Positions 1 through 53,202 of a stretch of DNA of 53,202 nt are shown piece by piece. Below the pieces are notes generated by a model. That model did no database searches, was not told the DNA's origin, and saw only the letters and a program-made list of their open reading frames with translations. Made by a program: the position numbers and the translations under genes. This stretch comes from Chromatiales bacterium (GTDB taxonomy: Bacteria > Pseudomonadota > Gammaproteobacteria > CAMYNG01). The stretch is from NCBI GenBank assembly GCA_027005735.1, contig JALTLF010000151.1, forward strand, positions 1 through 53,202, read 5' to 3'. Each line of letters opens with the position of its first letter. The first letter of the stretch is position 1.

Positions 1-7
1 GGGCGGA

Positions 8-96
8 GCCATGCAGCGCATGGCGAAGACCCGGAATCCAGTGGCCAACGCGTTTCTCTGGATTCCGGATACACGCTGCGCGTGTTCCGGAATGAC
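8..96. repeat. Palindromic REP-like element (CCGGAATCCAG...CTGGATTCCGG...TCCGGAATGAC type), probably truncated by the window start
   Basis: CCGGAATCCAG (31-41) is the reverse complement of CTGGATTCCGG (58-68). A nested hairpin ATTCCGGA-t-ACACGC-tgc-GCGTGT-TCCGGAAT spans 62-93 and ends in GAC. A further hairpin GCCATGC/GCATGGC lies at 8-24. Confidence 0.7.
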
Positions 97-118
97 GGCG
101 TGTCGTTGCGGGTTCAAA

Positions 119-143
119 ATCGCACCGAGGCGGCGCTCCTGCA
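119..143 (-). repeat. Degenerate GTAG-family REP-like palindrome
   Basis: Minus strand reads TGCAGGA-GCGCCG-CCT-CGGTGC-GAT, matching the GTAGGA-stem-loop-GAT layout of proteobacterial REPs, with T>C in the tetranucleotide. Confidence 0.45.
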
Positions 144-207
144 GAGGCCTGTTTCAGTACAGAGGGAAAAGATCGATCTTCTCGCACCTCGTCACTCGCC
201 CCTGAAT

Positions 208-1026
208 TCATCGCATCCCCCGCGCGTGCCTGATCTGTTCCCAGGCGGCCTGGATCTCCTGGGTCTTTTCCTTGGCCACGGTGATCATCTCTTCGGGCAG
301 GCCGCGGGCCACCAGCTTGTCGGGGTGGTGCTGGTTCATCAGGCGGCGGTAGGCCTTCTTGACTTCGGCATCACTGGCATCGGGTGAGACACCCAGCGCG
401 CGGTAGGCATCGCCCAGCGTGGGGCCGCGCTGCGCGGCACCACCGCCAGTCCCGGCGCCCGCCTGGCCATGGAATTGCCGCTGGGCGACGACCATGGCCT
501 CCAGTTGTTCATAGACGAAACGCGATACGCGCAGGCATTCACAGACGTGGTGGAGCAGGCGACGCTCGGCCTCGTGCAGCCGGCCGTCGGCAAAGGCGGC
601 ATTGATCTGGATCTCGAGGAACATCTGGATGAGGGTGCGCCGGCCGTGACATTCGCGACGAAACTGTTCCAGTACGTCGTCGAGGGGAAAATCCGGCTGC
701 TTGCCTTCATTGAAGAGATTGATGGCCACCTTGCGCTGTTCCGCATCCAGCGCCATCTCGCGCATGACCGCCTCGGCCATGGCGATCTCATCGCGGCTGA
801 CGCGCCCATCCGCCTTGGCCAGCCGTCCCATGACACTGAACACGGCGGTAAAGAAGGCAGTCTGCACGCGTTGCTGGTCACCGGTCTGCCAGGACCCTGC
901 GCGCGTATCGAGGCCGGCGAGGCCCTCATCGAACGTGTGTCCCACCGCGGCACCCAGGATGGCGCTCACTGGCCCACCCAGCGCGTAACCGAAGGCACCG
1001 CCAATGATCTTGCCCCACCAACTCAC
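208..1026 (-). CDS. djlA: Co-chaperone DjlA (N-terminal TM, TerB-like domain, C-terminal J domain)
   Basis: MSWWGKIIGGAFG N-terminus; AKADGRVS TerB-like motif; J domain with HPD motif (AYRRLMNQHHPDK). Confidence 0.95.
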   Translation of the reverse strand: MSWWGKIIGGAFGYALGGPVSAILGAAVGHTFDEGLAGLDTRAGSWQTGDQQRVQTAFFTAVFSVMGRLAKADGRVSRDEIAMAEAVMREMALDAEQRKVAINLFNEGKQPDFPLDDVLEQFRRECHGRRTLIQMFLEIQINAAFADGRLHEAERRLLHHVCECLRVSRFVYEQLEAMVVAQRQFHGQAGAGTGGGAAQRGPTLGDAYRALGVSPDASDAEVKKAYRRLMNQHHPDKLVARGLPEEMITVAKEKTQEIQAAWEQIRHARGMR

Positions 1027-1268
1027 GATGATCCTCCACTGCCAGAAAAAAGCGCTGATCGTCCAGTACCGGACAGCGACATCTTACCCAGCGCCCGCAT
1101 GGCTTGCACACGCATCGCAGAAATCTGGAATGTCTCTAACTGTCGATACACGTTCGATGGCCGCACGGAAGCAAGCCGGGATAGCTTCTTTCCCCTCCCG
1201 CGCATTGATCACGCTGGCCGATTCTGACAAGATAAGATGCAAATAAGATATAACAAAAGCGAGTTTCG

Positions 1269-2135
1269 ATGCCTTCCACCCCCAAGGCACTGATTGACCA
1301 GAACCTGCGCCTGTTTTCCCTGCCCGAGATCGCCCTGCGCCTCACGGAGATGGTCGAAGATCCGGCTTGCAGCGTGGTGCGGATCGGCGAGGAGATCGCC
1401 CGTGACCCGGGGCTGAGCGCACGCCTGTTGCGCGTGGTCAACAGCCCTGTTTACGGCTTTCCCTCTGAGATCGACAGCATCCCCATGGCCATCACCATCC
1501 TCGGCACGCGGCAATTGCGTGACCTGGTACTGGCGACTTCCGTGTTCCAGGCCTTCGGCAAGGCTGACAGCAGCAAGCAGGACATGGAGGTATTCTGGGT
1601 TCACAGCATCACCTGCGCGCTCGCCGCCCGGGAGATCGCCAACGAACTCAAGCTGGGCTACGGCGAACGCCTCTTTGTCGCCGGCCTGCTGCACGATATC
1701 GGCAAGCTCGTCATGCTGAGCGCATTGCGGCACGAGTACCGTGAACTGATCACGCGACTACAGGACTCGCCCGCCTCCAGCCACGGCTCGCTGGAAAGGG
1801 AGATCTTCGGTTTCGATCACAGTGATATCGGCAGCGAACTGCTTGGCCGCTGGAACCTGCCGGAATCACTCATCGAGCCGGTGCGCTGTCACCACGCTCC
1901 GCAGAAGGCCCGCCAGTTTCGGCCTGACAGCTACATCGTGCACCTGGCCAATCACCTTGCCAACACCATAAGCCCCATCATCAGCCGCGACGACGCCCCC
2001 ATGCTGGCCCCGGAAACCCTGGCCACCCTCACCCTGGACGAAGACGGGCTCGAGGCCGTGGTGGCCCGCACGCGGGAAAAGCAACCGGCGGTCGTGGAGG
2101 TGCTCTACCCGGAAGCCAGAACGGCGACCGGCTAG
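1269..2135 (+). CDS. Stand-alone HDOD domain protein
   Basis: SLPEIA...DPGLSARLLRVVNSP...FWVHS...AGLLHDIGK...GFDHSDIG...WNLPE..HHAP, the typical HDOD motif series. Confidence 0.88.
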   Translation: MPSTPKALIDQNLRLFSLPEIALRLTEMVEDPACSVVRIGEEIARDPGLSARLLRVVNSPVYGFPSEIDSIPMAITILGTRQLRDLVLATSVFQAFGKADSSKQDMEVFWVHSITCALAAREIANELKLGYGERLFVAGLLHDIGKLVMLSALRHEYRELITRLQDSPASSHGSLEREIFGFDHSDIGSELLGRWNLPESLIEPVRCHHAPQKARQFRPDSYIVHLANHLANTISPIISRDDAPMLAPETLATLTLDEDGLEAVVARTREKQPAVVEVLYPEARTATG

Positions 2136-2217
2136 CCCGACCGGGAACAGGCGCGGGAAACAGACGCCGGATCCGGCGTTCCGAATTCCACTGCCGTTCA
2201 CGGATCCCGGACTCTCG

Positions 2218-2265
2218 CCGGGTGGCTCCCGCCACCCGGATGAGGTCACCCGGACATCTCCGGGT
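2218..2265. terminator. GC-rich hairpins between the convergent HDOD and DUF302 genes
   Basis: CCGGGTGGC-tccc-GCCACCCGG and ACCCGGA-catc-TCCGGGT stems. There is no long U-tract, so terminator function is uncertain. Confidence 0.35.
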
Positions 2266-2649
2266 TTAGAGGGCGGCACATACCCGTTGCAGTCGCTCGC
2301 GCACTTCGCCGGCGAGTTCCTCGATACCTTCCTTGTCCACCAGGCCAAGGACAGCGGCCGGATCCATGAAGGCGACCACAACGGAGCCATCTTCTTCCTC
2401 GCGCACGACGACGTTGCAGGGCAGGAGCAGGCCGATGTCGGGATCGGCGCTCAGGGCCTTGTTGGCCAGTACCGGATTACAGGCACCGAGGATCTTGTAG
2501 GGGCGCTTGTCGATATCGAGCTTCTTCTTCATCACTGCCTTGACATCGATCTCGGTCAACACACCAAAGCCTTCCTTCTGCAACTCCTCGGTAACCTTCT
2601 CGACAGCCGCGTCGAAACCAAGTTGGGTCTTCGTGTCGAATCCATACAT
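2266..2649 (-). CDS. DUF302 domain protein
   Basis: [10 protein letters not shown]...YKILGACNP...[11 protein letters not shown]...MDP signature. Confidence 0.9.
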
Positions 2650-2678
2650 GCCTGCGATCTCCAGTTAAGTTTGTACGC

Positions 2679-3167
2679 TCATTTCGGTGGATTGGCCTCC
2701 CGCCAGGTCCGGTAGATCTCTTCCGGCCAGCGGGAAATGATCCAGTCGATGATAGCATCAATTTCCTCGTCGCTCAGTTTCTGCTTCCATGCCGGCATGC
2801 CCCCACCCTGGGCAAGGGTTCCGTTGCGGATGACGCCCTTGAGAACGTCACGCGAGTGATGCCAGGTGTGTGCAGTACCATTGAGGGGTGGCGGCGGGAA
2901 CCTGCCCTGGGCATTACGACGCTGCCAGTTGGGATCGCCCTCGGCTTCCCTGCCGTGGCAAACTGCGCAATTTTCACGGTACAAGCGCCCACCCGTCACC
3001 ACGCGCCCGAATTCCAGGCCACGGTCCAGCGGCGCGGAACCGGGCGGCGCGGTCGCCGGCGTGTGCGCCGCCGGCGGGCGGGCGGCCTGCCGCGGTGTAT
3101 CAGCTTCCGGTGAACAGGCCGCCAGCCCCAGCAGGGAGAGCACCACAATGAGGTTCCTGAGCTTCAT
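2679..3167 (-). CDS. Lipoprotein monoheme cytochrome c
   Basis: Lipobox LAAC; heme motif CAVCH; PPPLNGTAHTWHH segment; distal Met in GGMPAW. Confidence 0.88.
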   Translation of the reverse strand: MKLRNLIVVLSLLGLAACSPEADTPRQAARPPAAHTPATAPPGSAPLDRGLEFGRVVTGGRLYRENCAVCHGREAEGDPNWQRRNAQGRFPPPPLNGTAHTWHHSRDVLKGVIRNGTLAQGGGMPAWKQKLSDEEIDAIIDWIISRWPEEIYRTWREANPPK

Positions 3168-3188
3168 GATGTTATTCCTCCCTGCAAT

Positions 3189-6100
3189 TCACGAGTCTGC
3201 CTTGAGCTGGCGCTTGCGCCACAGCAGGAATACCGCCGGCAGCACCACCAGGGTGAGGACGGTGGCCGAGACCATGCCGCCCACCATGGGCGCGGCGATG
3301 CGGCGCATGACCTCGGAGCCCGTGCCGCCGCCGAACATGATGGGCAGCAGGCCGGCGATGATGGCCGTCACCGTCATCATGATGGGCCGCACGCGCAGCA
3401 GGGCGCCCTCGGTGACCGCCTCCTGCAGTTCTTCCAGACTCAGGTGATGCACATGGCCCGCCTGCGCCTGACGGCGATGCAGGGCCTGGTTGAGATAGAC
3501 CAGCATGATGACGCCGATCTCCACCGCCACACCGGCCAGCGCGATGAAGCCCACGCCCACCGCCACGGACATGTTGTAGCCCAGCAGGTAGAGTAGCCAG
3601 TAGCCACCCAGCAGGGCCAGCGGCAGGGTGCCCATGATGATCATGACCTCGGTGAAGTTACGGAAGTTGAGGTACAGCAGGAGGATGATGATCACCAGGG
3701 TCAGGGGCACCACGATCATCAGGCGTTCCTTGGCACGCACCATGTACTCGTACTGGCCGGACCAGGAAACGGAGTAGCCGGGTGGCAGTTCCACCTGTTC
3801 CGCCACTGCGCGCTGGGCGCGCTCGACGTAGGAGCCGATGCCAACACCGTCCTCGAGATCCACGAAGGTCCAGCCGTTGGGACGCGCATTCTCGCTCTTG
3901 ATCATGGCCGGCCCGTCCTCGACACGGATGTGCGCCACTTCACCCAGGGCGATGCGCGCCCCGCGTGGCGTGACAATGGGCAGGTTACGCAGGCGGTCCA
4001 CCGAGTCGCGCACCTCACGCGGGTAACGCACGTTGATGGGATAACGCTCCAGTCCCTCCACGCTCTCGGCGACGTTCATGCCACCCACGGCGGTGCGCAC
4101 CACGTCCTGCACGTCGGCGATATTCAGGCCGAAACGCGAGGCGGCGACGCGATCGATATCGACGGTGACGTAACGTCCGCCCACGGTGCGTTCCGAGAAG
4201 GCCGACAGGGTACCCGGTACGGTCTGCACCACCTCCTCGATACGCTTGCCGATCTCCTGGATGACATTGAGATCGGGACCCGAGACCTTGATACCCACCG
4301 GGGTCTTGATACCCGTGGCCAGCATGTCGATGCGGGTCTTGATGGGCCACACCCAGGCATTGGTCAGGCCCGGGAACTTGAGGAGGGCGTTGAATTCCTC
4401 CTTGAGTTTCGCCACCGTCATGCCCTCGCGCCACTCGCTGCGGGGTTTGAGCAGCACGGTGGTCTCGATCATGGTCAGGGGCGCCGGATCGGTGGCGGTA
4501 TCGGCACGGCCGATCTTGCCGAACACGCGCTTGACCTCGGGCACGGTGCGAATGAGGCGATCCGTCTGTTGCAGGATCTGCTGCGCCTTGCCCACCGAGA
4601 TCCCCGGGAAGGTGGTCGGCATGTACATCATGTCGCCCTCGTCGAGATCGGGCATGAATTCCGAATCGACATTCATGATGGGGACGATGATGGTCACGGC
4701 CGCCACCAGGGCGATGACCAGCACGGTACCGGGGCGCCGCAGGACGAAATTGATGAATGGCCGATAACCTGCGATGAGCACGCGGTTGACGGGATTCTCG
4801 TGCTCCGGCCGGATATGCCCGCGGATGAAATACCCCATCAATACCGGCACCAGGGTTATGGAGAGCCCCGCCGCCGCGGCCATGGCATAGGTCTTGGTAA
4901 AGGCCAGCGGCGCGAACAGGCGACCCTCCTGCGCCTCCAGGGTAAATACCGGCAGGAAGGACAGGGTGATGATCAGCAGGGAGAAGAACAACGGTGGGCC
5001 CACTTCGCGGGTCGCCTCGCGCATGATACGCCAGCGGTTTTCGTCGGTGAGCGGTTCCTTCTCGATGTGCTTGTGCACATTCTCGATCATGACGATGGCC
5101 GCATCCACCATGGCGCCGATGGCAATGGCGATACCGCCCAGCGACATGATATTGGCATTGATGCCCTGGGCATGCATGATGACGAACGCCGCCAGGATAC
5201 CGATGGGCAAGCTGATGATGGCCACCAGCGCCGAGCGCAGGTGGAACAGGAACACCGCGCACACCAGGGCGACGACGAGGAACTCCTCCAGCAGCTTGCC
5301 GTTGAGCGTATCCACCGCGCGCTCGATGAGCTGGGAGCGATCATAGGTCTCGACGATCTCCACGCCTTCCGGCAGGCCGGCCTGCAGCTCCTTCAGCTTG
5401 CGCTTGACGCCTTCGATGGTGGTCAGGGCATTTTCGCCGAAACGCATGACGATGATGCCGCCGACGACTTCACCCTCGCCGTCCAGTTCGGCGATGCCGC
5501 GGCGCATTTGCGGCCCGATACGCACCTCGGCGACATCCTTGAGCAGGATGGGCGTGCCACGATCATTGACGCCGAGGGGAATACGCCGCAGGTCGTCGAG
5601 ATCGTCGATATATCCCGTGGCGCGTACCATGAACTCCGCCTCGGCCATCTCGATGACCGATCCCCCCACTTCCTGGTTGGCACGCTTGATGGCCATGCGC
5701 ACCTTCTGCAGGGGCAGGTTGTAGGCGCGCAGGCGGTCCGGATCCAGCACCACCTGGTACTGCTTTACCATGCCGCCTATGGTGGCCACCTCGGAGACCC
5801 CTTCGACGGTCTGCAGCTCGTACTTCAGGAACCAGTCCTGCAGGGAACGCAGCTGCGCCAGGTCGTTCTGGCCGGTGCGATCCACCAGGGCATATTCATA
5901 GACCCAGCCGACGCCGGTGGCATCCGGGCCAAGGGCGGAGCGGGCCTCGGGCGGCAGGCGGCTGGCCACCTGGCTGAGGTACTCCAGCACGCGGGAACGC
6001 GCCCAGTAGGGATCCGTGCCGTCTTCGAAGATGATATACACGTAGGAATCATTGAAGAAGGAGTAGCCCCGCACGGTCACCGCCCCCGGCACCGACAGCA

Positions 6101-6317
6101 TGGCGGTGGTCAGGGGATAGGTGACCTGGTCCTCCACCACCCGGGGCGCCTGCCCCGGGTAGGTGGTCTTGATGATGACCTGTACGTCGGAGAGATCGGG
6201 GATGGCGTCCAGCGGCGTGTTCTTCACCGCGTACAGGCCCCAGCCGATCAACACCACGGTCAACAACAGAACCAGGAAGCGGTTCCCCAGTGACCAGTCA
6301 ATAATGCGATTGATCAT
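3189..6317 (-). CDS. cusA: Cu(I)/Ag(I) efflux RND permease CusA/SilA
   Basis: LDAIPDLSDVQVII N-terminal motif; Met-triad contexts YMPTT, APLTMIET and RIDMLATG; 1042 aa. Confidence 0.95.
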   Translation of the reverse strand: MINRIIDWSLGNRFLVLLLTVVLIGWGLYAVKNTPLDAIPDLSDVQVIIKTTYPGQAPRVVEDQVTYPLTTAMLSVPGAVTVRGYSFFNDSYVYIIFEDGTDPYWARSRVLEYLSQVASRLPPEARSALGPDATGVGWVYEYALVDRTGQNDLAQLRSLQDWFLKYELQTVEGVSEVATIGGMVKQYQVVLDPDRLRAYNLPLQKVRMAIKRANQEVGGSVIEMAEAEFMVRATGYIDDLDDLRRIPLGVNDRGTPILLKDVAEVRIGPQMRRGIAELDGEGEVVGGIIVMRFGENALTTIEGVKRKLKELQAGLPEGVEIVETYDRSQLIERAVDTLNGKLLEEFLVVALVCAVFLFHLRSALVAIISLPIGILAAFVIMHAQGINANIMSLGGIAIAIGAMVDAAIVMIENVHKHIEKEPLTDENRWRIMREATREVGPPLFFSLLIITLSFLPVFTLEAQEGRLFAPLAFTKTYAMAAAAGLSITLVPVLMGYFIRGHIRPEHENPVNRVLIAGYRPFINFVLRRPGTVLVIALVAAVTIIVPIMNVDSEFMPDLDEGDMMYMPTTFPGISVGKAQQILQQTDRLIRTVPEVKRVFGKIGRADTATDPAPLTMIETTVLLKPRSEWREGMTVAKLKEEFNALLKFPGLTNAWVWPIKTRIDMLATGIKTPVGIKVSGPDLNVIQEIGKRIEEVVQTVPGTLSAFSERTVGGRYVTVDIDRVAASRFGLNIADVQDVVRTAVGGMNVAESVEGLERYPINVRYPREVRDSVDRLRNLPIVTPRGARIALGEVAHIRVEDGPAMIKSENARPNGWTFVDLEDGVGIGSYVERAQRAVAEQVELPPGYSVSWSGQYEYMVRAKERLMIVVPLTLVIIILLLYLNFRNFTEVMIIMGTLPLALLGGYWLLYLLGYNMSVAVGVGFIALAGVAVEIGVIMLVYLNQALHRRQAQAGHVHHLSLEELQEAVTEGALLRVRPIMMTVTAIIAGLLPIMFGGGTGSEVMRRIAAPMVGGMVSATVLTLVVLPAVFLLWRKRQLKADS

Positions 6318-6329
6318 GATCGGCTCCCC

Positions 6330-7976
6330 TTAGTCCATTTTCATGATGGATTTGATGACATAGCCGTGGGTGGTCTCCTCCAGCTCGAAGTGCACCTTGT
6401 CTTCGGGCTTGAGAGCGGAGAGATCCACGTCCTCGGCAACATTGAAGAACATGGTCATCTCGGGCCATTCCAGCGCGGGAATGGGATCATGAGTTATCTT
6501 GATGCGCGCCTCGTCCGGGAGCACCTCGCGCACCACGCCCATGCCCATGACACCGGGCGCCGCCATGTCGTGACCGGCCTGCGCCTCGGCAGGGGGCTCG
6601 GCAGCGGCCTGCGGCGCCGTCATGCGCGCCAGGCTAGCCTTGAGGCTGGCCTCGGAATCGATGAGGAACTGGGCCGAGGTCACCACCATCTCGCCTGCGG
6701 CGAGGCCTTCCTTGATCTCGATATAGTCACCGGACTCGATACCGGCTACCACCGGGCGCGCGGCAAAGCGCCCTTCGCCCAGGGCTACAATGACGCGCTC
6801 CTCGCTGCCGGTACGGATCAATGCCTCGCGCGGGATGGAGACGACGTTCTCTTTGGCGCCACCATAGATGTGCACGGCGGCAAACATGCCCGGCTTGAGC
6901 GACTCGCCGGGGTTGTCGAAACGCAGGCGTGCGCGCAGGGTACGGGTCTTGGGATCGAGATTCGGGTAGATGTATTCCACCTTGCCTTCCCAGACGAAAC
7001 CCGGCAGATATCCGAGACGCACCTCGGCGTTCTGTCCGACCTTGACCCAGTCGGCCTGGCTCTCGAAGACCTCGGCAAGCAACCACACCGAGGAGAGATC
7101 CGCCAGGCTCATGACCTTCATCTTGGGCGTGACATACATGCCTTCGCGGATGCTCAGGTCCTCGATGATGCCGTCCTGGGAGGCATAGACCTTGACGTAC
7201 TGGTCGATCTCCCGCGTGCGACTGAGGCGCTTGATCTGCGACTGGGCGAAACCCAGCGCCACGAGGCGCTCGCGCGAGGCGCGGATGAGACGCTGGTTGC
7301 CGGTACGCAGGGCCTGTATGTATTCCTCCTGGGCATTGACCAGTTCGGGAGAATAGACCTCGAACAGCAACTGCCCCTTCCTGACCCGCTCGCCCTCGGA
7401 CTTGACCAGCAGTTTCTCGATCCAGCCCCGGGTACGCAGGTGGATATGGGTGATGAGGTTTTCATTGAAGTCCACGTAGCCCACCGTGTCGATACGGCGC
7501 CACAGCTTGCCCACTTCCGCCTGCGCGGTACGCACGCCGAGGTTGTTCTCCACCGCCGGCGAGATACGCACCGTGGGACCCTCGTCGCCGCCACCGGCCT
7601 CATCGGCATACACCGGGATGTAGTCCATGCCCATGTCGTCCTTCATGGGAACCTTGGAGGTGATCGCCGGGTTCATGGGATTGCGGTAGAACAGAATACG
7701 GCGTTCGCCACCGCCACCCGCCGCGGCCTGGGCCTGGGGTTCGGCCTCCTTTTCCACCAGCGTCATGCCGCAGATGGGGCAGGAACCCGGCTTGTCGCGG
7801 ATGATATTGGGGTGCATGGGGCAGACATACTTGGGATCCAGGTGTGCCTCGGCATGCTCCAGCGCCGTCTCCGGGGCCGCGCCCTCGGCCGGGGTCTGCT
7901 CGTCGCTGCAGGCCGCCAGTGCAAGAACCAGCAGGCCGACAAGGGAAAGACTCAGAACTCGCCAAACGGTTTTCAT
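6330..7976 (-). CDS. cusB: CusB-type RND periplasmic adaptor with two N-terminal heavy-metal-binding domains and a fused C-terminal CusF-like domain
   Basis: Lipobox LAAC; YVCPMHP...CPICGM; YRNPMNP...[11 protein letters not shown]; MFP core (GWIEKL..YSPELV..QEEY; [10 protein letters not shown]); C-terminal [18 protein letters not shown] (CusF H/W/MxM site). Confidence 0.92.
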
Positions 7977-9271
7977 CGCTCTTCTCCAAGAAGGTAGTTC
8001 AGACCGGCCTGTACCTTGGCGCGGTCGATCTTGAGGCGCAGGGCCTTCAGTTCGGTTTCAAATTCGACAATGCGCGCGCGCACGAGGGTGAGGAAATCGC
8101 CCTCGTCGGACTGGTAGGCGCTGAGTGCCGCACTGGCGTTTTCGTTGGAACGCGGGATCAGTTCACGCTGGTAGTACTGGATACGTTCATCGAGGCTGAC
8201 GCGATCCGCCTCCAGTCGCTCGAACATGCGCTTGAGGGACAGACGCTGATCGGCGAGGCGGTATTCCGCCGCGTTGCGTTCGTGTTCCCGCGCATTGAGG
8301 ATGCGGTCCTGCCGGTTGCCGGTGAACAGGGGAACGTCGAGGACCACCATGGCGGAGACGAAATCGGTCCGCGCCGTGCCATTGGGGTTCAGGCCGTCCC
8401 GGCTGCCATAGGTGATATCCACCATCCAGCCGGGGCTATAGGCCTCGCGCGCGAGATCCACGCCGTCGTTGCTCACCGCCACTTCCTGCTGGGCCGCCCT
8501 GATGAGGGGGTGAGCGGTGAGAACTTCCTGCAGGCCGGCGTTCCGCGACGGCGGAATGGCAGGCAGCCGGGCGGAGAGTGCGCGCGCCGCATGTTCGCTG
8601 CCGATCCAGCGCGCCAGTTGAGCGCGCATGCGTTCCTGGCGATTGCGAATGCGTTCTTCGCGGTCCTCGAGCAGGCCGTATTCCAGTTGCGCCTGGATGT
8701 AGTCCTGCTGCTTGCCGCGGCCGGCGGCGTACTGGCCTTCGGTGATGTCCAGCAACTGCTGGAACAGGCCGCGCGTCTTGCGCACGATGTTTTCCGCCTC
8801 GCGCCAGTAATAGACCTCCAGCCAGGCCTCGCGGACCGAACGCAACACCATGCGGCGGCGGTTCTCGGCCCGCGCCTCGGCAACGCCGGACATGTTGCCG
8901 GCACGGCGGGCGCGGATCTCCAGGGTGTCGCCGCGGGGGAACATCTGCCGGATGCCGATCTGCATCTGGGTCATGGCTTCCTGGTCCAGCCGGTAGGAAT
9001 CGACAGGCACGTTCATGGCCCCCAGCTTCAGCTGCGGGTCGGGCAGGGTATCGGCGGCGATGCGCTGTTCCTGGAAGGAACGCACCTGCTCGCCGAGGGC
9101 GCTGATCAGGGGATCCTGCCGTAGCGCCAGATCCTCTGCCTCGCGCAGTCCCAGCGCCACACCCAGCTCAGCAGCGTGGACGCTGCCGCCGGCCCACAGG
9201 CTCATGCCCATCAATAGCCCGGCCATCAGGCCCGGCCAGGCACCGGGCCTGGTCAAAATTTGCACTCTCAT
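7973..9271 (-). CDS. cusC: TolC/CusC-family outer-membrane efflux protein
   Basis: Signal peptide; LPDPQL...[13 protein letters not shown]; DVPLF; stop overlaps the cusB start (ATGA). Confidence 0.85.
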
Positions 9272-9428
9272 GTTGAAAATCCCTCGCGATACGAAATCCG
9301 TAAATCCTGCATTCTAGTCCAGTGATCAGCAGGCAGATACCGTCCATTGACCCGTTCCCTGCCGCATCGGCAAACCGACAGGCAAACCAGGGAGGTGTTT
9401 CGGCGAGAAAACCGGGGTATCCGCCCGA

Positions 9429-9785
9429 TCAGGCGGCAGGCCGGGGAGGCCGGAGATACGGTCGTGAGTCGAGGTGGGTGGGAATGGCGTGGCCTTCGGC
9501 GCTCAGGGTGTCCGGCCCGGGGACAATCTCGGCGCGTACATGCACGAGTAGCGCCCCGGTGACGAAGCTGGCGCACATGTCACACTGGCTGGGACAGGCC
9601 TGCTCGCAGCACTGGTGGGCATCCTGCTCGTGGGACGCGCAGGCGCGATCATGGCCGGCAGAGGCCGACAGCGTCGCGTTGTCGCCCGCGGGCGCGGGCA
9701 TGCCCGCCATCACCGGCAGGGGCACCGCCACCGCCAGCGACAGCAGAAGGTAGAAACGCGCTGCCTGTTTGAGAAATCCCGTCAT
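9429..9785 (-). CDS. Small exported Cys/His-rich leader protein, CopL/DUF2946-like
   Basis: ATG at 9785 preferred over TTG at 9893, which overlaps the predicted promoter. Signal peptide FYLLLSLAVAVPLPVMA; HDRACASHEQDAHQCCEQACPSQCDMC; C-terminal YLRPPRPAA. Confidence 0.7.
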   Translation of the reverse strand: MTGFLKQAARFYLLLSLAVAVPLPVMAGMPAPAGDNATLSASAGHDRACASHEQDAHQCCEQACPSQCDMCASFVTGALLVHVRAEIVPGPDTLSAEGHAIPTHLDSRPYLRPPRPAA

Positions 9786-9876
9786 ATGTCCGCTAAACAA
9801 TAGAGCAACATCAGCTGTGGTCGCTTCGGTGGGACCCCATTGTTGCCGCCACGCATGACCAGCAAGTGTAGGCCAT

Positions 9877-9918
9877 ACCATAGCCGGCCACAACGGCTAT
9901 GACCCTGATCCGGATCAA
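9877..9918 (-). promoter_or_regulatory. FNR/Anr/Dnr-type box with class II promoter geometry, oriented toward the cus operon
   Basis: Minus strand TTGAT-CCGG-ATCAG (9918-9905; 9/10 match to TTGAT-N4-ATCAA), then exactly 22 nt, then TATGGT (9882-9877). Confidence 0.55.
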
Positions 9919-9980
9919 TGGTTCCCCGGCCGGGAGGGGATCGCATCCCTGAGACAGGGCACTAATTCCGTGTCTATACT

Positions 9981-12107
9981 ATGGAAAACCCCCGGAGATC
10001 GCCTCTCATGGTCGCAGACAGCCCCAGCATCGATGCCGGCGCACTCTTTTTTTCGCGCGAGCTCAGCCTGCTGGCCTTCAACGAACGCGTCCTCGAGCAG
10101 GCCGCCGACACCGAGGTGCCCCTGCTCGAGCGCCTGCGCTACCTGTGTATTTCTTCCACCAACCTGGACGAGTTCTTCGAGATCCGCATCGCCGGCCTCA
10201 AGCAGCGACTCGCCGCGGGCGAGCTGCACGGTGAAACGGATACGCCCGCCTCCTCGGCGGCCGGCACCCTGCGCACCCTCTCGGTGCGCGCCCATCAACT
10301 GGTGGACCGGCAATACCAGTTGCTCAACGAGGTCCTGCAGCCGGCGCTGGAGGCCGAACAGATCCGCTTCATCCGCCGCGGGGACTGGGATGCCGAACAG
10401 GAACAGTGGCTGGAGGACTTCTTCCGCAATGAGCTGCTGCCGGTGCTGAGCCCCATCGGCCTCGATCCCGCGCACCCCTTTCCACGCATCCTCAACAAGA
10501 GTCTCAATTTCATCGTCTCGCTGGAGGGCAAGGATGCCTTCGGGCGCAACAGCGGCATGGCCATCGTGCAGGCGCCGCGTTCCCTGCCCCGCCTCATTCC
10601 CCTGCCCACGGGGATCGGCGGCAGCGGACCCTACGACTACGTCTTCCTGTCGTCCATCATCCATGCCTTCTCCGACCAGCTCTTCCCGGGCATGGAGATC
10701 CGCGGCTGTTACCAGTTCCGCGTCACGCGCAACAGCGATCTCTTCGTCGACGAAGAAGAGGTCGACGATCTCCTCCATGCCCTGCAGGGCGAGTTGCCCG
10801 CCCGGCGCTACGGTGACGCAGTGCGCCTCGAGGTGGCCGACAACTGCCCGCCCGACATGGCGCGCTTTCTCGCCCGCCAGTTCCACCTCGAGGAAGACGA
10901 TATCTACCAGGTCAACGGGCCGGTGAACCTCAACCGCCTGCTGGCCATCGTCGATCTCGTCGATCGCCCGGACCTCAAGTTTCCCCCCTTCACGCCGCAA
11001 CTGGACACCGCCCTCTGGCAGGGCAATGTCTTCGCCACCCTGCGCCGCCGGGACATGCTGCTCTACCACCCCTTCGACTCCTTCGTCCCGGTGATCGATT
11101 TCCTGCGCCAGGCGGCACGTGACAGCAAGGTGCTGGCCATCAAGATGACCCTCTACCGCACCGGGCCGGACTCCATCATCGTCGAGACCCTCGCCAGTGC
11201 GGCACGCGCCGGCAAGGAGGTCACGGTGGTCATCGAGTTGCGCGCGCGTTTCGACGAGGAGGAAAACATCGCCGTGGCCAGTCGCCTGCAGGAGGCCGGC
11301 GCCCACGTGGTCTATGGCGTCGTCGGCTACAAGACCCACGCCAAGATGACCCTGGTGATCCGCAGGGAGAAGGCAGGGCTGCGGCACTACGTGCACCTCG
11401 GCACCGGCAACTACCACCCGAAGACCGCGCGCGTGTACACCGACTATGGCCTGTTCACCTCCGATGCGGCCATCGGCGACGATGTACGCAAGATCTTTCT
11501 GCAACTCACCAGCCTCGGCAAGGTAACGAAGCTGAAGAAACTCCTGCAGTCGCCCTTTACCCTGCACAGCGGCCTGAGCGAGAAGATCCGGCGCGAGACC
11601 GAACATGCCGCCGCGGGCAGGACGGCGCGCATCATCATCAAGGTCAACTCCCTGGTGGAAAAAACGATGATCAAGAGCCTCTACGCCGCCTCGCAGGCGG
11701 GGGTGGCCATCCAGCTCATCGTGCGCGGCATGTGCCGCCTGCGACCGGGGGTCGCGGGGATCTCGGACAACATCGAGGTGCGCTCCATCGTCGGCCGCTT
11801 CCTGGAGCATTCACGGGTGTATTACTTCGAGAACGACGGCGCGCCCGAGGTCTATTGCGCCAGCGCCGATCTCATGGAACGCAATCTCTACCGCCGCGTG
11901 GAGGCCTGTTTCCCCATCGAAGACCCGCAACTGCGGCAGGGGATCATCGAGGATCTGCATCGCTACCTCGCCGACAACACCCACGCCTGGATCCTGCAGG
12001 AGGACGGCGAGTACCGGCGTCTGCGGCCCGCGCCCGGCGAGGCGCCCCGCCACGCCCAGGCGGAGATCCTTGCCGCCCATGTCCGAAGCCCGTCTCCGGG
12101 CGAGTGA
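9981..12107 (+). CDS. ppk1: Polyphosphate kinase 1
   Basis: RELSLLAFNERVL, NLDEFFEIR, phospho-His in KTHAKM, HLGTGNY, GRFLEHSR. Confidence 0.96.
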   Translation: MENPRRSPLMVADSPSIDAGALFFSRELSLLAFNERVLEQAADTEVPLLERLRYLCISSTNLDEFFEIRIAGLKQRLAAGELHGETDTPASSAAGTLRTLSVRAHQLVDRQYQLLNEVLQPALEAEQIRFIRRGDWDAEQEQWLEDFFRNELLPVLSPIGLDPAHPFPRILNKSLNFIVSLEGKDAFGRNSGMAIVQAPRSLPRLIPLPTGIGGSGPYDYVFLSSIIHAFSDQLFPGMEIRGCYQFRVTRNSDLFVDEEEVDDLLHALQGELPARRYGDAVRLEVADNCPPDMARFLARQFHLEEDDIYQVNGPVNLNRLLAIVDLVDRPDLKFPPFTPQLDTALWQGNVFATLRRRDMLLYHPFDSFVPVIDFLRQAARDSKVLAIKMTLYRTGPDSIIVETLASAARAGKEVTVVIELRARFDEEENIAVASRLQEAGAHVVYGVVGYKTHAKMTLVIRREKAGLRHYVHLGTGNYHPKTARVYTDYGLFTSDAAIGDDVRKIFLQLTSLGKVTKLKKLLQSPFTLHSGLSEKIRRETEHAAAGRTARIIIKVNSLVEKTMIKSLYAASQAGVAIQLIVRGMCRLRPGVAGISDNIEVRSIVGRFLEHSRVYYFENDGAPEVYCASADLMERNLYRRVEACFPIEDPQLRQGIIEDLHRYLADNTHAWILQEDGEYRRLRPAPGEAPRHAQAEILAAHVRSPSPGE

Positions 12108-12121
12108 GCCGGACCGGCGGC

Positions 12122-13648
12122 TCACTCGCAATGCAGCCGGAACGGCAGGGGCGCCAGGTACTCCGCCTCCCGGGCGAGATCGGTGGCCAGCAGGGCATGC
12201 TCCGCCAGCCAGCCAGGGGGAAACCTCAGTTCCAGTGAATTTTTGCCCGCCCTGGCCGCCGGCGCGGGGATGCCGCGCGCCCGGCGTCCGCGGTTGAACA
12301 ACACCGCGAGGCGCAGGAGGACGGCCATGCGGTGGATGAGGGACTGATCGTCGGGGTGGAAATCGCGCAATTCGGCCTGCGGGAACTTGCGCCGCTGGGC
12401 GCGCACCAGCACCGCCAGCACCCGCTGTTCCTGGCGCGAGAAACCCGGCATGTCGGCATGGGTCAGCACGTAGGCGCCGTGGCGGTGATACTGGGCATGA
12501 GCGATGTCGAGACCGATTTCGTGCAGGCGGGCCGCCCAGCGCAGCAGCCTTTCGTCGTCACCCTGCGCCAGCCCCCAGTCCTCGGCCACCTGCCGGTAGA
12601 GGGCCATGAGGCTGGCCTCCACGCGTTCTGCCTGGGCGATGTCCACCGCATAGCGCCGAGCCATGGCGCCGACGGTGGCCTCGCGCACGTCTTCGTGCTG
12701 CTTGCGCCCCAGCAGATCGTAGAGCGCGCCCTCGCGCAACGCGCCGTCGGAGACCTCCATTTCCGCGATCCCCAGTTCGTCGAAGATGGCCATGAGCACC
12801 ACCACCCCGCCGGCAAACACCGGGCGGCGCGCTGCACTCAGGCCCTCAAACTTGAGTTTTTCTACCTCACCCACCTCGATCAGGCGTTTGACCAGTTGCT
12901 CGAGGGCGGCCTTACGAATAATACCGTCCTGTCCCCTGTCCGTTCCCGTCACGCGCGCGATGGCGCGGATGGATCCCGAGGTGCCGATGGCGCGCTCCCA
13001 GCCCAGCTCCTGATAGCGCGCGCGGATCCCCTCCACCTCGCTGGCCGCGGCGAGCAGGGCCTTGCGGACGCGCTTCCTGCCCAGCCTGCCGTCGGCAAAA
13101 AAACGCCGCGTGATGGATACGCAACCCATGTAGAGGCTTTCCAGTTCCAGCGGTTCGCGGCCGCGACCGATGATGCATTCGGTACTGCCGCCGCCGATGT
13201 CCACCACCAGGCGCTGGCGACCCTCGTCGGACAGGCTGTTGGCCACGCCCGCGTAGATCAGGCGCGCCTCCTCGATACCCGAGATTATTTCCACCACGTG
13301 GTTGAGACAACGCTCCGCGCGGGCGAGGAAGCCACTGCTGTCGCGGAGCTTGCGCAGGGTATTGGTGCCCAGCACGCGCACGTGGCCCGGCGGCAGATCG
13401 CGCAGCAGGCCGGCAAAGCGTTCCAGGCAGGCCAGCGCGCGGGCTTCCACCTCGGGTGACAGGGAGCCGTCCTCGCTCAGACCCTCGGCAAGGCGCACCA
13501 TTTCCCGCTGGCGATCGACGACGGCGAAACCGTGGGGCGTGACGCGCGCGGTAATGAGATGAAAGCTGTTGGAACCGAGATCGACGGCGGCGATGAGATC
13601 ACCGTCGGCGAGGGGACGGCGATCGGCGCTGGAAAGAAAACGAAAGAT
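12122..13648 (-). CDS. ppx: Exopolyphosphatase Ppx/GppA; start uncertain (no canonical in-frame start upstream of the conserved N-terminal motif)
   Basis: The frame stays open upstream of the called ATG at 13501 and encodes IAAVDLGSNSFHL (DLGSNSFH at 13582-13559). Also DIGGGSTE, GALREG, ARLHEIG. Coordinates assume an ATC start at 13648. Confidence 0.85.
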   Translation of the reverse strand: MFRFLSSADRRPLADGDLIAAVDLGSNSFHLITARVTPHGFAVVDRQREMVRLAEGLSEDGSLSPEVEARALACLERFAGLLRDLPPGHVRVLGTNTLRKLRDSSGFLARAERCLNHVVEIISGIEEARLIYAGVANSLSDEGRQRLVVDIGGGSTECIIGRGREPLELESLYMGCVSITRRFFADGRLGRKRVRKALLAAASEVEGIRARYQELGWERAIGTSGSIRAIARVTGTDRGQDGIIRKAALEQLVKRLIEVGEVEKLKFEGLSAARRPVFAGGVVVLMAIFDELGIAEMEVSDGALREGALYDLLGRKQHEDVREATVGAMARRYAVDIAQAERVEASLMALYRQVAEDWGLAQGDDERLLRWAARLHEIGLDIAHAQYHRHGAYVLTHADMPGFSRQEQRVLAVLVRAQRRKFPQAELRDFHPDDQSLIHRMAVLLRLAVLFNRGRRARGIPAPAARAGKNSLELRFPPGWLAEHALLATDLAREAEYLAPLPFRLHCE

Positions 13649-13728
13649 GGGACATTCCCCCCTGACTCGCCACGGTAAGGCCTGGTGGCAGCTTCAGGAT
13701 AGAGATCCGGGGGATCGAATTCAAGCAC

Positions 13729-14508
13729 TCACCAGCAACGGGAGAAGGCGGCATGCTTGCGCACGCGTGCCAGCACCTGCTCCGCCTCGCGCATGCCGTT
13801 TTCCGCCGAGCGCCGCCACCAGCGCACCGCTTCGCAATAGTTGGTGCGCGTGCCCTCGCCATTGGCATACAGGGTACCGAGGTTGAATTGCGCGAGGGCA
13901 TCGCCGTTGGCGGCGGCCTTGCGCCACCAGCGCACCGCCTGCGCGGGATCGGGACGCAGATCACCGTGCCCCATGATGTAGATCATGCCCAGGTTGTACT
14001 GGGCGTCGATGTTGCCGAGATCGGCGGACTGGATCCACCAGCGCACCGCCTTGCGGATGTCGGCGCGCACGCCCAGACCCTCGGCATAGGCCACGGCGAG
14101 ATTGTGCTGTGCATCGAGATGGCCCTGACGTGCCGCGGCGCGGTACCAGCCGAAGGCCCGCCTGGCATCGCGCGGCACACCCTGCCCCAGCTCATGCATC
14201 TGGCCGAGGTAGAACTGGGCCTCGGCGTTGCCCGCGCGCGCGAGGGGCAGGAAGTGGCGCAGGGCCAGCCGGTGGTGCCCGTTGCGATAGGCCTGCTCGG
14301 CGGCCTGCAGGCGGCGCTGCTGATCGGCATGGGCGAAGCCCAGGCGGGCAACGAGATCCTGCTGGAAGCGCCAGGCGGCGAGGTTCACCTGGGCGGCGTG
14401 CAGCGGCGGCGCGGCCAGCAAGGCCAGCAGGAGGACGAGCGGCAGGCGGGCCGCGATGGCCCGGGGGGATGCGCCGTGGGCGCGTGTGGCGGCTTGCTGG
14501 TACGACAT
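13729..14508 (-). CDS. Exported Sel1-like repeat protein
   Basis: Signal-peptide-like segment (LLLALLAAPPLHA); about four repeats of A..G...AQ..LG..Y..G.G...D...A..W...AA. Confidence 0.88.
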   Translation of the reverse strand: MSYQQAATRAHGASPRAIAARLPLVLLLALLAAPPLHAAQVNLAAWRFQQDLVARLGFAHADQQRRLQAAEQAYRNGHHRLALRHFLPLARAGNAEAQFYLGQMHELGQGVPRDARRAFGWYRAAARQGHLDAQHNLAVAYAEGLGVRADIRKAVRWWIQSADLGNIDAQYNLGMIYIMGHGDLRPDPAQAVRWWRKAAANGDALAQFNLGTLYANGEGTRTNYCEAVRWWRRSAENGMREAEQVLARVRKHAAFSRCW

Positions 14509-14661
14509 GAGGACGCTTCCCTGGCGCGGACTGGCAAAACGGCGCGCCTGGTGATCCTATCGACGCGCGGCCGGGAAGACTTTAGGGAGAAAAAACACCC
14601 AATATTCAGCATGTTACAAGATGCGCAATGGAGAGAGTGGGCGGATGCCGCGGCCGCCATG

Positions 14662-14693
14662 AAAAAAGGGGACGTGCCGGGTGGCACGTCCCC
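14662..14693 (-). terminator. Intrinsic terminator of the tkt-gap-pgk-pyk-fba operon
   Basis: 11-bp stem GGGGACGTGCC/GGCACGTCCCC with a 4-nt loop, followed by TTTTTT on the minus strand, 25 nt after the fba stop. Confidence 0.85.
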
Positions 14694-14718
14694 CTGTTGC
14701 GCCGAGGCGCGGTGCGGC

Positions 14719-15783
14719 TTACTTGACCTGCTGCTCCAGCTCGCCCTTCTCGTAGCGCTGGTACATGACCTCGAGGCTGACGGGCTTGATTTTGGCCGCC
14801 TGGCCGGCGCAGCCGAAGGCCTCGTAGCGCGCCTTGCAGATCTCCTTCATCCCCTTGGTGGCTTCCTTGAGGAACTTGCGTGGATCGAAGTTGGCCGGGT
14901 TGTCGTGCAGGTGCTTGCGAATGGCGCCGGTGGAAGCCATGCGCAGGTCGGTGTCGATATTGACCTTGCGCACGCCGTTCTTGATGCCTTCGACGATCTC
15001 CTCCACCGGCACGCCGTAGGTCTGGCCCATGTCGCCGCCGTAGTCGTTGATGATCTTCAGCCAGTCCTGCGGTACCGAGGAGGAACCGTGCATGACGAGG
15101 TGGGTGTTGGGGATACGTGCATGGATCTCCTTGATGCGATCGATGCGCAGGATCTCGCCGGTGGGCTCCTTGGTGAACTTGTAGGCACCGTGGGAAGTGC
15201 CGATGGCGATGGCCAGGGCATCGACCCCCGTCTGCTTGACGAAGTCGGCCGCCTGTTCCGGATCGGTGAGCAACTGGTCCATGTCCAGCTTGCCCTCGGC
15301 GCCGTGACCGTCCTCTTCACCCATCTCGCCGGTTTCCAGCGAGCCCAGGCAACCCAGTTCGCCTTCCACGGACACGCCGCCGGCGTGGGCCATTTCCACC
15401 ACCTTGCGGGTGACCTCGACGTTGTACTCGTAGCTCGAGGGCGTCTTCATGTCCGGCATCAGGGAGCCGTCCATCATCACCGAGCTGAAACCGGACTGGA
15501 TGGAGCGCAGGCAGACCGCCGGCTCGGAACCGTGGTCCTGGTGCATGACGATGGGGATGTGCGGATACATCTCCACTGCCGCAGCGATGAGGTGACGCAG
15601 GAAAGGTTCACCGGCATAGGAACGCGCGCCCGCCGAGCCCTGCATGATGACCGGGCTGTTGGTCTCATCGGCAGCCTGCATGATGGCATGCACCTGCTCC
15701 ATGTTGTTGACGTTGAATGCGGGCATGCCGTAACCGTTCTCGGCGGCATGATCCAGCAGCTGGCGAAGTGAAATCAGGGCCAT
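14719..15783 (-). CDS. fba: Class II fructose-bisphosphate aldolase (CbbA-like subtype)
   Basis: [51 protein letters not shown]. Confidence 0.95.
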
Positions 15784-15874
15784 GTCGGACCTCCTTAGGG
15801 TTTGTTAATTCCTGAAAAAAGCGATTCCTGTTTCTACGTCTTTCTACGTCTCTATACCGGCAGGCGAGTGCCGA

Positions 15875-17329
15875 TTATTCATTTGCACTGTTGGGCTCGC
15901 CGAGGCTGCCCACGCGCACGATCTTCATGGCATTGGTGCCGCCATGGACACCCATCAGGTCACCCTTGGTGATGATCACCAGGTCACCATCGCGTACCGC
16001 GCCACGGCGCAACAACTCATCGATCACGTCCTGGTTGACCTCGGCATGGTCCTGGCTGGTGACGTCGAAGCTCACTGGATAGACGCCGCGATAGAGGGTC
16101 ACCTTGCGCCGTGTCTGCACATGGCGCGTCAGCGCGTAGATGGGGATCCCCGAGGAGATCCGCGACATCCAGCGTGTCGTCGAACCCGACTCCGTGAGGG
16201 CGGCGATGGCCTTCACGCCGAGGTGGTTGGCAGTGTACATGGAGGCCATGGCGATGGCCTCGTCGATGTGTTCGAAGCGCGTATCAATGCGGTGGTGAGA
16301 ACGCGTCACGGCGCGCTGCTTCTCCGCCTCGCGGCAGATCCGGTCCATGGCCTCGATGGCGCAATCGGGATACTTGCCGGTGGCCGTCTCCGCCGAGAGC
16401 ATCACCGCATCGGTACCGTCGAGCACCGCATTGGCCACATCGAAGACCTCGGCGCGCGTGGGGATATGGCTCTCGATCATCGACTCCATCATCTGCGTCG
16501 CCGTGATGACCACCTTGTTCATGTCGCGCGTCTGGGAGATGAGCCGCTTCTGCACCGGCGGCAGGCCGGCGTCGCCGATCTCCACGCCGAGGTCGCCGCG
16601 CGCCACCATGATGACGTCGGAGGCCTCGATGATCTCGTCGATGACCTTGAGGGACTCGGCACGCTCGATCTTGGCGACAATGCCGCCCTCGCCCCCGGCC
16701 TCGCGCAACAGCGCGCGCGCCTCGTTGACGTCCTCGGCGTGGCGCACGAAGGACACGGCGAGATAGTCCGCCTGTACCTTCGCGGCGAGGCGGATATCCT
16801 CACGGTCCTTCTGCGTCAGTGCCGGCGCCGAAAGGCCGCCGCCCTGCTTGTTGATGCCCTTGCGGTCGTAGAGCGTACCGCCAGCAATCACGCGGCAGAT
16901 GATCTCGCTGCCCTTGACCTCGTTGACCCACAGGGTGATGCGGCCGTCGTCCAGCAGCAGCGTGTCGCCGCGCTCCACGTCGTCGGGCAGGGCCTTGTAG
17001 GTGATCCCCACCCGCTCGCTGTTGCCCTTCTTCGGGTCGTGGGCCGTATCGAGGATGAAGGTCTGGCCTTCCTTGAGTTCCACCTCGCCGTTCTCGAAAC
17101 AGTCGATGCGGATCTTGGGGCCCTGCAGATCCACCAGTACGCCCACCTGGCGCCCGTGGGCGCGGGCGCGGTTACGCACGCGCTCGATACGCTCCTCGTG
17201 TTCCTCCGGGGTGCCGTGGGAGAAATTGACGCGCACCACATCGACGCCCGCCTCGATGATCTTGTCGAGCATCTTGGGATCGTCGGTGGACGGCCCCAGG
17301 GTGGCTACAATCTTGGTTCTTCTCTGCAT
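15875..17329 (-). CDS. pyk: Pyruvate kinase
   Basis: RRTKIVATLGPS, NFSHG, DLQGPKIR, MVARGDLGVE, DGTDAVMLS. Confidence 0.96.
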   Translation of the reverse strand: MQRRTKIVATLGPSTDDPKMLDKIIEAGVDVVRVNFSHGTPEEHEERIERVRNRARAHGRQVGVLVDLQGPKIRIDCFENGEVELKEGQTFILDTAHDPKKGNSERVGITYKALPDDVERGDTLLLDDGRITLWVNEVKGSEIICRVIAGGTLYDRKGINKQGGGLSAPALTQKDREDIRLAAKVQADYLAVSFVRHAEDVNEARALLREAGGEGGIVAKIERAESLKVIDEIIEASDVIMVARGDLGVEIGDAGLPPVQKRLISQTRDMNKVVITATQMMESMIESHIPTRAEVFDVANAVLDGTDAVMLSAETATGKYPDCAIEAMDRICREAEKQRAVTRSHHRIDTRFEHIDEAIAMASMYTANHLGVKAIAALTESGSTTRWMSRISSGIPIYALTRHVQTRRKVTLYRGVYPVSFDVTSQDHAEVNQDVIDELLRRGAVRDGDLVIITKGDLMGVHGGTNAMKIVRVGSLGEPNSANE

Positions 17330-17370
17330 AATGTTCCTGGTGGTGGATGGGCCTCCGCTCGGCCCGGGCC

Positions 17371-18552
17371 TCAGGCCTTCGCGCGCTCTTCCAGGATCGC
17401 CACGGCCGGCAACGTCTTGCCTTCCAGGTATTCCAGGAAGGCGCCGCCAGCGGTGGAAATATAGGACACCTTGTCATAGATGTCATATTTCTGGATGGCC
17501 GCGATGGTATCGCCGCCACCGGCAAGGCTGAAACCGTCGGCCTCGGCAATGGCCATGGCAACGGTACGGGTACCCTCGCCAAACTGGTCGAACTCGAACA
17601 CGCCCACCGGCCCGTTCCAGACGATGGTGCCGGCCTGCTTGATGATGTCGGCCAGTTCCTGCGCGCTCTCGGGGCCGATGTCGAAAATCATGTCATCATC
17701 CTCGACGTCCTCGACCTTCTTCAATACCGCCGCTTCGTTCTCATCGAACTTCTTGCCGCAAACCACGTCCTTCGCGATGGGGATATTGGCGCCGCGGGCC
17801 TTCATCTTCTCGTACAGGGCGCGGGCGGTCTCCACGAGGTCATCCTCGCACAGGGACTTGCCCACATTGTACCCCATGGCCTTGAGGAAGGTATTGGCAA
17901 TACCGCCGCCCACCACCAGCTGGTCCACCTTCTCGGACAGGGCCTCGAGCACAGTGAGCTTGGTGGAGACCTTGGAGCCGCCGACGATGGCCACCATGGG
18001 GCGCGCCGGATTGGCCAGGGCGCGGGCGAGGTTGTCCAGTTCGTCGGCCAGCAGCAGGCCGGCGCAGGCGGTGGGAGCAAACTTCGCCACCCCGTGGGTG
18101 GAGGCCTGGGCGCGGTGCGCGGTGCCGAAGGCGTCCATGACGAAGACGTCGCACAGGGCGGCGTACTTCTTTGCCAGCGCCTCGTCGTTCTTCTTCTCAC
18201 CGGCATTGAAGCGCACGTTCTCCAGCAGCACCACCTCACCGGCGGCCACCTGCGGCGGCTTGTCGAGATAGTCCTTGATGAGGCGCACTTCCCTGCCCAG
18301 CTTGGCCGACATGTCCGCGGCGATGGGCGCCATGGAGTTCTCCTCGTCCGCCTTGCCCTCTTCCGGGCGGCCACGGTGTGACATCACCATCACGGCGGCG
18401 CCGGCCTTCATGCAGTGCTCAATGGTGGGCATGGAGGCGGCGATACGCGCATCGGAGGTCACCTTGCCGTCCTTGACGGGCACATTGAGATCGGCGCGAA
18501 TGAGGACGCGTTTACCGGCAAGATCGAGATCGGTCAGCTTGATGAAAGACAT
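17371..18552 (-). CDS. pgk: Phosphoglycerate kinase
   Basis: [47 protein letters not shown]. Confidence 0.96.
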
Positions 18553-18651
18553 TGCTTATCTCCTGAAAAAACTGAAAAGTTATTTGGCAAACCTCCGGGC
18601 TTGACGAATAACTCGCGGCAACTGTTATGGACGCGTCACTGGAGAACAGGC

Positions 18652-18677
18652 GTCAGGGGGCAAACTTGCCCCCTGAC
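18652..18677. repeat. Perfect 12-bp inverted repeat in the gap-pgk spacer (REP-like or mRNA-stabilising hairpin)
   Basis: GTCAGGGGGCAA-ac-TTGCCCCCTGAC. Confidence 0.6.
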
Positions 18678-18713
18678 TCCCATACTCGCAACCAGCTACT
18701 GGCCACTCGACAC

Positions 18714-19763
<1,050 letters not shown>

Positions 19764-21740
19764 TTACAAAACTTCGTTGACGGCCTTCACCACGTTGTCC
19801 ACGGTGAAACCGAATTCCTTGAAAAGTTCGCCGGCCGGCGCGGACTCGCCGAAGCGATCGATGCCCACGACCTTGCTGGCGTACCTGTACCAGCAGCTGG
19901 TGGCGGCGGCCTCGACGACCACGCGCGCGCTGACGCCGGAGGGCAGGACCGACTCGCGGTAAGCCTCGTCCTGCGCCTCGAAGACGTCCACCGAGGGCAT
20001 GGAGACCACGCGGATCTTGCGGTCGCTGAGTTCTTCCGCCGCGCCCATGGCCAGCGCCACCTCGGAGCCGGTGGCGATGATGATGGCCTCGGGCGTCCCG
20101 TCGCAGTCTTTCAGGACATAGCCGCCCCGGCTGATGGCGGCGACCTGTTCCTCGCTGCGTTCCTGGTGCGGCAGGCCCTGGCGCGAGAAGATCAGGCTGG
20201 TGGGACCTTCCTTGCGCTCGATGGCGCGCGCCCAGGCCACGGCGGTCTCGACGGCATCGCAGGGACGCCATACCGACATGTTGGGGATCAGCCGCAGGGT
20301 CGGGATCTGCTCGATGGGCTGGTGGGTCGGACCGTCTTCGCCCAGGCCGATGGAGTCATGGGTGTAGACGAAGATGGAGCGGATCTTCATCAGCGCCGCC
20401 ATGCGCAGGGCGTTGCGGGCATATTCGGAGAACATCAGGAAGGTGGCGCCGAAGGGGATCAGCCCGCCGTGCAGAGCGATGCCGTTCATGATGGCCGACA
20501 TGCCGAACTCGCGCACGCCATAGCGCACGTAGTTGGGCTCCTCGCTGTTGTCCATGGGCTTGAAGCCGGACCACTCGGTGAGGTTGGAACAACCGAGGTC
20601 GGCGGAACCGCCGAACAGCTCGGGCAGCGCCGGAGAATAGGCCTCGATGGCCGCCAGCGAGGCCTGGCGCGTGGCCGGGCTCTTGGCCTCGGCGACGGTG
20701 CGGGCGACGAAGTCCTCCGCCGTCTTCTGCCAGTCGGCGGGCAGATCGCCGGCCATGCGGCGTTCGAACTCGGCGGCCAGTTCCGGGTAGTCCTTCTTGT
20801 AGGCGTCGAATTTCTCCTGCCAGGCCTGCTCGGCGGCGGCGCCCTTCTCCCTGGCATCCCAGGCGTGATAGATCTCGGAAGGGATCTCGAAGGGGCCGTG
20901 GTCCCAGCCCAGTGCCGCCTTGGTCAGGTTGATTTCCTCCTCGCCCAGCGGCGCGCCGTGGGAAGCGTGGCTGCCAGCCTTGTTGGGCGAACCGAAGCCG
21001 ATGGTGGTCTTGCAGCAGATCAGGGTCGGCTTGTCGGTCATGGCGCGCGCCAGATCCACGGCCTTCTTGATGGACTCGGGATCATGGCCGTCCACGTCCG
21101 GGATGACGTGCCAGCCGTAGGCCTCGAAGCGCTTCGGCGTGTCGTCGGTGAACCAGCCCTCCACGTGGCCGTCGATGGAGATGCCGTTGTCGTCCCAGAA
21201 GGCGATGAGCTTGCCCAGGCCGAGGGTGCCGGCCAGCGAGCAGGCCTCGTGAGAGATCCCTTCCATCAGGCAGCCGTCACCGAGGAACACCCAGGTGTGG
21301 TGATCGACGATGTCGTGACCCTTCTGGTTGAAACGCGCGGCGAGGGCCTTCTCGGCGATGGCCATGCCGACGGCATTGGTAATACCCTGGCCCAGCGGCC
21401 CGGTGGTGGTCTCGACGCCCGGCGTGTAGCCGTATTCCGGGTGGCCGGGGGTCTTCGAATGCAGCTGGCGGAACTGCTTGAGATCCTCGATGGTGAGCGC
21501 GTAGCCGGTCAGGTGCAGGAGAGAATAGATCAGCATGGAACCGTGGCCGTTGGAGAGCACGAAACGGTCGCGGTTGGCCCAGTGGGGATTGGCGGGGTTG
21601 TGGACCAGGTAGTCGTTCCACAGTACCTCGGCGATGTCCGCCATGCCCATGGGGGCGCCGGGGTGTCCAGACTTGGCCTTCTGCACCGCGTCCATGCTGA
21701 GGGCGCGAATGGCATTGGCGAGTTCTCTGCGAGATGGCAT
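19764..21740 (-). CDS. tkt: Transketolase
   Basis: [47 protein letters not shown]. Confidence 0.96.
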
Positions 21741-22055
21741 AACACTCTCCTGTTTTCAAAATTGAAAAAACGACCGTACCCGTCCGGCGCCCTGCGGCGG
21801 CCAGGTCAGACACGTCGCCGGCCGTGCCGGCGGAAACCTGCTTTAATCGTGGGAATACGGCTGGACAGCCGTCCCTGTGGCGTTTCGGCCTCCCCACTTC
21901 CCCCGGCGTCTCCCCACGTCGCCAGGGCCGAAGAGGCGCAATTTTCCCTTTTTTACCCCCCCCGGGCAATAGCCGGGGGCAGATTTTCCCGCGCCCGATA
22001 AGCCCGTTTATAACGTAAATAAATGATTTTTATTGTCTTTTTGGTCCGGTCGGTG

Positions 22056-22616
22056 TCAGTCCCCGTCCTTCCACTTGATGGAACAGCCCATGGATGGCAC
22101 CTGCTCAGCGGGCCCCTGGCCGGTCTTCGCCACCTGAACCATGGCCTCAAAGAGCTCGCGGCGGGCGTCCTCAGGGGCGGTCTCCTTGCGGCTGGCGTCG
22201 AGGCGTCCGCGGTACTGGAGTTCCAGATCGGCGTTGTAGCCGAAGAAGTCCGGGGTGCACACCGCGCCGTAGGCCTTCGCCACCGCCTGGGAGGCGTCCA
22301 TTAAATAAGGAAAGGGGAAGTCGAATTCCTCGGCCACGCGCTGCATGTTCTCGAAGGAGTCCTCCTCGTAGAGGCTCGGATCGTTGGACATGATGGCAAC
22401 GCTCTTTATGCCGTAGTCCAGCAGTTCGCGGGTGTCGCGCACCAGGCGCTCGCGGATGGCCTTGACGTAGGGGCAGTGGTTGCAGATGAACATCACCAGC
22501 AGGCCGTTTTCGCCGCGGCACTCTGCCAGCGTCCAGGTACGCCCGTCCACGCCGGGCAGGGCAAAGTCCACCGCGGGCTTGCCGAATTCACATACTGGGG
22601 TCTCGAGACTGACCAT
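22056..22616 (-). CDS. Thioredoxin-family (AhpC/TSA-like) protein
   Basis: Start MVSLETPVC at 22616 with SD AGGAGG; CNHCPYVK, AVCTPDFFG, YRGRLD, PSMGCSIKWK. The longer ORF call is an antisense extension over metK. Confidence 0.9.
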   Translation of the reverse strand: MVSLETPVCEFGKPAVDFALPGVDGRTWTLAECRGENGLLVMFICNHCPYVKAIRERLVRDTRELLDYGIKSVAIMSNDPSLYEEDSFENMQRVAEEFDFPFPYLMDASQAVAKAYGAVCTPDFFGYNADLELQYRGRLDASRKETAPEDARRELFEAMVQVAKTGQGPAEQVPSMGCSIKWKDGD

Positions 22617-22844
22617 GAGCTTCCTCCTGCCGGCTGGCTGTCTGTGCGTTTCAGTCCGGCCACACGCGGCCGGGGCGGCAGTATACCCCACTCCCGCGCG
22701 CCCGGGGACACGCCCCCGGACCAGCCGCTTCCCTTGCTGTTCAAACACCGTGTTAGCCGCTAGACTAGGGCGCTCTCCACTACCCGGGGACACACCGGGC
22801 CCCCGCGTGGTGCGGGCACGATAACGACAGACGAAGGGATACCC

Positions 22845-24005
<1,161 letters not shown>

Positions 24006-24079
24006 AGAACGGCGCGTGCAGGGGGACTTGCATCTGCGCGGAGATAGTCTAAAAATATCTTTCGGAAATACACCGTCCT

Positions 24080-24206
24080 TGTCTGAGGGGCGCTGCAGCC
24101 TCGCTATTAAATCCGGTCACAGGACTGTCGGCGCCCACCCGGCCCGGCGGCGGGATTTGGTAGCGGGGTCAGGCTCAGACAGCGGTTTCTGTGACAACGG
24201 CGCTCA
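24080..24206 (+). ncRNA. SAH riboswitch in the ahcY leader
   Basis: Conserved blocks CTGAGGGGCGCTGCAG, CAGGCTCAG and AACGGCGCTCA. P1 = TGTCTGAG/CTCAGACA; pseudoknot GGGCGCTG/CGGCGCTC. Lies directly upstream of the ahcY SD (GGAG). Confidence 0.9.
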
Positions 24207-24226
24207 GTAAGCATGGAGAACTCACC

Positions 24227-25642
24227 ATGAGTGCTGTTGCCGATTCAAAATTCACCGATTTCAAGGTTGCCGATCTGTCCCTCGCCGAGTGGGGCCACAA
24301 GGAGATCGCCATCGCCGAGTCCGAGATGCCGGGCCTCATGGCCCTGCGCGAGGAATACGGCGACAGCAAGCCCCTCGAGGGCGCGCGCATCTCCGGCAGC
24401 CTGCACATGACCATCCAGACCGCGGTACTCATCGAGACCCTCGTGGCGCTGGGCGCCGAGGTGCGCTGGGCCTCGTGCAACATCTTCTCCACCCAGGACC
24501 ATGCCGCCGCCGCCATCGCCGACCAGGGGATCCCGGTGTTCGCCTGGAAGGGCGAGACCATCGAGGAATACTGGTGGTGTACCGAGCAGATGATGACCTG
24601 GCCGGACGGCAAGCTGCCCAACATGATCCTCGACGACGGCGGTGACGCCACCCTGCTGGTGCACAAGGGCGCCGAGTTCGAGCGCGCCGGCAAGGTACCC
24701 GACGCCCAGCCGGGTGACAATGAAGAATGGGTCGCCATTCTCAATGTCCTGCGCAACACGAAGGAAAAGGACAAGTGGACGCGTATCGCCGAGAGCGTCA
24801 GGGGCGTCACCGAGGAGACCACCACCGGCGTGCATCGCCTCTACCAGATGGAACAGAAGAACGAGCTGCTGTTCCCGGCCATGAACGTCAACGACTCGGT
24901 GACCAAGTCCAAGTTCGACAACCTCTACGGCTGTCGCGAGTCCCTGCTCGACGGCATCAAGCGCGCCACCGACGTCATGGTCGCCGGCAAGATCTGCGTG
25001 GTGCTGGGCTACGGCGACGTGGGCAAGGGCTGCGCGCAGGCCTTCCGCGGCATGGGTGCCACGGTGCTGGTCACCGAGATCGACCCCATCTGCGCCCTGC
25101 AGGCGGCGATGGAAGGCTACCGCGTGGTCACCATGGACGAGGCCTGCAAGTACGGCGATATCTTCGTCACCGCCACCGGCAACGTGCATGTCATCAACCA
25201 CGACCACATGGCCGCCATGAAGGACGAGGCCATCGTCTGCAACATCGGCCACTTCGACTCCGAGATCGACATCGCCTCGCTGGAGAAGTACCAGTGGGAG
25301 GAGATCAAGCCGGAAGTGGACCACGTCATCTTTCCCGACGGCAAGAAGATCATCGTGCTCGCCAGGGGCCGCCTGGTCAACCTGGGTTGCGCCACCGGCC
25401 ACCCCAGTTTCGTCATGTCGGCCTCCTTCACCAACCAGGTGATGGCGCAGATCGAGTTCTTCCAGCACGCCGACAAGTACGAGAACAGGGTCTATGTGCT
25501 GCCCAAGCACCTCGACGAAAAGGTCGCGCGCCTGCACCTTGGCAAGATCGGCGCCCAGCTGACGCAACTCAGCCAGGAACAGGCCGACTACATCGGCGTG
25601 CCGGTGGACGGTCCCTACAAGCCCGACCACTACCGCTATTAA
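24227..25642 (+). CDS. ahcY: Adenosylhomocysteinase
   Basis: [40 protein letters not shown]-terminal YRY. ATG at 24227 follows SD GGAG. Confidence 0.96.
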
Positions 25643-25722
25643 GTCAGTCACGAGGTACGCGCGGCGAGGAACGAGGATCAAATCCCTGTTCCTGTCGCCT
25701 GTGCCGCGTGACTTGCGCTGAC
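25643..25722 (+). repeat. Inverted pair of degenerate heptamer arrays forming an imperfect hairpin
   Basis: TCACGAG GTACGCG CGGCGAG GAACGAG, followed by CCCTGTT CCTGTCG CCTGTGC CGCGTGA CTTGCGC; outer GTCAG/CTGAC. Confidence 0.55.
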
Positions 25723-25730
25723 ACCCTGTC

Positions 25731-26576
25731 ATGGATACGCAAAAAAAATATCAACCCACCTTCAGTTTCGAGTTCTTTCCGCCCAAGACGACGGAGGGCG
25801 CGGAGAAATTGCGCCGCGTGCGCGAGGAACTGGGGGCGCTCAAGCCGCGCTACTTCTCCGTCACCTTTGGCGCCGGCGGCAGCACGCAGAAGGGCACGCT
25901 GGAGACGGTGCTGGAGATCCGCGCCGCCGGTTACGACGCCGCGCCGCACCTGTCCTGCATCGGCACCAGCCGCGAGTTCATCCGTGAACTGCTCAACACC
26001 TACCTGGAGCACGACATCACTCACATCGTCGCGCTGCGCGGCGACATGCCCTCCGGCATGGGCGGCAACGGCGATTTCGCCCACGCCAATGAGCTGGTGA
26101 GTTTCATTCGCGCCGAGACCGGCGACCGCTTCCACATCGAGGTGGCGGCCTATCCCGAGTTTCACCCCCAGGCACGCTCGGCGCAGGACGACCTGCAAAA
26201 CTTCAAGCGCAAGGTGGACGCCGGCGCCAGTAGCGCCCTGACGCAGTATTTCTACAACCCGGATGCCTATTTCCGTTTCATCGAGAGTTGCGAAAAGATG
26301 GGCGTGGACATCCCGGTGGTGCCCGGCATCATGCCCATCACCAATTACACGCAACTGGCGCGCTTCTCCGATGCCTGTGGCGCCGAGATCCCGCGCTGGA
26401 TCCGCAAACGACTCGAAGGCTTCGGCGACGATCGCGACTCCCTGCTGGCCTTCGGTCACGACGTGGTCACCACCCTGTGCCGCCAGCTTCTGGACGCGGG
26501 CGCGCCGGGCCTGCATTTCTACACCATGAACCGCACCGCGCCGACCCTGGCCATCTGGAAAGATCTGGGTCTGTAG
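25731..26576 (+). CDS. metF: 5,10-methylenetetrahydrofolate reductase
   Basis: SFEFFPPK, SVTFGAGGST, ALRGD, AAYPEFHP, GLHFYTMN. Confidence 0.95.
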   Translation: MDTQKKYQPTFSFEFFPPKTTEGAEKLRRVREELGALKPRYFSVTFGAGGSTQKGTLETVLEIRAAGYDAAPHLSCIGTSREFIRELLNTYLEHDITHIVALRGDMPSGMGGNGDFAHANELVSFIRAETGDRFHIEVAAYPEFHPQARSAQDDLQNFKRKVDAGASSALTQYFYNPDAYFRFIESCEKMGVDIPVVPGIMPITNYTQLARFSDACGAEIPRWIRKRLEGFGDDRDSLLAFGHDVVTTLCRQLLDAGAPGLHFYTMNRTAPTLAIWKDLGL

Positions 26577-26640
26577 TTCGATCCACGCTGGTCAAAATTC
26601 ATCTCGTGACGGAACGGTGGTACAAGCGACGGGAACGCGG

Positions 26641-26726
26641 TTGTTACCTGCCGGGACCGTGCGCCAGAGGGATGTGGCGCCCGAGCCTGCAGGGATGCAT
26701 ATACGGCGTGTCCCGGCAGGTAACAA
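26641..26726. repeat. 86-bp structured repeat/MITE-like element with 17-bp perfect terminal inverted repeats
   Basis: TTGTTACCTGCCGGGAC (26641-26657) / GTCCCGGCAGGTAACAA (26710-26726); two internal AGGGATG motifs; core related to 53137-53168. Confidence 0.75.
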
Positions 26727-26750
26727 GCGCGTGACCATTCGAGCCTGAAC

Positions 26751-28118
26751 ATGTCCCACAGCCGACATCCAGACAACAAGGCACTGACCCGGCGCGACCT
26801 CGCCGTGCTCTGGCATCCCTGCACGCAGATGAAGGACCACGAGTCCCTGCCCATGATCCCCATTGCCCGCGGCGAGGGCGTATGGCTCTACGACTTCGAC
26901 GGCCGGCGCTACCTCGATGCCATCTCCTCCTGGTGGGTCAACCTGTTTGGCCACTGCAACCCGCATATCAACCAGCGCCTGCGTGAACAACTCGAAACCC
27001 TGGAACACGTCATCCTCGCTGGTTTCACCCACGAGGCGGTGGTGGAGCTGTCGGAAAAACTCGTCGCCCTGACGCCGCCGGGACTCAAGCGCTGCTTCTA
27101 TGCCGACAACGGCTCCTCGGCCATCGAGGTGGCTTTGAAGATGAGCTTTCACTACTGGCACAACCGCGGACAGACGGGCAAGACGCGCTTCATCTCGCTG
27201 AGCAACAGCTACCACGGCGAGACCCTCGGCGCCCTGTCGGTGGGCAACGTGGAACTCTACAAGGACACCTACGGCCCCCTGCTGCTCGACGTCATCACCG
27301 TGCCTGGCCCCGACTGTTACCACCGCGAGGCGGGCGAATCCTGTCGCGACTACAGCGCCCGCATGTTCGCCCACATGGAAACGGCGCTGGAGAAGCACGC
27401 CGAGGAAACCTGCGCGGTGGTGGTGGAACCGCTTGTGCAGTGCGCCGGCGGCATGCGCATGTACGATGCCGTGTACCTCGAAATGCTGCGCGAGGCCTGC
27501 GACCGCCACGGCGTGCATCTCATCGCCGACGAGATCGCCGTGGGCTTTGGCCGCAGCGGCACCCTGTTTGCCTGCGAACAGGCGGGCATTACGCCCGACT
27601 TCATGTGCCTGTCCAAGGGGCTCACCGGCGGCTACCTGCCCCTGTCGGTATGCCTCACCACCGACGACATCTATGCCGCCTTCTACGACGACTACGCAAG
27701 GCTCACCGCCTTCCTGCATTCCCATAGCTATACCGGCAACGCGCTGGCCTGCCGCGCCGCGCTGGCGACGCTGGAGCTGTTCGAGGCCAGTGATGTCATC
27801 GGCGCCAACCGCACCCTCGCCGCCCACATGGCCGGGGCCGCGGCACGCCTGGCGGATCATCCCCACGTGGGCGAGGTACGCCAGACCGGCATGATACTCG
27901 CCATGGAGATGAGCCCCGACGGCACGCGCAACACCGCCTATCCCTGGCAGGAACGCCGCGGCCTGCGCGTTTACCGCCATGCGCTGGAAAACGAGGTCCT
28001 GCTGCGCCCGCTGGGCAACGTCATCTATCTCATGCCGCCCTACGTCATCACCCCTGAAGAGATCGATCACTGCCTCGCCGTGGCCGCGCGGGGGATCGAC
28101 CTGGCCACATGCGACTGA
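26751..28118 (+). CDS. bioA: Adenosylmethionine-8-amino-7-oxononanoate transaminase
   Basis: WHPCTQMK, DAISSWWVNLFGH, YHGET, IADEIAVGFGRSG, LSKGLTGG, HSHSYTGN, RPLGN. Confidence 0.95.
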   Translation: MSHSRHPDNKALTRRDLAVLWHPCTQMKDHESLPMIPIARGEGVWLYDFDGRRYLDAISSWWVNLFGHCNPHINQRLREQLETLEHVILAGFTHEAVVELSEKLVALTPPGLKRCFYADNGSSAIEVALKMSFHYWHNRGQTGKTRFISLSNSYHGETLGALSVGNVELYKDTYGPLLLDVITVPGPDCYHREAGESCRDYSARMFAHMETALEKHAEETCAVVVEPLVQCAGGMRMYDAVYLEMLREACDRHGVHLIADEIAVGFGRSGTLFACEQAGITPDFMCLSKGLTGGYLPLSVCLTTDDIYAAFYDDYARLTAFLHSHSYTGNALACRAALATLELFEASDVIGANRTLAAHMAGAAARLADHPHVGEVRQTGMILAMEMSPDGTRNTAYPWQERRGLRVYRHALENEVLLRPLGNVIYLMPPYVITPEEIDHCLAVAARGIDLATCD

Positions 28119-28852
28119 CCCGCCTCTACACACCCCAGCCGCTCGCCAGCGGCGCGACGGTGACGCTGGATCCCCGCGCCGCCGGTCACTGCGCCCGGGT
28201 GCTGCGCATGCGCGCCGGTGACGCCATCGTGCTTTTCAACGGCGAAGGAGGCGAGTACCAGGCCCGCCTGGAGACGGTCAACAGGCGGGAAGTCCGCGCG
28301 GAGGTGGGCCGCTTCGATGCGGTGTCGCGGGAATCCTCCCTGCGCGTCACGCTCTACCAGGCGCTGGCGCGGGGCGAACGCATGGACTATGCGCTGCAGA
28401 AAGCCGTCGAACTGGGGGTCGCGGCCGTGGTCCCGGTGCTCACGCGCCGCTGCGTGGTGCAACTGGACGCGCAGAAGCGGGAACGGCGCATGGCCCACTG
28501 GGCCGGCGTCGTCACCAGCGCCTGCGAACAGAGCGGACGCACGCGCCTGCCGGCGCTGCACCCGCCCATGACACTGGCGCAGGTACTCGAAACAGGCGGG
28601 GGTAACGATACGCAACTGCGGCTGGTGCTCGATCCCGAAGCGCAGGAGGGGCTCTCGCAACTGGCGAACAATTCCGACGAGGTGGATCTGCTCATCGGCC
28701 CGGAGGGCGGCCTGGACACGGCGGAGATCGCCGCCTGCCGGGCGGCGGGCTTCACGCCGCTGCGCTTCGGCCCCCGCGTCCTGCGCACGGAGACTGCCGG
28801 CGCGGCGGTGATCGCCGCGCTACAGTCACGCTGGGGGGATCTCGATCACTGA
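28109..28852 (+). CDS. rsmE: 16S rRNA m3U1498 methyltransferase
   Basis: HCARVLR, QKAVELG, ACEQSGR, IGPEGG, GPRVLRTETA. Confidence 0.94.
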   Translation: MRLTRLYTPQPLASGATVTLDPRAAGHCARVLRMRAGDAIVLFNGEGGEYQARLETVNRREVRAEVGRFDAVSRESSLRVTLYQALARGERMDYALQKAVELGVAAVVPVLTRRCVVQLDAQKRERRMAHWAGVVTSACEQSGRTRLPALHPPMTLAQVLETGGGNDTQLRLVLDPEAQEGLSQLANNSDEVDLLIGPEGGLDTAEIAACRAAGFTPLRFGPRVLRTETAGAAVIAALQSRWGDLDH

Positions 28853-28864
28853 GGGCCGGGGGGA

Positions 28865-29371
28865 TCAGCTGGACAGCAGGCGCAGCAGGCGTGCCTCGAG
28901 ATCGTCGATGTTGGGCACCATCACCGGCTGGTTGCCCAGCAGGGCGTAGCTGGCCACGGTGGGCGATGGCACGCTGATGTCGTTGTTGGGCATGATGGCG
29001 TTCATGCCCACCACCTGGAGATGGGGGATACCCTGTGAAAGGAGGCCGATGTAGGGCAGCCGCGCGTTGCCATTGAGGGTATTGAGCACCACGATGCGGG
29101 AACGCGAGGTGGGTGCCGCTACCTTGCCGCCGATGGCCGCCTCGAAGGAGAACACCGGCACGCGGTAGTCACGCCAGTTGACCATGCCCAGGAACCACTC
29201 GGGGCCGTCCTGCGTGGGTTCGGGTTTGTCGTAGGACACCACCTCGGCGACGGTGGTGTTGGGCAACAGCACCTGTTCACCCTTGAGGGGTATGAGCAGG
29301 CAGTTGACGACATCGGCGCGGCCGCTCTGCGCGACGCCTTCGTCAGTACCGATCTGGGTTACGTCCACCAT
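28865..29371 (-). CDS. chpC: CheW-like adaptor ChpC
   Basis: LLIPL..QVLLPNTTVAEV, WFLGMVNWR..VPVFSFE; terminal position in the pil-chp operon. Confidence 0.85.
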   Translation of the reverse strand: MVDVTQIGTDEGVAQSGRADVVNCLLIPLKGEQVLLPNTTVAEVVSYDKPEPTQDGPEWFLGMVNWRDYRVPVFSFEAAIGGKVAAPTSRSRIVVLNTLNGNARLPYIGLLSQGIPHLQVVGMNAIMPNNDISVPSPTVASYALLGNQPVMVPNIDDLEARLLRLLSS

Positions 29372-29386
29372 GGCGGATCATCCTGT

Positions 29387-30511
29387 CTAGTTGAGACTGT
29401 TGAAATGCTTGACCAGTTGTTGCGCCAGTTCCTCGGGGCTGGCGGACAGGGCCACCAGGCCGGTGGCGCGTGCGGCATCGGGCATGCTGCTCATGACGCA
29501 ACTGGCACCGTCCTGCGCCCACACCAGTCCGCCGCGTCGATGCATCTCGCGGATCCCCTCGCGGCCATCGTCCCCCAGGCCGCTGAAGAGGATCGCCCCG
29601 GAACGCGCCGGGTAACGCCGTGCCACGTCCTCGATGACCATGTCGATGGAGGGCGTGTAACGCGCCCGGCTCGGCGCGGGATGCAGTTCCACCGTACCCA
29701 CGGAGTTGATCACCAGGCGCTCCGCCACCGGCGCGAGCAAAACCTGCCCGTGGCGCAAGACGTGGCCCACCTGGGGCTGGCATACGCGCAACGGCGTCTC
29801 CCGGTCCAGTTGCTCGGCCAGCAGGCCGACGAAACGCGTGCCGAGGTGCTGCGCCAGCACGAAGGCCGCCGGGATGTCCGCCGGCAGGGCGGCGAGAAAA
29901 CGCTTGAGGGCCTCCGGCCCCCCCAGCGAGGCGCCGAGCACCCACACGTTCATGGCCACCTCGCCCTTGGGCGTCTGGCCGGGGAAGACGCGATCCTCGC
30001 CCAGCTTGATGGAGCCGCTGTCGAGGGCGTACATGCCCGAATCCATGCCCTCGCTGAGATTGACCTCGATGCCCGATTCGCGCGAGGCCAGCTCGACGAT
30101 CTTGCGTAACAGGGTGGTATGCCAGCGCGCCAGCGAGCGCGGCTCCCTGAGGGTCAGCGCGGAGATGTCGTTGAAGACGATGGGCACCGGCGAATCGTCC
30201 AGCAGGGCGTCGAGTACCGCCTCGTCGTGCTCAATGTCGTCATGCAGATCGAGGATCAACACCTCGGCCTCGCTGGCGGCGAGGCGGTCAATGAGACCGG
30301 CATGCAGGGATTCGCTCAGCACCACCTTGAGACCACGATCCTTGAGGGCGTTTTCCAGGTAGCTGCGCTGGCGCAGGGAATCGGAGGCAATGGCGATGTG
30401 GACCTTGCGCAACTCCAGCGTCGCGGGAGATGGCGAACGTTCCTCGGGCTTGCTCTCTGCGCCAGCGGCATCGACGGATAGCGCCTTGATGAATTTCATC
30501 GAGCCCTTCAT
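29387..30511 (-). CDS. chpB: CheB-like methylesterase ChpB
   Basis: GASLGGP, AQH and SGLGDDG catalytic-triad contexts; SSMP. Confidence 0.88.
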   Translation of the reverse strand: MKGSMKFIKALSVDAAGAESKPEERSPSPATLELRKVHIAIASDSLRQRSYLENALKDRGLKVVLSESLHAGLIDRLAASEAEVLILDLHDDIEHDEAVLDALLDDSPVPIVFNDISALTLREPRSLARWHTTLLRKIVELASRESGIEVNLSEGMDSGMYALDSGSIKLGEDRVFPGQTPKGEVAMNVWVLGASLGGPEALKRFLAALPADIPAAFVLAQHLGTRFVGLLAEQLDRETPLRVCQPQVGHVLRHGQVLLAPVAERLVINSVGTVELHPAPSRARYTPSIDMVIEDVARRYPARSGAILFSGLGDDGREGIREMHRRGGLVWAQDGASCVMSSMPDAARATGLVALSASPEELAQQLVKHFNSLN

Positions 30512-30523
30512 GGCGCGGCCCGC

Positions 30524-33500
30524 CTACTGCGACTCGGCGAGCAGGGCCGAAATATTGTCGATCAGGTCCGTCTCCTGGAAGGGCTTGCCCATGTAACGGT
30601 TCACACCGATGGCGAGCGCGCGATCACGGTGCTTTTCACCCGTACGCGAGGTGATCATGATAATGGGGATATTCTCCAGCGCCCTGTCGTTGCGCATGTT
30701 GGTGGCCAGCTCGAAACCGTCCATGCGTGGCATCTCGATGTCCAGCAGCATGATGTCGGGCTTCACTTCCTGCAACTGGGCCAGCGCATCGACGCCGTCC
30801 TTCGCGGTGACCACCTCCATGTCGTTGCGCTCCAGCAGGCGCGTGGTGACCTTGCGCACGGTGATGGAGTCGTCGACCACCATGACCAGGGGTTTCTTCG
30901 CCTCGGCGGCCTCTTCCTCGCTCGGCGCCACCGGCATGATCTCGGCCTCGGTGTGCTCGGCGAAGTCCACCATGCGCACCAGTGCGCCAAGATCGAGGAT
31001 CAGCACGACACTGCCGTCGCCCATGATGGTGGCACCGGAAATCCCCCGCAGGGTGCTCAGTTGCGGGCCCACCGGCTTGACCACCACTTCGCGGCTGCCG
31101 ATGAGGCCATCGACGCGGATGGCGGCGCGGAAGTCACCGCTGCGCACCAGCAACAGGGGGATGCGCTCGTCGGGCGCGGGCGTGCCGGCCTCGGCCAGGC
31201 CCAGCGTGGCGCCGAGGTTGAGGTAACGGTAGTCCTGCCCTACCCACTTGTAGAGCTTCTTCTCCGACTGCTGCAACTGCTGGATGACCTCGCCGCTGAC
31301 GCGCTCGACGCCTTCCACGCCCAGCAGCGGCACGGCGTAGGTTTCGTCGGCCACGTGTACCAGCAGGGCGCGGGTGACCGACAGCGATTGCGGCAGGCGC
31401 ACGATGAAGCTGGTGCCCTTACCCTTCTCGGTATCGATCTGCAGGGCGCCGCCGAGTTTCTTGATCTCGCTGCTCACCACGTCCATGCCCACGCCACGCC
31501 CGGCGATCTGGGTGACCTCGCTGGCGGTACTGAAGCCGGACTCCATGATCAGGTCCAGCAGTTCGTTCTTGCCCGGTGTCGCGTCGGGATCGAGCAGGCC
31601 ACGGTCGATGGCGGTGGCGCGCACGGCATCGAGATCGATGCCGCGACCGTCGTCACGCATGGTGATCACCAGGTCGTTGCCCTCGCGTTCCAGGTGCAGA
31701 TGGATCTGGCCTGTTTCCTTCTTGCCCGCCGCACTGCGCTCCGCGGGGCTTTCGATACCGTGGGCGATGGCATTGCGCAGCATGTGTTCCAGCGGCGCGA
31801 GCACGCGCTCGAGCACGGTGCGATCAAGTTCATTGTCCATGCCGTGGATGTGCAACTCGGCCTGCTTGCCCAGCTCCTGGCTGGTCTGGCGCGCGATGCG
31901 CCGCAGGCGCGGTACCTGGTTGGAGAAGGGCACCATGCGCGTGCGCATGAGGCCTTCCTGCAGCTCGGTATTCACGCGTGACTGTTGCAGCAGCAGGGTT
32001 TCCGACTCGCGCGTCAGGTTGGCAAGAATGTTGCGCAGGCTGTCGAGGTCATTGAGACTCTCCATCATGCCGCGCGAGAGCTGCTGCATCATGGTGAAGC
32101 GGTCGAACTCCAGCGGGTCGAAGTCTTCGTAACTGCGTCCCGTGGTCTCCTCGAAACGGTGCTGGATCTGCGCCTCGGCCTCGATCTCAAACTTGCGCAA
32201 CTGTTCGCGCAGGCGCGTGACGGTATCGTCCAGTTCCTGCAGGTTGTAGCGGAAGGTATTGTTCTGCTGCTCGAGGCGCGAGCGGTAAATACTCACTTCG
32301 CCGGCAAAGTTGACCAGATCGTCGACGAGATCGGCGCGCACGCGGATCTGCTCGCCCTGGGGTCGCACCACGGGCCGCGCGGGCTCCTTCTCCGCCGGCG
32401 CGACATCGGGAGCGGCCTCCGGCACCGGCTCGGGCGCGCGGCCCTCCAGCGGCACCACGTTGTCGGCGCCCGGGCTGGTGTCCGGGGCTTCCTCGGCCGG
32501 GACGGTGAGATCGAGATCCGGCGCGGGCCCTTCCTCTTCCTCGGGCAACATCAATTCCATCTCCTCGGAATCGGCGCCACCCGGCTCCGGCGAGGACGCC
32601 GGGCCGTCCGTGTCATCGACCTCGGTCTCCGCAGTGGCTTCGGAGAAGTCAAATTCGATCTCCTGGGTCCGATCCGCGGCCTCCGGCGAGGACGACGCGC
32701 TCTCCTCGGCGGGAGACACGGGCGACGGCGCCGCGGCTTCTTCTGCCACCTCGCCGCCGGCGGCCAGGGTGTCGAGCTGGCCGACGAGTTCCGTCGCGGC
32801 CGCCAGGGGACCACGCCGGCGCAGCTGTTCGAGCATCTCGACGAGGCGGTCCTGCGCCTTGAGCAGCAGATTGAACATGGTCGGCGAGACCTGGAGGCGG
32901 CCATCCACCACCGCGGTCAGGAGGGTCTCGATACTGTGGGCAAGATCGCCGATCTCGCTGACCCCCGCCATGCGCGCGCCGCCCTTGAGGGTGTGGAGCT
33001 GGCGTTGCAGGGCCTCGATGTATTCACCATTGGCCTCGTCCTCGGCCCAGGCATGCAGGGTATTGTCGCTCTCCTCGAGGATTTCCGTGCCTTCTTCGAG
33101 GAAGATCTCCAGCAACTCCTCGTCATACTCCTGCGGCAGGGCCGCCGCTTCGGGCGCCGGCGCCGCGTCCGCGCCCCCGGCCGTGGCGGCATCGTCGCCC
33201 GGCGCGCTCTCCGCCGCAAGCTCGTCGTGGAGGGCCTGGATACGCGTGAGCAGGGCGCTGTTGTCGGCCAGCGGCTCGCCCGGCGTGCCCACCTGTTCCA
33301 CCGCCTGGGTGACGTACTCAACGTAGTCCTCGAGCAGATCCACCGCGGCCGTGGGCAGGGACTGCGAGACATCGGACAGCAGCTTGACGTACTTCTCGAA
33401 CAGACCGCTCAGTGCCGCCACGGGCTGCATGCCGGTGGTGCGCGAACTGCCCGAGAGGGTATGCAGGGCACGCAGCAGCTCCGGCGTGACCTCGCTGTTT

Positions 33501-36500
33501 TCCATGATGCGCGCATTGAAGATATATTCGCGCAAGGTCTTGAGGTGAACGTCGGCCTCGTTGCTGTAGATCTGGCGCAGACCGGGATCGATGTCCGGCA
33601 CCACGAACTCACCCTCGACCGCCTCGTGACTCACCGGTGGAGCGGGAGCGACACCCTCTTCCTCGAGACGCTCGATCTCCGTCTCCAGCACCTGCAGGCC
33701 GGTATCCAGATCCACCGGCGTCTCGGCCGCACCCTCCGGTGTTTCATCGGACCGTTCCTCCGCCTGTATCTCGGGAGCGGTGCCCGTGATGTCGGCTTCA
33801 CCGGGGGGCTCGGGCACGGCCTCCAGCATGTCCTCGCTGACTTCCTTGCCCTGGGAAATGTCATGGGCCATTTCCATGAGATGGAAGACCTGGTGATCCG
33901 GCGTCGTGCCCTTGCGGAAGGCATCGAACAGGGCCGGCAGGAGGGCCTGCGCCTTTTCCAGCAGGCGGAAGATGGCCGGTGTGGGCTCGATGGTCCCGTC
34001 GATGACGCGGTTGAGCATGTTCTCGCAGGCCCAGGCAAACTCGCCCAGATCCTGTGCCCCCACCAGGCGGCCACTGCCCTTGAGGGTATGGAAGGAACGT
34101 CGCAGCTCCTTGAGCGATTCGCTGTCCTCCTGGTTGGCCAGCCAGCGCGGCAGCAGGCGGGAGATATTGCCGTGCTCCTCATCGGCCTCTTCGAGGAAGA
34201 TTTCGATGATCTCGTCATCGATCTCCTCGATCACCGAGGCCGGCTGTGCGGCGCTGCTCGAAGCGGCGGTGGGCGCCGGCGTGTTCGCGGTGTCGCCGGC
34301 GGCGGTCTCGAGGGCGACCTCTTCCTCGACGCTGAAGGGGATCTCGCCGCTGGCAAGGGCATCGAGATCCAGATCGGAGAGATCGTCCATGCCCTCGATA
34401 CGAAACTCTTCGCTACCCAGTCCCTTGCGCGTTTCACTGCTGTCATTGACCGGCGACAGATCCACCACCGTGTCTTCGTCGGGGCCTCCACCCATGCCGG
34501 TATCGATGTCGATACCGCCTGCCGCCTCGCCGTCAGCGGCACCTTCCACATCCGGCGCCCGCAGTTCGGCGGTATCCAGTTCCGGGCCTTCCTCCTCGAG
34601 CGGGATATCGAGCAACATCTCTTCCGAGTCGGCCCCTTCCAGGGCATCGCCGATATCGGTCAGGGTCTCGGCCGAGGGATCGATGCCGCCCTCGGGCATG
34701 GGGATGTCGGTCAGGGTGTCATCGTTGAGATCGACCGAATCCGCCTGCGGAGGAGACTCCGGCAGGTCGCCGAGCTCGATATCGACCATGGTTTGATCAT
34801 CATGATCAGGAAAATCATCTGTCGACAACACCTCCGTATCGGCGCTACTGCGTTCATGCACATCCGTGTACTCGGTATCACTGAGCAGGCCAAGCTGGGT
34901 GAGACTCTGCTCGGCCACCTGCAGGATGGACTCGGGACGGCCCCAGCCCTCCATGAGGGACTCGAGATAGTATTCGATGCTGCTGATGGCATCGGCGAGC
35001 ACATCCAGCGAGGAGTCTTCAGGCGCTATCTTGCCGGGAATGAGTTCCTGCTCGATGTAACGGCCGGCGACACTGAGCAGTTCCGCCGCCTGCTCGAGAT
35101 TGAGCATCGCCAGGCCACCCTGGATCTGCGCCATGTATTGGGGCACCTTCTCCAGCAGGTCGGGCCGCGAGGGCGTGCGGCTGAAGTCGGTGAGGGCCTC
35201 CTTGATGCGCGCCATGTCCTCGGAGACTTCCTTGAGGACCGACTTCATCAGCTGGCGGTCGGTAATGTTTATCGAGGTGGCAACGGCATCGGCGTCCTCC
35301 GCCTCTTCGTTGACCACCCGCGCGGTAGACAGATCACCGAGTGCACCCTCCACCGCCAGCAGGGAAGCGGCGGTATCCATGAGCACCGCCTCGTCGATGT
35401 CACGCTTGCCCTGCACCATGTCGTTGAGGACCGCGGCCTGGTCGATCACTTCCTTGCGCTGCACGCCGAGGCCCAGCATGCCGAGGGTATCGGACATCTG
35501 GGTGAGGGTTTCGGCCAGTCCCCGCAGGGTACCGGTATCGCGCGACTCGCTGCGCACGAACAGGTCGAGGCCGTCCTTGACGCGGGTCAGATCGTCGATG
35601 AGCACCGCCGAGACGGTCTTCATCAGTTCGGCGTTGGGACCCGTCATGTCGGCACGGGCCTTCTCCAGGGATTCCTTGTCGGGCAGGGCCTCGGCAAGGC
35701 CGAAGGCATCCTTGAGCTCGGTAACCAGTTCGCCGCTGGAGCGGGAGCAGGAGACGTAATAAAGGAGGTTCTTCAGCAACTCGGTGGGCGGTGTCTCCTT
35801 CAGCGCCGCCTCGCCATGATCGATGATGCGCTTGATCTGGCGATCGACGTTACCCATCAGCAGCTTCAGTGCCACGCTGGATTCGAGCCCGCCGTCGCGC
35901 AGACCCTCCACCACGCCACTGGCCACCCAGAACATGCGGTTGGCCTCGTTGTCGTTGGCGGCCTTGCGCAGCTTGTCGATGACCTGCTGGATCCTGTTCA
36001 GGCTGCCGTCGGGGTCGGTATCGCGGAACCAGCCCAGCAGGCCCAGGTGGTAGGCATGGCGCAACTTGCTGGCGAGATGCGGCAGGTCCTCGGTCTCCTC
36101 GGCCAGCGGCGCCACCAGCGGCGCCTCGACGGAGAGATCGGGCTGGAAGAGGGCGTTTTCCGTCAACAGGGCTTCGCCGCGCGCGGCACGCAGATCATTG
36201 AGCAGGGGCAGCAACAGGACCGGCATGTCCCGCGCGCCGTTCTGCAGGCGCTCCAGGTAATCCGGCAACTGCAGGATACCGCGCATCAGGACCTCGTAGG
36301 CGTCCTCGCGGTTGTTGACCCTGTTCTCGAGCAGGGCCTCGGTGAGCTTCTCCATCTCCTCGGCCACCATGGAGGCGCCGTAGAGTTCCACCATCTGCAG
36401 GGTGCCGTGCACCTGGTGCAGGTAGTTGATGCAGAAACGCAGCTGCGACTCGTCGTCCGGCGTCTCGACATAGGTCTCGAGTGCCGAACGCGCCTGGTTG

Positions 36501-36574
36501 AGAGTGTCGTCGATCTCCGACTTGACCCAGCCAAGCGTGTTGATATCGAGCTGACTCTGGCTCGGCACGCTCAT
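30524..36574 (-). CDS. chpA: ChpA hybrid histidine kinase (multiple Hpt domains, HATPase, CheW, receiver), 2016 aa
   Basis: Start MSVPSQ (ATG at 36574, overlapping the pilK stop); TLGWVKSEI; Hpt HTLKG motifs; HMLRNAIAHG, DDGRG, GRGVGMDVV; C-terminal VVDDS...DIEMPRMDG. Confidence 0.93.
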   Translation of the reverse strand: MSVPSQSQLDINTLGWVKSEIDDTLNQARSALETYVETPDDESQLRFCINYLHQVHGTLQMVELYGASMVAEEMEKLTEALLENRVNNREDAYEVLMRGILQLPDYLERLQNGARDMPVLLLPLLNDLRAARGEALLTENALFQPDLSVEAPLVAPLAEETEDLPHLASKLRHAYHLGLLGWFRDTDPDGSLNRIQQVIDKLRKAANDNEANRMFWVASGVVEGLRDGGLESSVALKLLMGNVDRQIKRIIDHGEAALKETPPTELLKNLLYYVSCSRSSGELVTELKDAFGLAEALPDKESLEKARADMTGPNAELMKTVSAVLIDDLTRVKDGLDLFVRSESRDTGTLRGLAETLTQMSDTLGMLGLGVQRKEVIDQAAVLNDMVQGKRDIDEAVLMDTAASLLAVEGALGDLSTARVVNEEAEDADAVATSINITDRQLMKSVLKEVSEDMARIKEALTDFSRTPSRPDLLEKVPQYMAQIQGGLAMLNLEQAAELLSVAGRYIEQELIPGKIAPEDSSLDVLADAISSIEYYLESLMEGWGRPESILQVAEQSLTQLGLLSDTEYTDVHERSSADTEVLSTDDFPDHDDQTMVDIELGDLPESPPQADSVDLNDDTLTDIPMPEGGIDPSAETLTDIGDALEGADSEEMLLDIPLEEEGPELDTAELRAPDVEGAADGEAAGGIDIDTGMGGGPDEDTVVDLSPVNDSSETRKGLGSEEFRIEGMDDLSDLDLDALASGEIPFSVEEEVALETAAGDTANTPAPTAASSSAAQPASVIEEIDDEIIEIFLEEADEEHGNISRLLPRWLANQEDSESLKELRRSFHTLKGSGRLVGAQDLGEFAWACENMLNRVIDGTIEPTPAIFRLLEKAQALLPALFDAFRKGTTPDHQVFHLMEMAHDISQGKEVSEDMLEAVPEPPGEADITGTAPEIQAEERSDETPEGAAETPVDLDTGLQVLETEIERLEEEGVAPAPPVSHEAVEGEFVVPDIDPGLRQIYSNEADVHLKTLREYIFNARIMENSEVTPELLRALHTLSGSSRTTGMQPVAALSGLFEKYVKLLSDVSQSLPTAAVDLLEDYVEYVTQAVEQVGTPGEPLADNSALLTRIQALHDELAAESAPGDDAATAGGADAAPAPEAAALPQEYDEELLEIFLEEGTEILEESDNTLHAWAEDEANGEYIEALQRQLHTLKGGARMAGVSEIGDLAHSIETLLTAVVDGRLQVSPTMFNLLLKAQDRLVEMLEQLRRRGPLAAATELVGQLDTLAAGGEVAEEAAAPSPVSPAEESASSSPEAADRTQEIEFDFSEATAETEVDDTDGPASSPEPGGADSEEMELMLPEEEEGPAPDLDLTVPAEEAPDTSPGADNVVPLEGRAPEPVPEAAPDVAPAEKEPARPVVRPQGEQIRVRADLVDDLVNFAGEVSIYRSRLEQQNNTFRYNLQELDDTVTRLREQLRKFEIEAEAQIQHRFEETTGRSYEDFDPLEFDRFTMMQQLSRGMMESLNDLDSLRNILANLTRESETLLLQQSRVNTELQEGLMRTRMVPFSNQVPRLRRIARQTSQELGKQAELHIHGMDNELDRTVLERVLAPLEHMLRNAIAHGIESPAERSAAGKKETGQIHLHLEREGNDLVITMRDDGRGIDLDAVRATAIDRGLLDPDATPGKNELLDLIMESGFSTASEVTQIAGRGVGMDVVSSEIKKLGGALQIDTEKGKGTSFIVRLPQSLSVTRALLVHVADETYAVPLLGVEGVERVSGEVIQQLQQSEKKLYKWVGQDYRYLNLGATLGLAEAGTPAPDERIPLLLVRSGDFRAAIRVDGLIGSREVVVKPVGPQLSTLRGISGATIMGDGSVVLILDLGALVRMVDFAEHTEAEIMPVAPSEEEAAEAKKPLVMVVDDSITVRKVTTRLLERNDMEVVTAKDGVDALAQLQEVKPDIMLLDIEMPRMDGFELATNMRNDRALENIPIIMITSRTGEKHRDRALAIGVNRYMGKPFQETDLIDNISALLAESQ

Positions 36575-37482
36575 GCGGCCCTCTCCTCGTCGGGCAGCCG
36601 CCGGAAAGCGACCACGTCTTCGTTGGGTATCTGCACCAGTCGTTCGTGGCGCCACTTGACGAGTTCGCCGGCGCCAAGGATCAGCAGGCCGCCAGGACGC
36701 AGGTGCTCCACCAGGCTGTTGGCGATTTCCGCGCGCCGTTCGCGCTTGAAATAAATGAGCACATTCTGACAGAAGATGATGTCCATCTTGCCCAGCGAGG
36801 CATCGCCTACATCGACGAGATTCATGAGCGTGAAGCACACGCGATCACGGATGGTCCGGCTGAGACGGTAGTGATCGAGGTCATAGGGCAGGAAATAGCG
36901 GCGCAGGAGCTTCACCGGCAGGTTGCGCAGGCGATTGCGATGGTAGATCCCCTGGCGGGCCGTGGCCAGCGAGGCGCGGCTGATATCCGTCGCGGTGACG
37001 GAGAAATAGTTTTCCAGTTCGTGATTGAGAAGGTAGTCGTCCAGTGCGATGGCAAGGGAATACGGCTCTTCACCGGTGGCGCACCCGACGCTCCACACGT
37101 CGATATTGGTCCGGCTTTCATCGCCACGACCGATGAAGCGGAAGAACTGGTCCTCCAGCAGTTGCAGGGCGGCACTGTCACGGTAGAAACGGGTTTCGTG
37201 CACCGTCAGGTGATCGACCAGCAGCTCCCACTCCACGGCACCGTGCGGTCCGTCCTCCAGCAGGCGCATGTATTCGCCATAGCTGTGGCAACCCACTTCG
37301 CTCATGCGCTGGTCGAGGCTGGTGACCAGGAAGGAGCGCCGCTCCGCCGGGATGGTAATGCCGATACGTTCCTCCAGCATTTCCTGCCAGTGCTGAAACA
37401 TACCGTCATCCATGGGCAGAGGGCTGTGCATGGGCCGCCTTCCAGGTTCTGTCGCCAGCGTCTGTGCCGTACTCGTCGTCAT
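36571..37482 (-). CDS. pilK: CheR-like methyltransferase PilK
   Basis: HETRFYRD, WSVGCATGEEPYSLA, ATDIS, IFCQNVLIYF. The start could be slightly downstream. Confidence 0.9.
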   Translation of the reverse strand: MTTSTAQTLATEPGRRPMHSPLPMDDGMFQHWQEMLEERIGITIPAERRSFLVTSLDQRMSEVGCHSYGEYMRLLEDGPHGAVEWELLVDHLTVHETRFYRDSAALQLLEDQFFRFIGRGDESRTNIDVWSVGCATGEEPYSLAIALDDYLLNHELENYFSVTATDISRASLATARQGIYHRNRLRNLPVKLLRRYFLPYDLDHYRLSRTIRDRVCFTLMNLVDVGDASLGKMDIIFCQNVLIYFKRERRAEIANSLVEHLRPGGLLILGAGELVKWRHERLVQIPNEDVVAFRRLPDEERAA

Positions 37483-37508
37483 AGATTAGCGCCGTTGTCG
37501 CCGCACGC

Positions 37509-39554
37509 TCAGGCCGGCAGCTTGAAGCCCGCAACCGAACGACGCAGCTCGTTGGCCAGCTCGGCAAGGTTACCGATGGAGGCCGCCGTTTCGTTGGTAC
37601 CGGCCGACGTCTGCGTGGTGATCTCCTGAATGACGTTCATGGTATCGGAGATGTTGGCCGCGGCGCTTGCCTGTTGCGCGGCGGACTCGGAAATGTTCCG
37701 GATCAGCTCCGACAGGTGGGTGTTGGCCTGCTCGATGGCCGCCAGCGCCTGGCCGGCGTCCTGCGCCAGTTGCGCCCCCTGCACCACGTTGGAGGTACTT
37801 TGCTCCATGGAGGCCACCGCCTCATTGGTGTCGGTCTGGATGGTTTTCACCAGGGCCTCGATTTGGCGCGTCGCATCGGCGGAGCGTTCCGCGAGTCGCT
37901 GTACTTCGTCCGCCACCACCGCGAAGCCGCGGCCCGCCTCGCCGGCCATGGCGGCCTGGATGGCGGCGTTCAGCGCGAGGATGTTCGTCTGCTCGGCGAT
38001 GTCGTTGATGAGTTCCACGATTTCACCGATTTCCTGCGAGGACTCACCGAGACGCTTGATACGCTTCGAGGTCTCCTGGATGTTTTCGCGGATGGCATCC
38101 ATACCCTGGATGGTCTTCTGTACCGCGAGGGTCCCTTCGTGGGCCGTGGCCACCGAGCGGTTCGCTTCGTTGGCCAGTTCCGCCGCATGCGAGGAAACGC
38201 CCTCGATGGACACCGCCATCTCGTTGATGGCGGAGCTCGCCGCCGTGATCTGCTGGGCCTGGTGGTCCGAGGCCTCGGCGAGGTGCATGGCGGTGGCCTG
38301 CGTCTGCTGGGCCGCCGAGGAGACCTGCTGCGTGGTCTCGTTGATGGCGGTAACCAGGTTACGCAGCGCGTCGATAGTGTAGTTGATGGAGTCCGCGATG
38401 GCGCCCGTGATGTCCTCGGTTACCGTCGCCTCCACCGTCAGGTCACCGTCGGCGAGGTCACCCATTTCGTCGAGCAGCCGCAGGATGGCCTGCTGGTTGC
38501 GTTCGTTGGTTTCCTGGGTCTCCTGGCGCTGCTGCATGGCCAGCTCGCGTTGTTCTTCCACGAAGCTCAACTGCTCGCGGCTGTAACGCCAGTAGGTAAA
38601 GCCGAGCAACAACAGCAGAACGAGGGTCAGGATGGAGAGACCCTGGGCCAGTTGCCCGGAGAGGCGCGTGGAGATGGCGTCGCTGTAGGCACCTTCCAGC
38701 GCCACGATGCTGGCAAACAGGGGCTCGCTGTCCGCGATGACCGCCTCCGCCGCGTCGGAAATGTTGAACATCTCCGGTGAGCGCTCGAGGATGGCGCCCA
38801 CCTTGGCGCTCATCTGGTCGAACAGCCTGGAGACTTCCTGCAGGCGCTTGCGCGCCACGGGGTTAGTGACCCGGGTGACACCGATGGTGCGACTGCCGCG
38901 CAACATGCCGTCGAGAACGCGGCCATAGGTGGCAGCGTCACGACCAAAGGTGTCCGCCGCGGTGACCGCACCCTCACCACCTTCCAGTACGCGGGGCACG
39001 TTGGAGGCGATACGCTGGATGAGCATCAACTGGCGCGTGGCGATATAGACCTGTTCGGGGTCGGTGTTGATGCGCTTGAGCGTAGAAACCACTTCGTCGG
39101 TTTGCGCCAGCAGGGTCGGTATCTGCTCGTTGATACTCTGGATACTGCCACGCATGGAGGCGATCACGTCGCGGCCGTTGACGATGATGTCGACGTTCTT
39201 CGAAAACCCGCCCCACTGATCTTCCAGTTCCAGCAGGCGGCTGCTGGCCAGCGCCGGGGTGTTTTCCCGTTGCCATTGAACGATGCCGTCGAATTCATCG
39301 CGCGCCGTCTGCAGGGCCGGGAACATGGCCACGTCGCCACGCGCAGCCTCGGCGGCCAGCTTGGCGATCTTCTGTGACAGTACCTTCTGGGTACCAAGTC
39401 GGGCGATGTATTCGTTGTCCTGTTTACCCTGCTGGGCATCGACGATGAAGAAACCGACCGTGGCAAGCACGGACAGGATCAATGCGCCGATGACGACCAG
39501 CAGAATGCGACCGGATGACAACCCGGTCAAACCGCCTTTCTGTGTCTCCGCCAT
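37509..39554 (-). CDS. pilJ: Methyl-accepting chemoreceptor PilJ
   Basis: ATG at 39554 after AGGAG; two TM segments; [42 protein letters not shown]. Confidence 0.93.
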
Positions 39555-39658
39555 GGTAGTACTCCTAGCGTCGGTGGTGTATTCATTATGTTCATGTATC
39601 CGCCGGACATTTCTCAGCCACACCGGCGGCATTACCCGATTTTCAACATCCTGTCAGA

Positions 39659-40210
39659 TCAGCTGTGCGAGGCCACCTGCACGAACTGATCGCTCTCGCG
39701 CAACTTGCGCAAGCTGAAAATCGCCCACAGGTCGTTTCCCTGCCGGTAGGCGCCGGAGAGATACCGTCGCATGCTGTCCGATGCGGGCGGTAACTCGTCG
39801 GTATAATCCTCATCGAAAAAATGCCGCATGCCGACGACTTCGTCGACCACCAGTCCCGCCGAGAGATCACCCTCGTGGACCACCAGCACCCGCGTGCTAC
39901 GCCCCGTTTGCGAGACGCGCTCGTCGATGAGCCCCTGCAAGTCCAGTATCGGCAGCAGGGTACCGCGAATGTTCGCCAGCCCCCTGACCCAGCTATGCGC
40001 ACCCGGTACGCGCGTCATCTCCGGGTAGTCGAGTATCTCGTCCACGTCTTCGAGCCTGGAGACCAGGTTCAGGCCGGCCACCGAGAAGCCGATGCCCGAC
40101 CAGGTACGCCGCACCTCTACCTGTTGCGGCAGGCCCAGCGCGTGGCTGCGGCTGCGTTGTTCCAGTTCCCGCAGCAGGTCGAAAGGCTGTTGCGGCTGCG
40201 TGGCAACCAT
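39659..40210 (-). CDS. pilI: CheW-like PilI
   Basis: WSGIGF, TRVPGAHSWVRGLANIRGTLLPILDL, GLVVDEVVG. Confidence 0.9.
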   Translation of the reverse strand: MVATQPQQPFDLLRELEQRSRSHALGLPQQVEVRRTWSGIGFSVAGLNLVSRLEDVDEILDYPEMTRVPGAHSWVRGLANIRGTLLPILDLQGLIDERVSQTGRSTRVLVVHEGDLSAGLVVDEVVGMRHFFDEDYTDELPPASDSMRRYLSGAYRQGNDLWAIFSLRKLRESDQFVQVASHS

Positions 40211-40218
40211 CTTCGTCG

Positions 40219-40584
40219 CTAGCCCGCCAGCGCCGTGTTCATCTTGCTCACCAGCTCGGCCTCGTCCACCGGCTTGGTGATGTAGTCCTTGGCGCCCTGG
40301 CGAAGACCCCAGACGCGATCCGTTTCCTGATCCTTGGTGGTCACGATGATGATGGGGATGTTCTGCGTTTCCGGATCCTTGGTCAGGGCGCGGGTGGCCT
40401 GGAAGCCGTTGAGCCCCGGCATCACCACGTCCATCAGGATGAGTTCCGGTTTTTCTTCCTTTGCCTTGGCGATACCGGACTCACCATCGGGCGCCGTGCT
40501 CACCGTGTGCCCGTTCTTTTCCAGCATCCCCTTCAGCACATGGGCCTCGGTGGGCGAATCGTCAACTACCAGTATGCGTGCCAT
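40219..40584 (-). CDS. pilH: Response regulator PilH
   Basis: ILVVDDSPT, DVVMPGLNGFQATR, TTKDQETDRVWGLRQGA. Confidence 0.93.
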   Translation of the reverse strand: MARILVVDDSPTEAHVLKGMLEKNGHTVSTAPDGESGIAKAKEEKPELILMDVVMPGLNGFQATRALTKDPETQNIPIIIVTTKDQETDRVWGLRQGAKDYITKPVDEAELVSKMNTALAG

Positions 40585-40670
40585 ATCAGACTCCTGAAAA
40601 CTTCCAACTCGTTGTTCGACTATACCAGCTGGCCCGATGCCGGCTCTGTAACCCTGGTACCGTGTTTCCG

Positions 40671-41054
40671 TCAGGCCAGTACATGCTTTCTGATCGCACC
40701 CAGCAGTTCATCCTTGGTGAAGGGCTTGGTCAGGTACTCCTCCGACCCCACGATTCTCCCCCTCGCCCTGTCAAACAAACCGTCCTTGCTCGACAACATG
40801 ATCACCGGCGTCTTGCTGAAGACCTTGTTGTTCTTGATCAGACGCGTGGTCTGATAACCGTCGAGGCGCGGCATCATGATGTCGACAAAAATGATATCCG
40901 GATTGTTGTCCGCGATTTTCGACAATGCCTCGAAACCGTCCGTTGCGGTTATCACCTCGCAACCGGCCTTTTTCAATAAGGTCTCGGCCGTCCTGCGGAT
41001 GGTCTTGGAGTCATCGATGACCATGACCTTGAGACCCTGTATTCCGTCATCCAT
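40671..41054 (-). CDS. pilG: Response regulator PilG
   Basis: VMVIDDSKTIRRTAETLL, DIMMPRLDGYQ, SSKDGLFDRARGRIVGS. Start at 41054 preferred; 41072 and 41087 are possible. Confidence 0.93.
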   Translation of the reverse strand: MDDGIQGLKVMVIDDSKTIRRTAETLLKKAGCEVITATDGFEALSKIADNNPDIIFVDIMMPRLDGYQTTRLIKNNKVFSKTPVIMLSSKDGLFDRARGRIVGSEEYLTKPFTKDELLGAIRKHVLA

Positions 41055-41522
41055 TGTCTGCTCTGCCAGCATGTTCGTATTCTGCAATTATTGCATTTAT
41101 ATAGTATCCGCTTCGCGTCCGCTTGCGCCTCGCGGCGGCGCGTCCGCAAGCCCCCTTCTCACCGAGCCGGGAACCGCCCCCACGCGCCGCCCCGCCCCAC
41201 GGGGGTTCCGCGCGCAAGACACGATTCTCCGATATTTAACACAAATTTGAGAAACAATCCATAAGTACCCATATAATATAGGATATTTTGCAATTACCCT
41301 GTGTCAAGCAATGGAATGAAAAAAGCGGCCCGCGCCGAAGGGCGTATTACCCTGTATCCCACCCGCAATTGTCTGTATCGTCCATCGCCGGACCGGACTT
41401 AATGCTACGGGCGGATTAATCCTTCTTTTTTGGGCGTCTTTTCCAACGCCAGCGGCAAACCGCCGTAGGACAACGGGTTCCGGGCCCCTCGGGCATACTC
41501 ACGGAGCATACTGGAAACGAAC

Positions 41523-42482
41523 ATGACACGCAGACTGGCCGTCATCATGGATCCCATCGGCGAAATCAGCTTCGCCAAGGACACCACCCTTGCCATGCTG
41601 CTGGAGGCCCAGCAGCGGGGCTGGCAGCTGTTCCACCTCGCACCGGGGGACCTCGCCCTGGAGGGCGGGCGCGTGCTGGCCACCGCCCAGCCCCTCAGCG
41701 TGGCCGACGATCCGGCGGACTGGTATTCCCTCGGCGAGGCCCACCGCTTCCCGCTGGCGGACATGGACCTGGTCCTCATGCGCAAGGATCCGCCCTTCGA
41801 CATGGACTACATCTACTGCACCTACCTGCTGGAGCTGGCGGAGGCCGATGGCGTGCTGGTGGTCAACCGGCCGCAGAGCCTGCGCGACTGCAACGAGAAG
41901 CTCTTCGCCGCCTGGTTCCCCCGGTGCATGCCCGAGACCCTGGTGGCGGCACGCGCCGCGCCCCTGCGCGACTTCGTCGCCCGCCTCGGCGATGTCATCC
42001 TCAAGCCCCTCGGCGGCATGGGCGGGGCCTCGGTGTTCCGTCTGCGCGCCGACGATCCCAACATCAACGTGGTCATCGAGACCCTCACCGGCCACGGCCG
42101 CCACCTCGTCATGGCGCAGCGCTACCTGCCCGAGATCCGCGACGGCGACAAGCGCATCATCCTCATCGACGGCGAGCCGGTGCCGGGCGTGCTGGCGCGC
42201 ATCCCCGCGCCCGGCGAGACCCGCGCCAACCTCGCCACCGGCGGCCGCGGCGAGGCGGTGGCGCTGAGCGAACGGGACCGCTGGATCTGCGCCCAGATCG
42301 GCCCCGAGTTGCGCCGCCGTGGCCTGCTGTTCGTGGGCATCGACGTCATCGGCGACTACCTCACCGAGATCAATGTCACCAGCCCCACCGGCGTGCGCCA
42401 GATCGACGCCCTCTTCGGCCTCAACGTCAGCGGCCGGCTGTTCGATACCATCGAGGCGCGCCTCGCGGAGGCCGGCCGCTGA
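41523..42482 (+). CDS. gshB: Glutathione synthetase
   Basis: IMDPI..KDTT, MRKDPPF, NEKL, KPLGGMGG, RANLATGG, TEINVTSPT. Confidence 0.95.
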   Translation: MTRRLAVIMDPIGEISFAKDTTLAMLLEAQQRGWQLFHLAPGDLALEGGRVLATAQPLSVADDPADWYSLGEAHRFPLADMDLVLMRKDPPFDMDYIYCTYLLELAEADGVLVVNRPQSLRDCNEKLFAAWFPRCMPETLVAARAAPLRDFVARLGDVILKPLGGMGGASVFRLRADDPNINVVIETLTGHGRHLVMAQRYLPEIRDGDKRIILIDGEPVPGVLARIPAPGETRANLATGGRGEAVALSERDRWICAQIGPELRRRGLLFVGIDVIGDYLTEINVTSPTGVRQIDALFGLNVSGRLFDTIEARLAEAGR

Positions 42483-43582
42483 TGCCCGTCGCAAGACGCC
42501 GGATCCCTGCCCGCCGCGCGGCGCGGCCGTGGGTGCTGCTGCTCGCCGGCCTGTTCGCCGGCCTGCTCGCCGCCTGTGAGCGCACCCCGCCACCGCCCAC
42601 ACCGCCGGCGACCACGCAAGCGGTGTTCTTCAGTTTCGGCACCCTGGTCTCGGTGGAGCTCTGGGGCACCTCCCCCGAACTCGGCCGGCAGGCGCTGGCC
42701 GCCATCGAGGGTGACCTCAACTACATGCACTTCGCCTGGCACGCCTGGAAACCCGGCTCGCTGGGGCGGGTCAACCAGCTGCTCGCCACCGGCGCGTGGT
42801 TCACGGCCAATCCCTCGGTGCTGCCGCTGGTCAAGCGCGCCCACGCCCTGTGGCGACGCAGCGGCGGCCTGTTCAACCCCGCCATGGGCGAGCTGCTGGC
42901 CCTGTGGGGCTTCCAGTCGGACGCGCCGCCCCAGGGGCCGCCGCCGTCCGCCGAGGCCATCGCCGCCTGGCTTGCCAGCGCGCCGCGGCCCGATGACCTG
43001 GAGATGGACGGCCTGCGCCTGCGCAGCCGCAACCCCCACCTGCGTCTGGATCTCGGCGGCATCGCCAAGGGCTATGCCCTGGCGCAGATCGCCGACAACC
43101 TCCGCGACATGGGCGTGCCCGCCGCCATCCTCAACGCCGGCGGCGATCTCTATGCCTGGGGCCGTCCCGGCGAGCGCCCCTGGCGCATCGGCATTCGCCA
43201 CCCGCGCCGCGCGGGGATCATCGCCACCCTGGACATCCGCGGCGCGGAGGCGGTGTTCACCTCCGGCGACTACGAACGCTACGTGGAGTACGCTGGCCAC
43301 CGCTACCCCCACATCCTCGACCCGCGCACCGGCTACCCCGCCGAGGGCGTGCAGGCCGTGACCGTGATCCACGCCGATCCCACCCTCGCCGACGCCGCCG
43401 CCACCGCCCTCTACGTCGCTGGCGTCAGGGACTGGCCGCGCGCGGCGGTGGCCATGGGCGTGCGCGAGATACTGCTCATCGACGCCGAGGGGCGCCTCTA
43501 CCTCACCCCCGAGATGCGCCAGCGCCTGCGCTTCGTCCCCGACGCGCCGAGGCCGGTGGTGGTCCACCTGCCGGCCTCGTGA
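42482..43582 (+). CDS. apbE: FAD:protein FMN transferase (ApbE family) lipoprotein
   Basis: ATG overlaps the gshB stop (TGATG); lipobox LAAC; DLGGIAKGY, NAGGD, WRIGIRHP, TSGDYER, HILDPRTG, ADAAATA. Confidence 0.9.
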   Translation: MPVARRRIPARRAARPWVLLLAGLFAGLLAACERTPPPPTPPATTQAVFFSFGTLVSVELWGTSPELGRQALAAIEGDLNYMHFAWHAWKPGSLGRVNQLLATGAWFTANPSVLPLVKRAHALWRRSGGLFNPAMGELLALWGFQSDAPPQGPPPSAEAIAAWLASAPRPDDLEMDGLRLRSRNPHLRLDLGGIAKGYALAQIADNLRDMGVPAAILNAGGDLYAWGRPGERPWRIGIRHPRRAGIIATLDIRGAEAVFTSGDYERYVEYAGHRYPHILDPRTGYPAEGVQAVTVIHADPTLADAAATALYVAGVRDWPRAAVAMGVREILLIDAEGRLYLTPEMRQRLRFVPDAPRPVVVHLPAS

Positions 43583-43714
43583 TGTCGCGCGGATCACCCC
43601 GCGGGGGAAACACCGCGTTTGCATCAGGAGGTCATTGCCGAAAGGGCGCGGGCTCACTGTCGTTTTGTCCACCGCACGCTATAATCCCGGCCAACACTCA
43701 TCGACGCGGATAAC

Positions 43715-44644
43715 GTGAACGCCACTGCCATGCTCAACCCGGGACCCGCGCCCGCCGGCAATCGCCGTAGCCCGGCGGGCGTCAGCGACGCCGACCGCCT
43801 CGGCCTGACCCTGTTCCTCGCCCTCGCCCTGCATACCATCATTATTCTCGGCGTCAGTTTCACCACCGGTGAAGACGGCGAGCCTCCGGTGCTGAACATG
43901 GAGATCACCCTGGTCACCCAGCGCAGCAACGAGGCCCCCGAGGACGCCGACTACCTCGCCCAGGACAACCAGCTCGGCGGGGGCAACACCCCCGAGCGCG
44001 TGCGCGCCATGAGTCCCTTCTCCAACCCCAACCCGGTGCCGGAGGAGGGTTTCGCCCCGGACAGCCGCCCGCAGCTGACCACCCCGCCGCTGGAGGAACA
44101 GGCCCCGCAGACCGAGATCATTACCGCCGCACGCGCGCCGCGCACGGTGGGCAGCACGCCCCACGAGGATCCCGTGCCGGTCACGGCGCAGACCCCCACC
44201 GCCGCGCAGATCTTCGAGCGCAGCCGCGAGATCGCGCGGCTCGCCGCCGAGATCAACCGCCTCAAGCAGACCTACCAGGAGACGCCGCGCCACACCCACG
44301 TCAACGGCGCCAACGCCCGCCAGTACCGCTTCGCCGCCTACATGGACGCCTGGCGCGCCAAGGTGGAACGGGTGGGCAACCTCAACTACCCCGAGGAGGC
44401 CATTCGCCGGAACCTCTCCGGCAGCCTGCTGCTCGACGTGGCCATCAATGCCGACGGCAGCCTCAACGAGGTGCGCATCCTGCGCTCCTCCGGCGAGCCC
44501 GTGCTCGACGAGGCGGCCATGCGCATCGTCAGGATGGCGGCGCCCTTCCCGCCCCTGCCGCAGGACATCAAGCAGGACACCGACATCCTGCACATCCCGC
44601 GCGTGTGGCGCTTCAAGAATACCGGCCGCCTGTCCTTCAACTGA
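43715..44644 (+). CDS. tonB: Energy transducer TonB (TonB3-like)
   Basis: TM with ALHT motif; ADYLAQDNQLGGG; WRAKVERVGNLNYPE, SSG..LDEAA, APFPPLP. Confidence 0.85.
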   Translation: MNATAMLNPGPAPAGNRRSPAGVSDADRLGLTLFLALALHTIIILGVSFTTGEDGEPPVLNMEITLVTQRSNEAPEDADYLAQDNQLGGGNTPERVRAMSPFSNPNPVPEEGFAPDSRPQLTTPPLEEQAPQTEIITAARAPRTVGSTPHEDPVPVTAQTPTAAQIFERSREIARLAAEINRLKQTYQETPRHTHVNGANARQYRFAAYMDAWRAKVERVGNLNYPEEAIRRNLSGSLLLDVAINADGSLNEVRILRSSGEPVLDEAAMRIVRMAAPFPPLPQDIKQDTDILHIPRVWRFKNTGRLSFN

Positions 44645-44672
44645 GCCCCCGGGGCACCCGGCCACGGCGGGC

Positions 44673-44700
44673 CTTGAAACGCCAGCGCGCCGCCCCACAT
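44673..44700 (+). promoter_or_regulatory. Sigma-32 (RpoH)-like promoter upstream of algH
   Basis: CTTGAAA-N13-CCCCACAT versus consensus CTTGAAA-N13/14-CCCCATNT. Confidence 0.6.
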
Positions 44701-44774
44701 GCTTTGCTGAACCCCGAGGATGCGCAGGCGTGACGCGCCTTGCGCCATGCAGTTTTCTACCCGATACTTGAACC

Positions 44775-45338
44775 ATGGCCAATGAACGCCTCAGCAATCA
44801 GTTCCTGATTGCCATGCCCAACCTGGCAGACCCCAACTTTTCCCGCACGGTCACCTATCTCTGTGACCACAACGAGGAAGGCGCCATGGGGGTGGTGATC
44901 AATCGGCCCACCGATGTCTCGCTGGCGGATATCGTTGGCTACATGGGCCTCGAAGGCGACGAGGAACGCCTGCGCGAGATCCCCGTCTACCAGGGCGGAC
45001 CCGTGCAGGTGGAGCGCGGCTTCGTGCTGCACCGGCCGCTGGGCAACTGGGAGGCCACCCTGCCGGTCACCGACGAAATCGGCATTACCATGTCGCGCGA
45101 CATCGTCGAGGCCATCATCCGCGGCGAGGACATGCCGAAGGACTACCTCATCGCCCTTGGCTACGCCGGCTGGGGTTCCGGCCAGCTCGAGGAAGAGATG
45201 GCCGCCAATGCCTGGCTCAACGGCCCCGCCGATCCCGCCATTCTCTTCGAGAAACCCGTCGCCGAACGCTGGGCCCTGTCGGCCGCCGATCTCGGCGTCG
45301 ATCTCAGGCTCCTCTCCACCGACGCCGGACACGCATGA
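44775..45338 (+). CDS. algH: YqgE/AlgH family protein
   Basis: FLIAMP..DPNFSRTV, GAMGVVINRP, GGPV..ERGFVLH, GYAGWGSGQLE, C-terminal AGHA. Confidence 0.93.
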   Translation: MANERLSNQFLIAMPNLADPNFSRTVTYLCDHNEEGAMGVVINRPTDVSLADIVGYMGLEGDEERLREIPVYQGGPVQVERGFVLHRPLGNWEATLPVTDEIGITMSRDIVEAIIRGEDMPKDYLIALGYAGWGSGQLEEEMAANAWLNGPADPAILFEKPVAERWALSAADLGVDLRLLSTDAGHA

Positions 45339-45754
45339 GCGAGGCCCCCGCCACGGTGCTGGGTTTCGACTTTGGAACCCGGCGTATCGGCGTGGCCATT
45401 GGCCAGACCCTCACCGGCACCGCCCGCCCCCTGACCACCCTGCGCGCCCGCGAGGGCCAGCCCGACTGGCAGGAAGTGGCGCGCCTGCTGGACGACTGGC
45501 GCCCCCAGGCCTTCGTCGTCGGCCTGCCGGTGCACATGGACGGGCGCGAGCACGCGCGCACCGCGGCGGCGCGGCGCTTCGGCAACCGCCTGCACGGGCG
45601 CTTCGGCCTGCCGGTGATCTGGATCGACGAACGCCTGACCTCCGAGGAGGCCGAGCGGCAACTGCGTGACGCGGGGGGCGATACCGGGGAGGTGGATGCC
45701 GTGGCCGCGCAGCTCATCGTCCAGTCATGGCTGGATCGGCACCCCGGCTCATGA
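45335..45754 (+). CDS. ruvX: YqgF/RuvX pre-16S rRNA nuclease
   Basis: LGFDFGTRRIGVA, VVGLP, DERLTS, DAVAA. Confidence 0.93.
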   Translation: MSEAPATVLGFDFGTRRIGVAIGQTLTGTARPLTTLRAREGQPDWQEVARLLDDWRPQAFVVGLPVHMDGREHARTAAARRFGNRLHGRFGLPVIWIDERLTSEEAERQLRDAGGDTGEVDAVAAQLIVQSWLDRHPGS

Positions 45755-45769
45755 GAGAATCGCCCTTTA

Positions 45770-46273
45770 ATGCCTGACACCCTCGACGTACAAGCCCTGC
45801 TGGACGACATGGCCAGCCAGCTGCAGCACCTCCTGCAGCAGTCCGGTATTTCCGAACCCCTCATCATCGGCATCCATACCGGCGGCGTGTGGGTCGCCGA
45901 GGGCCTGCACCGGCGCCTCGGCTCCGAGCAGGCGCTGGGCACCCTCAGCATCACCTTCTACCGCGACGACTTCACCCGCATCGGCCTGCACCCCCAGGTG
46001 CGCCCCTCGGAACTGCCCTTCGACATCGACGAGCGCACCCTCATCCTGGTGGACGACGTACTGCATACCGGGCGCACCATTCGCGCGGCGCTGAACGAGA
46101 TCTTCGACTACGGCCGCCCGGCGCGGGTCATCCTCGCCACCCTGGTGGTACGCCCCGGGCGCGAGCTGCCCATCTGTGCCGATGTCACCGGCACCACCCT
46201 GGAACTGGGCGACAACGAGCACGTCAAGCTCACCGGCCCCGAGCCGCTGAAGCTGGAGATCCAGTCCACATGA
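45770..46273 (+). CDS. pyrR: PyrR (pyrimidine regulator/UPRTase fold)
   Basis: [27 protein letters not shown]. Confidence 0.92.
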
Positions 46274-47262
46274 CGACGCGCGACATCCAGCTCGATGACG
46301 ACGGCCGCCTGCGCCACCTGCTCACCATCGAGGGACTCAAGCGCCCCATCCTCACCGACATCCTCGACTACGCGGAGAACTTCGCCCCCGGTCCCGGCCA
46401 GTCGGTGAAGAAGGTGCCGCTGCTGCGCAGCAAGACCATCGCCAACCTGTTCTTCGAAGCCAGCACGCGCACGCGCACCACTTTCGAGCTGGCGGCCAAG
46501 CGCCTCTCGGCGGACGTGCTCAACGTCAACATCAACACCTCCTCCACGGTCAAGGGCGAGAGCCTGCTCGACATGCTGCGCAATCTCGAGGCCATGCACT
46601 GCGACATGTTCGTGGTGCGCCACAGCCGCAGCGGCGCGGCGCACTTCATCGCCCGCCACGTGGCGCCGCACATCAGCGTCATCAACGGCGGTGACGGCTC
46701 CCACGCCCACCCCACCCAGGCGATGCTGGACATGTTCACCATCCGCCGCCACAAGGGCGACTTCACCCGCCTGCGCGTGGCCATCGTCGGCGACATCCTG
46801 CACTCGCGCGTGGCGCGCTCGCAGATCCACGCGCTCACCACCCTCGGCGTGCCCGAGGTGAGGGTCATCGGTCCGCATACCCTCATCCCGAACGACGCGG
46901 AAAAACTGGGCGTGCACGTCTTCCACGACATGGAGGCCGGCCTGCGCGACTGCGACGTGGTCATCATGCTGCGCCTGCAACGCGAGCGCATGAGTGGCGC
47001 CCTGCTGCCCAGCGAGGCGGAATACTTTTCCTGTTACGGCCTCACACCGGCCAAGCTGGCGCTGGCGAAACCCGACGCCATCGTCATGCACCCGGGCCCC
47101 ATCAACCGCGGCGTGGAGATCGCCTCGGAGGTGGCCGACGGCCCGCAGTCGGTGATCCTCGAGCAGGTCACCAACGGTATCGCCGTGCGCATGGCCATCA
47201 TGGCCATGACCCTGGGCCGCCACCGCGGCGCGGAGAGCGGCGAGTCGGAGGGCGGCACATGA
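46270..47262 (+). CDS. pyrB: Aspartate carbamoyltransferase catalytic subunit
   Basis: ATG at 46270 overlaps the pyrR stop; [39 protein letters not shown]. Confidence 0.95.
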
Positions 47263-48536
47263 AGCGCGTGCACATCCAGGGCGGCCACCTCGTCGACCCG
47301 GCCAACGGCATCGACGCGCCGCGGGACCTCTTCATCGCCGAGGGCCGCGTGGTGGCCGTGGGCGAGGCGCCGGCGGGCTTTGCCGCCGATCACCGCATCG
47401 ACGCCCGCGGGCTGACCGTGGTGCCGGGACTGGTGGACCTGCAGGCGCGCCTGCGCGAGCCGGGCCAGGAACACAAGGCCACCATCGCCTCGGAGAGCGC
47501 CGCCGCCGCCGCCGGGGGCATCACCACCCTGTGCGTGCCGCCCGACACCGAGCCGGTCATCGACACCCCGGCGGTGGTGGAACTCATCCACCAGCGCGCC
47601 GAGGCCGCGGGCCGCGCCCACATCGTACCGCTGGGGGCACTGACCCGGGCACTGGAAGGCCAGCAGTTGAGCGAGATGGCGGAGCTGCAACGGGTGGGCT
47701 GTGTGGGCATGAGCAACGCGCGCCGGCCGGTGAGCAACACCCTGGTGCTGCGCCGCGCGCTGGAGTATGCCGCCAGCCACGGCATCACCGTTTTCCTGCA
47801 GCCCTGCGATGCGCACCTTGCCAGCGAGGGCTGTGCCCACGAGGGCAGCATCAGCGCGCGCCTCGGCCTGCCCGGGATCCCTGCCTCCGCCGAGACCGTG
47901 GCGGTGGCGCAGATCCTCATGCTCATCGAGCAGACGGGCACGCGCGTGCACTTCGGCCAGCTCTCCACCGCGCGCGCGGCCAGCATGATCGCCCGCGCCC
48001 GCTACGACGGCCTGCCCATCAGCGCCGACGTCGCCGCCCACCACCTGCACCTGACGGACATGGACATCGGTTACTTCAACAGCAACTGCCACGTGGAGCC
48101 ACCCCTGCGCAGCGAGCGCGACCGCGACGGCCTGCGCGCGGCGCTGGCCAGGGGCACGCTGGACGCCATCTGCTCCGATCACCAGCCCCACGACGCCGAC
48201 GCCAAGCTGGCGCCCTTCTGCGACACCGAGCCCGGCATCAGCGCGCTGGAGACCTTCCTGCCGCTGGCCCTGCGCCTGGTCACCGACGGCGTGCTCGCCC
48301 TGCCGGATCTCGTCGCCCGCCTCACCTGCCAGCCGGCGGACATCCTCGGCATCGACGCCGGCCGCCTCGGCGTGGGCGACCGCGCCGACGTGTGCATCTT
48401 CGACGCCGGGGACCACTGGCGCGTGACCGGCGAGGCGCTGGTGAGCCGTGGCCGCAATACCCCCTTCGAGGGCTGGGACCTGCAGGGACGCGTCACCCAC
48501 ACCCTGCTCGACGGCCGCCTGGTGTACAGCGCATGA
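47259..48536 (+). CDS. pyrC': Dihydroorotase-like protein, probably the non-catalytic PyrC' subunit of ATCase
   Basis: Amidohydrolase fold (PGLVD..REPG, SDHQPH, NTPF), but the HxH metal motif is replaced by QAR. Confidence 0.85.
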
Positions 48537-49402
48537 GCACGCGCAGCACCATCCACCTGGTCGAGGCCACGGTGCTCGAACACCACCACCTCGACGGCGA
48601 ACAACACATCCTGCGCGTGCAGGCCGACGACATCGCCGCCGACGCCCGTCCCGGCAGCTTCGCCCACATCACCTGCGATCCCTGCCTGCCCATGCGCCGT
48701 CCCATCTCCATCCTGCGCGCGGATCGCCGGCAGGGCTGGGTGGAATTTCTCTACAAGGTGGTGGGCGAAGGCACGCGGCGCCTGGCCGAGCGCGGGGAAG
48801 GCGAACTACTCAGTATCCTCGGGCCCATCGGCCGCCCCTTCAGTTTCGATACCGCGCGCCGGCGCCCGCTGCTCATCGGCGGTGGCGTGGGCATGCCACC
48901 CATGATCTTCCTCGCCGAGACAATGCGCGGGGAAAAAGACCTGCAGCCCTTCGTCATCCTCGGCTCCGAGGTGCCCTTCCCCTTCACCGCCCGCCCCTCC
49001 ACCGTCATGGTGCCGGGCATGCCCGAGGGCGTCATCGCCGCCATGCCGCTGCTGGAAGACCGGGGTATCGCCAGCCGGCTGGCCAGCACCCGGGGCTATG
49101 CCGGCTGCTTCGAGGGCTATGTCACCGATCTCGCCCGTCACTGGCTCGACGCGCTGGACGAGGAGGCCCGTGGGCAAGTGGAAGTCTTTGCCTGCGGCCC
49201 CCACCCCATGCTCGAAGCCGTCGCCCGGCTGGCGCGCGACTACAATCTCCCCTGCCAGGTCTCCATGGAAGAATTCATGGCCTGCGGCGTCGGCGGCTGC
49301 GCCGGCTGCGTGGTGGAAGTGCAGACCGAAACCGGCCCGGCGATGAAACGCGTGTGCGTGGACGGGCCGGTGTTCGAGGCGGGGGAGGTTTTTCCGTTTT
49401 AG
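48533..49402 (+). CDS. pyrK: Dihydroorotate dehydrogenase electron-transfer subunit (PyrK/PyrDII-like; FAD, 2Fe-2S)
   Basis: ATG at 48533 overlaps the pyrC' stop; RRPISI, GGGVG, ACGP, EEFMACGVGGCAGC...RVCVDGPVF. Confidence 0.88.
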   Translation: MSTRSTIHLVEATVLEHHHLDGEQHILRVQADDIAADARPGSFAHITCDPCLPMRRPISILRADRRQGWVEFLYKVVGEGTRRLAERGEGELLSILGPIGRPFSFDTARRRPLLIGGGVGMPPMIFLAETMRGEKDLQPFVILGSEVPFPFTARPSTVMVPGMPEGVIAAMPLLEDRGIASRLASTRGYAGCFEGYVTDLARHWLDALDEEARGQVEVFACGPHPMLEAVARLARDYNLPCQVSMEEFMACGVGGCAGCVVEVQTETGPAMKRVCVDGPVFEAGEVFPF

Positions 49403-49444
49403 CCGGGTTCTTTCTGAACCTTTATTTCAAGTTTTAAAAGGTGC

Positions 49445-49970
49445 TTTTTCGCTCGCACTGCGAGCGAGGTACTTTCTTTTGCCCCCCAAAAGAAAGTACC
49501 CAAAGAAAAGGGGGCCCGGAAATGCCGTCGCTGCGCGATGCCCTTGGGCCCACGGCTGGCGCGGCGCTCGCCTGGACTCGCTGATGCTCAGACACCGGCT
49601 CGCGTCCTCCTTGCCAGCCGTGTGCCCTGCGGCGGCATTTGACGGGAAGGAGGTGGTTTTCTTGCTCTTGAGCGAAGAATCCCAACTATCGCCACAAGGG
49701 TGTGCAGAGTGCGGGTGTTTACCCATCCCCTTACGCCGCGCCGAGCGCGGCGGGGTGTGAACGGACAAAGCCCCATGCGCAGCATGGGGTCGCCGCAGGG
49801 AGGCGGCGAATTGGCAGCGGGCCAGGGACGGCCCGTCTGCCAATCCCGAAACACCCCGGCCCGCGAGGGCACTGCCGCAGGCAGCGCGGCGTGGGGGGTG
49901 TCCTTTCTTTTGGGTACTTTTCTTTGGACAGGCAAAGAAAAGTACCTCGGCCCCGGTGGGGCCGAAAAAA
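49445..49970. mobile_element. Non-autonomous structured element (MITE-like), or two head-to-head repeat units
   Basis: Imperfect ~47-bp inverted termini (49466-49512 versus 49902-49948), each holding a GGTAC..GTACC palindrome, with outer hairpins and T/A tracts. The interior is largely self-complementary and has no credible ORF. Confidence 0.7.
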
Positions 49971-49977
49971 CTCCTTG

Positions 49978-51102
49978 TCAATCCGTCTCCTGGATGGTGA
50001 CGCCTTCGAGACCCGCCGCCATGGTGTTGGGATCGCCGCTGGAGTCGCCGAGCTTGATCATCAGGCGCAGCTCGTTGGCCGAGTCGGCGTGGGTCAGCGC
50101 GTCTTCGTAGGTGATCTCGCCTTCCTTGTAGAGATCGTAGAGCGCCTGGTCGAAGGTCTGCATGCCGAGCTGGCGGGACTTGGCCATGAGTTCCTTGAGG
50201 GTGTGGACTTCGCCCTTGCGGATCATGTCTGCCGCCAGCGGGGTGTTGATCAACACTTCGCAGGCCACGCGCCGGCCCTTGCCGTCGGGCGTGGGGATGA
50301 GTTGCTGCGCCACCATGCCCTTGAGGTTGAGCGACAGGTCCATGAGCAACTGGTTGCGGCGATCTTCCGGGAAGAAGTTGATGATGCGGTCCAGCGCCTG
50401 GTTGGCGTTGTTGGCGTGCAGGGTGGCGAGACACAGGTGACCGGTCTCGGCGAAGGCGATGGCGTGGTCCATGGTCTCGCGGGTACGGATTTCGCCGATG
50501 AGGATCACGTCCGGCGCCTGACGCAGGGTGTTCTTGAGCGCCATCTCGAAGGACTCGGTGTCGATGCCCACCTCGCGCTGGGTGACGATGCAGCCGCCGT
50601 GCTGGTGGATGTACTCGATGGGATCCTCGATGCTGACGATATGACCGGTGCTGTTGTTGTTGCGGAAACCGATCATGGAGGCCAGCGAGGTGGACTTGCC
50701 GGAACCGGTGGCGCCGACGAAGATCACCATGCCGCGCTTGGTCATGGCCAGTTCCTTGATGATGGGAGGCAGCTTGAGTTCTTCGATGGTGGGGATCTTC
50801 GTTTCGATCTTGCGCAGCACCATGCCAGCGTGATTGCGCTGCTGGAAGGCGCTGACACGGAAGCGTCCAATGCCGCTGGCGCTGATGGCGAAGTTGCACT
50901 CGTGGGTGCGATCGAATTCCTCGCGTTGCGCCGGTGTCATGATGGAATAGACGATCTCCCGCGCCTGGGTCGGCGTCAGGCTGGACTGCGTCACCGGGGT
51001 GATCTTGCCGTGCACCTTGAGGCTCGGCGCCACGCCGGCGGTGATGAACAGATCCGATGCGTTCTTGTGCACCATCAGTTTGAGCAGTTGTTCGAATTCC
51101 AT
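49978..51102 (-). CDS. pilU: Type IV pilus retraction ATPase PilU
   Basis: ASDLFIT, GATGSGKST, EDPIE, LIGEIR, TLHANNANQALDRI, GMQTFDQ. Confidence 0.95.
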   Translation of the reverse strand: MEFEQLLKLMVHKNASDLFITAGVAPSLKVHGKITPVTQSSLTPTQAREIVYSIMTPAQREEFDRTHECNFAISASGIGRFRVSAFQQRNHAGMVLRKIETKIPTIEELKLPPIIKELAMTKRGMVIFVGATGSGKSTSLASMIGFRNNNSTGHIVSIEDPIEYIHQHGGCIVTQREVGIDTESFEMALKNTLRQAPDVILIGEIRTRETMDHAIAFAETGHLCLATLHANNANQALDRIINFFPEDRRNQLLMDLSLNLKGMVAQQLIPTPDGKGRRVACEVLINTPLAADMIRKGEVHTLKELMAKSRQLGMQTFDQALYDLYKEGEITYEDALTHADSANELRLMIKLGDSSGDPNTMAAGLEGVTIQETD

Positions 51103-51133
51103 CGCCTTCTCCTGCCTTTGCTCTACACCAGGC

Positions 51134-52171
51134 CTACTGGAAATTTTCCTTGTTCATGGCACGCAGGCGCGCGTCCTGCTTGCTGATCACGCCGCGCGCG
51201 ACGAGATCCTGGAGACACTGGTCGAGGGTCTGCATGCCTACCCCCTGGCCGGTCTGGATGGCGGAGTACATCTGCGCCACCTTGTCCTCGCGGATGAGGT
51301 TACGAATGGCCGGGGTGCCGATCATGATCTCGTGGGCCGCCACGCGCCCGCCGCCGATCTTCTTGATCAGGGTCTGGGCAATGACCGCGCGCAGGGACTC
51401 CGACAGCATGGAGCGCACCATGCCCTTCTCGGCGGCGGGGAAGACGTCGATGATACGGTCGATGGTCTTGGCCGCCGAACTGGTGTGCAGGGTACCGAAT
51501 ACCAGGTGACCGGTCTCGGCTGCGGTCAGCGCGAGGCGAATGGTCTCCAGGTCGCGCAGCTCGCCGACGAGGATGATGTCGGGGTCTTCACGCAGCGCCG
51601 AGCGCAGGGCCTCGTTGAAGCCGTGGGTGTCGCGGTGCACCTCGCGCTGGTTGATGAGACACTTCTTGGATTCGTGCACGAATTCGATGGGATCCTCGAT
51701 GGTGAGGATGTGGCCGTACTCGTTCTCGTTCTTGTAGTCGATCATCGCCGCCAGCGTGGTGGACTTGCCCGAACCCGTCGGCCCGGTGACCAGCACGATG
51801 CCGCGCGGGTTGTCGGCGATGTCCTTGAACACCGCCGGGCAGCCCAGTTCCTCGAGGCTGAGGATGTTGGAGGGGATGGTGCGGAAGACCACGCCTGCGC
51901 CGCGGTTCTGGTTGAAGGCATTGACGCGGAAGCGCGCCACGCCCTGGATCTCGAAGGAGAAGTCGGTCTCGAGAAATTCCTCGTAATCCTTGCGCTGCTT
52001 GTCGTTCATGATGTCATAGACAAGGCTGTGGACGGTCTTATGGTCCAGCGGCGGTACGTTGATGCGGCGGATGTCGCCGTCCACGCGGATCATCGGCGGC
52101 AGGCCGGCCGAGAGATGTAAATCCGAAGCCTTGTTCTTGACGCTAAAGGCCAGCAGCTCTGTGATATCCAT
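51134..52171 (-). CDS. pilT: Type IV pilus retraction ATPase PilT
   Basis: MDITELLAF start at 52171; GPTGSGKSTT, ALREDPD, AIRNLIRE. Confidence 0.96.
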   Translation of the reverse strand: MDITELLAFSVKNKASDLHLSAGLPPMIRVDGDIRRINVPPLDHKTVHSLVYDIMNDKQRKDYEEFLETDFSFEIQGVARFRVNAFNQNRGAGVVFRTIPSNILSLEELGCPAVFKDIADNPRGIVLVTGPTGSGKSTTLAAMIDYKNENEYGHILTIEDPIEFVHESKKCLINQREVHRDTHGFNEALRSALREDPDIILVGELRDLETIRLALTAAETGHLVFGTLHTSSAAKTIDRIIDVFPAAEKGMVRSMLSESLRAVIAQTLIKKIGGGRVAAHEIMIGTPAIRNLIREDKVAQMYSAIQTGQGVGMQTLDQCLQDLVARGVISKQDARLRAMNKENFQ

Positions 52172-52368
52172 GGGTGGTAAGGTCCCTTCGTTCTGGTTGA
52201 CGCTTGTTATAATGGTCGAATCCACGGGGGCACGGTAGCCGCCGGCGGTCCGGTCTGGGCATCATCTTGCATATCGGACAGGCGCCATAAAGACTTAACC
52301 CCGACAGGGAATAACTTACCCCCCCGGCAGGGGCCTGACAAGCTGATGATTCCACAGGTTTTCCTCCC

Positions 52369-53058
52369 ATGAGTATAGAGCAGGCCCTGGCTGCGATACG
52401 GGCGCGCATCGCAAAGGCGGAGATTGCCGCGGGCCGGCCGCCGGGCAGCGTCAGCCTGCTGGCGGTGAGCAAGACCCGCGAGGTCGCCGATCTGCGCGCG
52501 GCGCTGGCCGCCGGGCAGCACCGCTTCGGCGAGAGCTACGTGCAGGAGGCGCTGGACAAGATCGCCGCCCTCGCCGAGGAGGACATCGAATGGCATTTCA
52601 TCGGTCCGCTGCAATCCAACAAGAGCCGTCAGGTGGCCGAACACTTCCACTGGTGCCACAGCGTCGATCGCCTCAAGCTGGCGCGACGCCTGTCCGCGCA
52701 GCGCCCGGCGGGGCTGCCGCCCCTGCAGGTCTGCCTGCAGGTCAACATCAGCGGCGAGGCCAGCAAGTCCGGTTTCGCCCCCGCCGCGGTGTGCGCCGCG
52801 GCGGCCGAAATTGCCAGCTTGCCGAACCTGGTGCTGCGCGGCCTGATGGCCATTCCCGCGCGCGAGCGCGACTTTCACCGCCAGCGCGCGGCCTTTGCCC
52901 GCCTGCGGGAACTACGCGATGCCCTCAACGCGGAACGGGATCTCTCGCTGGACACCCTGTCCATGGGCATGACCGGCGACCTGGAGGCCGCCATTGCCGA
53001 GGGCGCCACCCTCGTGCGCGTGGGCACGGGGATCTTCGGGTCACGGACCGGGGACTAA
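52369..53058 (+). CDS. yggS: PLP homeostasis protein YggS
   Basis: LLAVSK, FGESYVQE, WHFIGPLQSNK, GLMAIP, SMGM, RVGTGIFG. Confidence 0.95.
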   Translation: MSIEQALAAIRARIAKAEIAAGRPPGSVSLLAVSKTREVADLRAALAAGQHRFGESYVQEALDKIAALAEEDIEWHFIGPLQSNKSRQVAEHFHWCHSVDRLKLARRLSAQRPAGLPPLQVCLQVNISGEASKSGFAPAAVCAAAAEIASLPNLVLRGLMAIPARERDFHRQRAAFARLRELRDALNAERDLSLDTLSMGMTGDLEAAIAEGATLVRVGTGIFGSRTGD

Positions 53059-53136
53059 ATACATGTGCCGAATACCCGATCACCTGAAGATAACCGGATT
53101 ACATCATCTGCCTGCCTCTCACCGGGGCGGCGTTCA

Positions 53137-53202
53137 CGGACACGCGGCAAATACATCCCTGTACGCTCGACAGCCGGGGCCGCTCCGGGCCTCCTGCCCT
53201 CT
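53137..53202 (-). repeat. Second member of the CAGGGATG-core repeat family, truncated by the window end
   Basis: Minus strand GAGCGTACAGGGATGTATTTGCCGCGTGTCCG matches 26683-26714 at 25/32 positions. Confidence 0.65.

Follow-up and report, generated by a model that had tools for sequence, protein, structure and literature searches.

We reason that the small gene directly upstream of the cusCBA efflux operon in this Chromatiales contig is best read as a cis-acting leader that encodes an exported, Cys-rich arrest peptide of the CutF/CruR class, with a CopL-like make-up (our probability for this reading is about 0.5). In the window (i.e. the whole 53,202-nt stretch of DNA that was analysed) the first-pass annotation had proposed a copper-sensing ribosome-arrest leader; the anatomy of that class was recovered, whereas the anti-Shine-Dalgarno (anti-SD) switch of the proposal, and a match to DUF2946, were not. 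What speaks against our reading is that no Pfam or NCBIfam model names the open reading frame (ORF), that its motif is RPP and not RAPP, and that the complementarity to the SD sequence stands at chance level, with no RNA switch demonstrable by folding.

The leader gene and the operon it precedes

The features of the gene and its neighbours, all but the last on the minus strand, are the following:

9429..9785, minus: leader ORF, a CopL-like exported Cys-rich peptide of 118 aa, followed by TGA
9702..9785, minus: predicted Sec signal peptide, residues 1-28 (...VMA/G), from hydropathy and an AlphaFold2 helix
9573..9611, minus: Cys cluster CCEQACPSQCDMC, residues 59-71, with conserved C59/C60, C64 and C68 (alignments A1, A4 and A6)
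9444..9452, minus: candidate arrest motif R112-P113-P114, followed by four codons and the stop
9272..9428, minus: spacer of 157 nt between leader and cusC, 56% identical overall to the nearest homologous locus (L001), with conserved blocks
7973..9271, minus: cusC-like outer-membrane factor, 432 aa (Pfam OEP, 1.8e-35; TolC-like)
6330..7976, minus: CusB-type adaptor, 548 aa, in which an N-terminal HMBD and a C-terminal CusF domain are fused
3189..6317, minus: CusA/CzcA heavy-metal RND pump, 1042 aa (TIGR00914, 1273.7 bits)
9906..9917, strand not given: perfect palindrome TGATCCGGATCA between ppk and the leader, a candidate operator

The leader ORF, read directly from the sequence, runs from an ATG at 9785 to a TGA at 9431-9429, and the cusC ATG (9271) comes directly after the spacer. 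Its length, its Cys cluster, its C-terminus (YLRPPRPAA) and the 157-nt spacer were all found as first annotated, and the three genes described as cusCBA were confirmed by their Pfam and TIGR00914 matches. The signal is a prediction, based on a hydrophobic N-terminus (top Kyte-Doolittle 15-residue mean of 2.18, for the segment starting at residue 11) and on the helix at residues 2-20, which is the only confident part of the AlphaFold2 model (mean pLDDT 52.8); outside this signal helix no stable fold was predicted. Purifying selection shows the leader ORF to be a real gene: against a 64%-identical homologue (L001:3480-3836) its dN/dS was 0.19 (dS 1.43), and conservation was strongest in the signal peptide, Cys block and tail.

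The absence of cusRS and cueR, noted previously, held in a Pfam scan of 67 ORF translations from the window (which takes in the ORFs below about 90 aa, and those of 90-150 aa, only in part): no MerR-type or OmpR-type regulator was present. With no nearby regulator to confound the outcome, the locus is thus a reasonable experimental candidate. Copper and silver RND pumps are usually attributed to transcription control of the CusRS or CueR type, and if a nascent exported sensor peptide were the only gate of a pump, post-transcriptional logic would be seen to extend to efflux systems.

Like ORFs occur directly upstream of cusC-like genes in unrelated genomes. From 24 loci fetched by CusC alone (independently of the leader), 22 had enough upstream DNA, and 14 of these carried a PP-tailed ORF before cusC: eight with an RPP/KPP tail, five with a SilD-like 'PP...C(V/C)(F/Y)' tail and one (L021) with PP in its last 15 residues. 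Two further plasmid loci (P. aeruginosa p12939-PER and Glaciecola pGLAAG01) have such an ORF, and since a DUF411 gene sits between it and cusC in the Glaciecola plasmid, the adjacency is not strict.

An unannotated family with a Cys cluster and a Pro-Pro tail

The leader belongs to an unannotated family of exported, Cys-rich proteins of about 110-145 aa. Taken singly, the window ORF had no match in Pfam (E up to 10), in NCBIfam (E up to 1) or in plasmids by tblastn (E up to 1), and a word-indexed search returned three close homologues. HMMER against 1.84 billion representatives gave five matches at E<=0.001, among which P0003 alone is a true homologue; the other four, long proteins aligned in many Cys-rich stretches, were read as compositional and set aside. 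A profile built from 10 motif-bearing ORFs found 77 proteins, most of them from one Psychromonas/Vibrio-like clade, all labelled hypothetical and none with a precomputed Pfam domain. With 77 or more protein clusters, none of them above threshold for a Pfam domain, the family would serve annotators as a handle on the first gene of cus-like operons, which is common yet has no name. In the ESM Atlas the nearest clusters were unnamed, and the nearest named ones (a DUF6660 cluster and a 26%-DUF2946 cluster, both at a score of 0.95) serve as leads only.

The first-pass annotation had tied its proposal to the conservation of the tail in homologues, and the Pro-Pro tail proved to be kept: 84 of the 85 family members bear [R/K/Q]PP 2-5 residues from the C-terminal end (usually with Arg before the Pro pair), although among the 77 profile-found proteins this conservation is partly circular, because the search profile itself includes the RPP and Cys columns. 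The consensus tail reads as a hydrophobic residue, RPP and a further 2-5 residues; P113 and P114 are invariant in the family alignments and R112 is present in at least 90%. As a background, two of the 265 in-window ORFs of at least 60 aa have such a PP tail. Within the Cys cluster C64 and C68 are invariant across the family and C59 is kept in at least 90%, with CxxxC spacings (C60-x3-C64 and C64-x3-C68). The cluster had been described as ending in CxxC, and C68-x2-C71 is indeed there, but C71 is kept in close homologues alone and this is therefore not the conserved pair. The distance from the Cys motif to R112 (43 residues from C68, 47 from C64) spans 39-47 residues across subgroups. What stays invariant in the family is a Pro-Pro pair near the stop together with two to three Cys, and nothing else.

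By model and profile comparison the leader is probably a distant relative of the CopL, CutF and CruR copper-sensing leader peptides. The suggested search against DUF2946 and CopL left the window ORF itself unmatched (as it did P0003 and L001 for the CopL-family model NF033807 of NCBIfam), while relatives matched below threshold: eight of 47 tested proteins hit NF033807 at 15.9-30.2 bits (cut-off 40; best 5.6e-07 and 30.2 bits, over profile positions 6-128 of 129), and four of 36 relatives hit PF11162 (DUF2946) below its gathering score of 23.7 bits (best 19.1 bits, E 0.0023, profile positions 4-73 of 117). A profile-profile alignment (hhalign) of the window subgroup (A8) with the CopL-positive set (A9) reached a probability of 73.4% (E 3e-05) over 62 columns, which cover the signal and the Cys motif and leave the tail outside.

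The likeness to CopL (Xanthomonas/Stenotrophomonas copLAB) extends to a hydrophobic N-terminus, a CC-x3/4-C cluster, a long spacer and the place at the head of a copper operon. Two Xanthomonas plasmid proteins recorded as 'CopL family' (L029:37009-37560, ending in ...RLFRPPIG, and L030:37770-38189, ending in ...HLIRPPIG) bear the clusters ...QCDCSTTSCDCSC and ...DCCKSSACRCAC and lie 115 nt from copA; the CopL tail is a hydrophobic residue and RPP, 2-3 residues before the stop and some 36-44 residues after the Cys cluster. Unlike CopL, the window leader has four residues after PP (RPPRPAA) and precedes cusC, an RND outer-membrane factor, rather than the multicopper oxidase gene copA; as one protein named CopL family precedes a TonB-dependent receptor, the position upstream of copA is not strict.

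CutF (Rhodobacter capsulatus cutFOG, DUF2946-like) has a Sec signal, a CxxxC and a Pro-rich C-terminus, and the window leader is alike (its signal being predicted). CutF is described as acting in cis, with copper turning the downstream detoxification gene on (PMC9973294; bioRxiv 10.1101/2025.02.05.636593). Its PPP motif is EF-P-dependent and its short spacer holds an SD-masking stem-loop, whereas the window has RPP, a 157-nt spacer and no SD-masking structure above chance. According to PMC9973294, 'CutF-like' proteins were filtered by length (<150 aa), PP in the last 15 residues, an N-terminal signal and a next same-strand gene within 1000 nt or less; the window ORF passes all of these rule-based filters (118 aa, with PP four residues from the end, a predicted signal and cusC 157 nt away). 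With CruR (Bordetella pertussis bp2923, DUF2946) it shares the export signal, a distance of about 45 residues from Cys motif to Pro-Pro motif and a long spacer; CruR is reported to have a 45-residue Cys-Pro spacing, its motif 3 residues from the end and a 162-nt G+C-rich spacer, and is described by its authors as being without a stable fold (PMC9426467). CruR is reported to arrest in vitro when its two Pro codons occupy the P and A sites (PMC12992588). The motifs differ, in that CruR has CXXC and RAPP whereas the window leader has conserved CxxxC pairs and an L-R-P-P without Ala, followed by four residues.

Two further small exported proteins sit in the same place. SilD/CusD (Cupriavidus, Ralstonia) shares the position before an RND cus/sil operon and is exported and Cys/His-rich; its tail differs (PPP and about 10 residues, ending in ...LHCCFRI), as does its spacer, which is 71-72 nt long and has an evident hairpin next to or across the SD. 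In the account given for C. metallidurans, cusD alone is expressed without added metal, cusDCBAF is copper-induced with no two-component system described nearby, and CusD is interpreted as an exported Cu-binding lipoprotein that feeds CusF (PMC10304878). CzcI (Cupriavidus czcICBA) is likewise a small exported protein directly upstream of an RND metal pump; it is described as having no C-terminal Pro motif (PMC9973294), and in its periplasmic form as quenching CzcCBA activity (PMC10127602).

These two proteins frame the alternative that survives best, namely that the leader product is a periplasmic or membrane-tethered Cu-binding protein which acts in trans on the pump, handing Cu(I) to CusF/CusB (as CusD) or damping the pump (as CzcI), with the tail as a binding or turnover signal. 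We consider it somewhat unlikely. Purifying selection along the whole length of the leader (beyond its two motifs), a Cys/His/Met-rich composition that fits Cu(I) binding, the intervening DUF411 gene of the Glaciecola plasmid and the reading of CusD and CzcI as periplasmic trans-actors (PMC10304878; PMC10127602) would all suit such a protein. However, besides the Cys only the Pro-Pro pair is invariant, 2-5 residues from the stop, in sequences that are otherwise 10-20% identical, and a position so nearly fixed is hard to explain for a folded chaperone. Further points against it are the lack of a confident fold beyond the signal helix (AlphaFold2), the reported lack of trans action by CopL, which is the closest named relative (PMC9973294), and the distance to both would-be precedents: SilD-type homology was not detected (hhalign of A4 with A5, probability 5.7%) and the CzcI model matched two of 36 relatives only, weakly.

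The spacer between leader and cusC

On the minus strand, from the leader stop towards cusC, the spacer holds these elements:

9421..9436, minus: hairpin over the leader stop codon (CCGCC UGAUCG GGCGG type), -10.5 kcal/mol in the window and in L001
9381..9420, minus: C-rich, G-poor tract (16 C, 7 G) just 3' of the stop hairpin, a putative Rho loading site
9345..9397, minus: tentative central spacer hairpin domain (RNAalifold, window and L001), with four pairs changed on both sides
9307..9323, minus: conserved block ACTGGACTAGAATGCAG, which holds a -10-like TAGAAT (9316-9311) some 40 nt before the cusC ATG
9280..9285, minus: Shine-Dalgarno sequence of cusC, GAGGGA, conserved in L001

Despite a dS above 1, the comparison of the window with L001 leaves sharply conserved spacer blocks: TTGCCTGTCGG, ACTG(G/A)ACTAGAAT(G/T)CAG (with the -10-like TAGAAT) and CGCGAGGGA. 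Such blocks are what one would expect if cusCBA had its own copper-responsive promoter/operator in the spacer, served by a regulator encoded elsewhere, and the small ORF were a separate transcription unit; an 11/12 sigma-70 match directly after the leader stop of one further locus (L003) and the divergent heavy-metal response regulator at the Glaciecola locus point the same way. We nevertheless judge this quite improbable. No sigma-70 consensus promoter of at least 8/12 was present in the spacers of the window, L024, L026 and L028 (the sigma-70-like matches elsewhere were not above shuffles), no regulator was found among the window ORFs scanned, and the constant same-strand position of the small ORF upstream, together with its tail, would be left unexplained.

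Two RNA pairings had been put forward in the first-pass annotation, a helix of 9410-9398 with 9296-9280 that would mask the cusC SD and a palindrome over the leader stop. Both can form; the palindrome, at 9436-9421, is the sole element of the two that is conserved in L001 (stem identical, loop different), whereas the anti-SD helix is at chance level, unconserved and absent from the minimum-free-energy (MFE) fold. As a duplex the latter has 13 bp, a 4-nt bulge and -11.6 kcal/mol. The strongest pairing of the SD segment with the spacer (-16.9 kcal/mol) was equalled in 33% of 500 dinucleotide shuffles, and the complementarity of the spacer to the SD is at chance (33% and 42% of shuffles equally good). 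An anti-SD sequence in the 3' coding part of the leader, suggested by RNAalifold, was rejected on the same ground (75% and 84% of shuffles).

It is accordingly very improbable that arrest at RPP melts this helix in a purely translational gating as in CutF. In its favour, the two segments can pair, CutF is described as using such gating (PMC9973294; bioRxiv 10.1101/2025.02.05.636593), and the SilD and Ralstonia loci have SD-masking hairpins that begin immediately past the stop, as does, judged by eye, the spacer between copL and copA in Xanthomonas. Against it, the helix is missing from the MFE fold (z = -1.01) and the centroid fold and is less stable than the best duplex obtained at chance level; L001 does not keep its 5' arm, which lies 19-31 nt past the leader stop, hence out of reach for a ribosome stalled four codons before it. 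In partition-function folds the cusC ribosome-binding site was no more open once a ribosome footprint over the RPP codons had been masked (window, 0.33 before and 0.32 after; L001, 0.40 both times). Only two of the other loci responded to such masking, L002 ranking 1 of 28 and L028 ranking 3 of 29.

The stop hairpin offers no covariation evidence, because all 6 of its pairs are invariant. Across the window and its one homologous locus (L001), seven pairs had both partners altered, compared with 3.5 in shuffles, of which 8 in 500 attained 7; we give this signal, like the central hairpin, little weight, because the fold was itself built from this pair of sequences. The spacers of L002, L003 and L008 gave a weak consensus fold (-3.7 kcal/mol). 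Rfam returned no family over 9150-10050 at E up to 1, and no intrinsic terminator was found in the spacer of the window, while the stop hairpin of L001 was weakly flagged as one. The tract at 9381..9420 is a possible Rho loading site of modest C/G skew, and the excess of C over G after the stop is missing in the first 50 nt of L001 (13 C, 13 G).

A possible coupling of arrest to pump expression

For the cis-acting arrest leader that we prefer, a course of events may be drawn by analogy to CutF and CruR. The ribosome would pause with P113/P114 at the peptidyl-transferase centre, when the Cys cluster, 43-47 residues back, would have just cleared the exit tunnel; Cu(I) bound to the cluster might then alter folding or the pulling force and so change the duration of the pause. 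In CruR copper relieves the stall and turns an uptake receptor off, so that for a pump the logic would need to be inverted. The useful logic here would be that of CutF, in which copper lengthens the stall and the stall raises expression (in this case of cusCBA).

A ribosome stalled at 9449-9444 would extend to around 9432, keep the stop hairpin (9436-9421) open and adjoin the C-rich tract, and for this reason we think it likelier that the transcript is protected than that the SD is directly unmasked. Our guess, modelled on CruR, is that the stall may guard the transcript from premature (possibly Rho-dependent) termination or from decay. We would go one step further only with reserve, as we find it rather doubtful that leaders of the CopL type with a hydrophobic residue before RPP form a mechanistic subclass of their own, in which a copper-prolonged pause guards the spacer from Rho-dependent termination and turns RND Cu/Ag efflux on without a local dedicated transcription factor. 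If true, such a subclass would unite the copper logic of CutF with the transcript-level coupling of CruR on the RND target class.

The first-pass annotation had called the locus the best candidate for an undescribed system, which overstates its novelty: in PMC9973294 (mBio 2023) the genes for RND outer-membrane factors (CusC/CzcC/SilC) are given as the commonest downstream neighbour of CutF-like leaders. The link between leader and efflux pump is thus already published as bioinformatics; in the literature searched we found no experiment on an RND target of such leaders, in line with what had been supposed. As for the DNA upstream of the leader, the palindrome at 9906..9917, for which no binding protein was identified, falls within a block that is conserved with L001.

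The candidate leader gene and its operon

The short ORF lying directly ahead of the cusCBA operon is a real gene, arranged with its neighbours as follows:

9785 to 9431-9429, minus: leader ORF, 118 codons from ATG to TGA (sequence reading)
9428-9272, minus: leader-cusC spacer, 157 nt
9271..7973, minus: TolC/OEP-type gene, cusC (Pfam), ATG at 9271
7976..6330, minus: CusB adaptor with N-terminal HMBD and C-terminal CusF domain
6317..3189, minus: CusA/CzcA RND pump
9981..12104, plus: ppk (polyphosphate kinase), upstream of the leader and divergent

The leader product has a basic N-terminus followed by a hydrophobic stretch (up to VMA/G), carries the Cys cluster CCEQACPSQCDMC at residues 59-71 and ends in YLRPPRPAA; the anatomy described in the first-pass annotation (118 aa, Cys cluster, this tail and a 157-nt spacer) is thus all present in the sequence. 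Three homologues (99, 87 and 64% identity) were recovered by a word-indexed search of 5.8 billion proteins, and HMMER found no further one among 1.84 billion representatives (its four extra matches, long proteins aligned over many Cys-rich stretches, were not counted). The 64% homologue occupies the same position in a gammaproteobacterial MAG (L001), whose CusC is 80% identical. Between the two loci the leader has a dN/dS of 0.19 (dS 1.43) and cusC one of 0.12; within the leader, conservation is highest in the signal peptide, in the Cys block and over the final 14 residues.

The CusB adaptor (6330-7976, minus) is a three-part fusion (HMBD, residues 49-76; HlyD_D23 core; CusF, residues 476-546); a free-standing cusF was not seen among the operon's genes. 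Downstream of cusA, on the same strand and after short gaps, lie genes for a c-type cytochrome (162 aa, 2679-3167, minus) and a DUF302 protein (127 aa, 2266-2649, minus), which may be part of the operon. The operon stands back to back with ppk, after which comes ppx (9981-13501). Between ppk and the leader a perfect 12-bp palindrome, TGATCCGGATCA (9906-9917), sits within a block of about 30 bp that is near-identical in L001; we regard it as a candidate operator. In line with the first-pass statement that cusRS and cueR are absent, no MerR-type or OmpR-type regulator was found among the 67 window ORF translations scanned with Pfam (small ORFs covered in part).

Genes upstream of cusC and their relatives

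Twenty-four loci were fetched with the CusC protein, rather than the leader, as query, with the aim of sampling upstream genes without bias; two loci with too little upstream DNA (L004, L011) were left out, giving a denominator of 22. In eight of these (L001, L002, L003, L008, L010, L012, L019, L024) cusC is closely preceded, on the same strand, by an ORF of 115-151 aa whose N-terminus is hydrophobic and which has a Cys cluster and the tail (L/F/Y)(R/K)PP plus 2-4 residues. This bears out the RPP tail, for which the first-pass annotation had proposed collecting cusC-upstream ORFs: at only 10-20% identity to the window ORF, all of them share C64, P113 and P114, and nearly all share C59/C60 and R112. 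C68 is conserved too in a larger alignment, which makes CxxxC (C60-C64, C64-C68) the conserved metal motif instead of the CxxC first suggested. Five further loci (L005, L006, L007, L009, L023) have another PP tail, ending ...C(V)(F/Y)L(D/K); in L021 the upstream ORF has PP 13 residues from its end, and the L022 homologue of that ORF lacks PP within its final 15 residues. The remaining seven have a 191-219-aa membrane protein (L013, L014, L018, L020), a 397-aa ORF (L015), DUF411 (L016) or nothing (L017). The rule of PP in the last 15 residues, one of the CutF-like filters in PMC9973294, holds for 14/22 loci. In one of the eight, Aliiglaciecola lipolytica (L012:3580-3980), the spacer before cusC has grown to about 400 nt through several tandem copies of a REP-like element of roughly 60-90 nt (GTAGCATGGGATTTATCCCATGG...GCGGGGCTAAAGCCCCACC).

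A profile built on ten RPP-type ORFs retrieved 77 proteins, and no precomputed Pfam domain is assigned to any of them. PP stands 3-5 residues from the end in 76/77, and (R/K/Q)PP 2-5 residues from the end in 84/85 (adding the window ORF and seven locus ORFs), values to be read with the profile's own Cys and RPP columns and the predominance of one Psychromonas/Vibrio-like clade in mind; the independent evidence for tail conservation is the eight loci found through CusC. Only two of the 265 window ORFs of at least 60 aa have (R/K/Q)PP 2-5 residues from the stop. The one besides the leader (40092-40280, plus; 62 aa, 8 Cys) is probably not real, given its partial overlap with a CheW gene on the opposite strand.

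The window ORF matched no Pfam or NCBIfam family; for the suggested DUF2946/CopL relation, its relatives gave matches at scores below cut-off. PF11162 (DUF2946) matched 4/36 (best 19.1 bits, cut-off 23.7), DUF6660 3/36, and NF033807 ('CopL family metal-binding regulatory protein') 7/36, or 8/47 in a wider set (best 5.6e-07, 30.2 bits, cut-off 40, near end to end on the profile). These matches are weak yet consistent, NF033807 being the more telling, and hhalign of the window subgroup against CopL-positive sequences (73% probability, E 3e-05, 62 columns) is suggestive of a relation, not proof. Two proteins named as CopL family on Xanthomonas citri plasmids share the anatomy of the window ORF. 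One (139 aa, with ...DCCKSSACRCACVHAC..., ending HLIRPPIG) precedes copA-copB with a 115-nt spacer to copA; the other (L029:37009-37560, minus), ending RLFRPPIG, heads TonB-dependent receptor and PepSY genes, the genomic context of CruR, and CopL-type leaders are thus not tied to copA. The same plasmids (L029:19447-19842, L030:19454-19849) carry a different 131-aa Cys-rich ORF ahead of TolC/CusBA genes, with the tail ...SDPPPLQRFCSLLI.

SilD of C. metallidurans and its Ralstonia relatives take the same place, ahead of silCBA/cusCBA, with a different tail and homology to the window family undetectable by hhalign (5.7%). Their 71-72-nt spacers (L025:1260-1333; L027:1351-1423) hold a hairpin whose 5' arm begins at most about 8 nt after the stop and whose 3' arm abuts or includes the Shine-Dalgarno sequence (SD; arms CCUCCGAAGCAACG and CGUUGCUUUCCGGAGG in Ralstonia), the textbook CutF-like layout ahead of an RND operon.

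Spacer RNA and possible coupling to cusC

The comparisons establish a conserved and translated Cys-rich peptide, predicted to be exported, that has an invariant Pro-Pro close to its C-terminus and keeps its place immediately ahead of a copper pump. By analogy with CutF, CruR and CopL, the ribosome would pause at P113/P114, the Cys cluster, just clear of the exit tunnel, would sense copper, and the pause length would set cusCBA expression in cis; for a pump, copper would have to raise expression, which is the CutF logic (bioRxiv 10.1101/2025.02.05.636593). The second Cys of CxxxC lies 43 (C68) or 47 (C64) residues from the R of RPP, and 39-47 across subgroups; in CruR, 45 residues separate CXXC and RAPP, and spacing matters for regulation (PMC9426467). 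AlphaFold2 on a 36-sequence alignment gave a mean pLDDT of 52.8, the signal helix alone being confident, much as CruR's authors describe their protein.

The chief alternative is that the protein acts on the pump in trans, which has been proposed for CusD (PMC10304878) and CzcI (PMC10127602). According to the former, cusD alone is expressed when no metal is added, and there is no two-component system close by, a pattern compatible with attenuation between cusD and cusC as well.

The anti-SD helix first proposed (9410-9398 with 9296-9280) can be drawn (-11.6 kcal/mol), yet the SD segment pairs better with another part of the spacer (-16.9 kcal/mol), SD-spacer duplexes as good arise in 33% (window) and 42% (L001) of 500 dinucleotide shuffles, the whole-region fold (z = -1.01, no better than shuffles) does not use the helix, and the 5' arm of the helix has no conserved counterpart in L001. 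Another helix, of leader codons 9478-9462 with the SD (RNAalifold, two loci), did not rise above chance either, shuffles giving duplexes as good in 75% and 84% of cases. When a 28-nt ribosome footprint over the PP codons was kept unpaired in the fold, pairing of the cusC ribosome-binding site stayed the same (0.33 to 0.32 in the window, 0.40 to 0.40 in L001), a response being seen only in L002 (ranked 1 of 28) and L028 (ranked 3 of 29). The palindrome noted earlier over the leader stop does form a hairpin kept in L001 (9436-9421; -10.5 kcal/mol in both, same stem, different loop). A ribosome held at P113/P114 reaches about 9432, and this hairpin would therefore stay open; no SD-masking structure was seen within reach of the stalled ribosome in the window.

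The spacer, similar in length to CruR's 162 nt, is 56% identical to that of L001 (synonymous sites being saturated), with several conserved blocks, one being ACTG(G/A)ACTAGAAT(G/T)CAG at 9323-9307. In a central hairpin (9397-9345) four pairs are changed on both sides, in the same two sequences from which the structure was derived. No intrinsic terminator, consensus sigma-70 promoter or Rfam family was found in the window spacer; a modestly C-rich stretch follows the stop hairpin (9420-9381; 16 C, 7 G) and is not seen in the first 50 nt of L001. Given a spacer about as long as CruR's, we lean, with low confidence, towards coupling that acts on the transcript, through protection from Rho-dependent termination or decay.

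Published leaders and the remaining window

The first-pass annotation had put the locus forward as a candidate for an undescribed system. The leader-RND idea is already in print as bioinformatics, since PMC9973294 compiles 5,334 CutF-like proteins, labels CopL, SilD and CusD in its similarity network and gives OEP genes of RND systems as the commonest downstream neighbour; what stands is that no experimental work with an RND target came up in our literature searches. CruR arrest has been demonstrated in vitro in PMC12992588, which lists metal-related genes downstream of RAPP/RGPP peptides and, in its main text, does not use the word 'efflux'. We file the window locus as a divergent member of an already known kind.

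The remaining genes are housekeeping and other genes (ppx, fba, pyk, pgk, gap, tkt, metK, ahcY, metF), together with pyrB-like and pyrC-like genes, pilT/pilU-like ATPases and a Chp/Pil-type chemosensory cluster, in which CheW, CheB, CheR and a PilJ-type MCP flank a ChpA-like hybrid kinase of 2104 aa (30524-36838, minus) with four matched Hpt stretches.
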